Shown here: in pieces, positions 1 through 64,000 of the stretch | Layout of the letters: each line of letters begins with the position of its first letter | Position numbering within the stretch: the stretch's first letter is position 1 | Assembly: GCA_030695925.1 (NCBI GenBank) | Contig: JAUYOH010000139.1 | Location: forward strand, 15,142 to 79,141 | Reading direction: 5' to 3' | DNA length: 64,000 nucleotides | Origin: Candidatus Omnitrophota bacterium | Lineage (GTDB): Bacteria; Omnitrophota; Gorgyraeia; Pluralincolimonadales; Pluralincolimonadaceae | The notes under the pieces: model-generated | Database searches by the model: none | The model's input: the letters and a program-made list of their open reading frames with translations, nothing else | Told to the model about the DNA's origin: nothing | Position numbers and translations under genes: made by a program

Positions 1-663
1 GCCGGCGTGATCGGGAAATTACCGGTCGCGATATTCAGCCTTGAGATGTCGAAGGAGCAGTTAGCGCAGAGGCTGCTTTGTTCTCACGCGAGGGTAGACG
101 GGAATAAAGTAAGGACGGGTTTCCTCTCGCAGTCTGACTGGCCGCATCTGGTAAATGCCGCCGGGAAATTCTCGGATGCGCCGATATTTATAGATGACTC
201 TTCTGCATTGTCGGTCCTGGAATTAAGAGGAAAGGCAAGACGTCTCAAATCCCAGCATGACATCAAACTTATAATAGTGGATTATATGCAGTTACTACAG
301 AGTTCCTCCCGCAGTGAGGGTAGACAGCAGGAGATAGCCGATATCTCGCGTTCTTTGAAGTTCCTGGCGAAGGAATTGGCCGTCCCTGTAATAGCGATAA
401 GCCAGCTCTCGAGGAAGCCGGAGGGAAGGGATGACAGGCGGCCTCAGTTGGCGGATCTAAGGGAATCGGGAGCCATCGAGCAGGACGCGGACGTTGTCTT
501 ACTTATCTTCCGCGAGGAGGCATATGCCCCTACGGAAGAGAACAAGGGCATTGCGGAAGTGATGATAGCCAAGCAGAGGAACGGCCCTACCGGCCTGGTA
601 AAACTAGCTTTCTTAAGTCAGTTTACAAGATTTGATAACTTATCCGAACGTCAAGAGGGGTAA
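1..663 (+). CDS. dnaB: Replicative DNA helicase DnaB, C-terminal part (5' end upstream of window)
   Basis: Frame open from base 1 ([17 protein letters not shown]...). DnaB RecA-like C-domain motifs present: [45 protein letters not shown]. Confidence 0.9.
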
Positions 664-721
664 CAATTTTCTTTACATTATTTTTGCCATATGTTAAATT
701 GAGCGCTTAATAAGGAGTTTT

Positions 722-3043
722 ATGAAAATCTTCCTAAAAAAGTTATTTCTTGTGTCTCTCTTTGTCCTGTCATTTTTTAACCTCGCCTTTACGCAAGAGA
801 CGACCGAAACGGCCGCCCCATTAAAGGAAAAGCCGGTAAAGTCCGTATTCGTCCTGGGGAATAAGACGGTCTCATCCTCCGCCATACTGGCAAAGGTCAA
901 GACGCAGGTCGGCGAGCCGTATAAGAAAGGCACCGTTGACGAAGACATCAAGCGCATTTACGGCTTAGGGTATTTTTCAGACGCAAAAGCCGAGGTCAAG
1001 GAATACGAGGACGGGATAGAGGTATCCTTTATAGTGACGGAAAAACCGCCGATAGGCCAGATACTCTTTGCCGGAAATAAGGTTATAAGGGACGAAAGGC
1101 TTAAGAAAGAGCTGAAGATAAAACAGGACGAGATATTGGACGAGAGACAGCTTAAGGACGGCATAAAGTCCATAAGGGAACTCTATTACCAGAAGGGCTT
1201 TACGCACGCGAAGATAGATTACTCCATAAGGTTAGACCCCGCTACCGACAAAGCCGTTGTCACTATAATGATAGACGAAGGCAAGAGGGTTAAGATAAGA
1301 AGTATAACCTTTGAGGGGAACAAGGCCTTCAAGTCCGACAGGTTACTTAAACTTATGGCGACAAAGAAGGCGTGGTGGTTCTTCCAGTCGGGCATATTTA
1401 ATGAGGATGCCCTTGAGGGAGATCAGGATAAGATAAAGGCTTTTTATGAGTCCCAGGGTTATCTGGACATCAAGCTGGAGCCGGAGCTTAAATACGACGA
1501 CGCGGGGAAATATCTCTGGATAAATATAAAAGTCGATGAAGGCAAGAGATATTATGTCGGGATGGTCACCTTATCCGGCAATGCCGTCATCTCCGAGAAG
1601 GACTTAAGGAAGTCCCTGAAGATGGTCTCGGGAAAGCCGTTTTCCCAGGAAGGATTGCGTAGTGACGCCGACGCGGTTCAGGGGTTGTATTTTGAGAAAG
1701 GATACATATACGCTACAGTAAAACCGGAATCATCCTTAAACTCCTCGACAGGGAATATAGACGTCAGTTATGGCATCGTGGAGAACGAATTGACCTACGT
1801 CGAGAGGATCGAGATAAAAGGCAATATAAGGACTAAGGATAAAGTAATAAGAAGAGAGATAAGGTTGCGGCCGGGCGAGGTCTTTAACGGCAAGAAGCTC
1901 CAGCGCTCAAAAGAGAGGCTGTATAATCTCGGTTATTTTGAAGACATATCTTTCGATACGGAAAAGGGCTCGGCTCCCAATAAGGCTAATCTGATAGTCG
2001 ATGTCAAGGAGACCAAGACAGGCGAATTTTCATTCGGCGGCGGTTTCTCGACCGTTGACAAACTGGTCGGATTTGTTCAAGTGACACAGCGCAATTTCGA
2101 TATCATGAATTTTCCGACTTTTACCGGCGGCGGCCAGCAATTAGTGCTAAGGGCGGAATTGGGAACGACAAGAAGGGATTATCTCTTGAGTTTTACCGAA
2201 CCGTGGATATTCGGTTATCCCTATCTGTTCGGATTTGACCTGTATCAGAACACTCGCCTGCAGAATAAGAGCGTAGGTTACGGTTATGACGAGCGCAGGC
2301 GTGGCGGAGCCTTAAGGTTCGGCAAGGAATTTGACGACTATGACAGGGCCGATCTGACGTATCGCCTGGAAGAGGTCAGGATCTCCGACGTCGATGACGC
2401 GGCGACCAATGATTTAAAGAAGGAAGCCGGCATTAATAATATCTCGAGTCTGATGCTGGGATTGACGAGAGACACGACGGACTCTGCTTACAGCCCCACC
2501 AAGGGTTATAAATTATTCGGTTCGGTAGAGGGCGCCGGCGGGCCATTCCAGGGGGACAAAGATTTTATAAAATGGTACGGGTTTTCCGCTCTTTATATAC
2601 CGCCTATTGAGAAGCACGTCATAGAGCTGAGTTTGCGCGCGGGCGCGGTGGGCGCCTACGGAGATTCCGACAGCGTTCCCATATATGAGAGATTCTTTGC
2701 TGGCGGGGCAGATTCGATCCGCGGTTTTAAGGAAAGATCCATAGGACCGAGGGACCCCTCCACAAACGACCCATTAGGTGGCGAGGCGATGCTTGTAGGC
2801 AGCGCGGAATACACATTTCCCGTATTTGAGTTCTTAAAAGGGGCGGTATTCTTTGATGCGGGCAACGTCTGGGAAAAAGAGGGCGACCTCGGCCAAGGCG
2901 GGTATAAATACAGTACGGGAGCTGGTGTCAGAGTCAAGACTCCCGTGGGGCCCGTCAAGCTGGATTACGGTTATCCCTTAAAAGTCGACAGTTGGCAGAA
3001 GAAAAAAGGCAGAATACATTTCAGTTTAAGCAGGGCTTTTTAA
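722..3043 (+). CDS. bamA: Outer membrane protein assembly factor BamA (Omp85 family)
   Basis: 773 aa with an N-terminal signal peptide. Repeated POTRA-like units (VKSVFVLGNKTVS..., IRSITFEGNKAF..., VERIEIKGNIRTKDKVIRREI). C-terminal barrel ends in ...HFSLSRAF. AAGGAG RBS; followed by skp-lpxD. Confidence 0.9.
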   Translation: MKIFLKKLFLVSLFVLSFFNLAFTQETTETAAPLKEKPVKSVFVLGNKTVSSSAILAKVKTQVGEPYKKGTVDEDIKRIYGLGYFSDAKAEVKEYEDGIEVSFIVTEKPPIGQILFAGNKVIRDERLKKELKIKQDEILDERQLKDGIKSIRELYYQKGFTHAKIDYSIRLDPATDKAVVTIMIDEGKRVKIRSITFEGNKAFKSDRLLKLMATKKAWWFFQSGIFNEDALEGDQDKIKAFYESQGYLDIKLEPELKYDDAGKYLWINIKVDEGKRYYVGMVTLSGNAVISEKDLRKSLKMVSGKPFSQEGLRSDADAVQGLYFEKGYIYATVKPESSLNSSTGNIDVSYGIVENELTYVERIEIKGNIRTKDKVIRREIRLRPGEVFNGKKLQRSKERLYNLGYFEDISFDTEKGSAPNKANLIVDVKETKTGEFSFGGGFSTVDKLVGFVQVTQRNFDIMNFPTFTGGGQQLVLRAELGTTRRDYLLSFTEPWIFGYPYLFGFDLYQNTRLQNKSVGYGYDERRRGGALRFGKEFDDYDRADLTYRLEEVRISDVDDAATNDLKKEAGINNISSLMLGLTRDTTDSAYSPTKGYKLFGSVEGAGGPFQGDKDFIKWYGFSALYIPPIEKHVIELSLRAGAVGAYGDSDSVPIYERFFAGGADSIRGFKERSIGPRDPSTNDPLGGEAMLVGSAEYTFPVFEFLKGAVFFDAGNVWEKEGDLGQGGYKYSTGAGVRVKTPVGPVKLDYGYPLKVDSWQKKKGRIHFSLSRAF

Positions 3044-3062
3044 AAGGAAAGGAGAAACACAG

Positions 3063-3590
3063 ATGAGATCCGCAATTTCAAGGGTTGTAGCGATATTATT
3101 CTTGGTCTCCGTATCTTTAGGTGCGGTCAACTTGGCTTTTGCGGCCGGCGAGAAGATCGCCTATATGGATTTAGCCAAGATATTCGACGAGTATAACAAG
3201 ACGAAAGATCTCGATAAGCAGCTTGAGAACAAGGGAACCGCAAAACAGGCCGAGAGAGATAAATTGGTAGCGGAGATCAAAAAATTAAAAGACGAATTGG
3301 AATTGATGGGCGATAAAGGCAAAGAGGCCAAGCAGGCGGCGATAGACGAAAAGATCAAGAAATTGCAGGACTTTGACAGGGAATCCAGGGATGCCTTAAG
3401 AAAAGAACGGGATGATATGGCCCGTCAGATCTTAAAAGAGATAAAAGATACTATCGATGAAGTAGGCAAGAAAGAAGGGTATTTCCTGATCCTTGACAGC
3501 CGCGCTATCTTATACGGCAAGGAAAGCGACGACCTGACTAACGGCATATTGAAGATGTTAAACGATAAATACGCTAAAGGAAAAAAATAG
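3063..3590 (+). CDS. skp: OmpH/Skp-family periplasmic chaperone
   Basis: 175 aa with a signal peptide (...VNLAFAAG) and a Lys/Glu-rich coiled-coil body. Canonical position between bamA and lpxD. Confidence 0.75.
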   Translation: MRSAISRVVAILFLVSVSLGAVNLAFAAGEKIAYMDLAKIFDEYNKTKDLDKQLENKGTAKQAERDKLVAEIKKLKDELELMGDKGKEAKQAAIDEKIKKLQDFDRESRDALRKERDDMARQILKEIKDTIDEVGKKEGYFLILDSRAILYGKESDDLTNGILKMLNDKYAKGKK

Positions 3591-3593
3591 AAA

Positions 3594-4625
3594 GTGTCGG
3601 AATCAGCAGGAGCAATACGCAAGACCTTAAAGGAGATCGCGCGATTAATTGACGGCGAGGTGTTAGGCGATGAAGACGCCGTCATAACCGGAATCAGCGG
3701 CATAAAAGAAGCGGAAGACGGGGACCTCACTTTTCTTGCGAATCCGAAATACATTCATCTTATGGATACCACAAGGGCCGCCGCCGTAATAACGTCGCGC
3801 GAGATAACCAAAGCCCCTAAGCCGATAATACGCACGGATAACCCTTCCCTGGCCTTTGCCAAGATAATCTCTTTATTGATGACGGACGAACAGCAATACC
3901 CTTCTGGTATCCACCCTGCCGCTGTGGTCGGTAAGAACGTGAAATTAGGCCGCGACATAGCGCTGCAGCCGTACGTCGTCTTGGATGACGGGGTTGAGAT
4001 AGGCGACAGGACGATAATATATGCCGGGACATATATCGGCCACCACACCAAGATAGGCAGCGATTGCCTCATCTATCCTAATGTGGTCATCCGGGAGAAG
4101 ATCGAGGTAGGCAACAGGGTCGTCATCCATTCGGGTACCGTTATAGGAAGCGACGGGTTCGGTTTCGCTACCGTAAAATGCGTCCACCATAAGATCCCGC
4201 AGATCGGCACCGTTGTTATCGAGGATGACGTCGAGATAGGCGCAAATGTCACGATAGACAGGGCGCGTTTCGGAAGGACATTGATAAGAAGGGGAACGAA
4301 GATCGATAATTTAGTCCAGATCGCGCATAATGTGGAGGTAGGAGAGAACTCCATAATCATAGCCCAAGCAGGAATATCGGGTTCTACGGTGATAGGAAAG
4401 AACGTGACGATAGCAGGCCAAGCCGGCCTAGTCGGGCACATAACTATAGGCGATAACGCGGTCTTGGCGGCTCAGGCAGGCGTTACGAAGTCTGTTCCGC
4501 CCGATACTTGTGTCTCGGGTTATCCCGCAAAACCTCATGAGCAGGCAAAACGGATAAACGCGTTCATCCAGAGGCTACCGGAACTTTTTGAGGCGGTAAA
4601 AAAACTCGGAGAAAAGACAAAGTAA
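3594..4625 (+). CDS. lpxD: UDP-3-O-acylglucosamine N-acyltransferase
   Basis: 343 aa, GTG start. Long run of left-handed beta-helix hexapeptide repeats ([31 protein letters not shown]...). LpxD-type N-domain ([15 protein letters not shown]). Confidence 0.85.
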
Positions 4626-4628
4626 GTT

Positions 4629-5960
4629 ATGGAACTACAGCGGACGATAAAAAAAGAAGTCGAGCTAGAGGGCGTAGGCCTTCATACGGGAGAGAGAGTT
4701 AAGATACGGCTGTTTCCGTCATCGCCGGATTCCGGGATAAATTTTATCCGGACGGATTTACCTAACGCGCCGGTGGTTAAGGCGAATATAGCCAATGTGA
4801 TGGAGCCAAGCCGGAGGCCGCGCAGGACCTCCTTGGGTTGCGACGGCATAGAGATCCATACTATCGAGCACCTTATGGCGGCTTTATGCGGTTTGATGAT
4901 AGATAACTTAAAGGTGGAGATTAACGGCTCTGAAATTCCCGGCCTGGACGGCTCGGCACTGCCTTTTGTGGAATTGATACATAAAGCCGGTATAGAAGAG
5001 CAGCAAGCGCCGAAGAAGTCTTTTCAGGTAAAAGACCCGATATGGCTGGAGGAGGACGACACTGTTTTGGCCATATTGCCCGCTTCGGAGCTCAGGGTGT
5101 CCTATACGTTAAGTTATGATCATCCGTTGCTCAAATCCCAGTACGTATCGGTCGTGGTCACGCCCGAGACATTCGAAACCCAGATAGCTCCGTCGAGAAC
5201 TTTTTGTCTTGAGAGGGAGGCGGAAGAACTAAGAAAACAAGGTCTGGGCAAGGGGGCGAATTGGGAGAATACACTTGTTGTGGGCAAAGACGGAGTCATA
5301 AAGAATAAGTTGAGATTTGATGACGAGTTCGCGCGCCATAAGGTCTCGGACCTGCTCGGTGACTTATATCTTTTGGGTATACCCATAAAGGGCCATGTTA
5401 TAGCGGTGAAATCAGGCCATTCTTTAAATATAAGGCTCTTGCAGAGGATAAGGCAGCAGCAGGAACGCATGCGCGCCGGCGCCATTGAATCCAGGGGGCC
5501 GGGGATAGTCGGCACGCCGCTGGATGTCAACGATATCAAGAAGATACTGCCCCACCGCTATCCGTTTCTTTTTGTGGATAGGGTCATAGAACTGGAGGAC
5601 GATAAACGCGCCGTCGGGACTAAAAATGTCACGATAAACGAGTTCTTCTTCCCGGGCCATTTTCCGAACAGGCCTATTATGCCGGGCGTCTTGATAATGG
5701 AAGCCTTGGCGCAGGTCGCCGGGATCATGATGCTGAACAAACGCGAGAATCTCGGGAAATACGCTTTCTTCATGTCGATGGACAAGGTGAAATTCAGGAA
5801 AGCGGTTGTCCCCGGAGACCAGCTTGTCCTGGAGACAGAGGTCATGAAATTAAGGTCCAAGACCGTCCAGATCAAGGCCCTTGCTACTGTTGACGGAAAG
5901 GTCGTGGCCGAGGGAGAACTTATGTTTGCCCTGGTCGGCGGAGAAGAGGCCGCAGAATAG
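4629..5960 (+). CDS. lpxC-fabZ: Bifunctional UDP-3-O-acyl-GlcNAc deacetylase / 3-hydroxyacyl-ACP dehydratase (LpxC-FabZ fusion)
   Basis: 443 aa. N-half has LpxC motifs (GVGLHTGERV, HTIEHLMAAL, RHKVSDLLGDLYLLG). C-half has FabZ hot-dog motifs (ILPHRYPFLFVDRV, FFPGHFPNRPIMPGVLIMEALAQ). Confidence 0.85.
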   Translation: MELQRTIKKEVELEGVGLHTGERVKIRLFPSSPDSGINFIRTDLPNAPVVKANIANVMEPSRRPRRTSLGCDGIEIHTIEHLMAALCGLMIDNLKVEINGSEIPGLDGSALPFVELIHKAGIEEQQAPKKSFQVKDPIWLEEDDTVLAILPASELRVSYTLSYDHPLLKSQYVSVVVTPETFETQIAPSRTFCLEREAEELRKQGLGKGANWENTLVVGKDGVIKNKLRFDDEFARHKVSDLLGDLYLLGIPIKGHVIAVKSGHSLNIRLLQRIRQQQERMRAGAIESRGPGIVGTPLDVNDIKKILPHRYPFLFVDRVIELEDDKRAVGTKNVTINEFFFPGHFPNRPIMPGVLIMEALAQVAGIMMLNKRENLGKYAFFMSMDKVKFRKAVVPGDQLVLETEVMKLRSKTVQIKALATVDGKVVAEGELMFALVGGEEAAE

Positions 5961-5973
5961 GTCTTTTGATAAG

Positions 5974-6744
5974 ATGAAGATCCACCCCACAGCTATCGTA
6001 GATAAAAAAGCGCGGTTGGCCGACGATGTTGAAGTCGGCCCTTATTCTTTTATCGGCCCCAACGTGAATATCGCAAGTAAGACCACGATCGGAGCGCACG
6101 CCGTTATAGACGGATACACGACTATAGGCAAGAATAACCGGATCTTCACGGGCGCTGTAATCGGCTCCATAACGCAGGATTTGAAATACAAGGGAGAGAA
6201 GAGCTACATCACTATCGGTGATAACAACATCATACGCGAATACGTTACCGTCAATATGGGGACGGCAAAAGACTCCGCCACCGTAATCGGAAATAACATC
6301 TTATTGATGGCATATTCGCACGTGGCGCACGACTGTATCATCAAGGACGGCGCGATCATAGCCAATTGCGGTACTTTTGCCGGGTATGTCACGATAGAGG
6401 AGAAGGCCGTTATCGGCGGCCTGACAGGCATACATCAATTCGTCCGCATAGGAAAACTCGCCATAATAGGCGGCTGCTCAAAGGTCGTCCAGGACGTAGC
6501 GCCGTACTCAAACTGCGACGGCCATCCGTTAAAAATTTACGGTTTGAACACTATCGGCCTCGAGAGAGCCGGCGTCCCTCAGGAATCGAGAGCACTCCTT
6601 AAGAAGGCCTTCAAGATTTTATTTAACTCAGGACTTACGGTATCCAACGCTTTAAAGAAGATAAAATCGGATGTTTCGCCTTGCCCGGAGGTAAATTATC
6701 TGATAGGATTTGTGAGCAAGTCGGAACGGGGCATATCAAGATAA
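5974..6744 (+). CDS. lpxA: Acyl-ACP--UDP-GlcNAc O-acyltransferase
   Basis: Start moved to the ATG at 5974 (MKIHPTAIVDKKA...). The track start at 5881 would overlap fabZ by 80 nt. Hexapeptide repeats plus an LpxA-type C-terminal helical domain (GLNTIGLERAG). Confidence 0.85.
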   Translation: MKIHPTAIVDKKARLADDVEVGPYSFIGPNVNIASKTTIGAHAVIDGYTTIGKNNRIFTGAVIGSITQDLKYKGEKSYITIGDNNIIREYVTVNMGTAKDSATVIGNNILLMAYSHVAHDCIIKDGAIIANCGTFAGYVTIEEKAVIGGLTGIHQFVRIGKLAIIGGCSKVVQDVAPYSNCDGHPLKIYGLNTIGLERAGVPQESRALLKKAFKILFNSGLTVSNALKKIKSDVSPCPEVNYLIGFVSKSERGISR

Positions 6745-6748
6745 AAGT

Positions 6749-7558
6749 ATGGACAGAATAGGTCTCATCGCCGGAAAGAGCGAATACCCCCTCTTATTCG
6801 CCAAGGCCGCGAGGGCCAAGGGCCTTAAGATCGTCGCCGTAGGCATAGAGGGCGAAACGAAGCCCGAATTACAAACCCTCGTCGACAGATTTTTCTGGGT
6901 AAATCTCGGCGAGCTCTCCAAGGTTCTCGAGATATTTAAATCCGAAGGCATAGAAAAGGCCGTGATGGCCGGCGGCATAACCAAATCCCGCATATTCAAT
7001 GAAGCGTTAAAGATCGACGGACTGATGAAATCGATCCTCGTCAGGGCGCTGGATAAAAAAGATGATACGCTACTTTCGATGATCACCGCGACATTGAAAT
7101 CCGCCGGCGTTGAACTTCTTGATTCGACATTATTTCTCGAGGACCTTTTGCCCAAAGAGGGCCTCTTGACAAAATCGCGGCCCTCGAAAGAACAGGAAGA
7201 AGATGTAAAATTCGGCGCGAAGATTGCCAGGGAGGTTGCCGGCCTCGATATCGGACTTTCGATATTCGTCAAAGATAGAGCTGTCATCGCGGTTGAGGAT
7301 ATCGAAGGGACTGACGCCATGATAAGACGCGGCGGACGGCTTGCCGGGCCCGGCGGCGTTGTGATAAAAGCGGCCCGCCCAAAGCAAAATATGAGGTTCG
7401 ATATACCGGTCATCGGGCCCCAGACGATACGGTCAATGACCGAGGTAAAAGCTGCCTGTATCGCTATAGAGGCCAAGAAGACGCTGATAATAGATAAGGA
7501 AGAGGCGATTGCGCTCGCAGACAATAACAGTATCTCTATAATAGCGGTAACGATATGA
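6749..7558 (+). CDS. lpxI: LpxI-like (DUF1009) UDP-2,3-diacylglucosamine hydrolase candidate
   Basis: 269 aa. N-terminal IGLIAGKSEYPLLFAKAARAKGLKIVAVG and C-terminal RFDIPVIGPQTIRSMTEVKAACIAIEAKKTLIID resemble LpxI. Lies directly after lpxA. Confidence 0.6.
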   Translation: MDRIGLIAGKSEYPLLFAKAARAKGLKIVAVGIEGETKPELQTLVDRFFWVNLGELSKVLEIFKSEGIEKAVMAGGITKSRIFNEALKIDGLMKSILVRALDKKDDTLLSMITATLKSAGVELLDSTLFLEDLLPKEGLLTKSRPSKEQEEDVKFGAKIAREVAGLDIGLSIFVKDRAVIAVEDIEGTDAMIRRGGRLAGPGGVVIKAARPKQNMRFDIPVIGPQTIRSMTEVKAACIAIEAKKTLIIDKEEAIALADNNSISIIAVTI

Positions 7559-8235
7559 GCGGTATACTTGTATTAGGCATAGAGGACGAAGGCCTTAAGT
7601 GTGCCAAAGAGGCGCTGAAAAACGCCGATTACCACGTCTATTCCTGTGACGAGACCGACGTAAAAGCGGCCTATGAGGAAGCTTTAAAGAGGCGCCCCGA
7701 TGTGATAGCCCTCGACTTCACCTCTCTGAAGGACTTCGAAGCTCAGGTAGTATTCCGTACATTCAGAAAGGACAGATTCCTTAAAGAGACACCGGTCTTC
7801 GCGATATTGCCGGAAGATAACATGCGGCTGCTCGATAGCCTGCCCGGCCTCGGAGATTTTATCGTTACTCCTTTTAACGGCGCCGAGTTCGTCGCGCGCG
7901 TCAAAGCCCTCCTTAAAAAAGTGATACCTACCGACTCTGACGACCTCATGAAGATAGGCGACCTCGTAATAGACGTCAACAGATATGAAGTATTATTGAA
8001 CGGCAGTAAAGTTGAGCTTACCTTCAAAGAATATGAACTCCTGAAATTTCTCGCCAGTAATAAAGGACGCGTCTATTCCCGCGACCAATTGCTCGACAAG
8101 ATCTGGGGATATGACTATTACGGCGGTACCCGCACGGTGGATGTCCATATCCGCCGCCTGCGCAGCAAGATAGAAGACCGGAAACACACCTTTATCGAGA
8201 CCCTCCGCAACATCGGCTACAAATTTATCGCGTAA
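7555..8235 (+). CDS. OmpR/PhoB-family response regulator with atypical receiver domain
   Basis: 226 aa, ATGA overlap with the lpxI-like gene. C-terminal winged helix present (LTFKEYELLKFLASNKGRVYSRDQLLDKIWG...TVDVHIRRLRSKIE). Receiver keeps the Asp (VIALDF) but lacks the conserved Thr/Ser and the Lys of KPF (here IVTPF). Confidence 0.8.
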   Translation: MSGILVLGIEDEGLKCAKEALKNADYHVYSCDETDVKAAYEEALKRRPDVIALDFTSLKDFEAQVVFRTFRKDRFLKETPVFAILPEDNMRLLDSLPGLGDFIVTPFNGAEFVARVKALLKKVIPTDSDDLMKIGDLVIDVNRYEVLLNGSKVELTFKEYELLKFLASNKGRVYSRDQLLDKIWGYDYYGGTRTVDVHIRRLRSKIEDRKHTFIETLRNIGYKFIA

Positions 8236-8258
8236 GATAGGTATACGCTGTCAACAAA

Positions 8259-8873
8259 CTAAATATCTACCGTTAACCTTTCTCCCACCTTCCCCACAAG
8301 TTCCTTACCGGGAGTTAAGGTCTTTTTCCCGGGTTGCCATTTTGCTGGACATACATTGGCGGGATTTTCACGGACATACTTAAAGGCCTTAAGTTTTCTT
8401 AAAAGCTCATCGGAGTTTCTGCCCACAGGAAAATAATTCACCTCGGAGGCGAGGAGTTTCCCGTCAGGATCGATAATGAATGTCCCCCTCAAGCTGAGGC
8501 CGGATTTCTCATCATAGACCCCAAAGGCCTTAGAAAGATTATGTGTCGGGTCTGCGGCCATGGGATATTTAATCTCAGAAAGCAATCTCTCCTGCTGCTG
8601 CCAGGCGTAATGTACGAAATGCGTGTCGGTGCTTACCGAGACTAACTCAACTCCGAGTTGTTTAATTTCAGAATATTTCTCTCCCGCGTCAGCTAATTCC
8701 GTCGGACAGACAAAGGTATAATCCGCGGGGTAGAAGAAAAGTATCAACCAGTTCCCTTTTTTAAAAATCTCAGAGAATTTTATCTTGCCGAAATCTTTCT
8801 TATCCGGAAAATAAACATCCGGTTCAAAATCGGGAACTTTTTCACCAATCTTCAAGACATTTAATTCTTCCAT
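8259..8873 (-). CDS. Peroxiredoxin (AhpC/Prx1-type 2-Cys)
   Basis: FVCPTE peroxidatic-Cys motif and a C-terminal VCPAKW resolving-Cys motif. Start placed at the ATG at 8873 (MEELNVLKIGEKVPDF), which has a GAAAGGTGG RBS. The track start at 8900 would overlap the upstream regulator. Confidence 0.85.
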   Translation of the reverse strand: MEELNVLKIGEKVPDFEPDVYFPDKKDFGKIKFSEIFKKGNWLILFFYPADYTFVCPTELADAGEKYSEIKQLGVELVSVSTDTHFVHYAWQQQERLLSEIKYPMAADPTHNLSKAFGVYDEKSGLSLRGTFIIDPDGKLLASEVNYFPVGRNSDELLRKLKAFKYVRENPANVCPAKWQPGKKTLTPGKELVGKVGERLTVDI

Positions 8874-8886
8874 TATCGCCACCTTT

Positions 8887-9303
8887 CTATTTATCCTCAT
8901 TCATATTTCTACTTTTGCATTCCCTGCAGTAACCATAAAAATCTATTCGATGGTAGTTAACTGCCATGCCACTTTTTTTACTTACCCTCATATCTAAATC
9001 CCTTAGCACCGGTTCATCCAGATCAAAGACCCTCTCGCATTTAAGGCAGAAAAAATGATAATGATTAGTAACCGTTCCATCGTAACGACAGCTGTGTTTC
9101 CCACAGGTTAATTCCAAAATCTCTCCCTGGTCTCTCAATAAGTTTAGATTGCGATATACTGTTCCAAAGCTAATATTAGGCAATTTCTTTCTTACTATCT
9201 TAAACAAGAGGTCCGCCCTGGGATGGGTCTTAAGTTTTTTTAACTCATCCAGAATTATTTTTCTTTGCGTACTCTTTCTTCTTAGAATCTTTTCTTTTAT
9301 CAT
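8887..9303 (-). CDS. Fur-family metalloregulator (PerR-like by context)
   Basis: 138 aa. wHTH N-domain (RKIILDELKK...HPRADLLFKIVRKKLPNISFGTVYRNL), an HYHFFC motif and two CxxC pairs (CLKC, CRECK). Sits immediately upstream of the peroxiredoxin. Confidence 0.7.
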   Translation of the reverse strand: MIKEKILRRKSTQRKIILDELKKLKTHPRADLLFKIVRKKLPNISFGTVYRNLNLLRDQGEILELTCGKHSCRYDGTVTNHYHFFCLKCERVFDLDEPVLRDLDMRVSKKSGMAVNYHRIDFYGYCRECKSRNMNEDK

Positions 9304-9331
9304 AATAGTAATAGTTCTTATTATTAGTAAT

Positions 9332-9359
9332 ATAATAGCAAGATATTAAATTTTGTCAA
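9332..9359 (-). promoter_or_regulatory. Candidate sigma-70 promoter of the perR-like/peroxiredoxin operon, with an adjacent palindrome
   Basis: Minus-strand reading is TTGACA (9359-9354), 16-nt spacer, TATTAT (9337-9332). The palindrome TATTA-G-TAATA at 9322-9332 abuts the -10, which is Fur/PerR-box-like. Confidence 0.4.
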
Positions 9360-9399
9360 GCAAAAAATTTATACTGCGGAAGCCAGAAAAATTAATCGA

Positions 9400-9429
9400 G
9401 ATTTAACCTGCGCGTAATCTGGATTTAAC
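9400..9429. promoter_or_regulatory. Composite repeat GATTTAAC-N5-CGTAATC-N2-GATTTAAC (candidate nitrogen-regulator site)
   Basis: Exact 8-mer GATTTAAC at 9400-9407 and 9422-9429, flanking CGTAATC at 9413-9419. The same elements with the same N5/N2 spacings recur at 26387-26415 upstream of glnA. A TATACT -10-like hexamer lies at 9439-9444. Confidence 0.5.
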
Positions 9430-9480
9430 ATTCATCAGTATACTTATCAGCGTAAGAATGGAACAGGGGCTATCCTAGTA

Positions 9481-9657
9481 ATGAAGCAGAAAGAGCTAGA
9501 GAGCAAGTTCAGGTGCGCAAGGTGCGGTTATTTGACACAACGGCAGGCGCCGCCTAAGAGTTGCCCGGTCTGCAAATCAGGGGCAGACGCTTTTGACGAC
9601 ATTGGAGTCGACAGATCAGTGAAGATAAAGGAACTCTGTAATCCAAGGTTGATTTAA
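9481..9657 (+). CDS. Small rubredoxin-like zinc-ribbon protein (58 aa, absent from the ORF track)
   Basis: ATG at 9481, TAA at 9655-9657. Product is MKQKELESKFRCARCGYLTQRQAPPKSCPVCKSGADAFDD.... The CxxC-N15-CxxC pattern resembles the C-terminal rubredoxin-like domain of rubrerythrins. SD is weak. Confidence 0.4.
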   Translation: MKQKELESKFRCARCGYLTQRQAPPKSCPVCKSGADAFDDIGVDRSVKIKELCNPRLI

Positions 9658-9684
9658 TAAGCGTAAACAAATAGGAGGCGAAAA

Positions 9685-9698
9685 ATGAAACATGAAAC
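9685..9698 (+). repeat. 7-bp tandem duplication ATGAAAC-ATGAAAC at the start of the barrel-protein gene
   Basis: AGGAGG at 9673-9678 is followed by two ATGs 7 nt apart, in different frames. The first (9685) opens an 18-codon out-of-frame ORF; the second (9692) opens the 259-aa ORF. Confidence 0.7.
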
Positions 9699-10471
9699 AT
9701 CTATTTTGTATACCGCTGTTTTTGTTTATTTTGTCCGTTGATTCATCGTGTTTTGCCACACCCTCGACTCATATCTGGGCGCCGTCAACCGATGCGCAGG
9801 CCTATGGCGTCATGCACATAACAGGTGATATGTATCTTCCAACAGAAAGAGATTCCGCCGGCAACAGGCCCGATACGATAACCAATGAAGGCTTGACCCT
9901 TGGTGTCTTACCTTTCGAGAAATTCAATGTAGAAGTTGGATTAGACCACAAGACAGGGCTCGGGGACCTCGATGATTACCCGATGTATTTTAACGCAAAA
10001 GGTGGGATACCTGAAGGGGCGTTCGGCGAATTCTTCCCGGCCTTGGCTGTCGGCGCGTATGATATCGGCACCAAGGAAGACCGAACCGACTTCAATATTA
10101 TCTACGGAAAGGCCGCGAAGACCTTCAGAGTCGGGGATTTAAACCTCGGGAGATTCTCGGCCGGCTATTTCAATGGCAATGACAAATTACTCTTGGATGA
10201 AGACGGCGATAAAGATAATGACGGTTTCTTCGGCGCGTGGGAGAGGACCATACCCGAGATATCCGACAAACTCTGGCTATGTGTTGAGTATCAGGGGACG
10301 AGAAGTTCTTACGGCGCATGGACTTTCGGCGGCTCATGGAAGTTCTCGGACAATATGTCAATGATTATAGGTTTCGACCGTTACAACAATAGAAATCTCG
10401 CTGATACAGTCACTATCCAGATGGATATAGATTTTGACGTCTTCAGTAAGATGTTCAAAAAAGGCAAATAG
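9692..10471 (+). CDS. Putative outer-membrane beta-barrel/porin-like protein (unknown family)
   Basis: 259 aa with a signal peptide (MKHLFCIPLFLFILSVDSSCFA). Alternating hydrophobic/aromatic strands (WTFGGSWKFS, MSMIIGFDRY, VTIQMDIDFDVF). Lies 15 nt upstream of amt. Confidence 0.45.
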   Translation: MKHLFCIPLFLFILSVDSSCFATPSTHIWAPSTDAQAYGVMHITGDMYLPTERDSAGNRPDTITNEGLTLGVLPFEKFNVEVGLDHKTGLGDLDDYPMYFNAKGGIPEGAFGEFFPALAVGAYDIGTKEDRTDFNIIYGKAAKTFRVGDLNLGRFSAGYFNGNDKLLLDEDGDKDNDGFFGAWERTIPEISDKLWLCVEYQGTRSSYGAWTFGGSWKFSDNMSMIIGFDRYNNRNLADTVTIQMDIDFDVFSKMFKKGK

Positions 10472-10504
10472 GATACGTGTAAACAGATGAAAGGAGATGG
10501 TAAT

Positions 10505-11842
10505 ATGAGAAAGTATTTGAAGGGTTCTCCGTTTTGGTTTTTCGCGGCTTTTCTGCTGTTTACGGTCATTGCCACTGTAGTGGCGGCCGAAGAGACCACC
10601 ACGGCGCCGAAGATTGATACAGGCGATACCGCGTGGCTTTTGACTTCATCGGCGCTCGTATTATTGATGACACCAGCTCTGGCCTTCTTCTACGGCGGCT
10701 TGGTACGTAAGAAGAACATTCTCTCGGTTTTGATGCAGTGTTTCATGGTCACATGCCTGATAACGATCCAGTGGGTATTGTTTGGCTACAGCCTTGCTTT
10801 TGGGCCGGATATCAAAGGTGTTATCGGAAGTTTAGCGTGGTTCGGTCTTAAAGGCGTGGGCCTCGACCCGAATCCCGCTTACGCTGCGACCGTGCCGCAT
10901 CAGGCGTTCATGATATTTCAGGCGATGTTCGCTATCATCACGCCCGCCCTGATCTTGGGAGCGTTCGCCGAAAGGATGAAATTTTCGACGTTCTGCGTCT
11001 TTTCGCTTTTATGGGCGACGCTCGTCTATGATCCGGTAGCGCATTGGGTCTGGGGCGTCGGCGGGTTCTTAAGGGCCGACGGAGCGCTTGATTTCGCCGG
11101 CGGTACCGTCGTACATATCAATGCCGGTGTGGCGGCCTTGGCGTGCGCTTTGGTATTAGGAAAACGTCGGGGGTACCCGGACAAGATATCTCCTCCGCAT
11201 AATCTGCCGTTTGCGGTATTGGGCGCGGGATTATTGTGGTTCGGCTGGTTCGGCTTTAACAGCGGAAGCGCTCTCGGCTCAGGTTCTCTGGCAACAAGCG
11301 CTTTTGTCGTTACCCATATAGCTGCCGCGGCAGCGGGCCTTACGTGGGCGCTGCTTGACTGGATCATTAATTCCCGTCCCACGGTCTTGGGTATCATCAC
11401 CGGCGCGGTCGCGGGGCTCGTCGCTATTACTCCCGCCTCGGGTTTTGTCAACCCGGTTGGCGCTATATGGATCGGCATCGGCGTATCGGTATTCTGCTAT
11501 ATAGCCGTCGCGATACTGAAGGTGAAATTCGGATACGATGATTCGCTCGACGCCTTCGGCGTTCATGGGATCGGCGGTATGTGGGGTGCCTTGGCGACAG
11601 GCCTCTGGGCGACAAAAGCGGTAAACTCAGCCGGCGCGAACGGATTATTCTACGGAAACCCGGCACAGCTCTTCATCCAGTTCAAGGCTGTCATTATAAC
11701 GGCAGCATATTCATTTGTCATGACTTTTGCGATATTAAAGGTCCTTGACGCCATAATGGGCGTGCGCGCCTCCGAGCAGGACGAACGCATCGGTCTGGAC
11801 CTCACACAGCACCGTGAGGCCGGTTATACGGTGCTGGAATAA
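10505..11842 (+). CDS. amt: Ammonium transporter (Amt/MEP family)
   Basis: Amt signatures present (DTAWLLTSSALVLLMTPALAFFYGG, DFAGGTVVHINAG, FGWFGFNSGSA, DDSLDAFGVHGIGG). Start set at the ATG at 10505, 8 nt after AAGGAG. The track start at 10487 is also possible. Confidence 0.9.
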   Translation: MRKYLKGSPFWFFAAFLLFTVIATVVAAEETTTAPKIDTGDTAWLLTSSALVLLMTPALAFFYGGLVRKKNILSVLMQCFMVTCLITIQWVLFGYSLAFGPDIKGVIGSLAWFGLKGVGLDPNPAYAATVPHQAFMIFQAMFAIITPALILGAFAERMKFSTFCVFSLLWATLVYDPVAHWVWGVGGFLRADGALDFAGGTVVHINAGVAALACALVLGKRRGYPDKISPPHNLPFAVLGAGLLWFGWFGFNSGSALGSGSLATSAFVVTHIAAAAAGLTWALLDWIINSRPTVLGIITGAVAGLVAITPASGFVNPVGAIWIGIGVSVFCYIAVAILKVKFGYDDSLDAFGVHGIGGMWGALATGLWATKAVNSAGANGLFYGNPAQLFIQFKAVIITAAYSFVMTFAILKVLDAIMGVRASEQDERIGLDLTQHREAGYTVLE

Positions 11843-11846
11843 GTGA

Positions 11847-11948
11847 GGACATGAGTTATGGAGCGAAATATTGGAGAAATGCGACATAACTCATATGTCC
11901 GAACTTACCCCTGGCGTATTGATTCGCTCTGCGAATCAGCAATGGGGT
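11847..11948 (+). other. Two stable hairpins in the amt/P-II intergenic region
   Basis: Hairpin 1: GGACATGAGTTATG (11847-11860) pairs with CATAACTCATATGTCC (11885-11900). Hairpin 2: ACCCC..ATTGATTCGC-TCT-GCGAATCA..AAT-GGGGT (11907-11948). Neither has a U-tract, and the P-II RBS follows directly. Confidence 0.45.
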
Positions 11949-11972
11949 TAACCTAAAGGGGGATTAAGAATC

Positions 11973-12314
11973 ATGAAATACATTATCGCGATAATACAGC
12001 CGGACAGGCTTGATGAGGTATTAGGGAGACTGGAAGAGAAAGAGATACATCTGGTTACGGTCTCGAGTGTTATGGGCCGCGGCCGCCAGAAAGGCATTTC
12101 CGAAGTCTACAGGAGTCACAAGGAGGCCGGAAGCCTACTTAAGAAGGTAAAACTCGAGATCGCCGTTAATGAGGACTTTGCAAAACCGACTATCGAGGCG
12201 ATTATCGGCGGAGCAAGGACCGGTAACATAGGAGATGGAAAGATATTTATTATGGACCTGCAGGAATGCCTTAGAATAAGGACAGGCGAAAAGGGCGGCG
12301 AAGCGATCGGATAA
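11973..12314 (+). CDS. glnB: Nitrogen regulatory protein P-II (GlnB/GlnK family)
   Basis: 113 aa. T-loop GRGRQKGISEVYRS keeps the Tyr. C-terminal GDGKIFI motif present. Adjacent to amt. Confidence 0.9.
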   Translation: MKYIIAIIQPDRLDEVLGRLEEKEIHLVTVSSVMGRGRQKGISEVYRSHKEAGSLLKKVKLEIAVNEDFAKPTIEAIIGGARTGNIGDGKIFIMDLQECLRIRTGEKGGEAIG

Positions 12315-12390
12315 TAGGACTTGATTTTTACTTAAGATTAAGGTAAACTATCAATGAGCACAAAGTATGTGCTATTAAAGTAAGAACGAA

Positions 12391-12431
12391 GGCGTTCAAA
12401 ACAAAGTTATGTTTTGAGCGCCTTTTATTTT
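12391..12431 (+). terminator. Rho-independent terminator after P-II
   Basis: 12-bp stem GGCGTTCAAAAC / GTTTTGAGCGCC (one G-U pair), 8-nt loop, then TTTTATTTT. Confidence 0.75.
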
Positions 12432-12481
12432 GCCGTTGAATGCTTAAAAGTTAAGCAACTCTTAATATCGCGGATAATATT

Positions 12482-12700
12482 ATGGAAAATATTGATAAGA
12501 TCGAAGAATACTTCCTGACCACCAGCAAAGGGGAGATTTATGCCAAGGTGGTGGGACACATCGAAAAGATGCTTATTGAGAAGGCGCTAGAGCGCTCCTC
12601 GGGAAATCAGCTTGAGGCCTCCAGACTATTGGGGATTAACCGCAATACTTTGCGCGCGAAGATAAAAAAATTAAATATAGTTGCGGGGAAATTTAAATGA
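12482..12700 (+). CDS. Fis-type helix-turn-helix DNA-binding mini-protein
   Basis: 72 aa. EKMLIEKALERSSGNQLEASRLLGINRNTLRAKIKKLNI matches the Fis / NtrC C-terminal HTH pattern. ATGA overlap with gltB. Confidence 0.65.
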   Translation: MENIDKIEEYFLTTSKGEIYAKVVGHIEKMLIEKALERSSGNQLEASRLLGINRNTLRAKIKKLNIVAGKFK

Positions 12701-15700
12701 GATATCGGCATCTTCCGGAAAGACAAGGCCTTTACGATCCGCAGTTTGAGCATGATAGCTGCGGGGTGGGATTCGTTTGCGACATCCAGGGCCGTAAATC
12801 CCATAGTATCGTGGACAGCGGCATCCTTGCGCTCGAACACCTTATGCACAGGGGAGCTACCGGTTCGGATCCCAAGACGGGTGACGGGGCGGGCCTTCTT
12901 ATACAGGTACCGCATAGTTTTTTAAGCAAGGAATGCGTTAAGTTAGGCCTGCGCATTCCGGGGGCAGGCGAGTACGGTGTGGGGCTGGTCTTCCTTCCGA
13001 CGGATGAGAAGGAGAGGAAATTCTGTGAGAATAGTTTTAAAGATGCCGTAGAAGAGACCGGGCTTGAGTTGCTCGGCTGGCGCGACGTGCCGGTCGACGA
13101 CTCGATGATAGGAAAGACCGCGCGCGATACCGAGCCGGTCATAAGGCATGTTTTTGTGGGAAGGACCGCCCCGATAAAAGACGAACTGGCCTTTGAGCGC
13201 AGACTATACGTGGCAAGGAAGCGGATAGAGAACCTTATCCGCGATTCTTCCCTTAAGCAGAAGAAATATTTTTACATAACGGGGCTGTCGTCGAGGACCT
13301 TAAGCTACAAAGGCCTGCTTATGTCCACGCAGCTTAAAAGTTATTTCGTTGACTTGAAAGACCACGATATGGAAAGCGCCTTTGCGCTCATCCATGCCCG
13401 TTACAGCACTAACACCTTCCCGACGTGGGATCTTTCACAACCCTTCCGTTTCCTGGCGCATAACGGCGAAATAAATACTCTGCGCGGCAACATTAATTGG
13501 ATGAAGGCGCGCCAAGGCCTGCTAAAGAGCGATGTTTTCGGCAAGGATTTGAAGAAGCTATTCCCTATAGTAGTCCCGGGCGGAAGCGATTCGGCGATGC
13601 TCGATAACGCGCTGGAACTTCTCGTCCTGGGTGGGCGCTGCCTGCCGCACGCGATGATGATGCTTATCCCGGAGGCATGGCAGGATAATAACCAGATAGA
13701 CGAGGAAAGGAAGTATTTCTATGAATACCACGCCTGTCTGATGGAGCCGTGGGACGGGCCCGCGGCGGTCGCGTTTACCGACGGAAGGTATATCGGCGCG
13801 ACATTAGACAGGAACGGCCTGCGTCCGGCGCGTTATGTCATCACGAAGGACGATATGGTAGTTATGGCTTCCGAGGCCGGAGTCCTCGACATTCCTGCCG
13901 AGGATATCCTGATCAAGGGCCGTCTTCAGCCCGGGAAGATGTTTTTGATCGATACCGTCGAAGGCCGCATAATAGACGACAGGGAGCTCAAAGAGAAGAT
14001 GTCGTCGGCAAAGCCGTATAAGAAATGGGTTAAGGAAAATATAGAAAAACTAGAGGCCCTTCCGGAGTCGAAAGAGAAACCTCAGAAGATAAAAGATGTC
14101 CCGGCACAACAGAAGGCATTTGGATACTCGAAGGAAGACCTTCGGGTGATAATAAAGCCCATGGCCGAGACCGGCACAGAGCCGACCGGTTCGATGGGTG
14201 ATGATACACCGCTTGCGGTGCTCTCACAGCGGCCGCGCAAACTCTACGATTATTTTAAGCAGCTCTTCGCGCAAGTCACCAATCCCCCCATAGACCCCAT
14301 CCGTGAACAGCTCGTTATGACACTTGATACCTATCTCGGGCGCGAGAAGAATCTCTTCGAGGAAACCCCGGGCCATGCTCACAGGTTAAAGGTCAGGCAG
14401 CCCATTTTGAAGGACGAAGAGATCGAAAAGATACGCCGGATAAAGAATAAGACCTTCAGGACAAAGACCATATCCATTCTCTTTGAGGCGGAAAAAGGCA
14501 GAGGGGAGTTCAAAAGGACTCTCGAAAGGGTCTGTAAGGATGTCTCCGTGGCCATCAAGAGCGGCTATAGTTTTATTATCCTAAGTGACAGGGGCGTCAA
14601 CGAAAGATACGCGGCCCTTCCGGCTCTTCTTGCCTGCGGCGCGGTGCACCATTACCTGATAAAAAAGGAGATGCGCACGCAGGTAAGCATTATAATCGAG
14701 AGCGGCGAGCCGAGAGAAGTCGCTAATTTCGCTCTCCTCTTCGGATACGGCGCCGATTGTATTAATCCTTACTTAGCTTACGCCTCGCTCGAAGGTCTTA
14801 TTAAGGATAAAGAGCTTTCCATTGATTTCAAGACGTCGCGGAAGAACTACATCCACGCTCTCTCGCACGGGATATTAAAGATCCTCTCGAAGATGGGGAT
14901 CTCCACGATACAGAGTTACCGCGGCGCCCAGATATTCGAAGCGCTCGGCTTAAATGATGAGGTCGTCGATAGGTGTTTTACCGGTACGGCCTCGAGGATA
15001 GGAGGTATCGGCATCGAGACTATCGCGCAGGAGACTTTGGAGGTCCACAGTAAGGCCTTTCCAAAGCGCGGCACCGAGAAGCCGCAGCTTCCGGTAGGCG
15101 GAGTATATCAGTGGCGACGGGACGGTGAATTTCATCTGTGGAATCCCGAGTCTATCGCGACGGTCCAGGACGCCATTCGCAAGAATGATTTCAGCTTATT
15201 CGTTAAATTTGCCCAATTGATAAACAATCAGGAGAATAATCTTACGACATTACGCGGTTGCCTTAAATTTACCGAGACTAAACCGGTACCACTGGAAGAA
15301 GTGGAGCCGGCGTCCGAGATAATAAAACGTTTTGTTACGGGTGCCATGAGCTTCGGGTCGATAGGCAAGGAAGCGCATGAGTCGATTGCCATCGCGATGA
15401 ACCGTCTTGGCGCTAAATCCAATTCCGGTGAAGGCGGCGAGGATCCGATAAGATATATCCCGCTTCCTAACGGCGATAGCCTGCGCTCGGCGGTAAAACA
15501 GGTAGCGTCGGGCCGCTTCGGGGTAACCAGCAACTACCTTACTAACGCCGATGAATTGCAGATAAAGATAGCGCAGGGCGCCAAGCCCGGCGAGGGTGGG
15601 CAGCTTCCCGGACACAAAGTAAGCGTTACGATCGCTAAAGTGCGCTATTCGACACCGGGTGTCACTCTGATATCTCCTCCGCCACACCATGATATCTATT

Positions 15701-17232
15701 CGATAGAGGACTTGGCACAGCTCATCTTCGACTTAAAGAACGCTAATCCCCGTGCGCGCGTAAGCGTAAAACTTGTATCCGAGATCGGTGTCGGCACTAT
15801 CGCCGCGGGTGTCGCAAAAGGCCATGCCGATATGATCCTTATTTCCGGCGGAGACGGAGGCACAGGCGCTTCTCCGATAAGCTCGATCAAACACGCCGGG
15901 CTTCCGTGGGAACTTGGGATTTCCGAGACGCACCAGACGCTCGTATTAAATGACTTAAGGAGCCGCGTGCGCCTTCAGACCGACGGACAAATGAGGACCG
16001 GCCGCGACGTGGTGATCGCCGCGATACTCGGCGCAGAGGAATATGGATTCGCGACGGCTGCGCTGATCATGCTCGGCTGTGTAATGCTAAGGCATTGCCA
16101 CTTGAACAACTGCTCGGTAGGCGTGGCCACACAGGATGATATATTAAGAAAAAGATTTGTTGGCAAGCCGGAATATCTTCAGACATATTTTACTTTTGTC
16201 GCGGAGGAAGCGCGCCAAGTCATGGCACGACTCGGCATCAGAAGGATAGACGAACTGATCGGCCGGACAGAATTGCTCGAGGCCAACAAAGACATACTCC
16301 ATTGGAAGGCGAAGGGCGTGGATTTCTCAAAGATATTGTATAAACCGCAGATGCCGGATTATGTCGGCACGCGCTGTACCGTAAAACAGGACCATAGCAT
16401 AGATAAAGTCCTTGATGTAAACCTTATCGGGCTTGCCGGGCCGGCTCTCGATAAGAAGGAGAGAGTCTCGGTGGAACTGCCGATAAATAATACCGACAGG
16501 ACGACGGGTGCTATGTTAAGCGGAGAGGTCTCGAGTCGTTACGGCGAGGACGGGCTTGCGCACGATACGATACATTTCAAATTCAATGGCACCGCGGGAC
16601 AGAGCTTCGGCGCGTTCCTTGCCAAAGGCATAACCCTGGAGATCGAGGGCGAGGCGAATGACTACATCGGCAAGGGGCTCTCCGGAGGGAAGATAATCGT
16701 CTATCCGCCTAAGGTTGCCACTTTTAGACCTTCGGAAAATATCATAATCGGCAACACGACGTTTTACGGCGCGACCTCAGGCGAGGCGTATATCCGCGGG
16801 ATAGCGGGCGAGAGATTTTGTATCCGCAATTCCGGGGCCTACGCTGTCGTCGAGGGAGCCGGAGATCACGGTTGTGAATACATGACAGGCGGGCGGGTCG
16901 TCATCTTGGGAAAGACAGGACGCAATTTCGCGGCCGGTATGTCAGGGGGTATAGCGTATATATACGACGAGGATAGGAAATTTAAATCACGCTGTAATAT
17001 GGGCATGGTGGAGTTTGAGAAGACAGACAGCGAGGACAAATTCGTCATACATTCTCTTCTGATGAACCATCATAAATATACCGGCAGCGGGAAAGCCAAG
17101 AAGATACTAGAGAATATCGAAAGCGAGATCGGGCATTTCGTGAAAGTGATGCCGATAGAATATAAACGCGTCCTGGAAGGCGGCGTCGTTGCGAAGAAGA
17201 AGCCGGAACTGGCAGAGGTAAGCGATGGGTGA
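12697..17232 (+). CDS. gltB: Glutamate synthase large subunit
   Basis: 1511 aa. Ntn-amidotransferase N-terminus (HDSCGVGFV), then central, FMN (Glu_synthase) and C-terminal GXGXG beta-helix domains (GNDYIGKGLSGGKIIVYPP). Confidence 0.95.
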   Translation: MRYRHLPERQGLYDPQFEHDSCGVGFVCDIQGRKSHSIVDSGILALEHLMHRGATGSDPKTGDGAGLLIQVPHSFLSKECVKLGLRIPGAGEYGVGLVFLPTDEKERKFCENSFKDAVEETGLELLGWRDVPVDDSMIGKTARDTEPVIRHVFVGRTAPIKDELAFERRLYVARKRIENLIRDSSLKQKKYFYITGLSSRTLSYKGLLMSTQLKSYFVDLKDHDMESAFALIHARYSTNTFPTWDLSQPFRFLAHNGEINTLRGNINWMKARQGLLKSDVFGKDLKKLFPIVVPGGSDSAMLDNALELLVLGGRCLPHAMMMLIPEAWQDNNQIDEERKYFYEYHACLMEPWDGPAAVAFTDGRYIGATLDRNGLRPARYVITKDDMVVMASEAGVLDIPAEDILIKGRLQPGKMFLIDTVEGRIIDDRELKEKMSSAKPYKKWVKENIEKLEALPESKEKPQKIKDVPAQQKAFGYSKEDLRVIIKPMAETGTEPTGSMGDDTPLAVLSQRPRKLYDYFKQLFAQVTNPPIDPIREQLVMTLDTYLGREKNLFEETPGHAHRLKVRQPILKDEEIEKIRRIKNKTFRTKTISILFEAEKGRGEFKRTLERVCKDVSVAIKSGYSFIILSDRGVNERYAALPALLACGAVHHYLIKKEMRTQVSIIIESGEPREVANFALLFGYGADCINPYLAYASLEGLIKDKELSIDFKTSRKNYIHALSHGILKILSKMGISTIQSYRGAQIFEALGLNDEVVDRCFTGTASRIGGIGIETIAQETLEVHSKAFPKRGTEKPQLPVGGVYQWRRDGEFHLWNPESIATVQDAIRKNDFSLFVKFAQLINNQENNLTTLRGCLKFTETKPVPLEEVEPASEIIKRFVTGAMSFGSIGKEAHESIAIAMNRLGAKSNSGEGGEDPIRYIPLPNGDSLRSAVKQVASGRFGVTSNYLTNADELQIKIAQGAKPGEGGQLPGHKVSVTIAKVRYSTPGVTLISPPPHHDIYSIEDLAQLIFDLKNANPRARVSVKLVSEIGVGTIAAGVAKGHADMILISGGDGGTGASPISSIKHAGLPWELGISETHQTLVLNDLRSRVRLQTDGQMRTGRDVVIAAILGAEEYGFATAALIMLGCVMLRHCHLNNCSVGVATQDDILRKRFVGKPEYLQTYFTFVAEEARQVMARLGIRRIDELIGRTELLEANKDILHWKAKGVDFSKILYKPQMPDYVGTRCTVKQDHSIDKVLDVNLIGLAGPALDKKERVSVELPINNTDRTTGAMLSGEVSSRYGEDGLAHDTIHFKFNGTAGQSFGAFLAKGITLEIEGEANDYIGKGLSGGKIIVYPPKVATFRPSENIIIGNTTFYGATSGEAYIRGIAGERFCIRNSGAYAVVEGAGDHGCEYMTGGRVVILGKTGRNFAAGMSGGIAYIYDEDRKFKSRCNMGMVEFEKTDSEDKFVIHSLLMNHHKYTGSGKAKKILENIESEIGHFVKVMPIEYKRVLEGGVVAKKKPELAEVSDG

Positions 17233-18664
17233 TGTAAAAGGTTTTTTAAAAGTAAAACGCGAGGAACCATTATACAGGCCGGTTTGCGAACGCCTCAAGG
17301 ATTACCGCGAAGCCTTAAAGCTGCGTTCCGACGATAAATCCCGCGAACAGGGTTCACGCTGCATGGATTGCGGTGTCCCATTCTGCCACTGGGGCTGTCC
17401 CGTAGGCAATTATATCCCGGAGTGGAATGACCTTATGTTCCGCGGCCAGTGGAAGAAAGCCATAGAGACTCTTCACGCTACGAACAACTTACCCGAGATA
17501 ACGGGGCGGCTCTGCCCGGCGACCTGCGAATACGCGTGCGTCCTCGGCATTAATGATGACCCTGTCACTATCCGCGAGAATGAACTTGCGATAATCGAGC
17601 ACGCTTTCAGGGAGGGCTGGATAAGGCCTAATCCGCCGAAAAAACGCACCGGTAAGAAGATAGCGGTCGTAGGTTCCGGCCCAGCCGGCCTTGCCTGCGC
17701 CGACCAGCTTAATAAAGCCGGCCATAAAGTGACTGTCTTTGAAAGAGACGACAAGGTAGGCGGCATACTGCGCTACGGCATACCTGATTTCAAACTCGAG
17801 AAGTCTATAATCGACAGGCGTGTAACGATATTAAAGAAGGAAGGGATAGGATTTAAGACCTCAGTTGACGTCGGCGTTGATTATAAGATCTCGAAGTTAA
17901 AGAAAGATTTTGACGTTATAGTTCTGACCGGCGGAAGCCGCGTTCCGAGGGACCTGAATATCCCGGGACGGGAACTCAAAGGCATTCATTTCGCGATGGA
18001 TTACCTGATCCAATCCAATAGACGGGTCTCCGGCGCGAAGATCCCGATGGAGGAGATTATCGACGCGAAGGGAAAGAAAGTCGTCATCATCGGGGGCGGC
18101 GATACGGGCGCTGATTGCGTCGGGACAGCCCACAGGCAGGGCGCCTCATGTGTGGTCCAGATAGAGTTGCTGCCTCAACCATCGGAATGCAGGACTCTGG
18201 ATATGCCTTGGCCAAAATACCCGATGCTCCTGAAGACGTCATCGAGCCATGTCGAGGGCGGCGAGCGCAAATGGGCGGTCTCGACCAAACAATTCATAGG
18301 CGAAAAAGGTCATCTCGAGAGGCTTTCCTGCATAAAAGTCGACATAGGAAAGGATGAGAAAGGTTGTCTGCTTATAAAAGATATCCCGGGGACAGAATTT
18401 GAGATAGAGGCGGACCTCGTTATCCTTGCGCTCGGATTCGTCCATCCCGAAAAAGGGCTCATATTTCATCTCGGCGTCGAGCTTGACTTACGCGGTAACG
18501 TGAAGACAGATGAGCATTATCTTACTTCGGTAAAGGGTGTCTTCGCCGCGGGCGATATGAGACGTGGGCAATCTTTGATTGTATGGGCTATCTCAGAGGG
18601 CCGCCGCGCCGCGCACGCTATAGACAGGTATCTTATGGGTGAGACTTGTTTGCCGGATATGTAA
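17225..18664 (+). CDS. gltD: Glutamate synthase small subunit (NAD(P)H-dependent)
   Basis: 479 aa. Fe-S Cys clusters (CMDCGVPFCH...GCPV), GSGPAGLACA dinucleotide fold and GGGDTGADC. Overlaps the gltB stop. Confidence 0.9.
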   Translation: MGDVKGFLKVKREEPLYRPVCERLKDYREALKLRSDDKSREQGSRCMDCGVPFCHWGCPVGNYIPEWNDLMFRGQWKKAIETLHATNNLPEITGRLCPATCEYACVLGINDDPVTIRENELAIIEHAFREGWIRPNPPKKRTGKKIAVVGSGPAGLACADQLNKAGHKVTVFERDDKVGGILRYGIPDFKLEKSIIDRRVTILKKEGIGFKTSVDVGVDYKISKLKKDFDVIVLTGGSRVPRDLNIPGRELKGIHFAMDYLIQSNRRVSGAKIPMEEIIDAKGKKVVIIGGGDTGADCVGTAHRQGASCVVQIELLPQPSECRTLDMPWPKYPMLLKTSSSHVEGGERKWAVSTKQFIGEKGHLERLSCIKVDIGKDEKGCLLIKDIPGTEFEIEADLVILALGFVHPEKGLIFHLGVELDLRGNVKTDEHYLTSVKGVFAAGDMRRGQSLIVWAISEGRRAAHAIDRYLMGETCLPDM

Positions 18665-18757
18665 ACATACTTAAGGAGGGAGGTGGTGCGATAAAGGGTT
18701 CTATTTTTTTAATTATAGTTGCCTAAAAATTAGGCAAAACAGAAAGGAGATAGAGAA

Positions 18758-20368
18758 ATGAATTTGCAAAGGCCGAATGGAAACGACGCGACGAGGACTA
18801 TCAACCGTTCAAGGAACATTTCGCCGGGTTCAGGCATCTGTTCGCGGTGTATTGACGGATGTAGAGGTAATTGTGAAGTTTTTAAGGCTTCATTCAGGGG
18901 CCGCGAAGTTATTTATCCCGGGCCGTTCGGTGAGATAACAGCCGGAGGCGACAAAGATTATCCGGTGGATTATTCCCATCTGAACATTCAGGGGTATGCT
19001 TTGGGCGCTAAGGGACTGCCTAAAGGCGTTGAAGGTAATCCTGATACCACGAAGTTTCCCGATGTGGATACGGAAACAGAATACGGCTGGGATAAGAAAG
19101 TCAAGATGAAGGCTCCTATTTTTACGGGTGCCCTCGGTTCGACAGAGATAGCGAGGAAGAACTGGGAACATTTCGCCGTAGGCGCCGCTATTTCCGGAGT
19201 CACACTTGTCTGTGGAGAGAACGTATGCGGTATTGACCCCGCGCTCGAATTAGATAGTAAAGGTAAGGTTAAGAGCGCGCCCGACATGGACCGGCGCATA
19301 GAGGTTTATAGAAAATTTCACGACGGGTATGGTGAGATATTGGTCCAGATGAACGTGGAGGATACGCGCTTGGGTGTCGCCGAATACGTAAGGAAGAAGC
19401 ATAATCTTGAGACGATAGAGTTAAAATGGGGTCAGGGCGCTAAATGCATCGGAGGAGAGATTAAGGTAAAGACCCTTGAAAGGGCGCTTGAGCTGCAGAG
19501 GCGCGGTTATATCGTCACGCCGGACCCGTTGCTGCCGGCTAGCCAGAAGGCCTTCAAGGACGGCGCTATTAAAGAGTTCGAACGGCATTCGCGGTTAGGT
19601 TTTGTTTCGGAAGAAGCATTTTTAGCGGAAGTGAAACGCTTACGTGACCTCGGGTTTAAGAGGATTACGCTTAAGACCGGAGCCTACTCTATGAGAGAAC
19701 TTGCCATGGCGCTCCGGTATTCTTCTATTGCGCACATAGACCTTCTGACCATCGACGGCGCTCCGGGCGGCACAGGCATGAGCCCCTGGAGGATGATGGA
19801 AGAATGGGGCATACCGACTTTCTATCTGCAGGCATTGACGTATGAATTCTGCGAGAAATTGGCAAAGCAGGGTATGCGTATTCCCGACTTAGCCATAGCC
19901 GGCGGATTCTCGACCGAGGACCATGTCTTTAAAGTCTTAGCGATGGGGGCACCCTATGTCAAGGCGGTATGCATGGGACGCGCGTTGATGATACCCGGGA
20001 TGGTCGGCAAAAATATCGGCCTCTGGATCGAAAGCAACGATCTGCCGAAGACCGTCTCGGAATTCGGAAATACCCAGAAGGAGATCTTCGTATGCTATGA
20101 GGAATTGGCGGATAAATACGGCAAAAACATGAAAGATATCCCCTTGGGCGCCGTCGGCATCTACACGTTCGCGCAGAAGATCAGGGTAGGACTTCAGCAA
20201 CTGATGGCCGGAAGCAGAAATTTTAGGTTGAATACAATCTCGAGAAGAGATATAATGTCTCTAACCGAAGAGGCCGCTAAGGTATCGGGCATTCCCTATG
20301 TTATGGATGCATACCGAAAGGAGGCCGAAGAGATTCTCACCGGGAAAAAGAAGAGCAGTAAAAAATAG
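18758..20368 (+). CDS. Stand-alone FMN-binding glutamate-synthase-family protein (GltB domain-2 paralogue)
   Basis: 536 aa. Cys-rich N-terminus (CSRCIDGCRGNCEV). TIM-barrel region with GAPGGTGMSP and AIAGGFSTEDHVFKVLAMGA, as in the GltB FMN domain. Confidence 0.7.
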   Translation: MNLQRPNGNDATRTINRSRNISPGSGICSRCIDGCRGNCEVFKASFRGREVIYPGPFGEITAGGDKDYPVDYSHLNIQGYALGAKGLPKGVEGNPDTTKFPDVDTETEYGWDKKVKMKAPIFTGALGSTEIARKNWEHFAVGAAISGVTLVCGENVCGIDPALELDSKGKVKSAPDMDRRIEVYRKFHDGYGEILVQMNVEDTRLGVAEYVRKKHNLETIELKWGQGAKCIGGEIKVKTLERALELQRRGYIVTPDPLLPASQKAFKDGAIKEFERHSRLGFVSEEAFLAEVKRLRDLGFKRITLKTGAYSMRELAMALRYSSIAHIDLLTIDGAPGGTGMSPWRMMEEWGIPTFYLQALTYEFCEKLAKQGMRIPDLAIAGGFSTEDHVFKVLAMGAPYVKAVCMGRALMIPGMVGKNIGLWIESNDLPKTVSEFGNTQKEIFVCYEELADKYGKNMKDIPLGAVGIYTFAQKIRVGLQQLMAGSRNFRLNTISRRDIMSLTEEAAKVSGIPYVMDAYRKEAEEILTGKKKSSKK

Positions 20369-20374
20369 GACTTG

Positions 20375-21496
20375 ATGAGCAAGAGAAATTTTGGGAACGA
20401 ACAAAAAAAAGCAAAGATAGCCCTCGAAGACGGCAGGGTCTTCGAGGGCTTTTCTTTTGGAGCCGAAGGCGAAAGATACGGTGAGATAGTCTTTAATACC
20501 AGTATGGCCGGTTATCAGGAGATCCTTACCGATCCTTCTTACAGAGGTCAGATAGTGACGATGACCTACCCTCTTATCGGCAATTACGGCGTAAACAAAG
20601 AAGATGTCGAGTCATGGAGACCGTTTGCGGAAGGTTTCGTTGTCAAAGAAGCCAGCCGTCTTGCCAGTAATTGGCGTTCCCGTCAAAAATTGGATACATA
20701 CCTCAAGCAGAATAACATAGTGGGCATAGAAGGCGTGGATACTCGCGCTATAACTAAGCACATAAGACTTCAGGGCGCGATGAAAGCTGTCATATCGACC
20801 GGGGACCTGAACGATAAAAGTTTGATTAAAAAAGCGCGTTCTTCGCCCGGCTTGATCGGCAGGGACCTGGTCAAGGACATCACTACGAAAGGCATTAAGT
20901 ATTGGCAGAAGAAAGGTAAATATAAGGTTGTAGTTATTGATCTGGGTGTTAAGTTTAATATCTTACGCCAATTGGCAGCCAACGGCTGTTCCGTAGTTCT
21001 CGTGCCGGCGGACATAACGGCTGAAGAAATATTCCGGATCAAGCCCGACGGTATTCTTATCTCCAACGGGCCGGGAGATCCCGAAGGGATTCCCTATGTT
21101 GTTGAGACGGCAAAAAAATTGATAGGCAAATTGCCGATATTCGGGATTTGCTTCGGTCAACAGATACTTGGTTTGGCTTTTGGAGGCAAGACGTATAAGC
21201 TTAAATTCGGGCATCACGGCGGCAACCAACCGGTGAAGGATTTAGAGACCGGCAGAGTTCACATTACCGTTCAGAATCATGGTTTCTGCGTGGACATAAA
21301 GTCGCTTAATGCCAGAGATATAGAGATTACGCACGTTAACCTTAACGACGCAACACTTGAGGGGATGAGACATAGAAAGCTGCCCATATTTTCGGTACAG
21401 TTTCATCCCGAGGCCGGACCCGGCCCACATGACGCGCGGTATCTGTTTAAAGAATTCGTGAAGATGATGGAGACTAATCGTGCCAAGAAGAACTGA
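20375..21496 (+). CDS. carA: Carbamoyl-phosphate synthase small (glutaminase) subunit
   Basis: CarA N-domain ([34 protein letters not shown]). Class-I GATase with GICFGQQ and HGFC...QFHPE. ATG at 20375 chosen; TTG at 20372 is possible. Confidence 0.9.
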
Positions 21497-24400
21497 CATA
21501 CATAAAATTCTGATCATCGGTTCGGGTCCTATCGTGATAAGCCAGGCCTGCGAATTCGACTATTCGGGGACTCAGGCCTGCAAAGCGCTTAAAGAGGAAG
21601 GGTTTAAGGTCGTCCTCCTTAACTCTAATCCCGCCACGATAATGACCGATCCTGAGATGGCCGACGCTACCTATATCGAACCCGTAACGCCGGAGGTTTT
21701 GGAGAAGATCATAGAAAAAGAAAGGCCGGATGCGTTACTTCCGACATTGGGAGGACAGACAGGCCTTAATATCGCTATGAAGGTAGCGGAAAACGGCGTC
21801 CTGGATAAATATAACGTAAAGATGATAGGCGCAGATTATGACGTCATAAAAAAAGCCGAGGACAGGAAGTATTTTAAGAAAGCGATGCAGAAGATAGGAT
21901 TGGATGTGCCGGAGAGCGTCCCGGCGTGCAATATGAGAGAAGCGAGGAAGGCCGTAAAGAAGATAGGATTACCCGTTATCGTAAGGCCCAGTTTTACGCT
22001 TGGAGGCACGGGCGGCGGCATCGCGACGACAAACGAGGAATTTGAGCGAATAGCGGAACTCGGCATAAAGAGCAGCATGATCAATGAGGTCCTCATCGAG
22101 GAATCGATAGTGGGTTGGAAGGAATATGAACTGGAGGTAATGAGAGATTTAAAGGACAATGTCGTTATCGTCTGCTCGATAGAGAATTTCGACCCTATGG
22201 GAATCCACACCGGCGATTCGATAACCGTGGCACCCGCCCAAACGTTGACCGACCGGGAATACCAGACGATGAGGAACGCCGCTATCGCTATCATCAGGGA
22301 GATCGGTGTAGAGACAGGCGGTTCAAACATCCAGTTTGCGGTCGATCCCAAAAACGGCAGAATGGTCGTGATAGAGATGAACCCGAGAGTCTCAAGGAGT
22401 TCCGCCCTCGCAAGCAAGGCGACAGGTTTTCCCATAGCGAAATTTGCCGCGAAACTCGCGGTCGGTTATACCCTTGATGAGATAAGAAACGATATAACGA
22501 AAGAGACGCCGGCCTCATTCGAGCCCGCCATAGATTATTGCGTGGTCAAGATCCCGAGGTTCACGTTTGAGAAATTTCCCGAGGCAAAGGATATTCTGGG
22601 GATATCGATGAAATCAGTCGGAGAGACGATGGCCATCGGCAGGACGTTTAAAGAGGCGCTTCAGAAAGGGTTACGCGGCTTGGAGATAGGGCACTCCGGA
22701 TTAGACAGCAAACAGAATTACAAAAATATCCCGGCCAGGAAACTTCTCTCCAGATTGAAAGAGCCGAACGCCTCAAGGATATTCTATATCAAGTACGCTT
22801 TACAGAAGGGCATGAGCGTTGCGGAGATATCGAGGCTGACCGACATCGACCCCTGGTTTATCGGCAATATGGATGATATCGTAAGATTAGAGGAAAAGAT
22901 AAAGCGCGCATCTTCAGGCGGCCGTATTAGCAAAGAATTATTAAGACGAGCCAAGGAGTACGGGTTTAGCGATAAGCAAATAGCCGAACTTACCGGTTCC
23001 GATGAGTTATCAGTCAGACGGTTACGCAAGAAGGAAGGGATAGAGGCGACCTTTAAACTTGTCGATACCTGCGCGGCCGAATTCGAGGCCTATACGCCAT
23101 ATTATTATTCCACGTATGAGACGGAAGACGAGACGAGAAGATCGGACAAGAAGAAGATAATGATATTAGGCGGAGGGCCGAACAGGATAGGACAAGGGAT
23201 AGAGTTCGATTATTGCTGCTGTCACGCCTCCTTCGCGCTCAGGGAATTGGGTTACGAGACCATAATGGTAAATTCTAATCCCGAGACCGTCTCGACCGAT
23301 TATGACACTTCGGATAAACTCTATTTTGAGCCCTTGACATTCGAGGACGTGATGAATATAGTGGATAGGGAAAGGCCGGACGGCGTGATTGTCCAATTCG
23401 GCGGCCAGACGCCCCTTAATCTCGCCAAGCGGCTCGCAGACGCCGGCGTTCCGATAATCGGCACGAGTGTCGCTTCAATAGATATAGCCGAAGACAGGGA
23501 TAAGTTCTCGAAGCTGATAAAGAGACTCGGGATTAGCCAGCCCGCTAACGGCTCTACCGTCTCTAAGGCAGAGGCCAAGAAGATAGCCGAGAGGATCGGC
23601 TATCCGGTGCTGGTAAGGCCTTCATACGTCTTGGGAGGAAGGGCCATGAAGATAGTCTATGACGACGCCTCTCTGGACGAATTTATGAAAGAGGCCAAAG
23701 AGATCTCCGAAGACCGCCCTATCTTAATAGATAAATTTTTGGAAGGAGCCGTTGAGATAGATGTAGATGCTGTTTCCGATTCGGAAATAACCGTAATAGG
23801 CGGTATAATGGAGCATATAGAAGAGGCCGGCATCCATTCGGGTGATTCGGCATGCGTGCTTCCCCCTCATACGCTTAGCGAAGAGATCCTCAACACTATA
23901 CGGAAATACACGTCGGAAATTTCCAAGGAACTGAACGTCATAGGCCTGATTAACATACAGTTCGCGGTCAAAGAGGACACGGTATATATACTCGAAGTCA
24001 ATCCTCGCGCCTCAAGGACTGTCCCGTTTGTCAGCAAGGTCACGGGTGTGCCTCTGGCTAAGATTGCGGCCAAAGTAATGGCGGGGAAGAAATTAAAAGA
24101 ACTCGGATTTACGCGCGAGAAAGTGATAAACCATATAGCCGTCAAAGAATCGGTCCTTCCTTTTTCGAGGTTCTCCGGCGTGGATATCATACTGGGGCCG
24201 GAAATGAAATCTACGGGCGAGGTCATGGGCATAGACTCATCCTTCGGGATGGCGTTCTATAAATCCCAGGTCGCGGCGGGCGCGGCCCTCCCGAAGAGTG
24301 GAAGGGTATTTATAAGCGTAAGAAACGACGATAAGAGAGATATCGTATTTATCGCCAAGAAGCTTTCTGATATGGGCTTTGAGATAATAGCGACACAAGG

Positions 24401-24713
24401 CACCTCAAAGGTGTTGCGCTCCAACAGCATAAACGCCCAAGCAGTCTCGAAGATAAATGAGGGTAGCCTGCAGATACCGGAACTTATAAGGAAGAACCAG
24501 ATAGGACTTATCATAAATACCCCGTCGGGCAAGAGAGATCAGCCTGATATGAAATATATACGCAGTCTTGCGGTCATGCACGGCGTTCCCTGTATAACGA
24601 CTCTTCAGGGAGCGCAGGCAGCGGTAAACGGCATAGAATCTGTCCTGAAAAGTGATTTTTCTGTTAAATCGATCCAGGAGTATATATCGGAAAGCGAGTG
24701 TGCCAATGCCTAA
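21480..24713 (+). CDS. carB: Carbamoyl-phosphate synthase large subunit
   Basis: 1077 aa, GTG start overlapping carA. Duplicated ATP-grasp halves ([21 protein letters not shown] / [21 protein letters not shown]) and a C-terminal MGS-like domain. Confidence 0.95.
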
Positions 24714-26316
24714 GTATATCTTTGTTACCGGCGGAGTAATATCAAGTTTAGGTAAGGGAATCGCCTGCGCTTCCATAGGCAGGATATTGGAAGCCAGGGG
24801 ATTAAAAGTCACTTTGATGAAATTGGATCCCTATATCAATGTCGACCCCGGAACGATGAACCCTTACCAGCATGGCGAGGTCTATGTGACCGAGGATGGC
24901 GCCGAGACCGATCTGGACCTCGGACATTACGAGAGATTTACTAACGCTAAGATCACTAAATTTAACAATGTCACTACAGGCCAGGTCTACAATGCGGTGA
25001 TATCCAAAGAGAGACACGGCGATTATCTTGGCAAGACCATCCAGGTCATCCCGCATATCACTGACGAGATAAAGGAAAGGATCAAGAAAGTCGCCAAGGT
25101 CTCGTCTGCCGAGGTAATCATCGTGGAGATAGGGGGCACGGTAGGTGACATAGAGAGCCTGCCGTTTTTGGAAGCCGCAAGACAGTTCAGGTTAGACGTT
25201 GGTTATGATAATACGCTTTATGTCCATCTGACATTAGTCCCGTATATTAAAGTCGCGGGCGAGATCAAGACGAAGCCTACCCAGCATAGCGTAGGCACGC
25301 TGCGCGAGATCGGAATCCAACCGGATATCCTGATCTGCCGTACGGAGAAGTCCCTCTCGAACGAGGTAAAGGAAAAGATATCGTTATTCTGTAATATAAG
25401 GAAAGAAGCGGTCATCGAGGCCAGGGATGTGGATTCTATCTATCAAATACCGCTGGTCTTCAAGAGTCAGATCCTAGACGAGATAATCTTAAGTCATTTT
25501 AACCTGATCTGTAAATTTTCCGATCTAAAGGACTGGAAAGAGACCGTGGTAGACAGGGCGCTTAATCCCAAGAACAGGACGAAGATCGCTTTTGTGGGGA
25601 AGTATATCGGTTTACAGGACGCTTATAAGTCCGTATATGAATCGTTGACGCATGCCGGCATCGCTAACGATTGTAAGGTCGAACTCGAGAAGGTGGATTC
25701 CGAGGATATCGAGAAAGAGGGCGCGGATAAATTCTTGAGAGGCATTTCCGGCATTCTTGTCCCGGGCGGGTTCGGATATCGGGGTATCGAAGGAAAGATA
25801 AAGGCGATAAGATTCGCGAGAGAGAACAAGATTCCCTTTTTGGGCCTTTGCTTAGGTATGCAGTGCGCGGTGATTGAATTCTCACGAAATGTCTGCGACT
25901 TAAAGGGTGCGAATTCCACCGAATTCAAGGCGAAGACGAAGTATCCCGTAATCAGTCTATTGGAAGAGCAGGAGGGGATCAGTGATTTAGGCGGGACGAT
26001 GAGACTTGGAGCCTGTCCGTGCAGGATTAAAAAGAAGACATTGGCGTATAAGGTGTATGGCAAAGGGCTGATCCAAGAGCGTCACCGGCACAGATATGAG
26101 TTCAATAATAAATATAAGAAAAAGTTAGAGAAGAAAGGCATGGTCTTTTCCGGCATATATCCTAAACAAAATTTAGCGGAAATAATAGAATTAAAAGACC
26201 ATCCTTATTTTATCGCCGTGCAATTTCATCCGGAGTTTAAATCTAAACCCGACAGGTCTCATCCATTATTTAAGGAGTTTATTAAGGCCGCCTTAACGGT
26301 CAAAGCTATAAGATAG
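24706..26316 (+). CDS. pyrG: CTP synthase
   Basis: Start at the ATG at 24706 ([18 protein letters not shown]), 8-nt overlap with the carB stop. GGTVGDIES motif; GATase GLCLGMQ and QFHPEF. Confidence 0.95.
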
Positions 26317-26332
26317 CTCTTGAGAATAAGAT

Positions 26333-26378
26333 AATGACACTCAGTGCCGATGAATCGGCATTGAGTGTCATTTTTATT
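26333..26378 (+). terminator. Strong Rho-independent terminator after pyrG
   Basis: 18-bp stem AATGACACTCAGTGCCGA / TCGGCATTGAGTGTCATT (one G-U pair), TGAA loop, then TTTTATT. Confidence 0.85.
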
Positions 26379-26386
26379 GGGTAATG

Positions 26387-26415
26387 CGTAATATAGATTT
26401 AACAATAGCGTAATA
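26387..26415. promoter_or_regulatory. Composite repeat CGTAATA-N2-GATTTAAC-N5-CGTAATA upstream of glnA
   Basis: Same two elements and the same N2/N5 spacings as at 9400-9429. Extra GTAAT copies at 26381 and 26421. A -10-like CATAAT lies at 26436-26441, and a sigma-54-like TGGCAT-N7-AGCA at 26433-26448. Confidence 0.5.
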
Positions 26416-26470
26416 ATGCCGTAATTAAAGTATGGCATAATTTTAGCAAAAATAAAAGGAGGTTATATCC

Positions 26471-27970
26471 GTGAAAAAGACCAAGTCAAAAGAGGTCAAG
26501 ACAAAGAATCCGCTCGTGAACGGCTCTTTCAACGAAAAAGCCGCGCGCGACGTGATGAAGATGATCAAAGAAAAAGATATCCTTATGGTCGACCTGAAGT
26601 TTAACGACCTTCCGGGATTATGGCAGCATTTCACTATACCGGCATCCGAATTAAAAGAGATGGATGATATCACCCGTTCCATCTGGGTAGACGGCATCGG
26701 GTTCGACGGTTCATCGATACGCGGTTTCCAGAAGATACAGGAATCCGATATGATCTTAATACCGGACCCGACATCGGCCGTCGTCGACCCCATATGCGAG
26801 GTGCCGACATTAAGCGTGTTATGCGATATCTACGATCCTTTGACGCGCAAACCGTACAGCCGCGACCCGCGTTATATCGCGAAGAAAGCGGAGAAGTATC
26901 TGAAGGACACCGGGATAGCCGATTCGATCTATTTCGGTCCCGAGGCCGAATTCTTCATCTTCAACGATGTCCGTTTTGACCAGAACGAGAACTCCGGTTA
27001 TTACTATATCGATTCAGACGAAGCCGACTGGAATACCGGGCGCAAGGAAGACCCGAACTTAGGATACAAGATCCGTTTTAAGGAAGGTTATTTCCCGGTC
27101 CCGCCGCACGATTCGCTTCAGGATTTAAGGAGCCGCATAGTCCTCAAGATGAGGGAAACCGGTATTAACATCGAAGTCCATCATCATGAGGTCGCGACCG
27201 CAGGCCAGTGTGAGATTGACATCAAGTTCGATAAATTGACCAAGATGGCCGACAACCTGTTGATGTACAAATACATCATTAAGAACATGGCCAAGAAAGC
27301 CGGCATGGTCGCCACATTCATGCCCAAACCGCTCTTCGCGGATAACGGTTCAGGCATGCATTGCCACCAGAGCCTCTGGAAGAATGGTGTCAACCTCTTC
27401 TTCGATAAGAACGGTTATGCCCTGATAAGCCAGACCGCGAAGTATTATATCGGCGGCCTGTTGAAGCATGCTAATAGCTTGATGGCCTTCTGCGCCCCGA
27501 CGACAAACTCATACAAGAGGCTTGTCCCGGGTTATGAAGCGCCTGTAAACCTCGTCTATTCGGCGCGCAACCGTTCAGCCGCTGTCCGGATACCGATGTA
27601 CAGTGATAGCCCGAAATCAAAGAGGATAGAATTCAGGCCGCCCGACCCGTCCTGTAACGGTTATATCGCCTTCAGCGCTATGCTAATGGCCGGTTTGGAC
27701 GGCATCCAGAACAAGATAGACCCGGGCAAACCGACGGATAAGGACCTCTTCGAATTAAGCGAAGAAGAGCTGAAGAAGATACCCACTGTTCCATCCTCTT
27801 TGCGCCGCGCTATCGATGCCTTGGAGGAGGACCACGATTATCTCTTGAAGGGCGGGGTCTTTACCAAGGACGTAATCGATGTGTGGCTTGAGTATAAGAG
27901 GAAGAAAGAGATAGACGCCGTGAGAATGCGTCCGCATCCTTACGAGTTTTATCTATACTTCGATATTTAA
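26471..27970 (+). CDS. glnA: Glutamine synthetase type I-beta
   Basis: 499 aa, GTG start 8 nt after AAGGAGG. GS motifs present ([40 protein letters not shown]). The GSI-beta insertion is present ([30 protein letters not shown]). Confidence 0.9.
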
Positions 27971-28368
27971 CGCGAAAACGCCAGATACCCCATCGTAAAG
28001 AAGCCGATGACAGGTATGATAGTTATAGCGCCTATCCAACCTTCCTTACCTCGCGCTATGGCGATCTTGTACCAGGCAAAAGCGGTCCAGAACAAAGCGC
28101 ATATCGGCCCAAAGAAAGTCCCTATTAACGGCACAAACGAGACGAGCAGAAGCAGCAGCCACTTGTAGTCTAATTTGCCGATCTTGCACATCAGGAATAG
28201 GTTGGCGACGGGTATCCATGCCATCCACGCCGGATGCTGACCTGTCTTCTTGGCGATGATTTGCAGGCAAATGGCGGAGTAGATATAGAGTAGCAGACAG
28301 ATAAAAATTATCACACCCGCAAAAGCCATCAGGAACGCCATAAAAGCCGCAGTCTCGGTATTATGCAT
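27967..28368 (-). CDS. Small polytopic membrane protein (function unknown)
   Basis: 133 aa with about 4 hydrophobic helices. The [16 protein letters not shown] pattern recalls small DUF-type membrane proteins. Its stop overlaps the glnA stop in a shared TTAA. Confidence 0.5.
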
Positions 28369-28433
28369 AGCATTCTCCTTTTGCCTCGATTTTAACCGAA
28401 TATCCGCGTGAAAGCAATAAGAAATTTCTTTTC

Positions 28434-28461
28434 TTGCTTTTTTAAAGAAGTTTGGTATAAT
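28434..28461 (+). promoter_or_regulatory. Sigma-70 promoter with extended -10 upstream of nadE
   Basis: TTGCTT (28434-28439), 16-nt spacer, TGgTATAAT (-10 at 28456-28461). Preceded by the palindrome AAGAAATTTCTT. Confidence 0.5.
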
Positions 28462-28487
28462 ATGAGGCTAAATTAAGCGAGGTATTT

Positions 28488-30260
28488 ATGGACCAGATCC
28501 GGTTCGCGATGGCGCAAATAAACCCCACGGTAGGCGATCTTACGGGCAACAGGGACAAGATAGTAAAATTCGTATCTGACGCCAGGTCATTGGGTTGCGA
28601 CATTGTCATCTTCCCGGAACTGGCGGTTTGCGGTTATCCGCCCGAAGACCTCCTGTTTAAGCCAAAATTTATAGAAGATTCTTCCAAGATACTGCACGAG
28701 ATAGCGCATAAGGCCGAAAATATCACCGTCATAGCGGGTTGCGTGGACAAAGTCAAGGACGACCTCTTTAACGCCGCCGCTTTGATACGGGATAAAGAAA
28801 TAATTTGTATGTATCATAAGATACTCCTTCCCAATTACGGCGTATTCGACGAGAAAAGGTATTTTAAGGCCGGAAACGAATCACTGGCGTTTAAGTTAGA
28901 TGGTTTAAAGATAGGTGTCAATATATGCGAGGACATATGGGAAGGTAATGGGCCCGCCAGTTTTGAGGCCTTAAACATGGGCGCTCCCGTGATAATAAAC
29001 ATCTCCGCCTCGCCTTATTGCGCGGGGAAATTGCATCTGCGCGAGAGCATGCTCTCAAGTCGCGCCAGAGAGACCGCTTCCATAATCCTTTATAATAATA
29101 TGGTGGGCGGTCAGGATGAGCTGGTCTTCGACGGCGGAAGCATGATACTCGGCTGGCAGGGCAGCATACTCGCGCGGGGCAGACAGTTCGAGGAAGATCT
29201 TGTCCTTTTTGATTTAAATGTCGAGGAATACCTGAAACACAGAAAGGTGCCTCACAGAAAAATCATAACTAACGGTTTTAAACCCAAAGAGATCTCGTTA
29301 AAAAAATGTGAGATAAAGATACGACCGCCTTTCCCGCCCCGTCGCATCGAAAAACTCGGAAGTATAGAAGAGGTCTATAAGGCGCTTGTTCTGGGCACGA
29401 AGGATTATGCCGTTAAGAACGGTTTCAAGAAAGCGGTGCTGGGCCTAAGCGGCGGGATAGATTCCGCTTTGGTCGCCGCTATAGCGGTAGACGCGCTCGG
29501 CAAGGACAATGTCGTCGGTGTTACTATGCCTTCCATTTATACAAAGGAGGAGACAAGGGCTGACGCGGTCATAGTTGCGAGGAGTTTAGGCATTAAAGTC
29601 CTGACGATACCCATAAGTAATGTATTCCAGTCCTATCTTCGCACCCTAAGGAAAGATTTTTCCGCCAAAGGCGTATCCGCATCGGGCGGAAAGGGAAACG
29701 TAGCGGAAGAGAATATACAGGCGAGGATCAGGGGCAATTTCTTGATGGCCCTATCCAATAAATTTGATTGGCTTGTCCTTACGACCGGAAACAAGAGCGA
29801 GATGTCGACCGGCTATTGCACCCTCTACGGCGATATGGCAGGGGGTTTCGCGGTCATAAAGGATGTGCCCAAGACCGTCGTTTACCATCTGGTGGAATAC
29901 AGAAACGCCGTCGCGAACAAAGAGATCATTCCCAAGACGATAATAAAGAGGGCGCCGTCGGCAGAATTAAGGCCGAACCAAAAAGACCAGGATACGCTCC
30001 CGCCTTATTCTACGCTCGATTCGATACTTAAATTGTATGTCGAGGAGGACAAGTCTTTCAGTGAGATAGTCGGTTCGCATTTCGACCCGAGAGTGGTCAA
30101 GAAAGTCATCTCAATGGTTGACAGGAATGAGTATAAGAGGCGGCAGGGTCCGCCGGGGATCAAGATCACGCCGAAGGCGTTCGGGAAAGACAGGAGACTT
30201 CCCATAACGAGTAAATATACGGATACGGGAAACCTTAAAAAGAAGGAGATCTTAAAATGA
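28488..30260 (+). CDS. nadE: Glutamine-dependent NAD+ synthetase
   Basis: 590 aa. N-terminal CN-hydrolase (nitrilase-type) glutaminase domain (FPELAVCGYPPEDL, NICEDIW). C-terminal PP-loop synthetase domain (GLSGGIDSA). Confidence 0.9.
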   Translation: MDQIRFAMAQINPTVGDLTGNRDKIVKFVSDARSLGCDIVIFPELAVCGYPPEDLLFKPKFIEDSSKILHEIAHKAENITVIAGCVDKVKDDLFNAAALIRDKEIICMYHKILLPNYGVFDEKRYFKAGNESLAFKLDGLKIGVNICEDIWEGNGPASFEALNMGAPVIINISASPYCAGKLHLRESMLSSRARETASIILYNNMVGGQDELVFDGGSMILGWQGSILARGRQFEEDLVLFDLNVEEYLKHRKVPHRKIITNGFKPKEISLKKCEIKIRPPFPPRRIEKLGSIEEVYKALVLGTKDYAVKNGFKKAVLGLSGGIDSALVAAIAVDALGKDNVVGVTMPSIYTKEETRADAVIVARSLGIKVLTIPISNVFQSYLRTLRKDFSAKGVSASGGKGNVAEENIQARIRGNFLMALSNKFDWLVLTTGNKSEMSTGYCTLYGDMAGGFAVIKDVPKTVVYHLVEYRNAVANKEIIPKTIIKRAPSAELRPNQKDQDTLPPYSTLDSILKLYVEEDKSFSEIVGSHFDPRVVKKVISMVDRNEYKRRQGPPGIKITPKAFGKDRRLPITSKYTDTGNLKKKEILK

Positions 30261-31597
30261 CGACAAAGAGCGCGAAGGACAAGGAATACGTGCTTAAGAT
30301 GGCCAAGGAAGCCAACGTCAAGTTTATCAGACTATGGTTTACCGATATACTGGGTTTTGTGAAATCGTTCGCGATAACGGTGGAAGAACTCGAGGGTGCT
30401 CTTGAGGAAGGGATGGGCTTTGACGGTTCCTCCATAGAAGGATTCGCTCGCATCGATGAATCGGATATGGTGGCAAAACCCGACCCCAATACCTTTTGTC
30501 TCCTTCCGTGGCGCCCGAAGGACGAATTTGCGGTCGCAAGGATGTTCTGCGATATCGTAATGCCCAGCGGAGAGCCATTCGAAGGCGATCCCAGATACAT
30601 CTTAAAGCAGAACCTGAAGCGGGCGGCCAAACTGGGATTTACTTTCTATGTCGGGCCCGAGTTGGAATTCTTTTATTTCAAGGATAACAAAACCACTGAG
30701 CCGCTCGATGCGGGCGGATATTTTGACCTTATCCCGCCTGATCCGGCTTCAGACTTGAGGCGCGATACGGTCCTCATGCTCGAAGCGATGGGTATAGGCG
30801 TCGAATACAGCCATCACGAAGTTGCGCCAAGCCAGCACGAGATAGATTTGAGATATACCGATGCCTTGACGATGGCCGACGCGGCCATGACGTACCGCGT
30901 CGTCGTAAAAGAAGTCGCGCAGCGTTACGGCTTCTATGCGACGTTCATGCCAAAGCCCATCTACGGGGTAAACGGGTCCGGTATGCACGTCCACCAGTCG
31001 CTTTTCAAGGGCGATAGCAACGCGTTCTTCGAAGCGAAGGACAAATACCATCTTTCAAAGATCGCTAAAAATTATATCGCGGGTCTCTTAAAACATTCAC
31101 GCGAAATAACCGCGGTCACAAGCCAGTGGGTCAACTCTTACAAGAGACTGGTCCCGGGCTATGAAGCGCCGGTCTATATCGCGTGGGCAAAGAGGAATCG
31201 TTCGACCCTTGTCAGGATACCGGAGTATAAGCCCGGAAAAGAGAAGGCCACGCGTATAGAATACCGTTCACCCGATCCGGCATGTAATCCGTATCTGACA
31301 TTTAGCGTAATGTTGGCCGCGGGCCTAGAAGGCATAGAGAAAAATTATGAACTGATTCCTCCGACCGAGGAAAACGTCTTCGAGTTAACACCCGAGGAGA
31401 GGACGAAGCGCGGGATAAGACCATTGCCCGGTGACCTCTATGAGGCGATATGCGAGACCGAGAAGAGTTCGGTGGTCAGGAAAGCTTTAGGCGAGCATGC
31501 TTTTACGTCGTTTATCGAAAACAAGAAGATAGAATGGGATAAATACAGGGCACGTGTCACCGATTACGAGATAAAGGAATACCTCTCGATACTTTAG
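30257..31597 (+). CDS. glnA: Glutamine synthetase type I-alpha
   Basis: 446 aa, ATGA overlap with nadE. GS motifs present ([40 protein letters not shown]). Lacks the GSI-beta insertion. Confidence 0.9.
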   Translation: MTTKSAKDKEYVLKMAKEANVKFIRLWFTDILGFVKSFAITVEELEGALEEGMGFDGSSIEGFARIDESDMVAKPDPNTFCLLPWRPKDEFAVARMFCDIVMPSGEPFEGDPRYILKQNLKRAAKLGFTFYVGPELEFFYFKDNKTTEPLDAGGYFDLIPPDPASDLRRDTVLMLEAMGIGVEYSHHEVAPSQHEIDLRYTDALTMADAAMTYRVVVKEVAQRYGFYATFMPKPIYGVNGSGMHVHQSLFKGDSNAFFEAKDKYHLSKIAKNYIAGLLKHSREITAVTSQWVNSYKRLVPGYEAPVYIAWAKRNRSTLVRIPEYKPGKEKATRIEYRSPDPACNPYLTFSVMLAAGLEGIEKNYELIPPTEENVFELTPEERTKRGIRPLPGDLYEAICETEKSSVVRKALGEHAFTSFIENKKIEWDKYRARVTDYEIKEYLSIL

Positions 31598-31599
31598 AG

Positions 31600-32325
31600 A
31601 TGGCAATAAAAAATAATACAAAGGGCGTTAAGGGGTCTTCCTCTTACGAGAGGCAGATAGAGGCGCTTTCTAAGATAAGCCAGACGATCACCTCTAATTT
31701 ATATCTTGAGGATATCTTGCGTCTTATCGTGATGGTCACCGCCGAAGTCATGAATTCCAAGATATGTTCTCTCATGCTGATTGACGAAAAAGGCAAGGAG
31801 CTTGTCATCAGGGCGACCCAGAGCATAAGCGAAGCGTATAATAAGAAGCCGAACATAAAAATAGGCGAAGGGATAGCCGGCATAGTCGCGAAGGAAAACA
31901 GCCCTATCGCTGTATTTGACGTTCGAAAAGACCCGCAGTATATCAATAGAGATATCGCCAAAAAAGAGAACCTGTGTTCCCTTCTTTCTCTGCCGATGAG
32001 CGTAAAGGGGAGAGTCATAGGCGTCCTTAATAGTTATACTTCCACCCCTCATAAATTCACCAAGAACGAGATAAATATCCTTACGACGGTCGCCAATCAG
32101 GCCGCTGTCGCGATAGAGAACGCCCAGCTTATGGTCAAGTCGAAGATCATTCAGGAAGAACTTGAGACTAGGAAACTTGTCGATCGCGCCAAGGGTATCT
32201 TAATGAGAAAGGGCCTGACCGAAGAAGACGCGTTCCGCCGTATCCAAAAGCAGGCTATGGACCTCAGGAGGTCAATGAGGCAGATAGCCGAGGCTATTAT
32301 TCTATCCGACGACCTCAAATACTAA
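31600..32325 (+). CDS. GAF-ANTAR RNA-binding antitermination regulator
   Basis: 241 aa. N-terminal GAF-like domain (ILRLIVMVTAEVMNSKICSLMLID...GEGIAG). C-terminal ANTAR helix pattern (LETRKLVDRAKGILMRKGLTEEDAFRRIQKQAMDLRRSMRQIAEAII). Starts 2 nt after the glnA stop. Confidence 0.8.
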   Translation: MAIKNNTKGVKGSSSYERQIEALSKISQTITSNLYLEDILRLIVMVTAEVMNSKICSLMLIDEKGKELVIRATQSISEAYNKKPNIKIGEGIAGIVAKENSPIAVFDVRKDPQYINRDIAKKENLCSLLSLPMSVKGRVIGVLNSYTSTPHKFTKNEINILTTVANQAAVAIENAQLMVKSKIIQEELETRKLVDRAKGILMRKGLTEEDAFRRIQKQAMDLRRSMRQIAEAIILSDDLKY

Positions 32326-32342
32326 GGGTTTATTGACGATTA

Positions 32343-34757
32343 ATGGAATTCAAGATTACCGAAGACAACTTTAAATTAGGCGGACGTGATTTTTTTGTCT
32401 ATTCCGGCGAGATACATTATTTCAGGATAAGGCCCGAAAACTGGGCTATCCATCTGAAGAAAGCGAAAGCCGCCAACCTTAATACCGTAAGTACTTATAT
32501 CCCATGGGATTGGCACGAGTATGAGGAAGGCAGGTTTGATTTTACCGGCCAGACAAATCCGCAGAGAAATCTACTCGGCTTCATAGAGTTATGCAAGAAA
32601 AACGGCCTTTACCTGATCGTCAAACCCGGGCCTTACATCCTCGCCGAATATATGGACCACGGAATTCCTCAGTGGTTGCTATCTTCCCATCCCGAGATAC
32701 TCTCTCTAAATAAAGACGGCAAACCGTTCAATCATGCGCGCGTGGCCCTGCTTCATCCGACATATCTAAAGTACGCCAAACTCTGGTATGACAGGATAAT
32801 TGAGATAATCAGAGAAAATTCGGTTACTAAGACTGGCGGCATCATAATCTCGATGCAGGTATGTAACGAGATAGGCGTCTTTACATGGCTTGATAAAGAA
32901 GCGGATTATAATCCCGTCGCGCTCGAGCACTACAAGAAATTTCTGGCGGATAAATACAAGAAGATAACGCGCCTTAACGCCTTGTATAAGACCAAGTATA
33001 GGGGTTTCGGTTCGGTCCTTCCTCCTTCCGGGAATCCGTCAAGGCTTCCGGAATTGGCAGCCGACCTAGATTGGCACTTGTTCTGGCGCAGTTATTATGC
33101 CGCTTATCTGGAATATCTTATGAAAGAGCTGATAAAGAGAAAAATCCGAGTTCCCTTTACGCATAATTTGCCCGGGTGGGTCCTTGGGCGCGCGGTCGAG
33201 TATCCTTTGAACATAACGATGTATCAGGATGTGGCCAAGTTATACCCGAAGATCTTCTTGACCGTCGATCACATACCGGAAAATGTCTCTTATAGGAATT
33301 TCCATGATGTCGCTATAATCCAACAGATAACCAGGGCCATACAGGGCGGCAAGGGACCGATATTTGTCGCGGAGATGCAGGCAGGTACAAGAGAGCACAA
33401 TGTGGTCATTTATCCGGATGAGTTAGAGTTGTTCTATAAGGCATCCCTCGCGTACGGAGCCGCGGGGATGAATTTCTATATGTTCTCACAGGGGATGAAT
33501 CCGAAAGGGAAGTCCGCGGTAGGGCCGACTTTCTACTGGCAGGCGCCTCTTGATTATGACGGAAAAGAAACCCCTCTCTATCCGGTGATAAGGCGTTTCG
33601 GAAAAATAACTTCGAATTTTGGAAATCTTCTCGCGAAAGCCAAGCCCGATTCGAAAGTAGCGCTTTTATTCTATAAGCCCTATTATTATACGGAGTTGAC
33701 GCACTCATATGACTTAAAGAAGATGGGATTAGGCTATAATCCCAAGGGCATAAGGGACGGTATATTTTTCGAAGGAATCGCCAAGGTCCTTAAGATGTTA
33801 AATTGCGATTACGACATTCTTGATTTGGAATTGTGTAAAACAAATGACCTCTCGAAGTATAAACAGGTATGGGTGGTCGCGTTGGAATACATGGACGCAG
33901 ATTCCCAAAAACTTATATCCCAATATGTGTTAAGCGGCGGACATCTTGTGATGCTGCCGCGCGTGCCGCAATACGACCTTTCCTTAAAGCCGTGCGATAT
34001 CCTCAAGGAATCACTTAAATTAGGCGAGATAAAAGAGGTCTCGCCGCGCGTGCCGACAATCGAGTTTATGGATATAAGGGAGATATCGGTCGTAAATCCG
34101 GTCCATGTCTTTGATGAAGCGAACGCTCAGCCCGTAGCCCTTCTGGCAAACGGAAGCGCATGCGGCATAGTCAAGCATTTCGGGATTGGGTGGGCCCTTC
34201 TTATGGGCACCGCATTCGGTTATTCTATAGAGGAGAATATCGAGGCCTATTCCCGCATTCTCAAGATGGACGATATCCGGGGAAGCGCGGCATCCTCAAA
34301 CAAAAGATTCATCGTCCAGGAATTCTTTGGCGACGGATATGCCTTTGTGTTTGTAGCGAATTATTATAGGACTACCGAATCCGGTTATGTAACATTTGTC
34401 AATCCCCTGACCAAAGTCGAGACGAAAATACCGCATGCTTCGGAGCTGACCCTGCCGGGTTTGAGCGGGATTTTGATTCCCGTGGCCGTTCCCATACAAG
34501 GAAGCAGCGCCAAGATAATGTTCTCCACATCACAGGTCATCAGCGCTTTTGAGAGGAGCGGTTCGATATATATGGAGTTGCACGGGTATTCCAATTCGGC
34601 GGCAGAAGTGGCGGTTGCCCTGAAGAATAAGCCGCGGCAGGCATTTGTCGACGGCAAAAAAGCGGAATTTTCATTTAAAGGCGGCGAGGCCGTGATATCT
34701 TTCAGGCATAGCGACGAAGGTTCGGTGCTTCTTAAGCTGAATCTGAGGGAAAGATGA
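32343..34757 (+). CDS. GH35-family beta-galactosidase-like glycoside hydrolase
   Basis: 804 aa. GEIHYFRIRPENWAIHLKKAKAANLNTVSTYIPWDWHEYEEGRFDF...LYLIVKPGPYILAEY and MQVCNEIG (acid/base NE) match GH35 signatures. Confidence 0.75.
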   Translation: MEFKITEDNFKLGGRDFFVYSGEIHYFRIRPENWAIHLKKAKAANLNTVSTYIPWDWHEYEEGRFDFTGQTNPQRNLLGFIELCKKNGLYLIVKPGPYILAEYMDHGIPQWLLSSHPEILSLNKDGKPFNHARVALLHPTYLKYAKLWYDRIIEIIRENSVTKTGGIIISMQVCNEIGVFTWLDKEADYNPVALEHYKKFLADKYKKITRLNALYKTKYRGFGSVLPPSGNPSRLPELAADLDWHLFWRSYYAAYLEYLMKELIKRKIRVPFTHNLPGWVLGRAVEYPLNITMYQDVAKLYPKIFLTVDHIPENVSYRNFHDVAIIQQITRAIQGGKGPIFVAEMQAGTREHNVVIYPDELELFYKASLAYGAAGMNFYMFSQGMNPKGKSAVGPTFYWQAPLDYDGKETPLYPVIRRFGKITSNFGNLLAKAKPDSKVALLFYKPYYYTELTHSYDLKKMGLGYNPKGIRDGIFFEGIAKVLKMLNCDYDILDLELCKTNDLSKYKQVWVVALEYMDADSQKLISQYVLSGGHLVMLPRVPQYDLSLKPCDILKESLKLGEIKEVSPRVPTIEFMDIREISVVNPVHVFDEANAQPVALLANGSACGIVKHFGIGWALLMGTAFGYSIEENIEAYSRILKMDDIRGSAASSNKRFIVQEFFGDGYAFVFVANYYRTTESGYVTFVNPLTKVETKIPHASELTLPGLSGILIPVAVPIQGSSAKIMFSTSQVISAFERSGSIYMELHGYSNSAAEVAVALKNKPRQAFVDGKKAEFSFKGGEAVISFRHSDEGSVLLKLNLRER

Positions 34758-35989
34758 GGACATCCAGCATAAAAGACGCGTTAGCGTTCGACAAGATCCT
34801 CTCCGATAAGCAGAGGAAGAATCTCTCTATCCTTGAACTGGTGATAAAACGAGGGCCCATATCAAGGACCGATATCTCGCGCTTGACCGGCTTGAATATA
34901 GTGACCGTCTCAAATTACATAAACGAATTTATAGAGAAGGAATTAGTGATAGAAAAAGGTTTTGACGTCTCTACCGGCGGAAGACGCCCGACCTTGGTCG
35001 AACTTAACTCGAAATTCGGCTATATAATCGGTGTGGGTCTGACGGCACTTAACATAGTTGGGATACTTGTGGATTCGAAGATGCAGGTCATTTGCGAAGT
35101 GAAGAAGGAACGTCCCGCCGAGAACAGCGAGGCGGTGATCGATAAGTTAGTCGAGACGGTCGAAGAGGTGTTGAGTAAGTCCAAGGTCGATGCAAGCAAG
35201 ATAAAGGGCCTCGGGCTAGGCATACCCGGCGTTATCGATGAGGAAGGCCAGACCATAAGATGGCTGGGTTCCATGGGGCTTTCCATGGTCTCGATATCCG
35301 GCGTTTCCCTCAAGGACATCTTCGAGAAGGAGTTTGACATTCCCACCCTCGTCGAGCATGACGCCGCCTGCGGAGTCTTCGGCGAACGCTGGTTTGGGTT
35401 CGAGGCGGATATAAAGGATATGATCTATATGCATACCGGTGTCGGCTGTGGCCTTATCATAAATGGCCAGATATACAGAGGCTCGACCGGTTCCGCGGGA
35501 GAACTCGGCATATTCAATCCGGCGGAAGCCAACGAAGAGGAAAGAAGGCGCGAATCCGTTAACCTTGGGACGTGGGAACTGGATTTAGGCGTCATATATC
35601 AGGCGAAGAAGGCGCTTAAAGAGGGAGCAAAGTCCCGTATATTCGAGCTGGCCGGAAATGATCCGGATAAAATAGACCTCTCATCGGTCATCGAGGCATC
35701 GAAGGCGGGCGACAAGTTGGCTAACGAGTTATTAGAGACGGCAGGCCGGCAGTTAGGCAGGAAGATATCTTTTTTGGTAAATCTCTTAAATCCCGAAGTC
35801 GTCGTGATCGGCGGAGGGATAGAGCAGGCAGGGGCGGTATTTATGGATTCGATAAAGAGGACCATTCATTACTGGTCCCGTGAAGAGAATATCAGGAACT
35901 TGAGGATCGTTCCCTCGCGGTTGGGCGGAAACGCCGTAGCGATGGGAGCCGTATGCCTCGTTTTGCAGCGTATCTTGATGAACGCGTAA
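34754..35989 (+). CDS. ROK-family transcriptional regulator
   Basis: 411 aa, ATGA overlap with the GH35 gene. N-terminal wHTH (NLSILELVIKRGPISRTDISRLTGLNIVTVSNYINEF). ROK sugar-kinase-like fold (GVGLT..., GVGCGLIINGQIYRGSTGSAGELG). The CxCGxxGC zinc motif is not visible. Confidence 0.8.
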   Translation: MRTSSIKDALAFDKILSDKQRKNLSILELVIKRGPISRTDISRLTGLNIVTVSNYINEFIEKELVIEKGFDVSTGGRRPTLVELNSKFGYIIGVGLTALNIVGILVDSKMQVICEVKKERPAENSEAVIDKLVETVEEVLSKSKVDASKIKGLGLGIPGVIDEEGQTIRWLGSMGLSMVSISGVSLKDIFEKEFDIPTLVEHDAACGVFGERWFGFEADIKDMIYMHTGVGCGLIINGQIYRGSTGSAGELGIFNPAEANEEERRRESVNLGTWELDLGVIYQAKKALKEGAKSRIFELAGNDPDKIDLSSVIEASKAGDKLANELLETAGRQLGRKISFLVNLLNPEVVVIGGGIEQAGAVFMDSIKRTIHYWSREENIRNLRIVPSRLGGNAVAMGAVCLVLQRILMNA

Positions 35990-36006
35990 AAATAAGGAGG
36001 AGAGGG

Positions 36007-37311
36007 ATGAACGGAGGTTTGAGGAGATTTTTGGCGTCTCTTATTATCTTGGCCTTTATCTTTCAGATGACCGGATGCGCCCCGCGGGAAGCCGGCGGCA
36101 AACCCAAGAAGGTCACGGTAAAGGTTGGCTTCTGGGGAAGCCCGGAAGAGATCAATATCATAACTACGACGATAAAGGATTGGGAAAAGATACATCCGAA
36201 CATCAAGGTAAAGTTAGAGCATATTCCCTTCGGCAGTTATGTGAGCAAGATATTGACCGAGTACGCCGGCAGGTCCGCGCCGGATATAATCGCCGCCGAG
36301 GTCAATATGTTCGTCTCCTTCGCGGATAAGGACGTCTTTGTAGACCTTAAGCCGTTTGTAGAGAAGGACACGACATTTAAATTAAACGAATTCTTCCCCG
36401 AGGTCGTTGACTGGTATACGGTAAAGGGAAAATTATACGCTATACCGCGGGACACCGCGCCCATGGCCTGCATCTATTATAATAAAAAGCTGTTTGACGA
36501 AGCGGGCGTCCCGTACCCCACCGACGATTGGAACTGGAACGATCTTTTGGAGAAAGCCCGGAAACTGACCAAAGTCGACAAAGACGGCAAGGCCATACAA
36601 TACGGATTCTACAGCGATATGTGGCAGAACTTCGTTTATTCCAACGGCGGAAAGATAGTGGATAATGTCAAGCATCCCACAAAGTGCCTTCTTAATTCGC
36701 CGGAAGCGGTAGGCGGCCTGGAGTTTTTATTGGACCTCGCCCATAAATACAAGGTCTCGCCCACACCCAATACTTTCAGGAATCTGGGGCTCGGCGTTAT
36801 CCAGATGTTCATGATGCAGAGGGTGGCGATGTTCCATTCCGGGATCTGGGAGACGCCGTTATTAAGGAAGATAAAAGATTTTGAATGGGATATCGCTATG
36901 TATCCGAAGGGCCCTACCGGCATAAGGAAGTTCGGGACCGGCGGGACGGGATACGGCATATTGAAGACGACCAAATATCCCGAGGAAGCGTGGGAAGTAT
37001 TAAAGGCGTTAAGCGGTGATGAAGGACAGATCATGCTCGCGGAATCGGGGCTGGCGCAGCCCGCGAACAAGAAGATCGCGGAAGGCGAACATTTCGCCGG
37101 TAGTAAGCAGCCGCCGCTTAACAAGAAGTTATTGAATGAGGCGGTCAAATACGCGGTCTATGACCCGTTTCACGCGAAATGGCGCGAGGCGCGCGACCTT
37201 TATATCTATCCCGAGTTCGACCTGATGTTCAACGGCTTAAAATCGGTTAAGGATGCGGTCAACAAGGTGGTTCCGGAAGTAAATAAATTATTGCAAGAAG
37301 AGGAAAAATGA
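36007..37311 (+). CDS. ABC transporter sugar-binding lipoprotein (family 1 SBP)
   Basis: Start at the ATG at 36007 after AGGAGGAGAGGG. Lipobox LAFIFQMTGC. SBP_bac_1-like sequence (KVGFWGSPEE..., YAIPRDTAPMACIYYNKKLFDEAGVPYP). Confidence 0.8.
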   Translation: MNGGLRRFLASLIILAFIFQMTGCAPREAGGKPKKVTVKVGFWGSPEEINIITTTIKDWEKIHPNIKVKLEHIPFGSYVSKILTEYAGRSAPDIIAAEVNMFVSFADKDVFVDLKPFVEKDTTFKLNEFFPEVVDWYTVKGKLYAIPRDTAPMACIYYNKKLFDEAGVPYPTDDWNWNDLLEKARKLTKVDKDGKAIQYGFYSDMWQNFVYSNGGKIVDNVKHPTKCLLNSPEAVGGLEFLLDLAHKYKVSPTPNTFRNLGLGVIQMFMMQRVAMFHSGIWETPLLRKIKDFEWDIAMYPKGPTGIRKFGTGGTGYGILKTTKYPEEAWEVLKALSGDEGQIMLAESGLAQPANKKIAEGEHFAGSKQPPLNKKLLNEAVKYAVYDPFHAKWREARDLYIYPEFDLMFNGLKSVKDAVNKVVPEVNKLLQEEEK

Positions 37312-39680
37312 AATTTCAGACAGACTACGGTTATTTCACCGATGACGGGAAAGAGTATGTGATCACAAGGCCCGATACACCCAGGCCGTGGGTCAATGTA
37401 ATCTCAAACGGTTCATATTCACTCGTTATATCGCAGACAGGCTCTGGGTTCTCATGGTGGGAGAACTCTAACCTCGCCCGCCTTACAAGATGGGAACAGG
37501 ACCTCGTAAGGGACGAGTGGGGAAAATACATTTATATTAAAGATAAAGATTCGCTCGAGCACTGGTCGGTTACCTGGAAACCGGCCTGCCCGGATTTCGA
37601 GTCGTATGAATGCAGGCACGGCATGGGCTATTCGACCTTATCGGGTAAATATAGAGGAGTGAACTCATCTCTTACGGTCTTTGTCCCGCGCAACGAGCAG
37701 CTTGAGATCTGGAAACTTACCATAAAGAACGATTCCGATACCGTTAAGTCGTTGTCATTATTTACCTATTTTGAATGGCTATTGGGAAACAAGGACGATA
37801 ACCACCGTGAGTTTCACAAGACCTTTATCGGGACCTCGTATGAGAAGGAGTTACACGCCCTTTACGGAAAGAAGAGAAGGCAGCTTATACTTCCCGGTTC
37901 GGTAATCGGCGAATGGCCGTGCGAGGCGTTCTTTGCCTCCTCCGTTGAGCCCGAATTTTATGAGGGCGATAAGGAGAATTTTATAGGGATGTACCGGACG
38001 TTAGCCAACCCCATCGCGATAGAGAAAGGGGTGCTTACGAATACTACCGGCAGGTGGAACGATTCGATAGCGAGCTTGCACGTCGACCTGACTTTAAATC
38101 CCGGTGAGGCAAAGGATGTAATCTTCCTTCTGGGGTTAAGCCGGGGCAAGGCTAAGGACGCGGCGGTAATAAAGAAATATTTTGAGATCAAGAATGTTGA
38201 CGCGGCGCTCTCAGAGGTCAGGAAATTCTGGAACGATATGGTCTCGGGCCTCATAGTCAAGACACCGGATGACGCGTTAAACATAATGACCAATACATGG
38301 CTTAAGTATCAGACGATATCCGGCAGGATATGGGCCAGGTGCGCTTATTATCAGTCAAGCGGCGCGTACGGGTTCAGGGACCAGTTGCAGGACAGCCAGA
38401 TATTCCTGCCGTTAAATACGGCTCTTACAAAGAAACAGATATTGCTGCATGCCGCGCACCAGTTTAAGGACGGCACGGTCTACCATTGGTGGCATACGCT
38501 TGCCGAGTGGGGGCCGCGGACGAATAAAGTCGACGATCTATTATGGCTTGTCTTTGTGACTCTCAGCTATATAGAGGAGACGGCCGATTTTAAGATATTA
38601 AAAGAAAGAGTAAAATTCGTTGACGGCGGCAGCGCCACATTATTAGAACATTGCGAGCGTTCGATAAAGAAAGTCCTTTCAAGATTCTCGAAACGCGGAC
38701 TTCCCTTGATCGGCGAGGGAGACTGGAACGACGGCATGAACTTCGTCGGTGTCGAGATGAAAGGCGAATCCATATGGATGGCGCATTTCTTCGCGGATAT
38801 ACTCAAGAGGTGGTCGCAGGAAGTCCTCTCGGATAAGAAAGTCAACAGGAAATCCGACGCGAAGAGGTATCTCAAGAAATTCGAGGATATCAAGAAGGCG
38901 ATTAATAAATACGCTTGGGACGGAGAGTGGTACTGGAGAGCGACATGTGATGACGGCACCCTTGTCGGCAGTTCAAAGAATAAAGAGGGCAAGATATTCC
39001 TGAACGCGCAGATATGGGCGGTCATCGCCGGAACCGGCACCGAGGAACGCATCAAGAAAGCGATGGATTCCTGCGCGAAATACATCTACAGGGATTACGG
39101 CGCTATCCTCCTTTATCCCGCTTTCTCCGAGCCGAACGATAAGATAGGATATATCAGCCGTTACGCGGCAGGCGTCAGGGAGAACGGCGGCGTCTATACG
39201 CACGCGGCGACATGGGCTGTCATAGCCGAGTGTATGCGCAAGAACGCGGATGTCGCGTATGACCTCTACAGCAAGATATGTCCGCCCAACAGGACTAAAG
39301 ATATCGACCATTATAAGGTCGAGCCGTACGTCACCCCGGGTAATTCTGACGGTCCGGATTCGCCGAATTACGGACGGGGCAGCTGGACATGGTATACAGG
39401 TTCAGCAGCGTGGTTATGCAGGGTGGCGACGAACTGGATACTGGGCATACGCCCTGTCTTGAGAGGCCTTTTGATAGACCCTTGCATTCCGAAAGAGTGG
39501 GACGGTTTCGAGGTAACGAGAAGATTCAGGGGCGCGGTTTATAAGATAATCGTCTCTAACAAAGCTCACGTTTCCTGCGGCGTAAAAGAGATAACCCTCG
39601 ACGGTAAGAAATTAAACGGTAATATAGTGCCGCCCATTAAGGACAATAAGGTCCATCTTGTAGAGGTAATTCTTGGGTGA
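37308..39680 (+). CDS. GH94-family glycoside phosphorylase (cellobiose/chitobiose/beta-glucan phosphorylase-like)
   Basis: 790 aa, ATGA overlap with the SBP gene. YGYFTDDGKEYVITRPDTPRPWVNVISNG, FRDQLQDS and GEGDWNDGMN match GH94 signatures. Confidence 0.8.
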   Translation: MKFQTDYGYFTDDGKEYVITRPDTPRPWVNVISNGSYSLVISQTGSGFSWWENSNLARLTRWEQDLVRDEWGKYIYIKDKDSLEHWSVTWKPACPDFESYECRHGMGYSTLSGKYRGVNSSLTVFVPRNEQLEIWKLTIKNDSDTVKSLSLFTYFEWLLGNKDDNHREFHKTFIGTSYEKELHALYGKKRRQLILPGSVIGEWPCEAFFASSVEPEFYEGDKENFIGMYRTLANPIAIEKGVLTNTTGRWNDSIASLHVDLTLNPGEAKDVIFLLGLSRGKAKDAAVIKKYFEIKNVDAALSEVRKFWNDMVSGLIVKTPDDALNIMTNTWLKYQTISGRIWARCAYYQSSGAYGFRDQLQDSQIFLPLNTALTKKQILLHAAHQFKDGTVYHWWHTLAEWGPRTNKVDDLLWLVFVTLSYIEETADFKILKERVKFVDGGSATLLEHCERSIKKVLSRFSKRGLPLIGEGDWNDGMNFVGVEMKGESIWMAHFFADILKRWSQEVLSDKKVNRKSDAKRYLKKFEDIKKAINKYAWDGEWYWRATCDDGTLVGSSKNKEGKIFLNAQIWAVIAGTGTEERIKKAMDSCAKYIYRDYGAILLYPAFSEPNDKIGYISRYAAGVRENGGVYTHAATWAVIAECMRKNADVAYDLYSKICPPNRTKDIDHYKVEPYVTPGNSDGPDSPNYGRGSWTWYTGSAAWLCRVATNWILGIRPVLRGLLIDPCIPKEWDGFEVTRRFRGAVYKIIVSNKAHVSCGVKEITLDGKKLNGNIVPPIKDNKVHLVEVILG

Positions 39681-40657
39681 AAGTCGGTCTGACCTTTGAT
39701 TTAAAGCCCAAAGATTCTCCGGGCGACTTTTTTGCCGAGCACGACAGCGAAGAAACGATATCTTTGATAGAGAACGCGCTGAAGAAGCACGGCCATAAAG
39801 TCATTCGCATAGGCTCGGCCAAGGAACTGCTTAAAAAACTGCGCGCCTTAAACTGCGACATCGTCTTCAATATAGCCGAGGGGATATCCGGAAGGAACAG
39901 AGAGTCGGAAGTCCCCGCGATCCTCGAGGCCTTCGGAATTCCCTACGTAGGTTCAGATGCTTTGACACTCTCGGTCTCGCTGGATAAGATAATCTCAAAA
40001 AAGATATTCGCCTATCATGATATCCCCACGCCCCCTTACTTCGAGTGCGCTAATAAGAAGGACATGATCGTGCCTAAGGGGTTTTCTTTTCCGCTTATCG
40101 TTAAGCCGCGGTATGAGGGTTCTGCCAAGGGTATCGAACCCGACTCAAAAGTGAACGATTTCAAGGCCTTCAGGAAAAAGGTAAAACGTATAATCGAGGA
40201 CTACAGACAGCCTGCGCTTGTGGAAGAATTCATAAGCGGCTGGGAGTTTACCGTCGGCATAATCGGAAACGAGGTCCTGCCGGTCGTGCAGCGGCATGTG
40301 GAATCGAGGACGAACTTAAGCAGCCACATCTTTGAGAAGACGGGGACAGGTAAAGACAAATTAAGATATAAGGAATTCCTTGAGATAGAAGCCGAATTAG
40401 AGTCACAGATTAAGGACTACGCCCTTACCGCGTTCCGCGGTCTCGATTGCCGTGACTTCACGAGGCTGGATTTCCGCGTAAGCGAACGTCTTTCATCACG
40501 CAAGAAGCTAAAGATATATCTCTTGGAGATAAACCCTTTGCCGTCTCTGGCAAAAGACGATTACTTCGCGATGACGTCCGAGTTATTGGGCATTTCCTAT
40601 AATGAGATGATAAATAAGATCTTGGATGCCGCCGTTAAAAGATACAAATGCCGATGA
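39677..40657 (+). CDS. D-Ala--D-Ala ligase-family ATP-grasp enzyme (substrate unknown)
   Basis: 326 aa, GTG start overlapping the GH94 stop. Has DIVFNIAEGISGRNRESEVPAILEAFGIPYVGSDALTLSVSLDKIISKKIF, an ATP-grasp core (PLIVKPRYEGSAKGI) and LLEINPLPSL. Confidence 0.7.
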   Translation: MKVGLTFDLKPKDSPGDFFAEHDSEETISLIENALKKHGHKVIRIGSAKELLKKLRALNCDIVFNIAEGISGRNRESEVPAILEAFGIPYVGSDALTLSVSLDKIISKKIFAYHDIPTPPYFECANKKDMIVPKGFSFPLIVKPRYEGSAKGIEPDSKVNDFKAFRKKVKRIIEDYRQPALVEEFISGWEFTVGIIGNEVLPVVQRHVESRTNLSSHIFEKTGTGKDKLRYKEFLEIEAELESQIKDYALTAFRGLDCRDFTRLDFRVSERLSSRKKLKIYLLEINPLPSLAKDDYFAMTSELLGISYNEMINKILDAAVKRYKCR

Positions 40658-41433
40658 AAGACGCGTATTCATATCCTAAGTATTGCGACATAGCCTATAA
40701 CTGGGACAGAAAACCGGAGTGCGATTTCATCGAGGAGTGCATAAGGCGGTATTCTGATATTAAGGTCGCTTCCATTCTGGATATCGCTTGCGGCACAGGT
40801 ATACATTTAAGGGAATTCGCGCGGCGCGGTTACGATGTCATGGGATTAGACAAGTCGAAGGAAATGGTTGACTTCGTTATGCAAAAGTCCGAATCTGAGG
40901 GCCTTAAAATAAACTGTGCCCAATCAAGCATGAAGGAATTTAAATTGGGACGGCAATTTGAATGCGTGATCTGCATGCTCGATTCATTCAGGTATCTCCT
41001 GACAGATGAGGATATATTGTCACACCTGAAGTCTGTCGCTTATGCCCTTGAGCCGGGCGGCTTATATATATTGGATCTCTGGATGCCGAAAGGCGGGACG
41101 ATAACTGAGTGGGAGGATATTTCGTGGGTGCAAGGGGAGAAGGATATCCGGATAGACGCGAGATACTGCCAACATGCCGGGACATTCGACGAGAAGGCAA
41201 AGACCTTCGAGGACGAACTGATCTTCAGAGTGCAAAGCCCTGATTTTAATTCCGTTATAAGATCGCGCGTAAAGACAAGGGCCTTATATTACGGGGAATT
41301 TAAAAGCCTCATCGCCGCTTTAGGCTTTTTTGATTGTGTCGGCAGATTTTATAATTTTGACTTTGATTTAAAAGAAGGTTATAATATTAAAATAGTAAGG
41401 ACTAATATAATCTTAAAGAGAAAAAGGGGGTAG
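40648..41433 (+). CDS. Class I SAM-dependent methyltransferase
   Basis: 261 aa. Motif I ILDIACGTGIH; LDKSKEMV; post-I and motif II pattern. 10-nt overlap with the ATP-grasp gene. Confidence 0.75.
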   Translation: MPMKDAYSYPKYCDIAYNWDRKPECDFIEECIRRYSDIKVASILDIACGTGIHLREFARRGYDVMGLDKSKEMVDFVMQKSESEGLKINCAQSSMKEFKLGRQFECVICMLDSFRYLLTDEDILSHLKSVAYALEPGGLYILDLWMPKGGTITEWEDISWVQGEKDIRIDARYCQHAGTFDEKAKTFEDELIFRVQSPDFNSVIRSRVKTRALYYGEFKSLIAALGFFDCVGRFYNFDFDLKEGYNIKIVRTNIILKRKRG

Positions 41434-41438
41434 GCAAG

Positions 41439-41780
41439 ATGCGAAACGGCGTATTTAAGTCTGTAACAATATCGGTCTTATTTATCGGCATGATTTACTT
41501 GGTAGGCTGCGCCGGCATCGAACCGCCTACGCCGAAGGAGATCTTAAGCCATCCTTTTGGGACATCGATGTTGCGAGTTGGCCTGACAAAAGATAGGATT
41601 CTGGCGCAATGGGGCGATCCGGATTTAAAGGAATATGACAACACGGGCAAATGGGACAACGCCAAGGAGAAATGGACTTATTACGCCAGATATGGGGAGG
41701 TCCCGGTAAACGCGGGATACCTTTCGAAGACGCAATATCTTTATTTTGACGGAAACTATTTAGTCAAATTTACCGAATAG
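41439..41780 (+). CDS. Small lipoprotein, BamE/SmpA-OmlA-like
   Basis: 113 aa with lipobox YLVGCAG. RVGLTKDRILAQWGDPD...KWTYY resembles the SmpA_OmlA fold signature. Confidence 0.45.
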   Translation: MRNGVFKSVTISVLFIGMIYLVGCAGIEPPTPKEILSHPFGTSMLRVGLTKDRILAQWGDPDLKEYDNTGKWDNAKEKWTYYARYGEVPVNAGYLSKTQYLYFDGNYLVKFTE

Positions 41781-41829
41781 TATGACTGAGATGTTTAATT
41801 GTTGTGTCCAAAAGATGACCCTCGAAGCC

Positions 41830-43179
41830 TTACTCGGTGATCCCAGTAAAAGTAAAATCCTTGATCAGTATTGCCGGTACGACATAAGAGCCGATCTCCT
41901 GCGCGGGATCGCTTATCAGTTTTCTTTCCTTCGAGATACCCTTGATGTTCGAGAAGGCCCTTAAGATACTTTCGGTAAACCGCAGGTTCTTTAAGGGTTT
42001 TTTGACTTTGCCGTCTTCGATTAAAAATGTGCCGTCGCGGGTGAGCCCGGTCATCAGCGCTTCTTTGGGCTCAAGCAGGCCGTTTACATAATGGAATCTT
42101 GTCACCGATATTCCCTTGTTTATAGACTTTCTCATCTCATCGATCGATAAATCGCCCGGTTCCATAACGAGATTAAGCGGCAGAGGGCCGTCGGTCTCAT
42201 CGGGCAAGGGGGCATGGCCGGTCGATTCCTTTTTATATAACGAGCCGTAGTGGCTGTCATACACCACTCCCTTCGCGACTCCGTTCTCTATAAGCATGAC
42301 CTTCTTCTTGGGAGTCCCCTCGAAATCGAAAGGATATACGATCGTTTCGGGATTGAAGCCATCATCGTATATCGTGACCTTCTCGGACATTATCTTGTCC
42401 CCTATCCTGTCCGCCATAAACGAGGTCTTCTCATAGAACTGCTTCGCGCCGAAACCGATGTAACCGAGCCACTGCATTATCTCCCCGACCGCCTCAGGTT
42501 CCAGGAGGCAGTCATACCCGCCTAATTCTATCTGCTGCGGATTTTTCCCGTCGAGGCATTTTCTGACGGCTTCCTCGAGGGTGTTTTCCCAGTTTATCAT
42601 CGCCACATTCCTTGAGACCTGCCCGCCGAATCCCGATGAGTTCTCGTCCATCGCGATTAATTTAAGCACCGCGGATGTCGCGGCCTGATATCTGGCGTCG
42701 TTATATGAATTTACCACCGCTATCTCTTCTTCGCCGGTCATAAAGGAGCCGGCCAGACGCAGGTCATATTTTTTTACGGAATCAAAGGTCCGGGTTATAT
42801 TCTCTATCCTGCGGTCGAAGAGGGGGTCGACGGTCTCCTGATAATATGTGGTGACCGGAGGGACTATCTCCCCGGACGGGAATTTGGCTGTTACCTTTGG
42901 TTTTGGCGAGACCTTCGCGATATGAGAGGCGGTCTTAAGCGCTTCCCTCAAGTCATCCGGCTTAAGCGAGCCGGTGGAGGAGACGCCTATCTTGCCGTCA
43001 AAGTCGACCTTAAAGAATATTTCTATCTCGGATTCCTCGATGTCCTGATGTATCCTGAAATTGCGGAACCTCGTGACCCTCATCATGGTGGAGTAACAGC
43101 ATACGAGCGTCTGGTCGGCGTTGGACCATTTAACCGCTTGCGTCAGGATATCGAGCAATTCTTCTTTTCCGATGGTCAT
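41830..43179 (-). CDS. pmbA: PmbA/TldE-family protein (non-catalytic partner of TldD)
   Basis: 449 aa. TldD/PmbA-fold sequence without an HExxxH motif. 4-nt overlap with the upstream tldD-like gene. Confidence 0.75.
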   Translation of the reverse strand: MTIGKEELLDILTQAVKWSNADQTLVCCYSTMMRVTRFRNFRIHQDIEESEIEIFFKVDFDGKIGVSSTGSLKPDDLREALKTASHIAKVSPKPKVTAKFPSGEIVPPVTTYYQETVDPLFDRRIENITRTFDSVKKYDLRLAGSFMTGEEEIAVVNSYNDARYQAATSAVLKLIAMDENSSGFGGQVSRNVAMINWENTLEEAVRKCLDGKNPQQIELGGYDCLLEPEAVGEIMQWLGYIGFGAKQFYEKTSFMADRIGDKIMSEKVTIYDDGFNPETIVYPFDFEGTPKKKVMLIENGVAKGVVYDSHYGSLYKKESTGHAPLPDETDGPLPLNLVMEPGDLSIDEMRKSINKGISVTRFHYVNGLLEPKEALMTGLTRDGTFLIEDGKVKKPLKNLRFTESILRAFSNIKGISKERKLISDPAQEIGSYVVPAILIKDFTFTGITE

Positions 43180-44615
43180 CTTTTTTTACCTACCTGTACA
43201 TTTTCAAATCTCGCGGGGGATGCGCCGTGGCCTACGTGCATGACCTGTCCGGGTTCTCCCTTTCCGCAATTAGGTATACCGTGCAGTTTCCAGTATTTCG
43301 AGTTCGCGATGCCGCTGCAACTTGCCCAGAAGTCCGGCGTTATGCCTGTGTAAAAGGGATTTTTCAGGACATCGCCGATTTTTCCGTTCTTGATCTCCCA
43401 GCCTATTTCGGTGCCGAATTGAAAATTAAGCCTCATATCATCTATGGACCATGTTTTATTGGTCGCAAGCAAGATGCCGTCTTTCGTATCAGAGATAAGT
43501 TCTTCGAGGCTCGACTCTCCCGGTTCGAGATTTATATTCGTCATCCTTATCAGGGGAAGGGCGCTCCAGCTGGAAGCCCTCATCGCGCCGCTGGATCTTC
43601 CGCCTATCTTGTGCGCCGCCTCTCTCGAACTTAAGTATCCGACAAATATACCGTCTTTTATAATAGGTATCTTTTGCGCGACTACACCTTCGTCATCGAA
43701 AGCGAAAGTACCCACACCGCCCTCGCAGGTGGCATCCGCCGTGATATTGATTAATTTTGAGCCATATCTGAATTTTCCGAGTTTATCCGAACTAAGAAAA
43801 GTCGCTCCCGCGAAACTTACCTCATCGCCAAAGGCCCTGTCCAATTCAGCCGCGTGGCCGCATGACTCGTGTATCTGGAGCGCTAACTGTGTCGTATCTA
43901 GGATCACTGTTGTTATCTTTGAGGGACATTCCTTCGCGTGAAGCAGGCTTACGGCTTCTTTCTTTACTCCCTCCGCGCCGCCTACGAGGTCGAGCTCCGT
44001 TATATATTCGTATCCTCTTTGAGCGATATCGCTGTGCGCCATAGGGTATGACCTGCGCTGGACCTCATCGCCCGAGACGGCTATCGCTTCTACATAGCCG
44101 CCGCTTTCTATGAACTCCTGCTCTATCTCCGAGCCCTCGGTAGAGAGAAAGAACTTGTATGTACGGTAGAAATCGAGCGCGGCAACGGCAGTCTTTATAT
44201 TCTGGTGGGATTTTAAGGCCTGGGATGCCGACATCAGGTAGTCTAGTTTTTTATGTATGGGGACTTCAAAAGGATCTGTCTCGCATCTGGATTTAAACGA
44301 CGCCTTGACCGCCTCGACTGGCGCTAAGTAGATCTTTGTCTTGTTTATAGTCGCGGTCGCCTCGGCTATCGCCATCGCGCGCTGCGCGGTCTTCTCGACA
44401 TTATTCTTGGAAAGGTCAGCGCAGGAAGAGAATCCCCAGCTTCCGCGCTTTAAGATGCGCACCGAGAAACCCTCGTCGGTCTTGGAGGCGATATTTTCCA
44501 CCTCGTTATTCTTTACGACAAGGGACTCGTGGCTGCGTCTTACGAAACGGATATCCGCGTAGTCGACCTCTTTGCTTTTAAGATATTTTATACCGTTCCT
44601 GAGGGCTTCTTTCAT
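43176..44615 (-). CDS. tldD: TldD-family metalloprotease
   Basis: 479 aa. HESCGH (HExxxH) metal site within QIHESCGHAAELD. C-terminal GxC...G barrel region typical of TldD. Confidence 0.8.
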   Translation of the reverse strand: MKEALRNGIKYLKSKEVDYADIRFVRRSHESLVVKNNEVENIASKTDEGFSVRILKRGSWGFSSCADLSKNNVEKTAQRAMAIAEATATINKTKIYLAPVEAVKASFKSRCETDPFEVPIHKKLDYLMSASQALKSHQNIKTAVAALDFYRTYKFFLSTEGSEIEQEFIESGGYVEAIAVSGDEVQRRSYPMAHSDIAQRGYEYITELDLVGGAEGVKKEAVSLLHAKECPSKITTVILDTTQLALQIHESCGHAAELDRAFGDEVSFAGATFLSSDKLGKFRYGSKLINITADATCEGGVGTFAFDDEGVVAQKIPIIKDGIFVGYLSSREAAHKIGGRSSGAMRASSWSALPLIRMTNINLEPGESSLEELISDTKDGILLATNKTWSIDDMRLNFQFGTEIGWEIKNGKIGDVLKNPFYTGITPDFWASCSGIANSKYWKLHGIPNCGKGEPGQVMHVGHGASPARFENVQVGKKR

Positions 44616-44655
44616 GGGTATCAGAGGTTAATTATACCATCTCGCCTTTAAAACA

Positions 44656-44664
44656 TGCTATAAT
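44656..44664 (+). promoter_or_regulatory. Extended -10 promoter (TGcTATAAT) predicting a near-leaderless mRNA
   Basis: TGCTATAAT at 44656-44664. The ATG of the 471-aa ORF lies 11 nt after the -10, and no SD lies between them. Confidence 0.4.
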
Positions 44665-44674
44665 CTTTTTCAAG

Positions 44675-46090
44675 ATGAAAAATGAGATAAAAACGATACA
44701 GGAAAAGCTAAACAAAGTTTTCTTAAGGCTTCCCAAATCGACAGTACGGCAGTTGTTCGACAAGTTAAGGGAGGAATCGCTGAGGCGCGGCGTGGTCCTG
44801 TACGACGAGGAAGGTGAGCCGCAGGTGGTGGCTATCTGTGTCCGTCCTTGGATCATGACAAAACAGCAGAAGAGGTTCTTCCACGGGCTCTGCCTCAATA
44901 TGAAGAAAGCGCTTCAGAGGATGGCCCAGATATATTATAACGAACCGCAGGCAAGGCAGATCCTCACGCTTACCCCGCGTGAAGAGGAGTGGTTCTTCGA
45001 GATATACGGGGCGAGCACCCGCCGCATCCAGAGACACCAGACCGTCTTTGACAGGGTCGACGCCAACGCCGTATTTTCCGTAGCCAATTGGAAGAATTCC
45101 TTTATATTCATCGAGACTAACGCCATCGGTGTTGGCGGGGTCCATTATATCCCCGCCGCGACGTATATATTGGAAGACATAGTATTTCCTGTCATCAGGG
45201 ACAGCATAAGCAATATAAGACTGGAAAGGCAGGACGATATCCGTGAGCTCCTGTTTGAGACCATAATGAATCACGCGAAGAAGATCGGCCGTCCCCGTCC
45301 CAATGTCATTTTTATGGAGGACCAGCGCTCGCTCGACGGCTCGGACGAGCACGCGTTCGCCGCTATTTACCTAAGGACGAAAGGAGCGACCGCTTTCGCG
45401 ACCGACCCGAGGGAGCTATACCTTAAGGACGGCCAGATATACTTCAGGGATACGCCTGTCGATATAATCTACAGGGACTGTTCGATAGACGAATTGCAAG
45501 AGATGGAAGACCAAGGCGAAAAAGTAGACATTTTGAAAGAGGCGTTTAAGAAGAATCAGGTCGTCTCTTCCATATCCGGTGAATTTGACCACAAGAGCAC
45601 GTTCGAGATATTTACCGACGATGATTATAGCGGTTATTTTACGCCGATACAAAGAAGGTTGTTCAAAAAATATGTCGCCTGGACGCGCCTGATCTGGGAC
45701 AGGAAGACCGAATGCCCGACAGGAAGGCGTGTCGATCTTTTGAAATATATAGAGACGCATAAGGACGGCCTTGTCATAAAACCGAACAGGACCTACGGCG
45801 GCAAAGACGTCGTTATAGGACGATTCGTAAAGGCCGCCGAGTGGAAGAAGGCGCTGGAAGAAGCGATAAAAGATGAACGCTCCTGTGTCGTACAGGAATA
45901 CGCCGAGGTCAAGGAAGAAAAGTTTCCTGTCCTTAACGAAGACGGGACGGTCACGATGGAAAAAAATTATGAGATCTCAGGATTCACCTCATCCGAGTCG
46001 GGGCTCGCCGTTATGGCGAGATGCTCGATAGACCCGGTCGTGAATATCTCGCGAAGAGGCGGCATCATCCCCGTTGTCCTTGTAGAATAA
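44675..46090 (+). CDS. Uncharacterised protein, ATP-grasp-like (possibly circularly permuted amidoligase type)
   Basis: 471 aa. C-terminal LVIKPNRTYGGKDVVIGRF...CVVQEY resembles the ATP-grasp nucleotide loop. The family name was not verified. Confidence 0.35.
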   Translation: MKNEIKTIQEKLNKVFLRLPKSTVRQLFDKLREESLRRGVVLYDEEGEPQVVAICVRPWIMTKQQKRFFHGLCLNMKKALQRMAQIYYNEPQARQILTLTPREEEWFFEIYGASTRRIQRHQTVFDRVDANAVFSVANWKNSFIFIETNAIGVGGVHYIPAATYILEDIVFPVIRDSISNIRLERQDDIRELLFETIMNHAKKIGRPRPNVIFMEDQRSLDGSDEHAFAAIYLRTKGATAFATDPRELYLKDGQIYFRDTPVDIIYRDCSIDELQEMEDQGEKVDILKEAFKKNQVVSSISGEFDHKSTFEIFTDDDYSGYFTPIQRRLFKKYVAWTRLIWDRKTECPTGRRVDLLKYIETHKDGLVIKPNRTYGGKDVVIGRFVKAAEWKKALEEAIKDERSCVVQEYAEVKEEKFPVLNEDGTVTMEKNYEISGFTSSESGLAVMARCSIDPVVNISRRGGIIPVVLVE

Positions 46091-46097
46091 TTTACCC

Positions 46098-46126
46098 TTG
46101 ACAGAGCCCTAAAGGTGAGGTATATT
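46098..46126 (+). promoter_or_regulatory. Sigma-70 promoter of the LacI-family regulator operon
   Basis: TTGACA (46098-46103), 17-nt spacer, TATATT (46121-46126). Confidence 0.55.
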
Positions 46127-46159
46127 TGAAGCACTTCAATTTTTATTGAAAGATTTCAA
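46126..46159. promoter_or_regulatory. Two LacI-type palindromic operators (O1 TTGAAGCACTTCAA, O2 TTGAAAGATTTCAA)
   Basis: O1 at 46126-46139 overlaps the -10; O2 is at 46146-46159. Centres are 20 bp apart. The motif recurs at 48425, 49116 and 49168. Confidence 0.6.
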
Positions 46160-46182
46160 TTATATGTCAAAGTGACTGCCAT

Positions 46183-47226
46183 ATGAAGATAACTCTCGAA
46201 CAAGTTGCCAAGAAATCAAATCTTTCCACCGGAACGGTCTCGATGGCCTTAAGGAACGATCCGCGGATCAAAGAATCGACCCGGAAATACGTCCTTGAGC
46301 TGGCTCAAAGATTAAATTATATTCCTTCCGCTTTAGGGAGGTCATTAGCTACTCAGAAGACCCAGATACTCGGGCTTACGATAACAGATATAACAAATCC
46401 CTTCTTTACAGAGGTCTTCAAGGGGGTCGAGGACATGGCCGTGAAGAATGGCTACAGCGTCATCCTCTCAAACACCGAATACGACCTTAAGCGCGAGACC
46501 GAGATTTTAAGGATATTTCTGGAAGGACGGGTTGACGGCCTGGTTATAGACCCGGTCGAAAACAACACTGATTTCGCGATGCTAAAGCAGCTCAAGAGGA
46601 TGGGCATACCATTTGTCTTATTAAGAAAGTTAAAGGGCCTGGAGAAAGAATATGACTATGTGATGGCCGATGATAAGAAAGGAGCCATTATTTTGACCCA
46701 GCATCTTATTAATATGGGCCATAGGCGCATAGGATATATAGGAAGCACGCAATGCGGAGTGACCGACCACGACAGGTTTTTGGGCTACAAACAGGCCCTC
46801 GCAAAAGCAGGCATAGAATTTGACGCGGGTTTAGTCACCAGCCATGATAGTTTTAGTTTATCCGAAGGCCTTAAGGTAGGCCGGGGACTGCTTCAGGCGA
46901 GAAAGGATATAGACGCTGTAGTCGCTTTCAATGACCTTTTGGCCTTAGGTGTTATGGAGGCGGCGTATTCTTTGGGCCTGCGCGTCCCGGAAGATTTAGC
47001 CGTGGGCGGGTTCGACGATATTTATATAAGCGGTTTAAGTCCGGTGTCATTAACTACCATCGCCTTGCCGAAATACGAATTGGGAAGCCGGGCAACCGAA
47101 CTGCTTATAGATAAGATAGAGGCGAAAAGGTCCAAGCGCCCCGCTAAGACAAACCAGATAGTATTGGAACCGAAACTGGTCATAAGAAGGTCGTGTGGGC
47201 ATAAAGAAAAGGAGGAGCAGCGATGA
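46183..47226 (+). CDS. LacI/GalR-family transcriptional regulator
   Basis: 347 aa. N-terminal HTH (ITLEQVAKKSNLSTGTVSMALRNDPRIKESTRKYVLELAQRLNYIPS). Periplasmic-binding-protein-like core (AVVAFNDLLALGVMEA, LAVGGFDD). Confidence 0.85.
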   Translation: MKITLEQVAKKSNLSTGTVSMALRNDPRIKESTRKYVLELAQRLNYIPSALGRSLATQKTQILGLTITDITNPFFTEVFKGVEDMAVKNGYSVILSNTEYDLKRETEILRIFLEGRVDGLVIDPVENNTDFAMLKQLKRMGIPFVLLRKLKGLEKEYDYVMADDKKGAIILTQHLINMGHRRIGYIGSTQCGVTDHDRFLGYKQALAKAGIEFDAGLVTSHDSFSLSEGLKVGRGLLQARKDIDAVVAFNDLLALGVMEAAYSLGLRVPEDLAVGGFDDIYISGLSPVSLTTIALPKYELGSRATELLIDKIEAKRSKRPAKTNQIVLEPKLVIRRSCGHKEKEEQR

Positions 47227-47792
47227 AAAAAGTCACAGTCTTGTTTTTGATTTGCCTTGCGTCTGTGGCGGGATTAGTCTCGTTCGCGACGGCGGCGATG
47301 ATGCCGGATTATATCTATCTATTTGATAAGAATAAGCCGGACCTGACCAATTGGAGGGATAAATTTGAAGATAACGCCTCCTCCAATGTCAAGATATTTT
47401 TGGAAGACTCTCCAGAAGGCAAAGTAGCGGTTATCGAGGGGCTTTCCGATAAGGAAAGTTTTGGCTGCGTCTATCAGGATGTTACCGTTGACGTAAATAA
47501 ATATCCTGTCCTGGAGATAGACGTCAATTCCGCTTCCAAGATGTGGTATATAATAATAGGTTGCGAAAACCTGAAAGACAAAGAGGTGGATTTTGACAAC
47601 AACAAGTTCGTAAGATTGCAATTTGATACCGACAGAGTCGGAAAGCATACTTATAATCTCAAGGCCTTGACCGGACTTTCCGGCGAACAGACCTTTCGCC
47701 TAAAAGTGGGCGTTGCCACGGGCGATGTCTATATTCCGGCGGTAGGGATAAAGATGGTATTCAGGAGCCTTAAGCTTGTCGGGACAAAATAG
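47223..47792 (+). CDS. Secreted protein of unknown function, paralogue family member 1
   Basis: 189 aa, ATGA overlap with the lacI-family gene. Signal peptide ...VSFATAA. Clearly homologous to residues ~30-175 of the 1578-aa protein (SFGCVYQDVTVDVNKYPVLEIDV vs SFGCIHKKLDVDFERYSYLEIEV; GKHTYNL vs GKFRYNL). Confidence 0.7.
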   Translation: MKKVTVLFLICLASVAGLVSFATAAMMPDYIYLFDKNKPDLTNWRDKFEDNASSNVKIFLEDSPEGKVAVIEGLSDKESFGCVYQDVTVDVNKYPVLEIDVNSASKMWYIIIGCENLKDKEVDFDNNKFVRLQFDTDRVGKHTYNLKALTGLSGEQTFRLKVGVATGDVYIPAVGIKMVFRSLKLVGTK

Positions 47793-47817
47793 AAACCAAG
47801 GAAAGGAAACGGGATAA

Positions 47818-48387
47818 ATGAAGATATCGATTGTAATCGCGATATCGCTTCTTCTGGTTGTCTTTGCGGTTGTCTCTTACGCCGATTCGATCGGATGGGG
47901 TTATGAGGATTGGGGGGCGGCTAATGCGGCACCCATAGGATGGGGCACATGGAATACAACTTTTGTCTCCAATGGGTTCGGACAAGACGGTCAAAGTACG
48001 GCTACCGTAACGGTAGGCAATATCAAGCCTTGGGGTAAGGTATTTTATTTTACGGGAGTTTCATCAAAAGCCATAGCCGGCGGCTTTAAATATCTCTATA
48101 TCAACACCTATGATATTAAGGGAGATATTCAGGTGGCTATTTCCGGCCCCAGCGATGCTGATTTTTATGATGTTACACCTCACTTGGTAAGCGGCAAGAC
48201 AGGTGATCCCCTTAAAAAGAGGGTATATTATCCCGGGCCTTATGTATTTGACTTGTCTGGTTGGAAGCCATTGCGTACCCACGCCAATGTATCGATTCAA
48301 CTGATCGGCGAGGGAGGGAAGGGAAAAAGCTTCACGATAAACCGTGTCTTCATCTCTGACTACAACCCTATGACTCAACCCAAATAA
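47818..48387 (+). CDS. Secreted protein of unknown function, paralogue family member 2
   Basis: 189 aa with signal peptide ...VVSYA. Weaker but co-linear similarity to member 1 (PWGKVFYFTGV...FKYLYINTYD...IQVAIS; SFTINRVFIS). Confidence 0.65.
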   Translation: MKISIVIAISLLLVVFAVVSYADSIGWGYEDWGAANAAPIGWGTWNTTFVSNGFGQDGQSTATVTVGNIKPWGKVFYFTGVSSKAIAGGFKYLYINTYDIKGDIQVAISGPSDADFYDVTPHLVSGKTGDPLKKRVYYPGPYVFDLSGWKPLRTHANVSIQLIGEGGKGKSFTINRVFISDYNPMTQPK

Positions 48388-48397
48388 TAAATTTCTA

Positions 48398-48438
48398 TTG
48401 ACAGAGAGATTTTTTGTAGTATAATTGAAGCGGTTCAA
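48398..48438 (+). promoter_or_regulatory. Sigma-70 promoter plus operator O3 (TTGAAGCGGTTCAA)
   Basis: TTGACA (48398-48403), 16-nt spacer, TATAAT (48420-48425). The operator at 48425-48438 overlaps the -10. Confidence 0.6.
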
Positions 48439-48462
48439 AAGTAAAAGGAGGTGGAACTGGCG

Positions 48463-49035
48463 ATGGGAAAGTTTTTATTGTTTTTAGCGGTAGTGGCCGG
48501 ACTTGTTTTATCGACTCAGATCGCCGGAGCGGAGACGATCTGGTCCGAGGATTTCTCGGATGTCAGCGATTGGGGCGTTGTTTTTGATCCGGGCGGCGGT
48601 TCAGTCATCAAGCGTTCTAATGGTCTGGATAGCATGCAGTCGGACAGCAATCCGGCCCATATGGCAGCGCTATATGTTGACAAAGAGCATGCCCAAGCTG
48701 CTTTTTCACCCAATCCGGTAGGTTCCAACTTTATTCCATTTGATCCGGCAAAGAAATCGGAATACACTCTAAAATGGAAAGTCGACAGACTTACAACGTC
48801 AGTCAGCTGGGATATCGCCATAGACGAATTTAACGCAAATAAAAAATATATAAACACTATTTGGAGCATATGTACCGCGAACAATGAGGCAGGAAAAGAA
48901 TTTTCAAAGAATTTGGGTAATAAGGGGTGGAGCGCAAGCACCAAATACGTAATACCAAAGATAAGTCTTCACAGCGGTGATGCCGCCCAGACAGCCTATC
49001 TATCTTATATGAGCCTAGAGAAGGCTTCAAAGTAA
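48463..49035 (+). CDS. Secreted protein of unknown function, paralogue family member 3
   Basis: ATG at 48463 (MGKFLLFLAVVAGLVLSTQIAGA). The track GTG at 48451 lies inside the AAGGAGG RBS. Mature N-terminus ETIWSEDFSDVSDWG parallels member 4 (ATVWTADFSNVTGWS). Confidence 0.65.
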   Translation: MGKFLLFLAVVAGLVLSTQIAGAETIWSEDFSDVSDWGVVFDPGGGSVIKRSNGLDSMQSDSNPAHMAALYVDKEHAQAAFSPNPVGSNFIPFDPAKKSEYTLKWKVDRLTTSVSWDIAIDEFNANKKYINTIWSICTANNEAGKEFSKNLGNKGWSASTKYVIPKISLHSGDAAQTAYLSYMSLEKASK

Positions 49036-49081
49036 CAAGCGGTATTGCAATAATATCCTCAATAAAAGCAAAAGATTACCA

Positions 49082-49181
49082 TTGACAAGTACCTAGGATA
49101 TGGTACAATCTAATATTGAAACGCTTCAAATAATAAAACAGCTTGCTTATTTTTTTGGCCTACCTAATTGAAGCGATTCAA
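49082..49181 (+). promoter_or_regulatory. Sigma-70 promoter plus operators O4 (TTGAAACGCTTCAA) and O5 (TTGAAGCGATTCAA)
   Basis: TTGACA (49082-49087), 16-nt spacer, TACAAT (49104-49109). O4 at 49116-49129, O5 at 49168-49181, both upstream of the PEP-CTERM gene. Confidence 0.6.
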
Positions 49182-49216
49182 AACCAATTAAACTAAATCA
49201 GAGAGGGGGTGAAACA

Positions 49217-49777
49217 ATGAAAAAATTACTTATACTCGCAGTGATAGCGCTTGGCATTCTAGTCGTAAATCCCTCTATGGCTTCAGCAACCGTTTGGACA
49301 GCGGATTTTAGCAACGTAACTGGTTGGTCACCTGCCGAAGGAGCGACTTTTACCAGCGATGGTTCAGCGGCTAAATTAGAGGATACTGCCGATGGTTCAG
49401 GTGTGGCAACTTGGGCTGGGACTCACGTTGATTATCAGGCCGGTGACCTTATCACTTTGGTCGTGTCCGGTGTTCATAATGCTCCTGTTAACGATACCTA
49501 TTGGAGGCTTAGCATCCATCAGTTTGACATCGCCAATGTGTATCTAGGTGAATTGGAATTGTTGCCTTACTCGCATTCTACAGGCACCTTTTCCAGTAGT
49601 TTTGCTGGTCTCAATGCCAGTACCGTTAAGTATGATCCGTCACTGAGAATTAGTACAATCAGTGGGACAGGCGATGCTACGTTTGACAACTTATCTGTTG
49701 TTCCGGAACCGGCAAGCCTGCTTCTTCTTGGAAGTGGTTTGTTAGGTCTAATTAGCGTTTCTCGCAAGAGAAAATAA
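49217..49777 (+). CDS. PEP-CTERM-anchored secreted protein, paralogue family member 4
   Basis: 186 aa with signal peptide ...PSMASA. C-terminal VPEP-ASLLLLGSGLLGLISV-SRKRK (nt 49700-49774) is a textbook PEP-CTERM sorting signal. Confidence 0.75.
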   Translation: MKKLLILAVIALGILVVNPSMASATVWTADFSNVTGWSPAEGATFTSDGSAAKLEDTADGSGVATWAGTHVDYQAGDLITLVVSGVHNAPVNDTYWRLSIHQFDIANVYLGELELLPYSHSTGTFSSSFAGLNASTVKYDPSLRISTISGTGDATFDNLSVVPEPASLLLLGSGLLGLISVSRKRK

Positions 49778-49792
49778 GCAGTTGTTTTAATG

Positions 49793-49844
49793 AGACAGGA
49801 GTTAGAAAAAGGATAAATCCCGATTTTGACTCCTGTCTTTTTTA
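49793..49844 (+). terminator. Rho-independent terminator after the PEP-CTERM gene
   Basis: AGACAGGAGT (49793-49802) pairs with ACTCCTGTCT (49829-49838). The loop is large (26 nt). Followed by TTTTTT. Confidence 0.55.
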
Positions 49845-49859
49845 ATCTGACATTTGCCC

Positions 49860-49888
49860 TTGACGAAAATCGAAATTCCTGATAAAGT
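49860..49888 (+). promoter_or_regulatory. Candidate sigma-70 promoter of the giant-protein operon
   Basis: TTGACG (49860-49865), 17-nt spacer, TAAAGT (49883-49888). No TTGAA-N4-TTCAA operator is seen here. Confidence 0.35.
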
Positions 49889-49924
49889 TAAGTTGTTTTT
49901 TCCGCCTCGATGAAGGAGGAGTAA

Positions 49925-52900
49925 TTGAGAATAAAGATCGTCCTTTTGGTATTAATAACGCTGAGTTTTTGCGGCATCAGCGGCATTGTTAATGCCGAAG
50001 ACAAAGAATCCTACCTCGATGTCTTTACCCCCGAAAAATCCGATCTGGGAACGTGGGCCTACGGCTGGGCGAACGAACCCGATGAAATCAATGCAGAGGT
50101 CGTCAACGGCGAGGCAGTCATTACCGGCGAGAGGCAAGACCAGAGTTTCGGTTGTATCCACAAGAAATTAGATGTCGATTTTGAGAGGTATTCTTATTTA
50201 GAGATCGAAGTGACGAGGGTCACTGACAGCTGGTATGTTATCTTCAGCAGCCCGGAATTCGAGAACGGGTTTGCGAGGATACAATCCGATACCAAAAAGA
50301 CCGGAAAATTCAGGTATAACCTGTGGGATTATCCGCAGCTTAAGGGGCAGGCGGAGTTTGATATCCAAATCGGAGTCAGTGCCCCGAATAAAAAGGGGCA
50401 AAAGGGCGCGCAAGTCGTCTTTAAGAACCTGCGTTTTATCGACGTCGGCGCAAAGAGGCCTCCGAGAGGCCCTAAGCTGGCCAAGCATGACCTGCCTTCG
50501 CCCATACCGCTAAGCAAGACCGAAAGGCCGCAGCCCGTAATCTCCAAGATCGCCCCTTTGCCATCGAAGGCTAAAGAGGCAGAACCCGTTGCGCCCGCCG
50601 TAAAAAAAAATATCTTTGAGGTCTTCGCAAGAGAAGAATCGCCTGTAAATCTAACATCTTCCGCGCCGGTTTTCGATGATACGGATAAAGACACAATAAC
50701 TATCGAGAACGATTGTTATAAGATAGTCTTTAGCAAGAAGAACGGCGCGTTAGTCGCAATAGAAGACAAGATAAATAGTGGAACGGTCTGCGCGGGTTCA
50801 GTCGGTGGGCAGTTATGGCGCCTTAATTTTTATAAAAGAAAGAGCATAACCAATAAAGATTTCAGCGCCGGTTCCCAAGAGAGGCCTTTTGAGTATAAAT
50901 GGCAGAAATCAAAAGGAGAGCTCTCGTTCTTATATCAGGACAAGACATCAGGTTTCCTGCTTAAGATAAAGGCACTCGCCTCAAAAAAAAACTATCTTGA
51001 CTTCCAGGTAGAGATAGAGAACGCCTACGAAGAACCCGCCATACTCCTTAACTTTCCCGAAGGCCTCAGCTTTAAACTCGAAAAATTAAGACAAGCCATC
51101 TTCCCTTTCAGGGGAGGCCTGGCCTTAAAGCCAGGTTTTTTTTTAGAGAGACGCTACATATCTGAATCCCAATATCTCTTTAGCGATTACTTTGCCGCAG
51201 AATTCGAGAAGAGTAATTTCTCTTTATATACCATCCAAAATCCGTCGCGCTGGACAGAAGCAACAATGTCGGTCGGTTATGATTCGTATCAGGGCGGTGT
51301 CGGATTCTATACCTACGCTCAGGCTACTTATATCCAGAAATCCAACAAGAAGACCGGTTCTTCAGGTTATTGGTCCAGCCCCGTCATAAGGATGCGTATC
51401 GCCGAGCCGGTTAAAGAGAGTATCCGGCATTATGCTCAAGATAACGGCTTCGACGAGATACCCGACCTTAATAAAAGGATCGACAAGGGCCTTTTTGATA
51501 AACTCTCCAAATCGGTCTTATTGAAATTCGACTTCAGCTGGATAGGCCAAAAATTCAGCGAGGTATCTGAATTCATCAAGACGCTTCCTTCGCCTACCCT
51601 TGTGCATATGGTTACTTTCTGGGAAAAAGGATTTGATAAGAACTATCCCGATTACCTGCCGCCCAATAAACAGTTCGGGACGCAGGAAGACCTAAAAAAT
51701 TTAGTCGCGGTGGCGCACGGCGAAGGACATCTGGTCATGCCCTACACTAACCCGACATGGTGGAACGAGAGCAAGACATTAGAGGCGCTTGGGGCAGAGA
51801 AGATCGCTGTAATAAAATTAGACGGGCACATCCATGATGAATACTATTGGGGGAAGAACTGGGGGGTAATCACAAGTCCGCATAATCCCGAAGTCATTAA
51901 AAGAACGCAACAGACCGTGCGGGAATTTAAGTATGACATACCCTGCGATATATTGTTTGAGGACCAGTTAGGAGCGAGGCCATGGCAATATGACCTGAAT
52001 CCGAAGGCAAGGGACCCGGTCCTTTACAAACAGGGGCTTATAGATTTCGCGAAGAGGGACTCAAAACAGATCCCTGTAATGTGCGAGGGCGGGTTTGACG
52101 GGCTTATGCCCTACGTTATCGCCTTCAGCGATATGGCGGTTAATAACTCGCTTCCGCCGGACAAGGTATTTAATAACTGGTACGGCGAGGGGAACTGGGA
52201 GACATTCCCTTACGCCTTATACGTAGCGCACGATAAGAACGGGTTTTATCAGCATAACCTCGCCCACGAAGTCTTTACGGACGCCAAGGACAAACTTATG
52301 TGGAATGTCGCATACGGGCATAATTTCACGCAGGGCTATTGGCCGAAGGAGTGGGAGAAGAGCCAGAAGAGATGGTTCTATATAGATGACGCTTTTCAGA
52401 AGAGCGTGGCTTCGCGGTATTTCGGCAAGAAATTGACGGATTTCCAAAGTCTTGACGGCAGAGTCACATTTAGCCGTTTCGAGGATATCGCCATAGTGGC
52501 GAATCATTCAAAGTCTAAGCCCTATCGTATAGAAAATTATATTATACCTCCGGAAGGGTTTCTCGCCGAGTCCGAGGGCGGCAATCTGGTCGCCGGAATG
52601 TTCAAGGTATTCAACGACGACCTATTGGCGGGCGAGCATTATATCATCGTAGAAAACCTGCCCAATAAAATAATAGTCAAGCAGCCGGATCCGAAGAGCA
52701 CTTTAATAAACGTTAAAAGGCCCGTTGATTGGAAAGAGGCCTCCGGGATAAAAATATCCTGCGCCGAAGGAGCCGTTCCCGCTGCTGTGACCGAAGACAA
52801 AATAACATTTCTTTATAACAGCCAAGAAATAGACAGCGAATATCTCATAGAATACGCCTCTCCGAAAGAAGACATAGAGTTAACTATATTGCCTGAGAAA

Positions 52901-54661
52901 AGATATGCCGGCTTAGGCGAGAACCTTAAGGTCAGTCTTGCCGCCAAGAACTTAAGCGGCGCATCGCTTAAAGAAGGAAAATTGGCTTTAAGCGTATGGC
53001 TTGTCCATGCCGCAGGGCCGGTTCCGGATATGTGGGCAGGTTATCTGGGGGATAGCGGGAACACCACCCAAATGAGCGAGATTTTTTATTCGCTTGACCC
53101 CGGCTCTCAGGTTGCCGCGGATTTCACTGTTCCGCTTCCGGAAAAGATAAAAGAGGGGGACGTGGTCTGGCTTAAGGGAGAGATAATCTACGGCCAGGAT
53201 TCCGCGAGAAAGATGAAGCAGATCCAGACGAAGGTCAATATAATACCAAAGGCGATAGAGATTCAGGTTGAGCCGATAGAGATCCTCATCTATCCCGATG
53301 TCAAGAGACAGATCGAGATCAGGATAAAGAATAACGAGGCCGGATCCCTTAAGGGAGAAATTAAGCTCGAGACCGATTTACCCAAAGGCGCGGCAGGCAA
53401 GGAGACTATACCCTTTTCACTTGAGCCGCTGGAAGAAAAGAGCATTTTTACGAACTTACTTGTCATGGCATCTGAAGCAGGCAAGGATTATAAGTTGACC
53501 GCTAAAATAAGATTGAATAATGTGGACTATTCTTCCGAAGCCTGCTCTATCAAAGCCAGAGAGGCGATACCCGAGATAGACTTGGGCCCGCAAAATGTCC
53601 TCGTCCTGGGCAAGAAACAGTCTTTATCTGTCGGTATAAAGGCTCACAAGGAAGTGCCGCTTAACGGCTGGTTGACTCTTAATATACCTCAGGGCTGGGA
53701 GATAACACCGCAGAAGCGGCTCTTGGAATTAGCTCCCGGCGAATATAAAAAGTTTGATTTTATCGTTACCCCTAATTCAAAAGGAGAGACTGATATAACC
53801 GCGGCCATAACCGTCTCAGGAGGAGCCGTTATCAAAGCGAAGGAACCGTTTAAGGTGATCGCCGGGAATAGAGAGGCGGCTTTGGTTGAATCAGACATCA
53901 ATGGGGACGGTTATATGGATATTGTGTTGGCGAACGCTTTAATAGAAGCCCAGGCGACAGAGGCAGTTGGCGGCAGGATCCTTTCTTTCTTTGTCAAGGA
54001 GACAGGTAACGATGAACTATACTCCGCGTATTCACAACTGCCGAAAGCAGGACAGCCGAAGGACTGGGTCGAATACGGGGGGATAAACGACTGGTTCCCT
54101 GAAGGATGGCCGGGTGAGGTCTGGGGAAATAAGTGGCAATATGAAGTAAGAGAAAGGGGACCCGAAGAGGTCTCGGTCAGAATGTGGACCGAGACGGAGA
54201 ATAAATTATATATCGAAAGGACTATGACATTACGGGCTGACTCCTCATCTTTAAAGTTAAGATACAAGATCAAGAACAACTCGGATAAAGAACAAGGGTT
54301 CATATGGGCGAACCATCCCGATCTGGCATGTGGCCCGTTCGACGCGACCGAGGAGAACCAAGCAGTGATTCCCGTCAAAGGCAAGGGCCTTGTAACACAG
54401 GATTACGGCAAGAGTATGAGCAAGACCGAGTATATACCGGACGGAGATCGGATCTTGGGATATGATAAGGCCAGCAACGAATATTTTATGCAGGAGTTTG
54501 ATAAGGATTTAATTGATAAAGTCGGCGTCTGGGAAGGCATCGGTTTTTATACTATGGAGTTGATATTTAAACCCCGGAAACTGAGGCCTCAGGAGGAATT
54601 TGACTTCGAAGTAAGATATAGCGCTGGGAAAGAAGACCCGCAAGATTTATTGAAAAGATGA
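49925..54661 (+). CDS. 1578-aa secreted multidomain protein (family module + glycoside-hydrolase-like core + beta-sandwich repeats + mutarotase-like C-terminus)
   Basis: TTG start 5 nt after AAGGAGG, with the signal peptide beginning at residue 1 (MRIKIVLLVLITLSFCGISGIVNA). Its N-module is homologous to the 47223 ORF and is followed by a Pro-rich linker. The central region is paralogous to the 62088 ORF. Downstream are NEW3/CARDB-like repeats (LNIPQGWEITP...LAPGE...FDFIVTP) and a DINGDGYMD motif. Confidence 0.8.
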   Translation: MRIKIVLLVLITLSFCGISGIVNAEDKESYLDVFTPEKSDLGTWAYGWANEPDEINAEVVNGEAVITGERQDQSFGCIHKKLDVDFERYSYLEIEVTRVTDSWYVIFSSPEFENGFARIQSDTKKTGKFRYNLWDYPQLKGQAEFDIQIGVSAPNKKGQKGAQVVFKNLRFIDVGAKRPPRGPKLAKHDLPSPIPLSKTERPQPVISKIAPLPSKAKEAEPVAPAVKKNIFEVFAREESPVNLTSSAPVFDDTDKDTITIENDCYKIVFSKKNGALVAIEDKINSGTVCAGSVGGQLWRLNFYKRKSITNKDFSAGSQERPFEYKWQKSKGELSFLYQDKTSGFLLKIKALASKKNYLDFQVEIENAYEEPAILLNFPEGLSFKLEKLRQAIFPFRGGLALKPGFFLERRYISESQYLFSDYFAAEFEKSNFSLYTIQNPSRWTEATMSVGYDSYQGGVGFYTYAQATYIQKSNKKTGSSGYWSSPVIRMRIAEPVKESIRHYAQDNGFDEIPDLNKRIDKGLFDKLSKSVLLKFDFSWIGQKFSEVSEFIKTLPSPTLVHMVTFWEKGFDKNYPDYLPPNKQFGTQEDLKNLVAVAHGEGHLVMPYTNPTWWNESKTLEALGAEKIAVIKLDGHIHDEYYWGKNWGVITSPHNPEVIKRTQQTVREFKYDIPCDILFEDQLGARPWQYDLNPKARDPVLYKQGLIDFAKRDSKQIPVMCEGGFDGLMPYVIAFSDMAVNNSLPPDKVFNNWYGEGNWETFPYALYVAHDKNGFYQHNLAHEVFTDAKDKLMWNVAYGHNFTQGYWPKEWEKSQKRWFYIDDAFQKSVASRYFGKKLTDFQSLDGRVTFSRFEDIAIVANHSKSKPYRIENYIIPPEGFLAESEGGNLVAGMFKVFNDDLLAGEHYIIVENLPNKIIVKQPDPKSTLINVKRPVDWKEASGIKISCAEGAVPAAVTEDKITFLYNSQEIDSEYLIEYASPKEDIELTILPEKRYAGLGENLKVSLAAKNLSGASLKEGKLALSVWLVHAAGPVPDMWAGYLGDSGNTTQMSEIFYSLDPGSQVAADFTVPLPEKIKEGDVVWLKGEIIYGQDSARKMKQIQTKVNIIPKAIEIQVEPIEILIYPDVKRQIEIRIKNNEAGSLKGEIKLETDLPKGAAGKETIPFSLEPLEEKSIFTNLLVMASEAGKDYKLTAKIRLNNVDYSSEACSIKAREAIPEIDLGPQNVLVLGKKQSLSVGIKAHKEVPLNGWLTLNIPQGWEITPQKRLLELAPGEYKKFDFIVTPNSKGETDITAAITVSGGAVIKAKEPFKVIAGNREAALVESDINGDGYMDIVLANALIEAQATEAVGGRILSFFVKETGNDELYSAYSQLPKAGQPKDWVEYGGINDWFPEGWPGEVWGNKWQYEVRERGPEEVSVRMWTETENKLYIERTMTLRADSSSLKLRYKIKNNSDKEQGFIWANHPDLACGPFDATEENQAVIPVKGKGLVTQDYGKSMSKTEYIPDGDRILGYDKASNEYFMQEFDKDLIDKVGVWEGIGFYTMELIFKPRKLRPQEEFDFEVRYSAGKEDPQDLLKR

Positions 54662-55674
54662 AGCTAAAAAAATACGCTGACAACCCCATCCTGAAACCTG
54701 CGAAGGAAGGAAACTGGGAGAGGCATGCCGTATGTAATCCCGGGGCCTATTACGACAAGGGCAAGGTCTACATGCTCTACAGGGCTTCGGCTGAGACGGA
54801 CATATACCGCATCTATATGGGCCTCGCCATAAGCGAGGACGGTCTTCATTTCAAGAGAGCGTCTAACAAGCCCATCTATACTCCGACATATCTGTTTGAA
54901 GCCGGGGGCGTTGAGGACCCCCGTATCGTAAAATTCGGCGGCTACTATTATATTACATACGCCTGCAGGGCCGTTCCCTATACGATGTTTGTCATGGGCA
55001 AAGGGCCTGAGTATTCCGAGAACGCGCCAAAGAGCCTGAAGGAGAACCTGACCCGCACAGGCCTTTTGCGCACAAAGGATTTCAGGAATTTCGAATGTTT
55101 GGGCGCCATCTCCCGGGATGACGTAGATGACCGCGATGTAGTGATATTTCCGGAAAAAATTAAGGGCAAATATGTAATGCTCCACAGGCCCGCAGAATGG
55201 ATTGGGCCGAAATATGGTTGCGCAAAACCAAGCATATGGATGACTTTTTCCAACTCGTTGACCAGATGGGGAGAAAAGAGCCTGATCTTGGCTCAGCCTG
55301 ACCCCGAAATCCCCTGGCAGGAGAAGAAGATCGGTGCAAGCACTCCTCCTATCAAGACAAAGTACGGATGGCTGCTTATGTATCACGGCGTTGAGGGTGA
55401 CAAACCCGGACGGTATTACCGGCAAGGAGTTATGATGCTGGACCTCAAAGACCCGCGCAAGATCGTCTCCCGGCCGAGGGATTTCATACTGGAACCAACC
55501 GAGCCCTTCGAGAAAGAGGGAGTGGAAGAGAACGTGGTCTTTGCCGTAGGTAACGTCGTCATCGGCAAAGAGTATTTTTGCTATTACGGCGGCGCGGACA
55601 AAGTCATATGCGCGGCCACGGCGAAACTGCAAGACCTCGTGGATTTCGCGATGTCAGCCCCGGTTAAGAGATGA
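54658..55674 (+). CDS. GH130-family glycoside phosphorylase (beta-mannoside phosphorylase-like)
   Basis: 338 aa, ATGA overlap with the giant ORF. NPGAYYDKGKVYMLYRA, GVEDPRIVKFGGYYYITY and DRDVVIFPEKIKGKYVMLHRP match GH130/DUF377 signatures. Confidence 0.8.
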   Translation: MKLKKYADNPILKPAKEGNWERHAVCNPGAYYDKGKVYMLYRASAETDIYRIYMGLAISEDGLHFKRASNKPIYTPTYLFEAGGVEDPRIVKFGGYYYITYACRAVPYTMFVMGKGPEYSENAPKSLKENLTRTGLLRTKDFRNFECLGAISRDDVDDRDVVIFPEKIKGKYVMLHRPAEWIGPKYGCAKPSIWMTFSNSLTRWGEKSLILAQPDPEIPWQEKKIGASTPPIKTKYGWLLMYHGVEGDKPGRYYRQGVMMLDLKDPRKIVSRPRDFILEPTEPFEKEGVEENVVFAVGNVVIGKEYFCYYGGADKVICAATAKLQDLVDFAMSAPVKR

Positions 55675-56333
55675 GCGTTAAAGGTGCTATCTTTGATTTA
55701 GACGGTGTCGTCGTCAATACCGCGAAGTTCCATTATATGGGATGGAAGAAACTGGCCGATGAGATCGGTGCCCCTTTTGATGAAGTAAAGAACGAGAAAT
55801 TAAAGGGGCTAAGCCGGAGAGATTCCCTCTTGGCCCTTCTCGGTTACACGCCGGATGAAAAGAAAATCGACGAATTATGTGAACAGAAAAATAAGTATTA
55901 TCTGGAATTCGTCAGTCGCATAGACCGCAGCCAGATACTTCCCGGTGCTTTAGAGTTGATCGAAGAGATACATAAGGCAAAAGATTGGAAACAAGCCCTT
56001 GCTTCTTCAAGTAAAAACGCGAGGACCGTTCTTAAAAAACTGGATATCGAAAAGTACTTCGATGCGGCTGTGGATGGGACGGAGACGAAGAAGACTAAAC
56101 CTGATCCCGAACTGTTCCTGAAAGCGGCATCACGGCTAGGGTTGACCTCTGATAATGTCGTTGTCTTTGAGGACGCCGAATCCGGCGTACGGGCAGCTAA
56201 GAGCGGCGGGATGCTGGTAGTCGGAGTCGGAGACAGAAAGATATTACACGAAGCCGACCTCGTCATAAAAGACCTCTCGGAGATCGATATCGCCGGAATC
56301 GAGAAATTGTTCAGAGAAAAAGGAAAAGCATAG
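55671..56333 (+). CDS. pgmB: Beta-phosphoglucomutase (HAD superfamily)
   Basis: 220 aa. DLDGVV nucleophile motif, KGLSRRDSL, KTKPDPELFL and EDAESGVRAAKSGGM. Immediately upstream of the GH65 gene. Confidence 0.85.
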   Translation: MSVKGAIFDLDGVVVNTAKFHYMGWKKLADEIGAPFDEVKNEKLKGLSRRDSLLALLGYTPDEKKIDELCEQKNKYYLEFVSRIDRSQILPGALELIEEIHKAKDWKQALASSSKNARTVLKKLDIEKYFDAAVDGTETKKTKPDPELFLKAASRLGLTSDNVVVFEDAESGVRAAKSGGMLVVGVGDRKILHEADLVIKDLSEIDIAGIEKLFREKGKA

Positions 56334-58619
56334 ATGTCTCGACAGGATTGGCTCATCGAGGAGAAGAAGTATTCGTCAAAGAAGGAGTTATACTGGGAGA
56401 CCATATTCGCCCTCTCCAACGGCTATATGGCATCCAGAGGGGTCCTTGAAGAAAACCATTTTTGCCCGCAAGTAAAGTCATGTTTCGGCACTTATGTCGC
56501 TGGTATTTTTGATAAATATAGCGGGAACTATCAAGCCATCGTCAACCAGCCGGATTTTTTTAACACCGGAGTCTATGTCAACGGTGAATTGATGAATATG
56601 AACGAGGGCAAGTTCGAGAATTATACGCGGTATCTGGATATGTATGACGGCGTTCTTGTCCGTAAATTCATATGGACTAGCCCAAGGAAAAAGAAGACCG
56701 AGTTTGAGATCACTCGCTTCATCAGCAAGGCCGACGAACATCTCGCTGTTTTGCATTATAAGATAAGGCCTCTGAACTATAACGGAGAAATCAGGATTAA
56801 TAATGTTCTCGACGGGAATGTCACGAATATTGATTTCCATATCAGCGGTTATCAGCTCAGGGACGAAAAATACTATTTTATAGATGACAAGTATGAAGCC
56901 GGCGGCCTGCCCGACGGGGGATATCTGACCGTAAATACGAAGATGACACAGATGTCGGTCTGCGAGGCGTTCAGATGCGAGGTCCGCGAGAACGAAGAAA
57001 AGATTTCAGCAAAAATAAATAGCAAAACCCGTAAGCTTCTTCTGGATAACGATGTCCGGTTTAGGGCCAGTAAAGGGACATCCTATTCATTCCTGAAATT
57101 GATCGCCGTTTATTCTTCCAAGGACGGCGTCTCCGATTTAAGGCGTTCCTGCGCCAATAAATTGAAAGAAGCCTCATCAAAAGGATACGACCGGCTTTTG
57201 GCGGAACACGCCGGAAAATGGAACAAGATCTGGGATGTCAGCGACGTCAGGATCGAGGGCGATAAGAGAGACCAGAGAAACGTCAGGTTCAACATCTATC
57301 ACCTCATCCAGATGGGTAACAAGAAGAATCCCCGCGTTAATATCGGTTCCCGCGGCCTGACCAGCGAGATGCATTACGGTAATTGTTTTTGGGATACCGA
57401 ACTTTTCATAATGCCTTTCTTTATCTTTACCGACCCTGATACGGCCAAGGCATTGGTCAAATACCGTTACCTGACCCTGCCCGCGGCAAGAGAGAAAGCC
57501 AAGAGATTATTGTTTAAAGGCGCGATGTATCAATGGATGAGTTCATATCCCGGACACGAACAAGCCGATTATTGGGAATACGCCAATATCGCGGTCCATA
57601 TCGTCTCCGACGTCACCTTCGGCCTGATGAATTATTATTACGCGACCAACGATACGCGGCTTATGCTCGATTGCGGCCTGGAGATGCTTATCGAGACCGC
57701 GCGTTTTTGGGTAAGCCGTGTCGATTATAGCCCGATAAGGAAACGCTATGTCATGAATCTGGTGAAGGGGCCTAACGAATACGGGATCGTCAATAACAAC
57801 ACCTATACCAACTGGAACGCGCGCTGGAACCTCATTCAGGCCACGAAGATGGTTGAATGGGCAAGGAAGAACCATCCCGATAAGCTTAAGAAAGTCTCAC
57901 GAAAGATCAAGTTCGGCCTCAAAGAGACAAGGGACTGGACGAAGATCATCGATAATATATACATAAATTACGATAAGAAAAGAGACTTGTATATCGAGGA
58001 TGACCAGTTCCTTGAGAAGAGGCCGGTAGATATAAGGAAGATGAAACCGGGAAAAATCATAACTACGGAATTAGGTTACTCGTGGGACACTTTCCTCAGG
58101 CTTAAAATCGTCAAACAGGCCGATGTCTTGCTTCTGATGTATCTGCACAGGGAGAACTTCACGAGGAAACAGCTCTTGAACGCGTGGAAGTTTTATGAGC
58201 CGATGACTCTTCACGATTCTTCCTTGAGCTATAATACACATTCGATCATAGCCAACGAACTTGGAGACAAGAAAAAGAGTGACCTTTATTTCCAGCAGAC
58301 AGCGCGATTGGATTTGGAAGACGTGATGGCAAACACGTTCTTAGGCATACATTCCGCCAGCGCCGGAGGGACATGGCAGTGTGTGGTTCGTGGCTTTTGC
58401 GGGATGAGAATGGATATGGAGCATAACAGGATCGAATTTAACCCGAACCTGCCGGACCGATGGAAGAGAGTTAATTTTAAGATCGTTTATAAGGGCAATC
58501 TGTTCGCGGTCAGCGTTGAAGGGAAGAAGGTGCGGATAACGCATGAGAAGGCATATGAAAGTTCTTCTTCTGTCCGGGTCGAAGGTAATAAAATCATTGA
58601 CGGAAACCCAAGTTCTTGA
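56334..58619 (+). CDS. GH65-family disaccharide phosphorylase (maltose/kojibiose/trehalose/nigerose phosphorylase-like)
   Basis: 761 aa. WLIEEKKYSSKKELYWETIFALSNGYMASRG, FWDTELFIMPFF and KQADVLLLMYL match GH65 signatures. Confidence 0.85.
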   Translation: MSRQDWLIEEKKYSSKKELYWETIFALSNGYMASRGVLEENHFCPQVKSCFGTYVAGIFDKYSGNYQAIVNQPDFFNTGVYVNGELMNMNEGKFENYTRYLDMYDGVLVRKFIWTSPRKKKTEFEITRFISKADEHLAVLHYKIRPLNYNGEIRINNVLDGNVTNIDFHISGYQLRDEKYYFIDDKYEAGGLPDGGYLTVNTKMTQMSVCEAFRCEVRENEEKISAKINSKTRKLLLDNDVRFRASKGTSYSFLKLIAVYSSKDGVSDLRRSCANKLKEASSKGYDRLLAEHAGKWNKIWDVSDVRIEGDKRDQRNVRFNIYHLIQMGNKKNPRVNIGSRGLTSEMHYGNCFWDTELFIMPFFIFTDPDTAKALVKYRYLTLPAAREKAKRLLFKGAMYQWMSSYPGHEQADYWEYANIAVHIVSDVTFGLMNYYYATNDTRLMLDCGLEMLIETARFWVSRVDYSPIRKRYVMNLVKGPNEYGIVNNNTYTNWNARWNLIQATKMVEWARKNHPDKLKKVSRKIKFGLKETRDWTKIIDNIYINYDKKRDLYIEDDQFLEKRPVDIRKMKPGKIITTELGYSWDTFLRLKIVKQADVLLLMYLHRENFTRKQLLNAWKFYEPMTLHDSSLSYNTHSIIANELGDKKKSDLYFQQTARLDLEDVMANTFLGIHSASAGGTWQCVVRGFCGMRMDMEHNRIEFNPNLPDRWKRVNFKIVYKGNLFAVSVEGKKVRITHEKAYESSSSVRVEGNKIIDGNPSS

Positions 58620-58631
58620 TAAAGTTAAATT

Positions 58632-60044
58632 ATGAAAGTTAAATTAGAGACGAAAGCAATTGTTTTAGCGGCTCTCGCCGTTTTTGCCTGTAATTTTTTG
58701 GGTTGCGCCGGCAGCGGCGCCCACACCGATACCGTCAAAATAACCTACTGGGAGAAATGGACCGGTTTTGAAGGCGACGCCATGCAGGCCGTCGTTGACC
58801 TGTTTAATTCCAGAAAGATAAAGAATAAGGAGGGTAAGGTCATTCAGGTCGAGATGATAACGACGAGCCAGCTTGACAGGCGCCTCCTGACCGCGGCCGC
58901 CGGCGGAAATCCTCCCGACGTAGCGGGAGTCTGGACATGGCTCGTCACCGTTTACGCGGAAAAAGGGGCAATTCTTCCCATTGATGATTATTTGAAAGAG
59001 GCGGGCATAACCGAGGAACGCTACGTGCCTGTTTTCTGGGAGATATGCAAGTATAAGGATAAGATGTGGGGGTTGCCTTCGACTCCGGCCTCAGTGGCGC
59101 TTCATTGGAATAAACGCCTTTTCAGGGAAGCCGGCCTTGACCCGAACGCTCCGCCGAAGACGATACAGGAATTGGATGAGATGGCGGAAAAATTGACCCT
59201 GATACAATTGCCTAATCAGGAAAAGCCGGTATCTTTTTATGAATTAAAGACGAGGAAGAACCACGAGGAATTGCTTGCCGCGGGCAAGATCATTCAGATG
59301 GGATTCCTGCCTTCTGAACCGGGATGGTGGCCATGGTTTTGGGGTTATTGGTTCGGCGGCAGGCTATGGGATGAGAAAGACACCATAACGACCGACGATC
59401 CCGGGAACATCGAAGCCTATAATTGGGTAAGTTCTTATTCCTTAAAATACGGCGTTGATAATGTAAATAAATTTTCAAGCAGTTTCGGCGTCTTCGCCTC
59501 GCCTCAGAACGCTTTCCTTTCATCGAAAATCGCCATGGTAGTGCAGGGCGTTTGGATGTATAATTTTATAGACAAATACGCCACCGGGATGGATTGGGCA
59601 GCGGCGCCTTTCCCTTCTGATGAGGGCAGATTAAAAGATGTCTCCTATGTCGAGGCGGATATCCTGATCATTCCCAAGGGCGCCAAGCATCCGGATGAGG
59701 CATTCAAGTTTATAAGTTTCGTGAATACGCAGGAAGCCATGGAACTCTTATGCGAAGGCCAGAGAAAATTTACGCCGCTTAAAGAGGTGAGCGAAGGCTT
59801 TTACGCCAGAAGTAAAAATCCCTATATACGCATGTTCAGGAAACTGGCCGAAAGCCCCAACGGCTTCATCACGCCGAAGATAATAATCTGGCAGGAATAT
59901 CAGAGAGAGATAGGTTTCGCAACCGATATGATACGCAACCTCAAGGCAACGCCTAAAGCCGCTTTAACGCAAGCCCGGAAAATTATGCAGATAAGGTTAG
60001 GCAGGGAACTTGAGATATCAAAGAGAGCCGAGAAGGAGAAATGA
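58632..60044 (+). CDS. ABC transporter sugar-binding lipoprotein
   Basis: 470 aa with lipobox NFLGCAG. Family-1 SBP-like sequence (ITYWEKWTGFEGDAMQAVVDLFN). Confidence 0.8.
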   Translation: MKVKLETKAIVLAALAVFACNFLGCAGSGAHTDTVKITYWEKWTGFEGDAMQAVVDLFNSRKIKNKEGKVIQVEMITTSQLDRRLLTAAAGGNPPDVAGVWTWLVTVYAEKGAILPIDDYLKEAGITEERYVPVFWEICKYKDKMWGLPSTPASVALHWNKRLFREAGLDPNAPPKTIQELDEMAEKLTLIQLPNQEKPVSFYELKTRKNHEELLAAGKIIQMGFLPSEPGWWPWFWGYWFGGRLWDEKDTITTDDPGNIEAYNWVSSYSLKYGVDNVNKFSSSFGVFASPQNAFLSSKIAMVVQGVWMYNFIDKYATGMDWAAAPFPSDEGRLKDVSYVEADILIIPKGAKHPDEAFKFISFVNTQEAMELLCEGQRKFTPLKEVSEGFYARSKNPYIRMFRKLAESPNGFITPKIIIWQEYQREIGFATDMIRNLKATPKAALTQARKIMQIRLGRELEISKRAEKEK

Positions 60045-60925
60045 CTAGAGGGGAAAGAAATAATTTAGTAAAAGGCCTTTTATTCACCTCGCCGTGGCTT
60101 ATAGGATTCTCCATCTTTGTGATATATCCCGTTATAGCCTCCCTGTATTATAGTTTTTGTCATTATTCCGTCCTGCAGCCGGCGCGTTTCATAGGGCTTC
60201 TCAATTATAAAGACCTGTTTACTGACCCGATCTTCTGGAAAGCCCTGTGGAATACCTTCTATTTCGCTATTTTCACCATACCCTTAGGGTTCGTGATGTC
60301 ATTGGGCCTTGCGATGCTGCTGAATACGAAAGTAAAGGGAATGGCGTTTTACAGGCTGATATTCTTTATACCGTCTTTGGTCCCGATGGTGGCAGGCTCG
60401 ATGCTGTGGATGTGGATCTTTAACGGAGAATACGGGCTCCTTAATAACTTTCTTATGAAACTTGGGCTCGCGAATCCTCCTAATTGGCTGATGGATGTCA
60501 AGTTTGCCAAAAACGCGATTGTGATCATGAGCCTGTGGGGACTGGGGCAGACGATCGTAATATATCTTGCGGGGCTGCAGGATGTGCCGGTAAGCCAGCT
60601 TGAAGCCGCCGAACTTGACGGGGCGAACTGGTTTGATAAGCTGATCCACGTTACCATACCAATGATCTCGCCGGTGATCTATTTTAATGTCGTCATTGGT
60701 ATCATAGGCAGCTTTCAGGTCTTCGGTCAGGCGTATATAATGACCGGCGGCGGGCCGCAGCGTTCGACCACATTTTATGCCCTCTATCTTTATCAGACGG
60801 CCTTTGAGGATTTCCGCATGGGGTATGCGAGCGCTATGGCGTGGATATTATTTATCATAATCCTGATCCTGACCATATGGGTCAGTAAGATCTCCAAAAA
60901 GAAGGTTTATTATCACGGAGGCTAA
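60041..60925 (+). CDS. ABC sugar transporter permease (MalF/UgpA-like)
   Basis: 294 aa with 6 TM segments. EAA loop LEAAELDGANWFDKLIHVTIPMISP. Confidence 0.85.
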   Translation: MTRGERNNLVKGLLFTSPWLIGFSIFVIYPVIASLYYSFCHYSVLQPARFIGLLNYKDLFTDPIFWKALWNTFYFAIFTIPLGFVMSLGLAMLLNTKVKGMAFYRLIFFIPSLVPMVAGSMLWMWIFNGEYGLLNNFLMKLGLANPPNWLMDVKFAKNAIVIMSLWGLGQTIVIYLAGLQDVPVSQLEAAELDGANWFDKLIHVTIPMISPVIYFNVVIGIIGSFQVFGQAYIMTGGGPQRSTTFYALYLYQTAFEDFRMGYASAMAWILFIIILILTIWVSKISKKKVYYHGG

Positions 60926-60931
60926 GTTCTT

Positions 60932-62083
60932 ATGCCGCAGAGTAGAACTACAAGATTATTAATACACTTGGCGCTTATCGCCTGTTCGATAGTTTTTGTC
61001 ATACCGTTTGCTTGGGTCATGGCCACATCCTTAAAGCCGGTCGAGCAGACGATGACCGTTCCGCCTACATGGATACCGAAGACCTACTACGTTAAATTTA
61101 AGGGAAAACAGGTCGAGGTAAAAAAAGGCATCACGACACAGGAACCCGGCTTTATAGCGGTCGTGACAGAAGGACCCAAAAAGGGAGAGCGCCTTTTCGT
61201 GCCTAAATCCCAGTTCAGGGAAGGCAAAGCTTTGCTGCAGGTGCAGGTCGCCGACAGGATATTTGAGGATTATTATCTCATCAACATAGAAAAAGAAGTA
61301 GGAACCGGATGGGTACAGGTGGTCGAAAAGACCTCCGGGCAATACGCCAAGACAGGGCCCTACTGGACGTTTGTCCCGCCGCAGGAGGTCACGGAAAGAG
61401 TGAAGTTCTGGTGGGATAATTATGCGGCGGTGTTCAGGAAGATCCCTTTCTTTAATTATACCAAAAATACTTTAATAGTATGTATCCTCGGGTCTTTGGG
61501 CGTAACTCTTTCGAGCGCCCTCGTTGCCTACGGATTCGCGAGGATACGCTGGCCGGGAAGGGACTTTATATTTATGCTAACACTTTCGTCCATGATGATT
61601 CCTTTCGCGGTCACCATGGTGCCTCTTTACGGCGTATTTAAGGCCTTCGGCTGGATAGGGACGCTAAAGCCTCTTTGGATGCCGGCTCTCTTCGGAGGCG
61701 CCTTTGACATATTTCTGCTGAAGCAATTTTTTATGACAATTCCCAAGGATTTGACCGACGCCGCCAGAGTCGACGGATGCAGCGAACTCGGCATATTCTT
61801 CAGGATAATGCTTCCTCTGTCAAAGCCCGCGCTTACGGTCGTCGCGCTTTTTCATTTTATGTATTCGTGGAACGATTTTATGGGACCGTTAATCTTCCTG
61901 ACGAACAAGGATACTTATACCCTGTCGTTAGGCCTGCAGGTCTTTCAGAGCCAGCAGGGCGGTACGGAATGGCACCTCCTGATGGCCGCTTCCGCGATGG
62001 TAATCCTGCCTATCTTAATCATGTTCTTCTTTGCCCAGAAGACCTTCATACAGGGTGTAGCCCTCACAGGACTAAAGGAATAA
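60932..62083 (+). CDS. ABC sugar transporter permease (MalG/UgpE-like) with a large periplasmic insertion
   Basis: 383 aa. EAA loop LTDAARVDGCSELGIFFRIMLPLSKP. Roughly 130 extra residues lie between TM1 and TM2. Confidence 0.85.
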   Translation: MPQSRTTRLLIHLALIACSIVFVIPFAWVMATSLKPVEQTMTVPPTWIPKTYYVKFKGKQVEVKKGITTQEPGFIAVVTEGPKKGERLFVPKSQFREGKALLQVQVADRIFEDYYLINIEKEVGTGWVQVVEKTSGQYAKTGPYWTFVPPQEVTERVKFWWDNYAAVFRKIPFFNYTKNTLIVCILGSLGVTLSSALVAYGFARIRWPGRDFIFMLTLSSMMIPFAVTMVPLYGVFKAFGWIGTLKPLWMPALFGGAFDIFLLKQFFMTIPKDLTDAARVDGCSELGIFFRIMLPLSKPALTVVALFHFMYSWNDFMGPLIFLTNKDTYTLSLGLQVFQSQQGGTEWHLLMAASAMVILPILIMFFFAQKTFIQGVALTGLKE

Positions 62084-62087
62084 GACA

Positions 62088-64000
62088 ATGGCCGGTCTGT
62101 ATAATCTCGAGAACGGCCGTATTAGGATAGCTGTAACTAAATCCGGTATTATCACCTCCATCTATAATAAAAAGACGGGCACCGAGTACATAGAAAAGAA
62201 TAAGGGCTCGGGATGGAAACTTGTCGTTACCCTGCGGGGATGGACCGAGTATCCGGTATTTGATTATATGAATTCCGGACGGATAGTGAAGAAAGACGAC
62301 GGCATCGAGATCTCCTTTGGACGGCTGAAGGGCTTGGAGGGTGACACCCTTTCCATCTCGATGAAGTTATATTTCAGGCTGGAAGGAGAGGACATTGTCA
62401 TGCGGGCCGTTTTGAAGAACAACTCGCATGAGACGGTACGGGAGATATGGTTCCCGCTTGTCTCCGGTTTAAACAAGATATCTTCGTCGAAGGATAAGCC
62501 TCTTCTTACGATTCCCTTATGGATGGGTAACAAAGTAGAGGATCCGGCCGCTACCCTGCCTCTTGCCTGGGACGCGAAATGGAAATTGGTCTTGATGTAT
62601 CCGGGCGTGTGCTCGATGCCATGGTTCGATTTTTGTAACGAGAAAGAAGGGCTCTACCTAGCCTCGCATGATCTGACCTTCCAGACCACCACTCTTCTTA
62701 CGCGCAGAAGGGAGCAAAACAAGGACTTCCAAATCGCCGTCGTAAAATATCCTTTTATCGAGCCCGGTCAATCATGGTCGGCGGGAGACCTTATTATCTC
62801 GGCCCATAAGGGGGACTGGCACATCGGCGCTAAAAAATACAGGCAATTCGCCGATACATGGCTCGAGGAACGCAAGGATGTTCCGGCGTGGATAGATGAG
62901 GCGCCGGGCATATGCGATCTTTTTATGAAACATCAGAATAAGAGGGTATATTTCGGTTATGATGAACTGCCGCGGATAAATAGGGAGAATAAAAAGAAAG
63001 GGCTGAATATCCCTCTATATATATTCTCATGGTATAAGAACGGCCACGATGTCGGTTACCCGGAATATTCTCCCGATCCGGCTATGGGAGGGGAAGCGAA
63101 ATTAAGGAAAGCCCTTAAGGCGGTAAAAAAAGACGGCGGACACGCGATACTTTATACGCAGGGAAGGCTGATAGACCTACAGACGGATTTTTATAAAAAG
63201 ACCGGCAGGAAGATATGCATAGTGAATAAGGAAGGGGTTTTTTATCCCGATAATTATTCATGGCCCATTCAGGGGACAGTGACTCCCAATAAGCTTTTCG
63301 CGATAGCCTGCCCGGCGACTAGTCAGTGGAAGAAGCAATTAATAAAGCAGGCCCGTATGGTAGGAGGTTTCGGCGCGAACGGGCTTTTATACGATCAGTT
63401 CGGCGGCGACCATCCGTATCTATGTTTCGCCAAGGATCATGGCCATTTCAAGCCCAGTTTAAATTTCGCTAAAAAGGTAGACCTCTTAAGAGAGGTGCGT
63501 AGGGACGTAAAAGCCCGGAACCCCGACTTCGCCGTAATGGTGGAACTGGTATGCGATGTATTTATTCAGTTTGCCGATCTAGCGCACTCCCTTTTCGAGA
63601 GTTTCAGGAAGGACGAGATGATATTACCTATGCCGGAACTATATCGTTATACTTTTCCCGAGCATATCCTGACGAGCCGCGACGCTTGCGATATAGCGGG
63701 CGTAAACTGGGCTTTCGTTCTCGGCCTGCGACAGGAGTACTGGAGGATGACAGAACCTTTCGAACACGTTGACCGGAAATTCGACAACGACCCGGAGCAA
63801 AAATGGATCGCAGCCTATATGAAACACATGCTGAAATTGAAGGGTTATACCGAAAAATTATTTAGATTTAAACAACGATGGAGCAAATATCTGATTACGG
63901 CAAATTTCTTGGATGTCGAGGAGTTAAGGTGGTCGCCGAAGGACGTCGAACTTAAACGGTTTGCTCCCCGGGATAACGATGGGGAGGCGATACTGGCTTG
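62088..64000 (+). CDS. Glycoside-hydrolase-like protein, paralogue of the giant protein core (3' end beyond window; absent from ORF track)
   Basis: ATG at 62088, 5 nt after the permease stop. I translated 637 codons to the window end without meeting a stop (MAGLYNLENGRIRIAVTKSG...). It is co-linear with the giant protein: N-terminal beta-sandwich, then LYIFSWYKNGHDVGYPEYSPD...LLYDQFGG versus VTFWEKGFDKNYPDYLPP...ILFEDQLGA. Confidence 0.7.
   Translation, partial: MAGLYNLENGRIRIAVTKSGIITSIYNKKTGTEYIEKNKGSGWKLVVTLRGWTEYPVFDYMNSGRIVKKDDGIEISFGRLKGLEGDTLSISMKLYFRLEGEDIVMRAVLKNNSHETVREIWFPLVSGLNKISSSKDKPLLTIPLWMGNKVEDPAATLPLAWDAKWKLVLMYPGVCSMPWFDFCNEKEGLYLASHDLTFQTTTLLTRRREQNKDFQIAVVKYPFIEPGQSWSAGDLIISAHKGDWHIGAKKYRQFADTWLEERKDVPAWIDEAPGICDLFMKHQNKRVYFGYDELPRINRENKKKGLNIPLYIFSWYKNGHDVGYPEYSPDPAMGGEAKLRKALKAVKKDGGHAILYTQGRLIDLQTDFYKKTGRKICIVNKEGVFYPDNYSWPIQGTVTPNKLFAIACPATSQWKKQLIKQARMVGGFGANGLLYDQFGGDHPYLCFAKDHGHFKPSLNFAKKVDLLREVRRDVKARNPDFAVMVELVCDVFIQFADLAHSLFESFRKDEMILPMPELYRYTFPEHILTSRDACDIAGVNWAFVLGLRQEYWRMTEPFEHVDRKFDNDPEQKWIAAYMKHMLKLKGYTEKLFRFKQRWSKYLITANFLDVEELRWSPKDVELKRFAPRDNDGEAILA

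Follow-up and report, generated by a model that had tools for sequence, protein, structure and literature searches.

Tandem GlnR-box-like arrays in front of amt and glnA in an Omnitrophota bacterium and a kinase-less OmpR-type protein as their probable activator

The window analysed here, a stretch of 64,000 nucleotides from an Omnitrophota bacterium, contains two intergenic regions in front of nitrogen-assimilation genes that are built from the same repeated words (Table 1). The first of these, site 1, precedes a series of genes that respectively encode a small rubredoxin-like protein (rbx58), a porin-like protein, Amt and the P-II protein GlnB; beyond glnB the cluster continues in the order HTH_8-gltBD-carAB-pyrG, up to a strong terminator at 26333-26372. 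The second, site 2, comes next after this terminator and is in turn followed by glnA. On its other side, site 1 is flanked by a Fur-family (PerR-like) gene and ahpC, which diverge from it. At a distance of 1.2 kb upstream of site 1 lies a gene for an orphan regulator of the OmpR/PhoB type, the start of which overlaps the stop of lpxI.

Table 1. Coordinates of the arrays, promoter hexamers, genes and candidate regulator in the window
Feature	Position	Strand	Basis or remark
Candidate binder, orphan OmpR/PhoB-type regulator with degenerate receiver (GlnR-like), 226 aa	7555..8235	+	Pfam Trans_reg_C
GlnR-box-like array, amt-operon promoter (site 1)	9391..9429	+	sequence read; conservation in 8 Omnitrophota relatives
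-10 hexamer TATACT, amt promoter	9439..9444	+	9 nt after last hexamer; conserved
Genes 3' of site 1	9481..12314	+	Pfam assignments; gene order kept in relatives
Rubredoxin-like ORF (rbx58), 58 aa	9481-9657	+	
Porin-like protein, 259 aa, without family match	9692-10471	+	
amt	10487-11842	+	
glnB/P-II	11973-12314	+	
GlnR-box-like array, glnA promoter (site 2)	26387..26425	+	sequence read; array score 21.4
Presumed -10 hexamer CATAAT, glnA promoter	26436..26441	+	10 nt after last hexamer
glnA, type I glutamine synthetase, 499 aa	26471..27970	+	Pfam; NCBIfam TIGR00653, 677 bits

The original prediction described the two sites as a composite of an 8-mer and a 7-mer, and all the letters on which it drew are present, namely GATTTAAC-ctgcg-CGTAATC-tg-GATTTAAC at 9400-9429, CGTAATA-ta-GATTTAAC-aatag-CGTAATA at 26387-26415, TATACT at 9439 and CATAAT at 26436. 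The sites nevertheless extend further than had been supposed, and the last hexamer of site 2, CGTAAT at 26420, had been missed. When read in an 11-bp register, site 1 is composed of the hexamers ATTAAT (9391-9396), TTTAAC (9402-9407), CGTAAT (9413-9418) and TTTAAC (9424-9429), the distal one being weak, and site 2 of CGTAAT (26387-26392), TTTAAC (26398-26403), CGTAAT (26409-26414) and CGTAAT (26420-26425). A sigma-70 scan of the + strand found no -35-like hexamer 16-18 nt upstream of TATACT at the amt promoter; likewise, at the glnA promoter the promoter scan returned no + strand -35/-10 pair and no -35-like hexamer. If the -10 hexamer is assigned to -12 to -7, relative to a presumed start site, the amt array occupies about -59 to -22. 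At the window's glnA promoter, the presumed -10 coincides in part with a sigma-54-like -24/-12 element.

We then considered how often such words might be encountered by chance. Taken alone, GATTTAAC is found four times in the window against 2.97 copies expected, a count reached by 33 of 100 shuffles, which undoes the earlier argument that its copies are unlikely by chance; CGTAATM occurs 26 times in the window against 19 expected. The composite motif, on the other hand, is far above chance. The combination TTTAAC-N5-CGTAAT has three copies in the 1.70-Mb genome, all of them intergenic (site 1, site 2 and a third site on contig C28), against a chance expectation that we estimate at about 0.2. 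A rigid 32-nt matrix that included the genome's own sites was circular and was replaced by a matrix of the unit (half-site) built solely from other genomes, with which three-unit arrays were scored, using the reversed genome as the null. The three sites obtained scores of 34.2 (site 1, the top array score genome-wide), 29.1 and 21.4 (site 2), whereas the reversed genome reached 14.4 at most. Thus, a comparable density of the motif elsewhere, which would have spoken against a regulatory role in the original prediction, was not seen: the genome has three strong arrays and the reversed control none. Further candidates recovered with the matrix (C30:36741, C75:5075, C142:8376, C147:28446 and window position 33813) were rejected, being in coding DNA or devoid of promoter context and having null-level scores, as was C28:22333, a Pho box 5' of pstS that lies outside the amt/glnA regulon. 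The source genome (G000) is a MAG with an estimated contamination of 7.4%; the regulator gene and both sites of the window are on a single contig.

To examine the conservation of the element we searched 17 genomes of the family with a 30-nt pattern, allowing up to three mismatches, and recovered 28 matches in 15 of the 17 genomes versus none with the reversed pattern as control. Outside the source genome every one of these matches is located 5' of rbx58-amt, of a second amt, or of glnA. A sixteenth genome (G002) displays a variant box before amt, which reads TAAC-N6-TTAAT-N6-TTAAC-N6-GTAAC-N9-TATAAT. Across the alignment of the relatives the hexamers stay constant, as does the -10, with TATACT being invariant at all amt sites, whereas the flanks and the 5-nt spacers are free to differ; in terms of sequence this is a classic phylogenetic footprint. 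The glnA promoters of the relatives show the form GATTTAAC-N5-CGTAATA-N2-GATTTAAC-N10-TATACT, and the N10 before their TATACT or TACACT matches the N10 before CATAAT in the window. The hexamer at this N10 distance from the -10 is TTTAAC in the glnA promoters of the relatives but CGTAAT in that of the window. Since the two hexamers are interchangeable at the same position of the register, they can be understood as variants of one half-site; the 22-bp repeating unit of the original prediction is therefore a real register produced by their alternation, like the pairing of a and b sites that defines the GlnR box of actinobacteria, but what recurs at the basic level is a GTAAC-like half-site, in direct orientation every 11 bp. 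Only three units are strongly conserved in the family: the distal hexamer is absent at most glnA promoters of the relatives and weak at amt, and the occupancy may therefore be three protomers rather than four. The conservation of the motif 5' of the amt and glnA orthologues supports its earlier interpretation as an operator or activator site of a nitrogen regulator.

Several other readings of the element were tried and dropped. An inverted-repeat reading (GATT-N12-AATC, AATC-N2-GATT) does not agree with the conserved columns, which are co-oriented nTAAy cores. An NtcA-type GTA-N8-TAC site does not fit either, since TTA takes the place of TAC in the second half and the element has no palindromic symmetry. 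An RNA element was likewise set aside, as the array is upstream of the -10 and a search of Rfam found no family that matches anywhere in the window. An exact 17-mer match in L008/G012 is inside a coding frame and was attributed to chance.

The genome encodes two OmpR-family proteins with a Trans_reg_C domain, of which one is PhoB and the other the regulator in the window. Trans_reg_C (E = 7e-29) is the sole domain found by Pfam in the latter; no receiver-domain model was recovered at E <= 0.001, and the canonical Response_reg model left the protein unmatched. Its best matches in the PDB are 8hig (129.7 bits), 8hih and 8hml (116 bits for the DNA-binding domain of 8hml), followed by RegX3 with 109 bits and, as the next DNA-binding domain, VicR with 91 bits. 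The entry 8HIH is the transcription activation complex of Mycobacterium tuberculosis GlnR and 8HML the DNA-binding domain of S. erythraea GlnR on DNA (PMC10235972); 8HIG is described in the structure-library entry as the same S. erythraea domain bound to DNA. Thus, the statement in the original prediction that the window has no GlnR homologue is wrong with respect to the actinobacterial, OmpR-type GlnR, while its choice of the atypical OmpR regulator as a candidate binder is favoured both by this similarity and by the linkage of gene and sites described below.

Beyond the database matches, the regulator and actinobacterial GlnR have in common the signatures WGYD(Y/F)(Y/F)GG and RN(I/V)GYKF and, in the alignment, a 2-residue deletion in the alpha4 region. 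The DNA-contacting residues of S. erythraea GlnR (R186, V190, R193 and R194) are also conserved in the regulator, but they do not discriminate GlnR because the recognition helix is conserved in PhoB-type proteins too. In the receiver of the regulator the aspartate is kept (VIALD), the switch threonine is replaced by leucine and the lysine by threonine, and the acidic pair fails to align; the phospho-pocket of actinobacterial GlnR is degenerate in the same way, whereas the PhoB of this genome keeps all the residues. With the GlnR_1st model (PF21695; cut-off 27) the regulator obtains 12 bits (E 0.2), its orthologue P0027 27.5 bits, just over the cut-off, and S. erythraea GlnR 146 bits. A full-length tree unites actinobacterial GlnR, in which it forms a long branch, with the Omnitrophota and Dehalococcoidia proteins to the exclusion of six other OmpR-family proteins with a support of 100/98, a value obtained with this small outgroup and one that the shared degenerate receivers could inflate; a tree of the DNA-binding domain alone contains the same split with weak support (69/36). 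The AlphaFold model of the regulator is a confident two-domain OmpR fold (mean pLDDT 87), for which the top Foldseek matches are all of the OmpR family, with 52-53% identity in the DNA-binding domain; the fold search did not single out GlnR among the OmpR-family structures. No histidine kinase gene is adjacent to the regulator gene in the window, in the eight relatives or in other families of Omnitrophota, though a distant kinase may be present. Together these features suggest that the protein encoded at 7555-8235 is a kinase-less relative of actinobacterial GlnR, which very probably binds the arrays.

The gene-neighborhoods of the regulator point in the same direction. The eight closest Omnitrophota loci display the order lpxC/fabZ-lpxA-lpxI-regulator, and in all seven loci that reach past the regulator gene the motif is found approximately 20-350 bp downstream, followed by rbx58-porin-amt-glnB; in loci that are long enough it recurs before glnA-nadE. 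In the window and the eight relatives the regulator gene has lpxI upstream and either perR-ahpC or the amt operon downstream, with perR-ahpC inserted between regulator and motif in the window and in one relative. The regulator is present in 16 of the 17 family genomes, and the remaining genome, which is 85% complete, is also without the motif. In a wider sample of 401 Omnitrophota genomes, using a homologue threshold of E <= 1e-45, we detected the regulator in 27, of which 21 belong to other families. The homologues from these other families adjoin lpxA-lpxI or nadE, in many cases followed by amt or glnA, and several of the loci contain recognisable arrays.

The next-best homologues of the regulator (41-61% identity; 72 loci) are mostly from Dehalococcoidia. 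The flanks fetched for these 72 distant loci include amt in 54 cases, glnA in 49 and glnB in 44, and in the 60 measured loci the first amt or glnA downstream of the regulator is no more than 1.2 kb away. Of these 60 regulator-to-target spacers, 34 contain three-unit or longer arrays, whereas the remaining parts of the loci predict 0.12. The 40 four-unit arrays are position-specific, with GTAAC (35) followed by TTAAC (36), GTAAT (30) and finally GAAAC or GTAAC, and in 32 of the 40 the sequence TAnnnT occurs exactly 10 nt after the array. Units 2 and 3 (TTAAC and GTAAT) are the same words as in the Omnitrophota sites. On the wider proposal of a circuit shared across phyla, considered below, the conservation of such position-specific half-sites (TTAAC in unit 2, GTAAT in unit 3, N10 to the -10) would mean that the geometry of the contact with RNA polymerase is the same. 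Hence, as far as the sequences go, a conserved element restricted to nitrogen promoters is linked across phyla to the gene for a homologue of GlnR.

In actinobacteria, GlnR has been described as the master regulator for nitrogen (PMC10235972). Its half-site consensus is GTAAC, and its box combines an a site (gTnAc) and a b site (GaAAc) with 6-nt spacers (PMC10235972). In the M. tuberculosis complex, which was assembled on a scaffold from -64 to +13, four protomers are arranged head to tail; the b2 site is downstream of a non-optimal -35, the proximal protomer contacts the beta flap and sigma region 4, and an alpha-CTD is on the distal site (PMC10235972). The M. tuberculosis residues at the beta flap are Y160, H164, R167, V168, F169 and Q173 (PMC10235972), and at these six positions the regulator has F, N, R, V, Y and Q. 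The Omnitrophota protein resembles actinobacterial GlnR in its OmpR-type winged-helix DNA-binding domain, which is most similar to that of GlnR among solved structures, in being kinase-less, and in a degenerate receiver with the aspartate and without the phospho-switch threonine and lysine. The boxes are also alike, being one-mismatch variants of GTAAC with 6-nt spacers in an 11-bp register that alternate in a 22-bp unit, if the half-site orientation in the actinobacterial promoters is taken from the printed consensus. With the M. tuberculosis amtB promoter the arrays have in common up to four sites at about -60 to -22 and a good -10, the -35 being missing here, and the targets amt-glnB and glnA are those of actinobacterial GlnR. 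The differences lie in the host, an omnitrophotan with close relatives of the regulator in Dehalococcoidia; in the N-terminal domain, which in the window is marginal as GlnR_1st (12 bits); in the box variant TTTAAC/CGTAAT; in the translational coupling of the gene to the lipid A genes lpxA-lpxI; and in the regulon found here, which is very small at two to three promoters.

On the basis of these comparisons we consider it likely that the motif corresponds, in Omnitrophota, to the GlnR box of actinobacteria and that the regulator binds it as an activator. We infer physical binding, activation rather than repression, the stoichiometry and the response to a nitrogen signal from the likeness to the actinobacterial system. 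Because the array at -59 to -22 fits the published geometry of GlnR, the regulator protomers would bind the half-sites head to tail in a phosphorylation-independent manner, with the promoter-proximal protomer sitting between the -35 and -10 positions. The resulting stack of three to four protomers would recruit or stabilise a sigma-70-type RNA polymerase at a promoter devoid of a -35, such that ammonium uptake (rbx58-porin-amt-glnB) and glutamine synthesis (glnA) would be switched on together.

The same GlnR-like protein might instead bind the array as a repressor and, under plentiful nitrogen, occlude the -35/spacer region. The array does cover the region that RNA polymerase must contact, the site on C28 has no correctly spaced -10, and actinobacterial GlnR represses some of its targets. 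Yet these promoters have no -35-like hexamer and retain a conserved -10 at a fixed N9-10, which together are a signature of activator-dependent promoters and match the GlnR activation complex on amtB; moreover, so strict a spacing from one phylum to another would not be required of a repressor operator. Repression is hence unlikely in our estimate.

We regard as less probable still, and as a rather slim prospect, that the array is bound by PhoB (C28:19508-20194), or by PhoB along with the GlnR-like protein in a form of phosphate-nitrogen cross-talk. The resemblance to PhoB/PhoP and their Pho boxes is considerable, as it includes the protein fold, a recognition helix similar to that of the regulator, head-to-tail binding, and the layout of co-oriented, tandem 11-bp repeats about 10 nt before the -10 that replace the -35; in addition, with the unit matrix the Pho-box-like TTTTACA repeat 5' of pstS scores just above the null. 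Against this, the PhoB gene adjoins genes for PhoR and PstSCA, and pstS has its own distinct repeat TTTTACA, whereas the motif is found beside the GlnR-like gene in Omnitrophota as well as in Dehalococcoidia, and all the targets of the motif are nitrogen rather than phosphate genes. The two proteins differ as well: the regulator is without a canonical receiver or an adjacent partner kinase, and the best solved relative of the PhoB of this genome is RegX3 (181 bits), with GlnR being absent among its best 60 matches.

The original prediction also named as a candidate the Fis-type HTH protein of 72 aa encoded at 12482-12700, and if this protein or another factor were the binder the OmpR-type protein would be a bystander. 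The gene is indeed inside the nitrogen cluster, overlapping the gltB start, and HTH_8 is the DNA-binding module of NtrC. However, of the 17 family genomes, 15-16 have the motif but just 5 a detectable HTH_8 protein, which went undetected in all 8 genomes of high quality; nor is this protein encoded in the clusters of L013 and L015-L017, although both sites are present there. The Fis-type HTH cannot be the binder, then, because it is absent from most of the genomes with the motif; furthermore, the dimeric HTHs of Fis and NtrC bind inverted repeats and not four co-oriented half-sites, and no other factor has a gene-site linkage like that of the OmpR-type protein, so that this proposal is very improbable. 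Next to nothing is left in favour of a fortuitous likeness, or of an operator for PerR/Fur that serves the divergent genes perR-ahpC beside site 1, for although the 8-mer alone is not over-represented and site 1 is in a divergent intergenic region that it shares with perR, the composite statistics and the reversed control refute chance, and the motif is kept at glnA and at the amt promoters of relatives without perR-ahpC, with the near-consensus promoter of perR itself (9359-9332; promoter scan) lying outside the array.

The GlnR-like reading also sets the element apart from the better-known regulators of amt, glnB/K, glnA and gltBD, namely NtrC, NtcA, the MerR-type GlnR/TnrA and AmtR, with which it has these target genes in common. 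NtrC is a sigma-54 enhancer-binding protein, NtcA a member of the CRP family that recognizes GTA-N8-TAC, and the MerR-type GlnR/TnrA of Firmicutes recognize TGTNA-N7-TNACA. All four types belong to other protein families and, to our knowledge, bind inverted repeats as dimers. The element described here, in contrast, is a co-oriented four-fold repeat, and no regulator of these types is encoded next to the array.

A literature search for GlnR in combination with Chloroflexi, Dehalococcoides or Omnitrophota returned nothing relevant and no report outside Actinobacteria, and the public annotation of the Omnitrophota and Dehalococcoidia proteins is 'response regulator transcription factor' or 'PhoP'. 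GlnR-type control seems, from the sequence comparisons, to operate also in the uncultured phylum Omnitrophota, and we infer that a known regulator family and its box are at work in new phyla. We would give even chances to the wider proposal of an ancient circuit that crosses phyla, whereby Actinomycetota, Chloroflexota (Dehalococcoidia) and, within Omnitrophota, a clade at class level would all have an OmpR-type activator with a pseudo-receiver acting on a four-unit GTAAC array that replaces the -35; in Omnitrophota the regulator would be hard-wired to a lipid A operon (lpxA-lpxI-glnR-like), and the receiver would sense nitrogen by an undescribed route, e.g. 2-oxoglutarate or contact with P-II. 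These observations provide a directly testable model of the nitrogen-assimilation regulon for two large, mostly uncultured groups, and would allow nitrogen-responsive promoters to be predicted from sequence alone in metagenomes of both. They also correct the automatic 'PhoP' labels, which would misassign genes to phosphate control, and offer natural variants of protein and box for studying how stacked protomers of the OmpR family activate RNA polymerase.

Finally, the third site (C28:47793-47831) is treated as uncertain because it is without a -10 at the usual distance of N9-10 and was not found in the relatives. The gene 3' of this intergenic site encodes a homocitrate/isopropylmalate-synthase-like protein with a Cache-like C-terminal domain, and the next one the alpha subunit of a 2-oxoacid:acceptor oxidoreductase. 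These two genes, which plausibly function in the supply of 2-oxoglutarate, might constitute a possible third unit of the regulon.

The start of the GlnR-like regulator gene overlaps the stop codon of lpxI (ATGA, 7555-7558), and the order lpxA-lpxI-regulator is conserved in several Omnitrophota families (loci L129-L142); the gene of a nitrogen regulator is hard-wired to those for lipid A. Among the homologous proteins from Dehalococcoidia the residue at the acceptor-aspartate position varies, being D, E or A in the three aligned examples. Most of the loci there (41 of 72, L019-L090) also have a gltB-like gene roughly 1 kb before that of the regulator. The perR-ahpC pair separating the regulator from the operator of the amt operon was recovered only in this genome and in one relative (L012), and looks like an insertion. 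The stand-alone Fis/NtrC-type protein, which the original prediction had offered as a candidate regulator, was rejected as the binder of the motif, as only 5 of the 17 family genomes possess this HTH.

Features discussed in this part (window positions unless a contig of the genome, C28, is named)
Feature	Position	Strand	Remarks
perR-like gene and ahpC	8259-9303	-	between GlnR-like regulator and operator
perR promoter	9359-9332		near-consensus TTGACA-16-TATTAT
Rubredoxin-like zinc-ribbon ORF, 58 aa	9481-9657		CxxC...CxxC; Pfam RUBY_RBDX
Signal-peptide protein, 259 aa	9692-10471		between 58-aa ORF and amt
Stand-alone Fis/NtrC-type HTH, 72 aa	12482-12700		overlaps gltB start
Sigma-54-like -24/-12 element	26433-26448		TGGCAT-N5-TAGCA; overlaps presumed glnA -10
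Pho-box-like array	C28:22333-22375		ATTTTACA every 11 bp; upstream of pstSCA
Third strong array	C28:47793-47831 (L001 7794-7832)		TTTAAC-TTTAAC-CGTAAT-TTTAGA

First in the ammonium-uptake operon, downstream of the amt array, stands the rubredoxin-like ORF, which keeps this position in all family relatives with 60-84% identity. The signal-peptide protein that follows it is conserved in the relatives with 81-88% identity and returned no match in Pfam or NCBIfam; it may be an outer-membrane channel devoted to ammonium.

Elsewhere in the genome, the third strong array precedes the gene for a homocitrate-synthase-like protein, whose C-terminal domain is Cache-like, and that for a 2-oxoacid:acceptor oxidoreductase. 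The array lacks a -10 element at the usual N9-10 gap; some 40 bp further downstream there is a sigma-70 promoter close to consensus (TTGCCA-17-TATAAT), and no counterpart of the array was found in the relatives. The Pho-box-like array, which adjoins a canonical phoB-phoR pair, served as an internal control for PhoB, the only other OmpR-family protein of this genome.

At the glnA promoter, the sigma-54-like element lacks conservation in the relatives, and genome-wide the pattern occurs at control level (5 matches versus 3 in the control); sigma-54 itself is encoded in the genome (two Sigma54_DBD matches). In G002, the relative with a variant box before amt, TTTATCCCGTTAGAAATNAATTTCTAAC is a repeat, present in two near-identical copies (C9:8176-8213 and C96:25532-25569).

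Follow-up and report, generated by a model that had tools for sequence, protein, structure and literature searches.

A predicted LacI-type regulon with palindromic operators at genes for small secreted proteins in an Omnitrophota bacterium

Introduction

Omnitrophota is, to our knowledge, a phylum without cultured members, and the recent Omnitrophota genome papers that we looked at do not mention LacI regulators. In a 64-kb stretch of DNA from one such bacterium (the window, always meant at its full length), a LacI-family gene, four genes for small secreted proteins (s1–s4) and the operon of a giant protein lie close together, and the palindrome TTGAA-N4-TTCAA recurs in the intergenic DNA. Are these palindromes operators, which protein reads them and which genes do they control? 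The explanation that we favour, at a probability of about 85%, is that the adjacent LacI-type protein silences the predicted operon LacI-s1-s2 as well as s3 and s4. The reconstruction appears to be the first of a regulon for an Omnitrophota transcription factor.

Loci compared and motif model

Loci of relatives were considered in three clades defined by LacI identity to the window: 90–95% (L003, L005, L006–8, L021–23), 54–56% (L001, L002, L004) and about 49–51% (L016, together with L017–L020 from a P0012-type organism, in whose contigs the LacI identity is 49%). The short contig L004 contains neither intergenic DNA nor a site; L017–L020 are short contigs that have operator sites and lack the LacI gene. 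The operator weight matrix is a 16-mer built from nine sites.

Table 1. Features of the predicted regulated block and of the neighbouring operon (window coordinates)
Feature	Position	Strand	Description	Basis or remark
P1	46098..46126	+	promoter TTGACA-N17-TATATT, predicted operon LacI-s1-s2	sequence
O1	46126..46139	.	putative operator TTGAAGCACTTCAA	first T is last T of P1 −10
O2	46146..46159	.	putative operator TTGAAAGATTTCAA	5' leader, 37 nt before LacI ATG, centre GA
LacI	46183..47226	+	predicted LacI-family repressor gene, 347 aa	PF00356, PF13377, PF00532
s1	47223..47792	+	secreted, 189 aa, family A	start overlaps LacI stop codon
s2	47818..48387	+	secreted, 189 aa, no detectable family	ORF
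P2	48398..48425	+	promoter TTGACA-N16-TATAAT, 12/12 consensus	sequence
O3	48425..48438	.	putative operator TTGAAGCGGTTCAA	first T is last T of P2 −10; 38 nt before s3 ATG
s3	48463..49035	+	secreted, 190 aa from ATG 48463, family B	ORF opens at GTG 48451
P3	49082..49109	+	promoter TTGACA-N16-TACAAT with extended −10 TG	sequence
O4	49116..49129	.	putative operator TTGAAACGCTTCAA	begins 7 nt past P3 −10, ~+1
T-tract	49147..49160	+	conserved TTATTTTTTTGGCC between O4 and O5	window, L003, L021, L022
O5	49168..49181	.	putative operator TTGAAGCGATTCAA	5' leader, 49 nt before s4 ATG, 52 bp from O4
s4	49217..49777	+	secreted, 186 aa, family B, PEP-CTERM sorting signal	PF07589, TIGR02595
Terminator	49792..49844	+	intrinsic, closes regulated block; long hairpin then U-run	−32.2 kcal/mol, z −6.1
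Giant-operon promoter	49860..49888	+	TTGACG-N17-TAAAGT, operator-free	no site ≥9 bits
Giant-protein operon	49925..62083		giant protein, GH130, beta-phosphoglucomutase-like HAD, GH65, ABC transporter	promoter 49860

Operator motif

The initial annotation had listed five matches to TTGAA-N4-TTCAA, and all five are present as exact matches in the window (Table 1). They are confined to 46.1–49.2 kb and, although the window is about 94.8% coding, every one of them is intergenic. Both the motif and the local intergenic regions are AT-rich, as a chance cluster in AT-rich intergenic DNA would have it. This reading is rejected and has practically no weight left: 0.10 matches are expected by chance in the window, none of 100 dinucleotide-preserving shuffles attained five, and the motif recurs in the same places across more than 10 independent contigs. 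In the matrix scan the five operators score 18–25 bits, and no further site of at least 9 bits was found in the window, while mononucleotide shuffles yield about one match at this threshold. Allowing one mismatch adds only three sites (3549, 40151 and 52601), all within ORFs and without promoter context, which matches the chance prediction. About 124 kb from seven loci with unrelated LacI genes, taken as a negative control, gave a single exact match to the motif.

The operator core is an even palindrome of 14 bp, which the W flanks extend to 16 bp. Over 13 distinct sites there is hardly any variation in the half-sites (1.76–2.0 bits) and the central CG holds 1.26 bits, while positions 6 and 9 are nearly free (0.05 bits). 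CG is found at the centre of 10 of the 13 distinct sites and 22 of the 31 listed ones. The inner core GAA-n-CG-n-TTC resembles what we take to be the RbsR/PurR-type core. Judged by this alignment, the anatomy of the putative operators, an even palindrome with a preferred CG centre, is a classic LacI-family signature; 1173 of 1303 LacI-family regulators have an even palindrome with central CG (Ravcheev 2014, PMC4052901). The window sites are situated 37–101 nt ahead of start codons. In the LacI family more than 75% of sites fall between −140 and −30 (PMC4052901), an interval that includes the window sites. As a counterpoint, O1 and O2 lack the central CG in this genome, their centres being CA and GA; O3, O4 and O5 have it, in agreement with the three CG-centred operators annotated initially.

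Promoter and operator arrangement

The three promoters that had been proposed were all found, at 46098, 48398 and 49082, and they are three of just seven promoter-like sites with at least 11/12 consensus on both strands of the 64 kb. Inspection also bears out their relation to the operators as first described: O1 and O3 each share one base with a −10 element, and O4 starts 7 nt downstream of that of P3. P1 is kept in L003, L005, L006, L007 and L021–L023. Across the compared loci O1 has the centre variants GCAC, TCGA and ACGA with unchanged half-sites; the window has CA and relatives have CG. O2, with its non-CG centre, is identical at all loci of the 90–95% clade and is probably a weaker auxiliary site. 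The distance between O1 and O2 is 20 or 41 bp across the window and relatives; paired sites about two helical turns apart are common in the LacI family (PMC4052901).

The P2-type promoter-operator module is present in three clades. At the P3 equivalents of L021, L022 and L001 the −10 overlaps the operator, and a 7-bp insertion is found at P3/O4 in the window and in L003. O4 and O5 are 52 bp apart in the window and L003, 49 bp in L021 and 50 bp in L022. This spacing does not preserve the helical phase and therefore does not support cooperative binding or looping. The T-tract between them may bend the DNA or belong to a leader element, and similar T-tracts precede sites in L017 and L023. The terminator behind s4 is invariant in L003 and L021.

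Might the palindromes instead work at the RNA level, as hairpins in 5' leaders that influence stability or translation, and not as DNA operators? O2, O4 and O5 would indeed be transcribed, each with a stem of 5–6 bp and a 4-nt loop. Their folding is marginal, however (−1.5 to −2.3 kcal/mol), and O1 and O3 overlap the −10 and would be partly transcribed at most. Moreover, the stems show no covariation, and the sole half-site changes, TTTAA and ATGAA, disrupt pairing. All this makes a hairpin function scarcely credible.

Regulator

By its domain content, the product of 46183–47226 is a complete LacI-family protein. The LacI helix-turn-helix (PF00356) covers residues 4–49 with 40.3 bits against a cut-off of 27, and the C-terminal periplasmic-binding-protein-like sugar domain matches PF13377 (110 bits) and PF00532 (92 bits). 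The nearest solved structures are CcpA, RbsR and PurR, with full-length matches at E values of 1e-51 to 1e-40. More specifically, the DNA-binding domain is colinear with CcpA residues 1–72, and the hinge PSALGRSLA aligns with PNAVARGLA of CcpA; the conserved hinge Leu55 would insert at the central CpG. In the recognition helix Met21 and Arg24 replace Arg and Asn of CcpA. Among orthologues the recognition helix GTVS-M/L-ALR and the hinge PSALGR-x-LAT are almost invariant. The best NCBIfam matches, RbsR and PurR, are both sub-threshold, and with all NCBIfam equivalog scores far under their cut-offs the protein has no orthology to a named regulator. A C-terminal tetramerisation helix was not seen in the orthologue alignment.

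Conservation in relatives

At the site-bearing loci of all three clades the strong sites are without exception intergenic and precede LacI or secreted-protein genes. Autoregulation, proposed for the LacI gene from the window, is supported by relatives: two sites precede LacI at every locus of the 90–95% clade, and L016 has an exact site 13 nt ahead of the LacI start codon. In the LacI family as a whole, 72% of regulators are autoregulated (PMC4052901). The proposed control of the four small genes is likewise supported, namely of s1 and s2 through P1 and the LacI operon, of s3 through P2 and of s4 through P3.

A −35/N16–17/−10 module overlapping an operator is found at seven promoters of three clades, with little else alignable. 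The arrangement is often TTGACA-N16/17-TATAAT, the final T of the −10 being the first base of the operator. Could these be merely inherited copies of a duplicated promoter cassette with its paralogous small genes, devoid of a regulatory role? s3 and s4 are paralogues, P2- and P3-type promoters have A-rich DNA upstream and a T-rich spacer in common, and the small-gene block is rearranged between relatives. Yet the invariant columns are almost wholly those of the −35, the −10, the half-sites and the central CG, despite about 50% regulator identity. Operator positions 6 and 9 and most flanks vary, whereas neutral inheritance would decay evenly, and O1, O2 and the L016 site, which precede LacI, stand in another promoter context. 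We consider inheritance without function very improbable. The operator is a companion of its target: it stays with the s3 cassette in L021 and with the s4-like giant gene in L001.

It is also conceivable that the operators are real and are bound by another regulator (a LacI paralogue, a CcpA-like global factor or a ROK protein), the adjacent LacI gene being merely one target. Our view is restricted to 64 kb of the genome, a ROK-family protein, which is a second candidate sugar regulator, is encoded at 34754–35989, 11 kb upstream, and the nearest solved relatives of the regulator include the global CcpA. We nevertheless judge this unlikely. The motif adjoins a LacI orthologue at every locus that has both LacI and intergenic DNA, and in two of three clades it stands immediately ahead of LacI. 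Its anatomy is of LacI type and not that of ROK-type operators, which are longer palindromes, and the half-site register TTGAA-n-C|G is unlike the TGnAA-n-C|G of cre. In addition, the DNA-reading residues are conserved together with the motif.

Giant-enzyme operon

The GH65 protein of the operon is kojibiose-phosphorylase-like (best PDB match 3wiq, E 1e-135), the GH130 protein is beta-1,2-mannoside-phosphorylase-like and the ABC transporter is of CUT1 type; the locus also encodes GH94 and giant DUF6259 proteins. According to the initial annotation the giant-protein promoter lacks the site. This holds in the window, where the matrix scan found no operator of at least 9 bits across 49778–62083, but not as a general rule. 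In relatives large secreted genes also bear the operator, among them giant genes of L001 and L022, and the absence at the giant-gene promoter is thus specific to the clade of this genome. The target of the L017 operator is the same gene that in a sister contig encodes a 926-aa GH99/GH71 enzyme. In this genome the operator-free promoter at 49860 is the boundary of the predicted regulon. Local LacI regulators normally control catabolic and transporter operons; the operator is missing from the catabolic and transporter operon here.

Small secreted proteins

Two of the small proteins are, by homology, free-standing copies of the N-terminal domains of giant secreted proteins. s1 has its homologue in the N-terminal domain of the giant protein (E 2e-21). 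L001 encodes a second giant protein, with which s4 shares 50% identity at the N-terminus and whose gene also bears an operator. The C-terminus of s4 consists of a PEP motif, a hydrophobic helix and a basic tail, VPEPASLLLLGSGLLGLISVSRKRK (PF07589, 28.8 bits against a cut-off of 20.7; TIGR02595, 24.9 bits against 16). Orthologues of s2 were found solely in L003 (88%) and L021 (72%); in L021 s2 is placed after s3, the P2-O3-s3 cassette having another position relative to it. While LacI is 90–95% identical between relatives, s4 is just 32–33% identical between those same relatives.

The AF2 model of s1 is a beta-sandwich (pLDDT 83) with many carbohydrate-binding modules (CBMs) among its PDB neighbours, and that of s4 (pLDDT 78) has neighbours including CBM22, CBM4, CBM6 and CBM11. 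CBMs are frequent among the Foldseek matches of these models, which derive from shallow alignments, at TM 0.4–0.55, and the matches also include non-CBM jelly rolls such as ephrin-receptor ligand-binding and tailspike domains. No Pfam CBM match was found in the small proteins of the window; a 193-aa protein adjoining LacI in the P0012-type contigs matches CBM_11. The small proteins are predicted beta-sandwiches, their fold similarity to known proteins is modest and may be closest to carbohydrate-binding modules, and their role in glycan binding is putative.

Discussion

How would the system work? The LacI-family protein would be a dimeric LacI/GalR-type repressor in which each helix-turn-helix contacts one half-site, TTGAA, and the hinge helices enter the palindrome WW-TTGAA-n-CG-n-TTCAA-WW at its central CpG. 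We infer that it binds O1–O5 and that its mode of action is repression; no RNA run containing the locus was found. Without effector it would sit on O1 and O3, covering the stretch from the 3' end of the −10 to the transcription start, as well as on O4 at about +1 and on the leader sites O2 and O5. Such occupancy would block RNA polymerase at P1, P2 and P3, which are very strong promoters, and silence the LacI-s1-s2 operon, s3 and the PEP-CTERM protein s4. The inducer would be a sugar: an oligosaccharide would free the repressor, its probable source being a glycan on which the glycoside hydrolases and phosphorylases encoded nearby act, as the GH65 and GH130 proteins hint. As we read it, the system is a real yet ordinary sugar-controlled LacI-type regulon with a textbook mechanism, and the mechanism itself opens no new question.

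In the E. coli lac operon O1 lies at +11, with O2 and O3 as auxiliary operators. A main operator at the promoter or start with an auxiliary one in the leader is found here too (O1 with O2, O4 with O5). Unlike in lac, no tetramerisation helix is visible and the O4–O5 phase is not kept, and looping by a tetramer is unsupported. Local LacI/GalR sugar repressors such as RbsR, GalR, MalR and CelR (PMC4052901) share the two-domain protein, the CG-centred even palindrome, site positions of 30–140 bp ahead of start codons, autoregulation and paired sites about two helical turns apart. Further differences, besides the lack of a named orthologue and the changed recognition helix, concern the targets, which here are secreted CBM-like proteins and not catabolic enzymes or transporters, and the host, an uncultured groundwater Omnitrophota bacterium.

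Small secreted or anchored proteins, predicted to be beta-sandwiches and put under a putative sugar-responsive regulator next to genes for glycoside hydrolases and a sugar transporter, bring to mind SusE/F-like surface glycan-binding proteins (SGBPs) and free-standing CBMs; the fold neighbours include CBM22, CBM4, CBM16, CBM11 and CBM6. The window proteins differ from CBM families in having no sequence membership, their glycan binding being putative, and from SusE/F-like proteins in a PEP-CTERM anchor instead of a lipid anchor. The regulator is of LacI type and not SusR, a hybrid two-component system or an ECF sigma/anti-sigma pair as at SGBP loci. A speculative and rather unlikely extension is that the regulon serves sugar-triggered display of lectin-like surface proteins and is not a catabolic switch. 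If so, fast-evolving, cassette-swappable binders, one of them PEP-CTERM anchored, would be free-standing targeting domains of giant enzymes, and the binders on display would turn over under a regulator and operators that stay fixed. With them an ultra-small Omnitrophota cell would recognise and attach to a particular glycan surface, candidates being the cell wall of a host or prey and an exopolysaccharide of fungal or bacterial origin.

The locus offers a compact, testable set of parts, namely three sigma-70 promoters close to consensus, the 14-bp operator and the predicted repressor, which could be tried out in E. coli. It is also a starting point for learning which glycan this lineage senses, and it ties unannotated small secreted proteins and giant Omnitrophota N-terminal domains to putative sugar-responsive control.

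The gene neighbourhood resembles that of KojR, a LacI-family protein predicted to control the kojibiose/trehalose cluster pgmB-kojP-kojEFG of Caldicellulosiruptor and Chloroflexus (PMC8579813, PMC4052901). In both cases the LacI-family gene stands beside genes for a GH65 kojibiose-phosphorylase-like enzyme, a beta-phosphoglucomutase-like HAD protein and a CUT1-type ABC transporter. The likeness is one of gene neighbourhood, as the operator is absent ahead of the GH65-pgmB-ABC genes of the window, unlike in the KojR regulon, and our locus additionally encodes GH130, GH94 and giant DUF6259 proteins. The LacI gene of L001 is located inside the GH65-pgmB-ABC-type enzyme operon.

Proposed operator sites and promoters

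The locus is predicted to be an ordinary LacI-type autoregulated local regulon. The 64-kb window contains exactly five copies of the palindrome TTGAANNNNTTCAA (O1–O5, see the table), at the positions proposed as operators in the initial annotation. Chance expectation is 0.10 and none of 100 shuffles gets to five, which together with the exclusivity of the weight-matrix matches rules out a chance cluster. Specifically, a 16-mer weight matrix made from nine sites scores O1–O5 at 18–25 bits and finds nothing else in the window at the threshold of at least 9 bits. Allowing one mismatch adds three sites (3549, 40151 and 52601), all within ORFs of the gene map, and this is chance level. The window is ~94.8% coding, yet all five exact sites are intergenic. 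Motif anatomy, computed on 13 distinct 14-mers and symmetrised, gives 1.76–2.0 bits at positions 1–5 and 10–14, 1.26 bits at the central CG and 0.05 bits at positions 6 and 9, with A/T flanks. Judged by its sequence, the consensus WW-TTGAA-n-CG-n-TTCAA-WW is the LacI-family signature of Ravcheev et al. (PMC4052901). Even palindromes with a central CG were found there for 1173 of 1303 LacI-family regulators; autoregulation applies to 72% of the regulators, more than 75% of the sites lie 30–140 bp before the start codon and the distances between sites are most frequent near multiples of the helical repeat (PMC4052901).

The three near-consensus promoters described initially, P1 (LacI-s1-s2), P2 (s3) and P3 (s4), where s1–s4 are small secreted-protein genes, are borne out by their consensus matches: on both strands of the window only seven sites reach 11/12 matches or more, and these promoters account for three. 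The placement of the operators holds as well. The first base of O1 and of O3 is the last T of the −10 hexamer, and O4, which starts 7 nt past the −10, begins at roughly +1. Of the two leader sites, O2 precedes its start codon by 37 nt and O5 by 49 nt. The promoter of the giant gene was said to lack the site, in agreement with the weight-matrix scan.

Features of the window and candidate operator sites in related loci
Feature	Position	Description
P1	46098	TTGACA-17-TATATT
O1	46126	candidate operator
O2	46146	candidate operator
LacI-family regulator gene	46183-47226	complete; LacI helix-turn-helix and sugar-binding domain
s1	47223-47792	start overlaps LacI stop codon
s2	47818-48387	25 bp past s1
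P2	48398	TTGACA-16-TATAAT; 12/12 consensus matches
O3	48425	candidate operator
s3	48463-49035	starts with ATG; own promoter P2
P3	49082	TTGACA-16-TACAAT; extended −10 TG
O4	49116	candidate operator
O5	49168	candidate operator
s4	49217-49777	promoter P3; PEP-CTERM sorting signal at end
Terminator	49792-49844	strong; 3' of s4; −32 kcal/mol, z −6
Operator-free promoter	49860	drives long operon
Operon from 49860		1578-aa secreted protein (DUF6259, NPCBM_assoc)
Operon from 49860		GH130, closest to beta-1,2-oligomannan and beta-1,2-mannobiose phosphorylases
Operon from 49860		beta-phosphoglucomutase-like HAD protein
Operon from 49860		GH65, closest to kojibiose phosphorylase (3wiq, E 1e-135)
Operon from 49860		CUT1-type ABC transporter
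L001/L002 site 1		TTGACA-17-TAATAT|TGAAGCGCTTCAA; before PEP-CTERM gene
L001/L002 site 2		TTGAAA-16-TATAAT|TGAAGCGATTTAA; before giant gene >2000 aa
L016 (49–52% clade)		TTGAACTGTTTCAA; 13 nt before LacI start codon
P0012-type contigs		TTGACT-17-TAGAAT|TGAACCGTTTCAA; before small gene
P0012-type contigs		TATGAAGCGGTTCAA, or TTGACA-17-TATAAA then directly TTGAAGCGGTTCAA; before PEP-CTERM gene
P0012-type contigs		TTGACA-17-TATAAT|TGAATCGATTCAA; before gene whose product in the sister contig is a 926-aa GH99/GH71 enzyme

Several smaller features accompany the promoters. No recognisable Shine-Dalgarno sequence precedes the LacI start codon (46160–46185), in contrast to the strong GGAGG sites of s3, s4 and the giant gene; a low rate of repressor translation would agree with this. 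A T-tract, TTATTTTTTTGGCC, lies between O4 and O5 (49147–49160) and is kept in four relatives; comparable tracts are found ahead of sites in L017 and L023. The T-tract fits neither a sigma-70 nor a sigma-54 promoter, and a sigma-54 or second sigma-70 promoter in the T-tract/GGCC element before O5 was rejected because spacing and GG/GC elements are not kept among relatives. The stretch 49775–49930, comprising the terminator, the operator-free promoter and the giant-gene leader, is 95% identical among the window and the related loci L003 and L021, better kept than flanking coding DNA (~85% in L021). This conservation hints at further constrained elements, for example GAAAATCGAAATTCC between −35 and −10.

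Comparison with orthologous loci

Orthologues of the regulator on the contigs fetched fall into three groups of 90–98%, 54–56% and 49–52% identity; L003, L005, L006–8, L021, L022 and L023 make up a 90–95% clade. P0012-type contigs of the last group were reached via the PEP-CTERM protein P0130; a metagenome-contig search with the orthologue alignment gave no matches. The motif recurs beside the regulator in all three clades, and the LacI-regulon interpretation of the initial annotation is essentially right. In the 90–95% clade O1 and O2 are always present before LacI. The half-sites are invariant, the O1 centre varies (GCAC, TCGA, ACGA) and O2 is identical everywhere. The two sites are 20 bp apart, or 41 bp after a 21-bp duplication, a separation of two or four turns of the helix. 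Additional sites stand before genes of the s3 and s4 types, a double site precedes the 1681-aa giant gene of L022 and one site a 212-aa gene of L023. In the 54–56% clade (L001/L002, GCA_030631665.1) LacI is inside an enzyme operon and there are two sites; in the 49–52% clade the P0012-type contigs have four, and L016 has its site directly upstream of LacI. The O1–O2 pair and the L016 site support the autoregulation proposed for LacI.

Throughout ~151 kb (window and orthologous loci) every exact match is intergenic and upstream of a gene. The same is true for all three one-mismatch sites that keep the central CG (L001 16197, L017 2027, L022 7199). Another, L017 2889, is intergenic and 44 bp past an exact site, and the remaining one-mismatch sites in the ~151 kb have no promoter context. 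A protein search of genome contigs gave only distant LacI genes (23–37% identity, other phyla), which were used as a negative control: seven loci around these unrelated genes (~124 kb) contain one exact match. When seven promoters of the three clades are aligned, nearly all invariant columns fall within the −35 hexamer, TTGAA.CG.TTCAA and part of the −10. The palindromes might instead belong to an inherited, duplicated promoter cassette without function, but this is very unlikely, as it leaves unexplained why only half-sites, CG and promoter hexamers survive across clades. Action as RNA hairpins is hardly credible and was rejected: the hairpins have marginal folding energies of −1.5 to −2.3 kcal/mol, and their stems never covary.

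Two variants of the sites were seen. The 21-bp tandem duplication between O1 and O2 is found in L003 (676–730), L006, L007 and L023 (compared with window 46126–46159); it leaves a decayed O2 copy, TTGAAAAAATTATA, and in the gene calls of L003 and L006–L008 O2 is then immediately next to the annotated start of LacI. At 20–34 of L016, which has a 51% orthologue, and ~29 bp upstream of the exact site is a palindrome variant whose spacer is 3 nt, TTGAAATTTTCAA; it may be a second site, either decayed or non-canonical.

The regulator and proposed regulation

The closest solved relatives of the regulator are CcpA, RbsR and PurR, and no NCBIfam equivalog came near its cut-off. Its DNA-binding domain aligns without gaps to CcpA residues 1–72. 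The hinge Leu55 is kept, and Met21 and Arg24 take the positions of CcpA Arg and Asn. Across all orthologues the recognition helix and the hinge hardly vary, in keeping with the conserved half-site. This adjacent LacI protein is by far the leading candidate for the protein that binds the sites, given the constant adjacency of the sites to its orthologue, a site directly before LacI in two of three clades and the LacI-type site anatomy. The same facts make binding by a different regulator improbable, even though a ROK protein is encoded nearby and our view of the genome is the 64-kb window. Two other regulators are indeed in the neighbourhood: a GAF-ANTAR protein (31600–32325) after glutamine synthetase, and the 411-aa ROK-family protein (34754–35989) between a GH35/42-like gene and a solute-binding protein gene.

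With the LacI protein as binder, an operator spanning the −10 end to the start site (O1, O3 and ancestral O4), or placed on the start site (O4 in the window), would repress by keeping polymerase out or by preventing the open complex from forming. The leader sites O2 and O5 may add occupancy or act as roadblocks. Autoregulatory sites consistently depart the most from the canonical centre (CA and GA in the window, TG in L016), which suggests self-repression weaker than that of the targets. Cooperative looping between O4 and O5 is not supported: their spacing is 52, 52, 49 and 50 bp in the window, L003, L021 and L022, and no C-terminal tetramerisation segment is seen in the regulator in the orthologue alignment.

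Judging from the phosphorylases encoded nearby, the first candidate effectors are kojibiose or other alpha-glucosides, and beta-1,2-mannosides. In Caldicellulosiruptor the predicted LacI-family regulator KojR controls pgmB-kojP-kojEFG (PMC8579813). The corresponding gene set of the window is, in contrast, behind the operator-free promoter, and the window genome therefore falls outside the definition of a KojR-type regulon. LacI-type local regulons are themselves known; what is new is one in the uncultured phylum Omnitrophota with somewhat unusual targets. The phylum is taken from the name given to a partial protein with 96% identity.

Small secreted proteins as proposed targets

Two families can be distinguished among the small proteins. 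In family A, s1 groups with the N-terminal domain of the 1578-aa protein (E 2e-21; 49925–50455); in family B, s3 and s4 group with the second L001 giant protein at its N-terminus (16258 onward). The first 164 residues of the L001 giant (>2000 aa) are 50% identical to s4. s2 belongs to neither family and stands alone. AF2 models of s1 (pLDDT 83) and s4 (pLDDT 78) are beta-sandwiches, their nearest solved folds include many CBMs (CBM22, 4, 16, 11, 6, 35) at modest TM of 0.4–0.55, and a 193-aa protein adjoining LacI in P0012-type contigs matches Pfam CBM_11. Based on these models and this match the regulated products are most likely glycan binders, either secreted or anchored to the cell, and stand-alone versions of the giant enzymes' targeting domains. 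Large secreted proteins, including a GH99/GH71 glycosidase, also belong to the regulon in relatives. No relative of solved structure was found for the giant protein, and no mention of DUF6259 in the searchable literature.

Upstream of the LacI block are genes for a GH35/42-like protein, the ROK protein, a solute-binding protein and GH94. The block between GH94 and LacI is conserved (window 39677–46090, L021 2317–8847) and encodes a D-Ala-D-Ala-ligase-like ATP-grasp protein, a methyltransferase, a 113-aa protein, TldD/PmbA proteins (divergent genes) and a circularly permuted ATP-grasp protein; it may be a peptide-modification cassette. Rfam and tRNA searches of the window gave no matches. Three stretches (8901–9691, 11843–12696 and 27971–28487) are unusually long (517–854 bp) for having no ORF of at least 150 aa and no tRNA or Rfam match. 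Runs containing the locus are all groundwater or soil DNA metagenomes, and it was found in no RNA run.

Divergence within the locus is greatest in the small-gene block (73% DNA identity vs 85% in the flanks). The mature part of s4 (49234–49701) has no DNA-level match in L003/L021 within flanks that are 85–93% identical, and the signal peptide, PEP-CTERM tail, O4/O5 and terminator around it are all kept. s4 is 32–33% identical to the proteins at the same position there, as against 91% for LacI. Such a pattern looks like the result of a cassette being replaced or of a surface protein evolving very fast. In L021 (10615–11930) s2 and the P2-O3-s3 cassette come in the opposite order to that of the window (47798–49035), the promoter and operator moving together with s3.

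Follow-up and report, generated by a model that had tools for sequence, protein, structure and literature searches.

We sought to determine what four small secreted proteins, S1 to S4, could be doing in a sugar locus of an uncultured member of the Omnitrophota, where their genes are lined up between a LacI/GalR-family repressor gene and the gene for a very large secreted enzyme, hereafter the giant (Table 1; the window is the whole 64-kb stretch of DNA that was analyzed). To our knowledge, there are no cultured sugar-degrading representatives of this phylum, and the locus gives a first view of how its members may acquire glycans. A sequence-only reading had described a repressor with five operators, a single set of paralogous secreted modules and, directly downstream, an enzyme operon, and had compared the whole to Sus-like or cellulosome-like surface systems. 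Much of that description stood, including the genes, the operators, the sorting tail on S4 and the tight packing of the enzyme operon, but the single paralogous set did not. In our assessment this is probably a glycan-utilization locus of the LacI-regulated type, equipped with new candidate glycan-binding accessory proteins.

Table 1. Features of the locus and their positions in the 64-kb Omnitrophota window
Feature	Position	Strand	Remarks
lacI, S1-S4 and giant enzyme region	46098-54661	+	stretch covered by the sequence-only reading
lacI promoter with predicted operators O1 and O2	46098..46159 (O1 46126-46139; O2 46146-46159)	+	TTGACA-17-TATATT
LacI/GalR-family repressor	46183..47226	+	Pfam LacI HTH and Peripla_BP_1/3/4
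S1, secreted 189-aa family-A protein	47223..47792	+	ATGA overlap with lacI stop
S2, secreted 189-aa family-C protein	47818..48387	+	no separate promoter or operator
S3 promoter with predicted operator O3	48398..48438 (O3 48425-48438)	+	TTGACA-16-TATAAT, 12/12 consensus
S3, secreted 190-aa family-B protein	48463..49035	+	no anchor; alternative GTG start at 48451
S4 promoter with predicted operators O4 and O5	49082..49181 (O4 49116-49129; O5 49168-49181)	+	TTGACA-16-TACAAT
S4, family-B module with C-terminal PEP-CTERM signal	49217..49777	+	VPEPAS, TM helix, RKRK
Intrinsic terminator after S4	49792..49843	+	16-bp stem, inner hairpin, then U-run
Weak promoter-like site of enzyme operon	49860..49888	+	TTGACG-17-TAAAGT; no LacI-type palindrome nearby
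Giant, secreted multidomain enzyme, 1578 aa	49925..54661	+	TTG start behind AAGGAGGAG
GH130, cytoplasmic	54658..55674	+	closest: beta-1,2-(oligo)mannoside phosphorylases (9fj8, E 8e-57; 7fip, E 2e-49)
Beta-phosphoglucomutase (beta-PGM)	55671..56333	+	TIGR01990, 218 bits (cutoff 189)
GH65, cytoplasmic	56334..58619	+	closest PDB entry: kojibiose phosphorylase (3wiq, E 1e-135)
ABC sugar importer	58632..62083	+	lipoprotein SBP and two permeases
Lipoprotein SBP	58632-60044	+	lipobox LGC
Permeases	60041-60925, 60932-62083	+	
Cytoplasmic DUF6259 protein	62088..64000	+	no signal peptide; PF19773, 108 bits; runs past window end

The repressor is recognized by Pfam through its DNA-binding domain (PF00356, 40.3 bits against a cutoff of 27) and its periplasmic-binding-protein-like effector domain, for which PF13377, PF00532 and PF13407 each score above their cutoffs. 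The 64 kb contain five exact copies (O1 to O5) of the palindrome TTGAAnnnnTTCAA and no others, against 0.10 copies expected, and none of 100 shuffles gave five; every copy is located at or just 3′ of the -10 element of a sigma-70 promoter, there being three such promoters, all near-consensus. The predicted operator positions are kept in the related Omnitrophota loci L001 to L004. At the lacI promoter, the -35 and -10 elements and both palindromes, with their centers 20 bp apart, persist in four relatives, while L002 has a site equivalent to O3 upstream of its S3 orthologue and retains the S4 promoter/operator footprint. LacI is apparently autoregulated, and S2, lacking a promoter or operator, is probably co-transcribed with lacI and S1.

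The enzyme operon presents a different picture. S4 is followed by a strong terminator (-26.1 kcal/mol, z -5.2), the sequence of which is identical in L002, loop included, and the promoter region beyond it is 95% identical to that of L002. No operator could be found ahead of the giant gene even at up to 3 mismatches and, given this absence together with the terminator, LacI control of the enzyme operon lacks support in the window. An Rfam scan of positions 45900-50100 yielded only sub-threshold miRNA noise. The packing of the giant gene with those for GH130, beta-PGM, GH65, the SBP and two permeases was confirmed, as neighboring genes are joined by ATGA overlaps or by abutting stop and start codons.

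The giant begins with a signal peptide and a family-A module (residues ~25-175) followed by a Pro-rich linker; its core (residues ~255-940) combines a beta-sandwich with a putative DUF6259/GH129-like TIM-barrel, and residues ~1100-1578 comprise NEW3 repeats of the Ig-like type, an FG-GAP motif and, at the C-terminus, a mutarotase-like block. The Pfam match to DUF6259 is weak (40 bits), as is the similarity of about 110 core residues to the GH129 enzyme NagBb (5wzn; E 0.12 with the single sequence, E 0.003 with a five-sequence profile), and some acidic residues are invariant, as candidates for the catalytic Asp/Glu. These weak similarities point to a putative DUF6259/GH129-like glycosidase belonging to an uncharacterized family. 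Downstream, the GH65 protein matches the N-terminal, central and C-terminal domains of its family (PF03636, PF03632 and PF03633) and has beta-PGM alongside; family assignment suggests a kojibiose-type specificity for GH65 and a beta-1,2-mannoside-type specificity for GH130. The cytoplasmic DUF6259 gene, absent from the earlier description, also has an orthologue 3′ of the permeases in L001.

The four small proteins are about 190 aa each, and all carry Sec-type signal peptides. Their dN/dS ratios against the L002 orthologues, 0.15 for S1, 0.10 for S2 and 0.22 for S3, compared with 0.07 for lacI, indicate that the small ORFs are under purifying selection and are genuine genes. They do not, however, form one family: pairwise BLAST and hhalign comparisons connect only S1 with the N-terminal module of the giant (29% identity over 185 aa, E 3e-21) and S3 with S4, and BLAST together with profiles defines three sequence families, A (S1 and the giant N-module), B (S3 and S4) and C (S2). 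Thus, of the four supposed paralogs, S3 and S4 remain a pair, S1 is paired with the giant and S2 stands apart, and the giant does bear a small-protein module at its N-terminus, but of the S1 type and not of the B or C type. A and B have a common fold, and their profiles show a similarity that is collinear but weak (hhalign E 2.4e-4, probability 44%), while no domain similarity of S2 to either was detected; a relation of C to B was rejected, because the alignment runs only via the PEP-CTERM tail.

No Pfam or NCBIfam model describes any of the three families (in these scans S1 to S3 gave no match at all), nor did we find a description of them in the literature on DUF6259, DUF5696 or PEP-CTERM with PUL or CBM. 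Structural comparisons cover A and B through S1 and S3. The AF2 models (pLDDT 82.7 for S1 and 89.6 for S3) are jelly-roll beta-sandwiches, and their best PDB matches in Foldseek are mostly carbohydrate-binding modules, CBM11, 4, 22, 16 and 86 for S1 and CBM61, 4, 16, 22, 27 and 11, plus the Fbs1 sugar-binding domain, for S3. TM-scores are only about 0.45-0.6 for a jelly-roll fold that is generic, and the matches also extend to Eph ligand-binding domains, to domains of phage tailspikes and to FlaA1, a flagellar sheath protein of spirochaetes. Conserved aromatic residues are W44, W108, Y109 and Y144 in A, and W27, F31 and W37 in B. The A and B profiles found nothing significant among PDB chains, the best being CBM32 at E 0.12 (with B). 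In predicted fold, in length (~150-160 aa) and in being appended to glycosidases, arranged in tandem or free, the modules resemble beta-sandwich CBMs such as CBM4, 11, 16, 22, 27 and 61, but, unlike the CBMs of CAZy, A, B and C lack a Pfam or NCBIfam sequence match, and A and B a significant PDB-chain match.

The domain context agrees with that of CBMs. The family-A profile collects 149 representative clusters, in which the module often occurs in 2-5 tandem copies or within large proteins; its partners include DUF6259 (9 of the 38 proteins scanned), F5/8-type C, GH5, rhamnosidase, GxGYxYP and SLH domains. Among members, free, PEP-CTERM-tagged, tandem and glycosidase-fused forms interchange, and this exchange can be followed between close relatives: the L001 giant has an S4-type module at its N-terminal end (50% identity to S4 over 164 aa), and the module type fused to the giant of the window occurs in L001 and L003 unattached, as a protein of 183 aa. 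In models and fusions alike we find a discrete fold that is part of carbohydrate-active enzymes or accompanies them, which is one of the features of a CBM in the CAZy sense. We therefore propose A, B and C, on similarity and context, as undescribed families of ~160-aa modules and candidate new CBM families.

The same exchange between free modules and the N-termini of giants, for both A and B, would also be expected if the small proteins bound other proteins, with S4 and free S1 to S3 holding the giant at the surface in the manner of cohesin and dockerin. In relatives, moreover, the operator-controlled slot equivalent to that of S4 is occupied by a PEP-CTERM protein whose match to cohesin stays below threshold (L004, 7397-8035, E 1e-3), and in L004 a dockerin protein comes next (Pfam, 30 bits; cutoff 22.9). 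Nevertheless, neither S1 to S4 nor the giant has a Pfam Cohesin or Dockerin match at E <= 0.1, the top fold matches are mostly to CBMs, and CBMs typically show just such repetition in 2-5 tandem copies and attachment to a wide range of unrelated glycosidases, and we regard such docking as unlikely.

PEP-CTERM proteins are abundant, and the PEP-CTERM/exosortase system is classically associated with exopolysaccharide biosynthesis loci. S4 has all the features of a substrate, namely an N-terminal signal peptide, the PEP motif, a TM helix and a basic cluster, its tail VPEPASLLLLGSGLLGLISVSRKRK matching PF07589 at 28.8 bits (cutoff 20.7) and TIGR02595 at 24.9 bits (cutoff 16), whereas S1 to S3 and the giant have no such tail. 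Tails of this kind are also found on most family-B members and on distant family-C members. The system has been described as little characterized (PMC4960237), and the signal is thought to direct cell-surface localization (PMC4960237, citing Haft 2006). No exosortase was found among the window genes scanned against Pfam.

Since B and C proteins are mostly tagged in this way, the small proteins might instead be structural components of the envelope or of a floc or biofilm matrix, serving for example in attachment of the cell to a particle or host and merely sharing the regulator. The S4 tail matches the C-terminal part of the model for the flocculation protein PepA, the fold comparisons also brought up FlaA1, and the small genes diverge faster and turn over between close relatives. 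The PepA match, however, covers only the sorting tail and is below cutoff (44 bits against 80), and the modules are repeatedly fused to glycosidases and repeatedly found inside sugar loci in several phyla, which makes a structural role quite improbable.

The location of the untagged proteins leads to another alternative. S1 to S3 and the giant have Sec signal peptides only, and no secretion-system genes were seen in the window; these proteins may be periplasmic, in which case the small ones could retain oligosaccharides, deliver them to the ABC binding protein or serve in sensing. Against this stand the exosortase sorting signal, suggested to direct proteins to the cell surface (PMC4960237), on S4 and on most members of families B and C, and the SLH or Por secretion tails on some family-A proteins; a purely periplasmic function thus seems improbable, and glycan binding, with S4 held at the cell envelope, remains the preferred reading.

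The expected co-occurrence of the modules with LacI and phosphorylases was observed across genomes from several phyla. A, B and C repeatedly have as neighbors LacI, a secreted DUF6259-like or GH99/71-like enzyme, GH130, GH65/HAD and sugar transporters, in Omnitrophota (L001-L004), an Elusimicrobiota MAG (L010), Kiritimatiellia (L005) and unassigned contigs (L007, L008 and L011). In L010 the order is LacI, a protein with four A modules, a GH99/71-like enzyme, SBP, two permeases, HAD, GH65 and GH130; L005 and L007 have paired B proteins with LacI, GH99/71-like enzymes and GH130; and in L008 LacI and a GH99/71-like enzyme are accompanied by three A proteins and by a C protein with a PEP-CTERM tail. 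Pattern scans of genome and metagenome contigs brought nothing beyond the L001 contig and a 2-kb fragment. It is conceivable, though we put this forward tentatively, that several poorly studied phyla (Omnitrophota, Elusimicrobiota and Kiritimatiellia) share a modular glycan-capture system in which three undescribed module families are used interchangeably as free, tandem, enzyme N-terminal or exosortase-anchored forms. If so, PEP-CTERM/exosortase would have a catabolic role analogous to that of surface glycan-binding proteins (SGBPs) of Sus systems or to cellulosome anchoring, and Omnitrophota might use the system to obtain glycans from the surface of other cells.

For the locus itself, family assignments suggest that the giant, bringing its own S1-type module, would cut an external glycan, that the resulting oligosaccharides would be taken up by the SBP-dependent ABC transporter, and that the cytoplasmic DUF6259 protein, GH130, GH65 and beta-PGM would turn them into sugar phosphates. 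Fold, domain context and gene neighborhood indicate that S1 to S4 are most likely non-catalytic glycan-binding accessory proteins, of which S4 would be kept at the cell envelope by its PEP-CTERM/exosortase signal, with S1 to S3 being soluble. From the sequence, LacI would act at the TTGAAnnnnTTCAA sites to repress lacI-S1-S2, S3 and S4 until an inducer sugar is present, while in this genome the enzyme and transport operon would run from its own operator-less promoter. What is left of the earlier interpretation is a regulated glycan locus with uncharacterized secreted modules tied into it, while a single module family lacks support, as does, in this window, LacI control of the enzymes.

Among known systems, the small proteins in their proposed function come closest to the SusE/SusF-type SGBPs of Bacteroidota, which, as is predicted here, are non-catalytic and have a CBM-type beta-sandwich fold, and which likewise belong to a substrate-regulated glycan locus with a secreted endo-enzyme and an importer as neighbors, differ in number from one relative to the next and diverge quickly. 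As opposed to Sus, import in the window relies on an ABC system, breakdown on cytoplasmic phosphorylases and regulation on LacI, and there is no SusC/SusD pair, all genes between 46183 and 64000 having been assigned; unlike in SusE/F, the anchor is PEP-CTERM (on S4 only) and not a lipid, and the module families are unrelated in sequence. The comparison is one of functional analogy, not of membership. The same holds for the cellulosome, with which the locus shares the idea of surface-tethered enzymes and binding modules, and which the dockerin and cohesin-like PEP-CTERM proteins of the related L004 bring to mind, but the window contains no scaffoldin, cohesin or dockerin. With regard to PEP-CTERM proteins, S4 carries the full sorting signal, but its setting differs from the classic one in exopolysaccharide biosynthesis, as the tagged proteins are found here in catabolic sugar loci under LacI; their regular presence in such repressor-controlled loci offers a concrete, testable role for some PEP-CTERM proteins.

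The core of the locus fits gene for gene the layout of a “Gram-positive PUL”, with LacI, SBP, two permeases, GH65 with beta-PGM, and GH130. It differs in the addition of operator-controlled small secreted modules, in its Omnitrophota host, in the presence of one exosortase-sorted protein, and in the DUF6259-like secreted enzyme of an uncharacterized family. The association of DUF6259 and GH99/71-like enzymes with kojibiose- and beta-1,2-mannoside-type phosphorylases may point to new specificities. A GH94 gene upstream was also considered as a member of the system and rejected, since it belongs in the window to a separate ROK/SBP/GH35-like cluster; in L001, a GH94 gene lies between LacI and the small genes.

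Our analysis firmly supports a glycan-utilisation locus in which accessory secreted modules are functionally tied to a secreted enzyme. It lies in ordinary chromosomal DNA (~48% GC), in a window that also carries housekeeping genes (glutamate synthase, glutamine synthetases, NAD synthase), and belongs to a known kind, the ABC-transporter plus phosphorylase sugar locus; what is new is its accessory proteins, which come from undescribed families, some of them predicted to be sorted by exosortase. S1 to S4, four small proteins encoded 3′ of the LacI gene, and the giant, a multidomain enzyme downstream of S4, all carry Sec-type signal peptides, which are absent from GH130, beta-phosphoglucomutase (bPGM), GH65 and the second DUF6259 protein, each of which was checked. 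S1 matches at 100% identity a hypothetical protein (locus tag Q8R05_07410) from a Candidatus Omnitrophota MAG.

Genes of the locus
Feature	Coordinates	Strand	Remarks
LacI-family repressor	46183-47226	+	
S1	47223-47792	+	189 aa
S2	47818-48387	+	189 aa
S3	48463-49035	+	alternative GTG start 48451
S4	49217-49777	+	186 aa
giant ORF	49925-54661	+	1578 aa; TTG start preceded by AAGGAGGAG
GH130	54658-55674	+	
beta-phosphoglucomutase	55671-56333	+	TIGR01990 above cutoff
GH65	56334-58619	+	
lipoprotein-type SBP	58632-60044	+	
permease 1	60041-60925	+	
permease 2	60932-62083	+	
cytoplasmic DUF6259 gene	62088-64000, runs off window	+	DUF6259, 108 bits

The observation behind the sequence-only reading is largely real, while its interpretation is supported in part and overstated in three places: the single set of paralogues, the enzymes' placement under LacI, and the location at the cell surface. 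Tight coupling from the giant to the permeases is borne out by ATGA overlaps at giant/GH130, GH130/bPGM and SBP/permease (another joins lacI and S1) and by abutting bPGM and GH65 genes, but one gene had been missed: a DUF6259 gene begins 5 bases past permease 2, directly 3′ of it, and the operon is therefore longer than stated. Its product is an intracellular, distantly related counterpart of the giant's core, with a DUF6259 match in both. Judged by substitution rates against the related Omnitrophota locus L002, the small ORFs are genuine genes, somewhat faster-evolving than their neighbours: dN/dS is 0.15 for S1, 0.10 for S2 and 0.22 for S3, whereas LacI has 0.07, the giant 0.11 and GH130 0.06.

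All-against-all BLAST of the window and four related contigs grouped the modules into three families. Family A comprises S1, the giant's N-terminal ~150 residues, which are 29% identical to S1 (E 3e-21), and free 183-aa proteins of the Omnitrophota loci L001 and L003; these free proteins resemble the giant's module most (37-39% identity, E 1e-36). Family B unites S3 and S4, bridged by an L002 PEP-CTERM protein (E 8e-24 to S3). Over 164 aa, S4 is also 50% identical to the N-terminus of the giant in L001 (E 2e-46). Family C consists of S2 and its orthologues. The proposed single set of paralogous modules thus holds for S1 with the giant's N-module and for the S3/S4 pair, but S2 stands apart, and the giant does begin with a small-protein module, but one of S1 type, B and C being absent from it in the window. 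Profile-profile comparison aligned A with B collinearly but weakly (E 2.4e-4, probability 44%), matched C to B in the PEP-CTERM tail alone, and did not match C to A. Pfam and NCBIfam scans matched none of the three families, and a literature search returned no description of these modules or of DUF6259.

Exhaustive HMMER searching with the family A profile yielded 149 representative clusters (71 below 1e-10), many with 2-5 tandem copies or inside proteins of 1000-4800 aa; 9 of the 38 tandem or large proteins scanned contain DUF6259, other partners being F5/8-type C, GH5, rhamnosidase six-hairpin, GxGYxYP, SLH and Por secretion tails. Family B gave 43 clusters, mostly PEP-CTERM-tailed and one from Kiritimatiellia, and family C 8, with PEP-CTERM-like tails on the distant ones. 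One set of module families thus covers free, anchored, tandem and enzyme-fused forms, with free and fused states swapping among close relatives.

Models of S1 (pLDDT 82.7) and S3 (pLDDT 89.6, 42-sequence alignment) are all-beta sandwiches, for which Foldseek against the PDB returned overlapping lists (E 1e-6 to 1e-3, TM-scores 0.45-0.6) including CBM11, CBM4, CBM22, CBM16, CBM86, CBM61, CBM27, CBM6 and the Fbs1 sugar-binding domain, together with generic jelly-rolls (Eph ligand-binding domains, phage tailspike domains, FlaA1). By fold class, families A and B are thus CBM-type jelly-rolls, though outside any named family. On fold, CBM-like domain behaviour and context, the most economical reading is that the modules are candidate glycan binders, resembling the surface glycan-binding proteins of Sus systems but drawn from undescribed families. 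That they are periplasmic helpers is improbable, and that they are envelope or matrix proteins slightly more so. The cell-surface location proposed for the system is supported for S4, through its sorting tag, and overstated for the rest; it is contingent on an exosortase, none of which was seen among the window genes scanned.

The palindrome TTGAAnnnnTTCAA has five exact copies in 64 kb, all within 46126-49181 (0.10 expected by chance). Two precede lacI, two precede S4 and a single one precedes S3; every copy coincides with, or closely follows, the -10 box of one of the region's three top-scoring sigma-70 promoter matches (46098, 48398, 49082). Positions are the same in L002, L003 and L004, where -35, -10 and palindromes are kept while spacers drift. 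One palindrome lies ahead of the giant gene in L003, and one ahead of a PEP-CTERM gene in L004 and L001; none precedes the giant gene in the window or L002, even with three mismatches allowed, and the S4/giant gap holds a strong terminator (49792-49843, -26 kcal/mol, z -5.2). The visible regulon is therefore lacI-S1-S2, S3 and S4. The five sites proposed as operators of the LacI repressor are borne out by the sequence; the enzyme operon is not visibly within its regulon in the window. The non-coding stretch 49778-49930 is 95% identical to L002, against synonymous divergence of 0.6-1.6 in the flanking genes; terminator hairpin including its inner loop, weak promoter and 5′ leader all seem strongly constrained, and Rfam gave no match. 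In the Elusimicrobiota locus L010, a different palindrome, TGTTAAaacgtaTTAACA, follows a TTGACA/TATACT promoter ahead of the LacI gene (8850-8900); regulator and operator seem to have diverged there within an unchanged locus layout.

GH65 has its nearest match in kojibiose phosphorylase (3wiq, E 1e-135), and the presence of a dedicated bPGM implies beta-glucose-1-phosphate as a product. For GH130 the nearest matches are phosphorylases of beta-1,2-oligomannan (E 8e-57) and beta-1,2-mannobiose (E 2e-49). The giant's core matches DUF6259 (40 bits) and, as a five-sequence profile, the GH129 alpha-N-acetylgalactosaminidase barrel (E 0.003) around a W..G.D..YPDYLP motif. The putative substrate is a glycan giving alpha-glucosides and beta-mannosides. 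The giant's C-terminal ~475 residues (53210-54661), comprising Ig-like NEW3 repeats, an FG-GAP motif and a mutarotase/DUF4380-like domain, recur at 35-36% identity in GH99/71-like enzymes of L010 (13400-14820, at the C-terminus; 36%, E 2e-93) and L004 (5700-7160); two different catalytic cores therefore share one scaffold in the same kind of locus, the core having been swapped.

The expected co-occurrence was found: A, B and C modules adjoin LacI, glycosidases and phosphorylases in Omnitrophota, Elusimicrobiota and Kiritimatiellia loci. L001 carries GH65, SBP, two permeases, cytoplasmic DUF6259, LacI, GH94, A, B, A′, a PEP-CTERM protein and a giant with a B-type N-module, and L010 carries LacI, a 666-aa protein of four A modules, GH99/71-like enzyme, SBP, two permeases, HAD, GH65 and GH130. 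Pairs of B proteins adjoin LacI, GH99/71-like enzymes and GH130 in L005 (Kiritimatiellia) and L007; three A proteins and a PEP-CTERM-bearing C protein adjoin LacI and a GH99/71-F5/8 enzyme in L008; and in L011 a small A protein precedes a 2xA-DUF6259 enzyme, with GH65 nearby. L004 carries LacI, A, B, GH99/71-like enzyme, a PEP-CTERM cohesin-like protein and a dockerin protein. Such proteins in related loci lend some weight to a role of the small modules in docking proteins, which we nevertheless consider unlikely beside glycan binding. The pair itself (7297-8679) belongs to a close relative: a PEP-CTERM protein whose gene has an operator ahead of it and which matches cohesin below threshold is followed by a dockerin-domain protein above the Pfam cutoff, a hint of cohesin-dockerin parts in Omnitrophota.

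L002 is collinear with the window except that the S2-type and S3-type genes are swapped (47818-49777 versus 10692-12687); its PEP-CTERM protein is 32% identical to S4, the neighbours being 66-93% identical, and what S4 resembles most is the N-terminus of a giant enzyme from a different genome. The S2-S4 region looks like one of cassette-like turnover. Immediately upstream of lacI, at 41830-46090, lie a circularly permuted ATP-grasp gene and a TldD/PmbA pair, which keep synteny in L002, L003 and L004. A separate sugar cluster, also upstream (32343-39680), encodes a GH35/42-like enzyme (exo-beta-glucosaminidase match, below cutoff), a ROK-family regulator, an SBP and a GH94 cellobiose/chitobiose-phosphorylase-like enzyme; in L001, GH94 sits between LacI and the small genes.

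Follow-up and report, generated by a model that had tools for sequence, protein, structure and literature searches.

SusE/SusF-type proteins of Bacteroidota are small, non-catalytic, exported proteins built of CBM-like beta-sandwich domains, and they are encoded in a sugar-regulated locus beside an outward-facing enzyme and a transporter. A comparable arrangement is found in the 64,000-nucleotide stretch of DNA from a Candidatus Omnitrophota bacterium analyzed in our work (hereafter the window), where four consecutive small genes (M1 to M4) precede the gene of a giant protein. Their products likewise appear to be small exported beta-sandwich proteins within a sugar locus. However, the locus belongs to another phylum, its modules are PEP-CTERM-anchored or unanchored instead of carrying a lipoprotein anchor, an ABC importer stands in place of SusC/D, the regulator is of the LacI type, and there is no sequence relation between the two groups.

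As for the modules themselves, which comprise M1 to M4 and the N-terminus of the giant protein and group by sequence as family A (M1 and the giant N-terminus), family B (M3 and M4) and family C (M2), they are alike in size (~150 residues) to CBM16, CBM22, CBM4, CBM61, CBM11 and Fbs1, and the M3 model is alike in fold to these type-B jelly-roll CBMs and Fbs1, its best PDB matches. They also resemble CBMs in being placed N-terminally on large, predicted extracellular enzymes, with a Pro-rich linker following the module, and in forming tandem arrays. They differ in having no detectable sequence relation to Pfam models or PDB chains, in a structural agreement of TM ~0.5, and in that many are free-standing or PEP-CTERM anchored rather than enzyme-appended, their binding being a prediction.

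The PEP-CTERM/exosortase proteins (PF07589, TIGR02595) have the PEP motif, hydrophobic helix and basic tail in common with M4 and most of family B. On the other hand, the N-terminal module body of M4 matches none of the named PEP-CTERM families, M1, M2 and M3 have no such anchor, and neither an exosortase nor a secretion-system gene was present among the window ORFs scanned. Finally, the families closest to the giant protein are DUF6259 (PF19773), DUF5696 and GH129. It passes the DUF6259 gathering threshold (40.0 bits vs 28.7, residues 545-642) with a match that spans only ~100 of the roughly 750 conserved residues of its core. The profile of this core resembles the GH129 alpha-N-acetylgalactosaminidase NagBb (5wzn) over 46 residues (E 0.0065, motif G[FY]D..PDYLP), and the giant DUF6259 enzyme is probably a TIM-barrel glycosidase distantly like GH129. 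Literature searches yielded nothing relevant on DUF6259, DUF5696, Omnitrophota with PEP-CTERM, or PEP-CTERM with CBM.

Locus layout, regulation and export

The locus (Table 1) is compact and testable, as it comprises five modules, a single repressor with clear operator-like sites, a putative enzyme, a transporter and three phosphorylases. As the initial annotation had reported, M1 to M4 are ORFs of near-equal size (189, 189, 190 and 186 aa) with signal peptides. In these four proteins and in the giant one, a basic n-region, a hydrophobic core and an AXA-type cleavage site can be read from the sequence (ATA/A, SYA/D, AGA/E, ASA/T and VNA/E). The length of M3 is counted from its ATG, and an alternative GTG at 48451 overlaps the AGGAGG ribosome-binding site. 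The hairpin with a U-run behind M4 is read as an intrinsic terminator, the GH130 gene overlaps the giant gene by 4 bases, and the C-terminal region of the giant protein past its NPCBM_assoc domain gives weak FG-GAP- and mutarotase-like hints. Rfam detected no RNA family across the entire window.

Table 1. Features of the module locus, in window coordinates unless residues are given
Feature	Position	Strand	Remarks
Promoter-like site, lacI-M1-M2 unit	46098..46126	+	TTGACA-17-TATATT
Two LacI-type palindromes 3' of the lacI-M1-M2 promoter	46126-46139 (TTGAAGCACTTCAA), 46146-46159	+	
LacI-family repressor gene	46183..47226	+	stop overlaps M1 start codon by 4 bases (ATGA)
M1 (189 aa)	47223..47792	+	signal peptide ~47223-47300, then family-A module
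M2 (189 aa)	47818..48387	+	signal peptide 47818-47883, then family-C module
M3 promoter, perfect sigma-70 consensus	48398-48425	+	TTGACA-16-TATAAT
LacI-type palindrome at M3 promoter	48425-48438	+	begins at the promoter's last base
M3	48463..49035	+	signal peptide 48463-48531, then family-B module
Promoter-like site upstream of M4	49082-49109	+	11/12 matches, extended TG
Two LacI-type palindromes upstream of M4	49116-49129, 49168-49181	+	
M4 (186 aa)	49217..49777	+	signal peptide, family-B module, C-terminal PEP-CTERM sorting signal
M4 PEP-CTERM sorting signal	residues 162-186 = 49700-49774	+	profile match
Strong hairpin and U-run 3' of M4	49790..49852	+	dG -32 kcal/mol, z -7.0
Giant exported protein (1578 aa, TTG start, signal peptide)	49925..54661	+	ORF after M4
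Giant: family-A module	residues 27-175 = 50003-50449	+	profile scan
Giant: Pro/Lys-rich linker	~50450-50680	+	3' of family-A module
Giant: DUF6259-type core	~50642-52924	+	Pfam and core profile
Giant: NPCBM_assoc domain	residues 1246-1296	+	
Downstream catabolic genes	54658..62083	+	GH130, beta-phosphoglucomutase, GH65, ABC sugar-binding protein, two permeases

The palindrome TTGAARCNNTTCAA gives 10 strand-matches, representing 5 sites, in 64 kb vs 0.76 expected, and all five sites are situated at the lacI, M3 and M4 promoters. As in a LacI regulon, operator-like palindromes of ~14 bp are placed at promoters and adjoin a gene of the LacI family. The repressor appears to control the lacI-M1-M2, M3 and M4 units through these 14-bp sequences, and their presence at the module promoters indicates sugar-responsive control. 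No operator-like site was found 5' of the giant gene in this window. Operator-like sites are also found at the corresponding positions in the related locus L002, and in L003 and L004 they lie before the gene for LacI, for the PEP-CTERM protein or for the giant protein. The initial annotation had mentioned neither these operators, nor the PEP-CTERM anchor of M4, nor the recurrent fusion or adjacency of modules to DUF6259.

M4 ends in a PEP motif, a hydrophobic span and a basic tail (VPEPASLLLLGSGLLGLISVSRKRK), and scores above the curated cut-offs of both PF07589 (28.8 bits, cut-off 20.7) and TIGR02595 (24.9 bits, cut-off 16). A PEP-CTERM match at E <= 1 was obtained for 34 of the 45 family-B members, and a PEP-CTERM-like tail was recognized by eye in 5 of the 11 members of family C, only one of which (P0063) holds a Pfam PEP-CTERM annotation. 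The BamA and Lpx genes present in the window point to a diderm host, where Sec export alone would put M1 to M3 and the giant protein in the periplasm; modules and giant protein would presumably be localized beyond the inner membrane.

Relationship among the five modules

A family of five copies had been proposed in the initial annotation, and our comparisons support homology of the five segments at the superfamily level, with M2 only moderately linked. Within the families, the resemblance of M1 to the giant protein and the common mature N-terminus of M3 and M4, both described previously, could be confirmed. In BLAST, M1 and residues 4-172 of the giant protein align with 28.6% identity over 185 aa (E 2.4e-23), and the N-termini of M3 and M4 read ETIWSEDFSDVSDW and ATVWTADFSNVTGW. 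The direct BLAST match between M3 and M4 (E 4.6e-6) is limited to the signal peptide and this N-terminal motif, and a PEP-CTERM protein of the syntenic locus L002 (L002_g4) forms a full-length bridge between them, with 31% identity to M3 (E 6e-24) and 33% to M4 (E 4e-10). The family-B profile matches M3 with E 1e-58 and M4 with E 1e-31.

Between families A, B and C, direct pairwise BLAST gave nothing significant, and shallow profiles, built from 11-46 sequences, did not connect the families convincingly (P 0.03 to 0.5). The link emerged only after family A had been enriched to 137 domains by a search of 1.84 billion proteins. In hhalign, enriched A aligns co-linearly with B over 129 columns (93% probability, E 3e-7) and with C over 103 columns (38% probability, P 3e-4), and neither score was matched by 200 column or block shuffles or by a reversed control. 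Furthermore, when a family-A profile devoid of window sequences was run blind against all 339 six-frame window ORFs, it recovered only M1, the giant N-terminus, M4 (E 5e-6, over profile positions 9-148) and M2 (E 0.0047), while the best of the remaining ORFs had E 0.11. As far as sequence comparison goes, the M1-giant and M3-M4 links are firm and the A-B link is strong, while M2 is the weakest of the five and moderately tied to the others. The weaker co-linear pattern formerly seen in M2 to M4 is significant at the profile level, although not in direct pairwise BLAST.

A B-type N-terminal motif (EDFTDVSDW) is combined with an A-type core in protein P0172. This protein, equal in length to L003_g5 (2164 aa), was rejected as a direct A-to-B match, as the sequences differ; it is a separate protein whose N-terminal module is of mixed A/B type.

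The copies could have arisen by tandem duplication, as suggested before, but not by a recent expansion, since the paralogues are less than 30% identical, orthologues of each are found in other MAGs at 50-90% identity, and gene order varies between close relatives. The dN/dS values of 0.10-0.43, obtained for the genes against orthologues in L009 and L002, indicate purifying selection. Family A alone holds at least 152 clusters at 50% identity; for family C, a scan of species-representative genomes found nothing and a metagenome scan added only two loci.

Fold, partners and alternative explanations

The M3 model (pLDDT 93, pTM 0.87) is all-beta and forms a 12-strand beta-jelly-roll, with CBM16, CBM22, CBM61, CBM4-2, CBM11, the Fbs1 sugar-binding domain and tailspike glycan-binding domains as its best PDB matches (E ~1e-5, TM 0.45-0.56). 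The model thus has the jelly-roll/beta-sandwich fold of CAZy-type CBMs (120-200 residues), and the resemblance to known CBMs would lie at the level of the fold only. The model of M2 is poor (pLDDT 53, from 11 sequences), and no match of its fold search fell below E 0.02. The CBM-like beta-sandwich put forward in the initial annotation agrees with the M3 model. The same annotation had been unable to assign the module to a named family, and indeed, searches of Pfam-A, NCBIfam and PDB sequences gave no match covering the module in family A, B or C; against PDB sequences, the A profile had no match and the B profile chance-level matches only. By sequence, no membership in an established CBM family was found among Pfam-A, NCBIfam and PDB chains. 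The invariant columns of the A and B alignments are occupied by Trp, Phe, Tyr, Gly, Ile and the like, and no acidic or nucleophilic position is invariant, which argues for modules that are non-catalytic.

Regarding the partners of the modules, each of the six closest large proteins combines DUF6259 with one to three A modules at its N-terminus, an architecture that recurs in a Spirochaetes MAG and a second Omnitrophota protein. In MAGs of Omnitrophota, Elusimicrobiota and Spirochaetes, family-A modules are fused to DUF6259 giants or adjoin them, and a free two-module protein is encoded directly upstream of a 1723-aa DUF6259 gene. In the window, four of the five module copies are free proteins and one is fused to the giant. 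L003 has a fusion of an M4-type module with a paralogous giant protein, and the type found at the giant N-terminus is a free gene in L003 and L004. More distant A modules are repeated up to five times in tandem within multidomain extracellular enzymes, and they co-occur with SLH, F5/8 type C, PA14, rhamnosidase and GxGYxYP domains. Members of families B and C in other phyla neighbour LacI, GH99/71-like, GH130, GH31, GH2 and CBM9 genes. The PEP-CTERM protein L003_g4 was also considered as a possible cohesin, an idea that was dropped since the protein had no Pfam match and that lends no support to the cohesin-like pairing discussed below.

We give slightly better than even chances to the explanation that the modules are non-catalytic CBM-type jelly-rolls under LacI control, predicted to bind the polysaccharide of the giant enzyme. 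Against it count the similarity to known CBMs at fold level alone, the moderate profile scores that tie M2 to the other modules, the periplasmic position that Sec export by itself would give M1 to M3 and the giant protein, the shortness of the GH129 match and the lack of an operator-like site before the giant gene in this window. Jelly-rolls also serve protein-protein contacts, and the modules could instead be assembly units that hold the giant protein or each other on the envelope through cohesin-like pairing, with M4 as the anchor and no glycan binding. The alternation of module types between free genes and giant fusions is a pattern expected for interacting partners, and there is usually one PEP-CTERM-anchored member per locus. 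Such a role is nevertheless unlikely, as glycan-binding modules dominate the matches of the M3 model, with no cohesin among the 50 matches listed, and the tandem copies of distant A modules in extracellular enzymes are typical of CBMs. The frequent PEP-CTERM signals of family B, found also in some family-C members, the weak matches of the M4 C-terminal region to named PEP-CTERM families, and the neighbours of P0039, which are large beta-helix proteins and not clear glycosidases, would suit structural surface or matrix proteins of the floc-/EPS-type, having no part in polysaccharide breakdown. However, three of the four small proteins lack the anchor, the NCBIfam matches of M4 are confined to its C-terminal region (~residue 111-160 onward) and are far below cut-offs, fusions of family A with DUF6259 enzymes occur in several phyla, and the LacI-type operators point to sugar-responsive control, which makes a purely structural function improbable.

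That A, B and C are unrelated small beta-rich exported proteins, alike through composition and secondary-structure periodicity, would agree with the lack of direct BLAST matches, the shallow-profile results, the low A-C probability and the poor M2 model. Yet the A-B score, the controls that always stayed below the observed values, the blind scan and the mixed module of P0172 render a chance resemblance very improbable. Finally, GH12 and NopAA xyloglucanase domains, low in the M3 fold-search list, could hint at small jelly-roll enzymes (GH11/GH12/GH16-like hydrolases or lyases), but these matches have RMSD 8-13 A and TM 0.38-0.50, the modules are shorter than such catalytic domains, and no invariant acidic pair or other catalytic-type residue is present in the A or B alignments, so that an enzymatic function is scarcely credible.

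A putative polysaccharide-capture system

Taken as glycan-binding units, M1 to M4 are most likely non-catalytic accessory proteins of a polysaccharide-utilization locus. In the proposed scenario, M1 to M4 and the initial ~150 residues of the mature giant protein would be diverged copies of one beta-jelly-roll module, and the five module proteins would be exported via Sec signal peptides, M4 being additionally processed or anchored through its PEP-CTERM signal. The modules may then bind the polysaccharide on which the giant DUF6259 enzyme acts. Some would serve as glycan-binding proteins, either free or attached to the cell, and one would be the targeting module of the enzyme itself. Released oligosaccharides could be imported by the adjacent ABC transporter and split in the cytoplasm by GH130, GH65 (with beta-phosphoglucomutase) and GH94 phosphorylases, with the LacI repressor switching the lacI-M1-M2, M3 and M4 transcription units.

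It can be suggested only tentatively, and with doubts prevailing, that Omnitrophota, Elusimicrobiota, Spirochaetes-like bacteria and Kiritimatiellia share an undescribed polysaccharide-capture system, in which LacI-switched CBM-like units feed DUF6259 giant glycosidases. If true, the system would play the role that surface glycan-binding proteins have in Bacteroidota, with different parts and with exosortase sorting, and the CBM-like superfamily would serve as free, PEP-CTERM-anchored or enzyme-fused glycan-binding units. As a domain superfamily, the modules would be new to Pfam, NCBIfam and PDB, and they would provide a first functional handle on the DUF6259 giant proteins, possibly yielding new glycan-binding reagents and a new glycosidase family. 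In phyla that are poorly known and for the most part uncultured, such a system would also connect polysaccharide foraging with PEP-CTERM/exosortase sorting.

Relatedness of the five modules

The four consecutive ORFs of near-equal size described in the initial annotation (M1 to M4) are located just before the gene of a giant protein (BIG). In all five products a signal peptide can be read by eye (basic n-region, hydrophobic core, AXA-type cleavage site). We favour ATG as the start codon of M3, since the upstream GTG overlaps an AGGAGG ribosome-binding site and gene callers picked ATG. Comparison with orthologues in other metagenomes gave dN/dS values of 0.10-0.43, so the ORFs are genuine genes under purifying selection.

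Features of the window, with E values from the blind family-A profile scan
Feature	Position	Product	Blind scan
ORF directly 5' of the ammonium transporter gene	9692-10471	259 aa	
Nitrogen-assimilation block	10487-32325		
ORF with partial Glu_synthase match	18758-20368	536 aa	
Conserved block between GH94 and lacI	39677-46090		
LacI-family gene	46183-47226		
M1	47223-47792	189 aa	1e-50
M2	47818-48387	189 aa	0.0047
M3	48463-49035	190 aa	
M4	49217-49777	186 aa	5e-6 (nearly full length)
BIG	49925-54661	1578 aa	6e-50 (N-terminus)
Next best ORF			0.11

The proposed likeness of M1 to the N-terminal module of BIG was recovered by direct BLAST (BIG residues 4-172, 28.6% identity, E 2.4e-23). M3 and M4 do have the common mature N-terminus ascribed to them, but their BLAST match is short and comprises only the signal peptide and that N-terminus, and similarity was not significant by BLAST for the remaining M1-M4/BIG pairs. 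Syntenic loci from other MAGs resolved three families, namely A (M1 and the BIG N-terminus), B (M3 and M4) and C (M2). The BIG-type module is found as a free gene in loci L003 and L004 (36-39% identity), the PEP-CTERM protein L002_g4 bridges family B (E 6e-24 to M3, 4e-10 to M4), and M4 shares 50% identity over 164 aa with the N-terminus of a giant paralogue encoded in L003.

Profile comparisons were performed after removal of signal peptides and PEP-CTERM tails. Shallow profiles of the three families gave mere hints of links, while an enriched family-A profile (137 domains) matched B co-linearly with a probability of 93% (E 3e-7, 129 columns) and C, also co-linearly, with a probability of 38% (P 3e-4, 103 columns); neither score was ever equalled by reversed alignments or 200 column/block shuffles. 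In a blind control, an A profile made without window sequences was used to scan the complete six-frame set of 339 window ORFs (table), and the B profile brings in M3 (E 1e-58), with M4 at E 1e-31. The weaker co-linear pattern noted earlier in M2-M4, not significant by BLAST, is significant at the profile level. We conclude from these sequence profiles that the five modules form one superfamily of three families, with M2 as the least secure member; common ancestry and a shared fold are likely, and the alternative that A, B and C are unrelated families is very unlikely.

Word-indexed searches yielded 9 (A), 45 (B) and 10 (C) clusters, and an exhaustive family-A profile search 152 representative clusters at E <= 1e-3, whose proteins reach 4789 aa in length and contain one to five modules each. 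The N-terminal module of one homologue, P0172 (2164 aa; residues 40-175), opens with the family-B motif EDFTDVSDW and then runs into a family-A core (GYGSV...YPTLTVDV...KTGKQTYNLKALTGWSGKKTF), and is, as far as its sequence goes, a natural intermediate between families A and B. Close relatives differ in gene order, L002 (10001-12687) having M1, an M3-type gene, an M2-type gene and a PEP-CTERM family-B gene nearer to M3 than to M4, while L004 is without the M2 type and the PEP-CTERM member.

Sugar-related neighbourhood and regulation

In Pfam searches, BIG scored above the DUF6259 threshold and also contains an NPCBM_assoc domain, with a Pro/Lys-rich linker directly following the N-terminal module. 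The profile of its core (about 750 conserved residues) hints at a TIM-barrel glycosidase through a match to the GH129 alpha-N-acetylgalactosaminidase NagBb (E 0.0065, G[FY]D..PDYLP segment). All six of the closest large family-A proteins combine one to three N-terminal modules with DUF6259, an architecture shared by proteins from Elusimicrobiota and a Spirochaetes MAG and by a true BIG orthologue that the L003 genome encodes at another place, and a 1723-aa DUF6259 gene is directly preceded by a free two-module protein. Three DUF6259-type proteins were found in a single Omnitrophota MAG (contig DAOVKU010000002.1; L003 4419-6512, L018 5893-12435): a 697-aa form, a BIG orthologue with a 71% identical core and a family-A module, and a 2164-aa paralogue that carries an M4-type module together with purple-acid-phosphatase-N/fn3-like repeats.

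More distant family-A modules co-occur with SLH, F5/8 type C, PA14, rhamnosidase, GxGYxYP and T9SS-tail domains, and family B/C members, from Kiritimatiellia and unassigned metagenome contigs, adjoin LacI, GH99/71-like, GH130, GH31, GH2 and CBM9 genes. Around these B and C members (L007 1034-5828; L016 5617-7950), several more small unannotated ORFs of 165-300 aa and prepilin-type (N_methyl/SBP_bac_10) proteins cluster with the GH99/71-like, GH130, GH31 and GH2 genes. In the window, BIG is followed by a translationally coupled GH130 gene, beta-phosphoglucomutase, GH65 and an ABC sugar importer; upstream, the same locus also contains GH94 and a second sugar-binding protein.

The promoter ahead of M3 matches the sigma-70 consensus perfectly, and lacI and M4 have strong promoter-like sites upstream of them. 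Five sites in the 64 kb carry the palindrome TTGAARCNNTTCAA (10 strand-matches, 0.76 expected), all at or just downstream of the lacI, M3 and M4 promoters. Its sites precede the LacI, M3-type and PEP-CTERM genes in L002, and the LacI, PEP-CTERM or giant gene in L003 and L004. The stop codon of lacI and the start codon of M1 overlap, and a strong terminator hairpin lies 3' of M4 (dG -32 kcal/mol, z -7). We infer lacI-M1-M2, M3, M4, and BIG with the catabolic genes as transcription units.

Across the whole window, nearly all genes are on the + strand and cumulative GC skew rises steadily, and no Rfam family attains its gathering score in positions 1-64000. The block between GH94 and lacI, with synteny kept across MAGs (also L001, L002 and L004), resembles a peptide-modification cassette; it encodes a D-Ala-D-Ala-ligase-like ATP-grasp protein, a methyltransferase, a 113-aa exported protein, a divergent TldD/PmbA protease pair and a 471-aa protein whose only matches, to circularly-permuted ATP-grasp, are faint. 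The long nitrogen-assimilation block holds an ammonium transporter, large and small glutamate synthase subunits, carbamoyl-phosphate synthase, CTP synthase, two glutamine synthetases, NAD synthase and a GAF-ANTAR regulator; the ORF preceding it is without a Pfam match.

Fold, anchoring and possible role

In agreement with the initial annotation, no Pfam-A or NCBIfam model or PDB sequence matches the module in families A, B or C, including individual scans of 35 family-A and 45 family-B members at E <= 1. The suggested beta-sandwich was obtained for M3 as a confident predicted model (pLDDT 93, pTM 0.87, twelve beta-strands). For M2 the prediction failed (pLDDT 53); a fold search with that model returned nothing significant. 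The top PDB matches of the M3 model were CBM16, CBM22, CBM61, CBM4-2, CBM11, the Fbs1 sugar-binding domain and phage tailspike glycan-binding domains (E about 1e-5, TM 0.45-0.56), a likeness that, judged from the model, is one of fold class and not of family membership. The fold class is known; no description of the superfamily, its free/anchored organisation or its DUF6259 coupling was found in searchable domain libraries and literature.

In families A and B, aromatic, glycine or aliphatic residues occupy the invariant columns, and neither alignment has a conserved catalytic-type residue, which fits a non-catalytic module; that the modules are small enzymes is highly improbable. M4 ends in a PEP-CTERM signal scoring above curated cut-offs. 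A PEP-CTERM match at E <= 1 was obtained for 34 of the 45 family-B sequences, and similar tails are present in the five longer members of family C. Such tails would also suit PEP-CTERM matrix proteins unrelated to degradation, which we regard as distinctly unlikely. In the M4 position, L003 has a 190-aa PEP-CTERM protein (11887-12459) outside families A, B and C and without a Pfam match, with a LacI-type palindrome just upstream (11822-11835). The window contains BamA and LpxA/C/D/I genes, so the host is diderm, and Sec export alone would therefore take M1-M3 and BIG no further than the periplasm. A role as protein-protein assembly units appears unlikely.

We lean, with limited confidence, towards M1-M4 and the BIG module being non-catalytic, CBM-like glycan-binding accessory proteins of a sugar-regulated polysaccharide-utilisation locus. 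The modules would serve such a locus centred on the putative DUF6259 giant enzyme BIG, with one module fused to the enzyme, one sorted by PEP-CTERM (M4) and three as free proteins (M1-M3).
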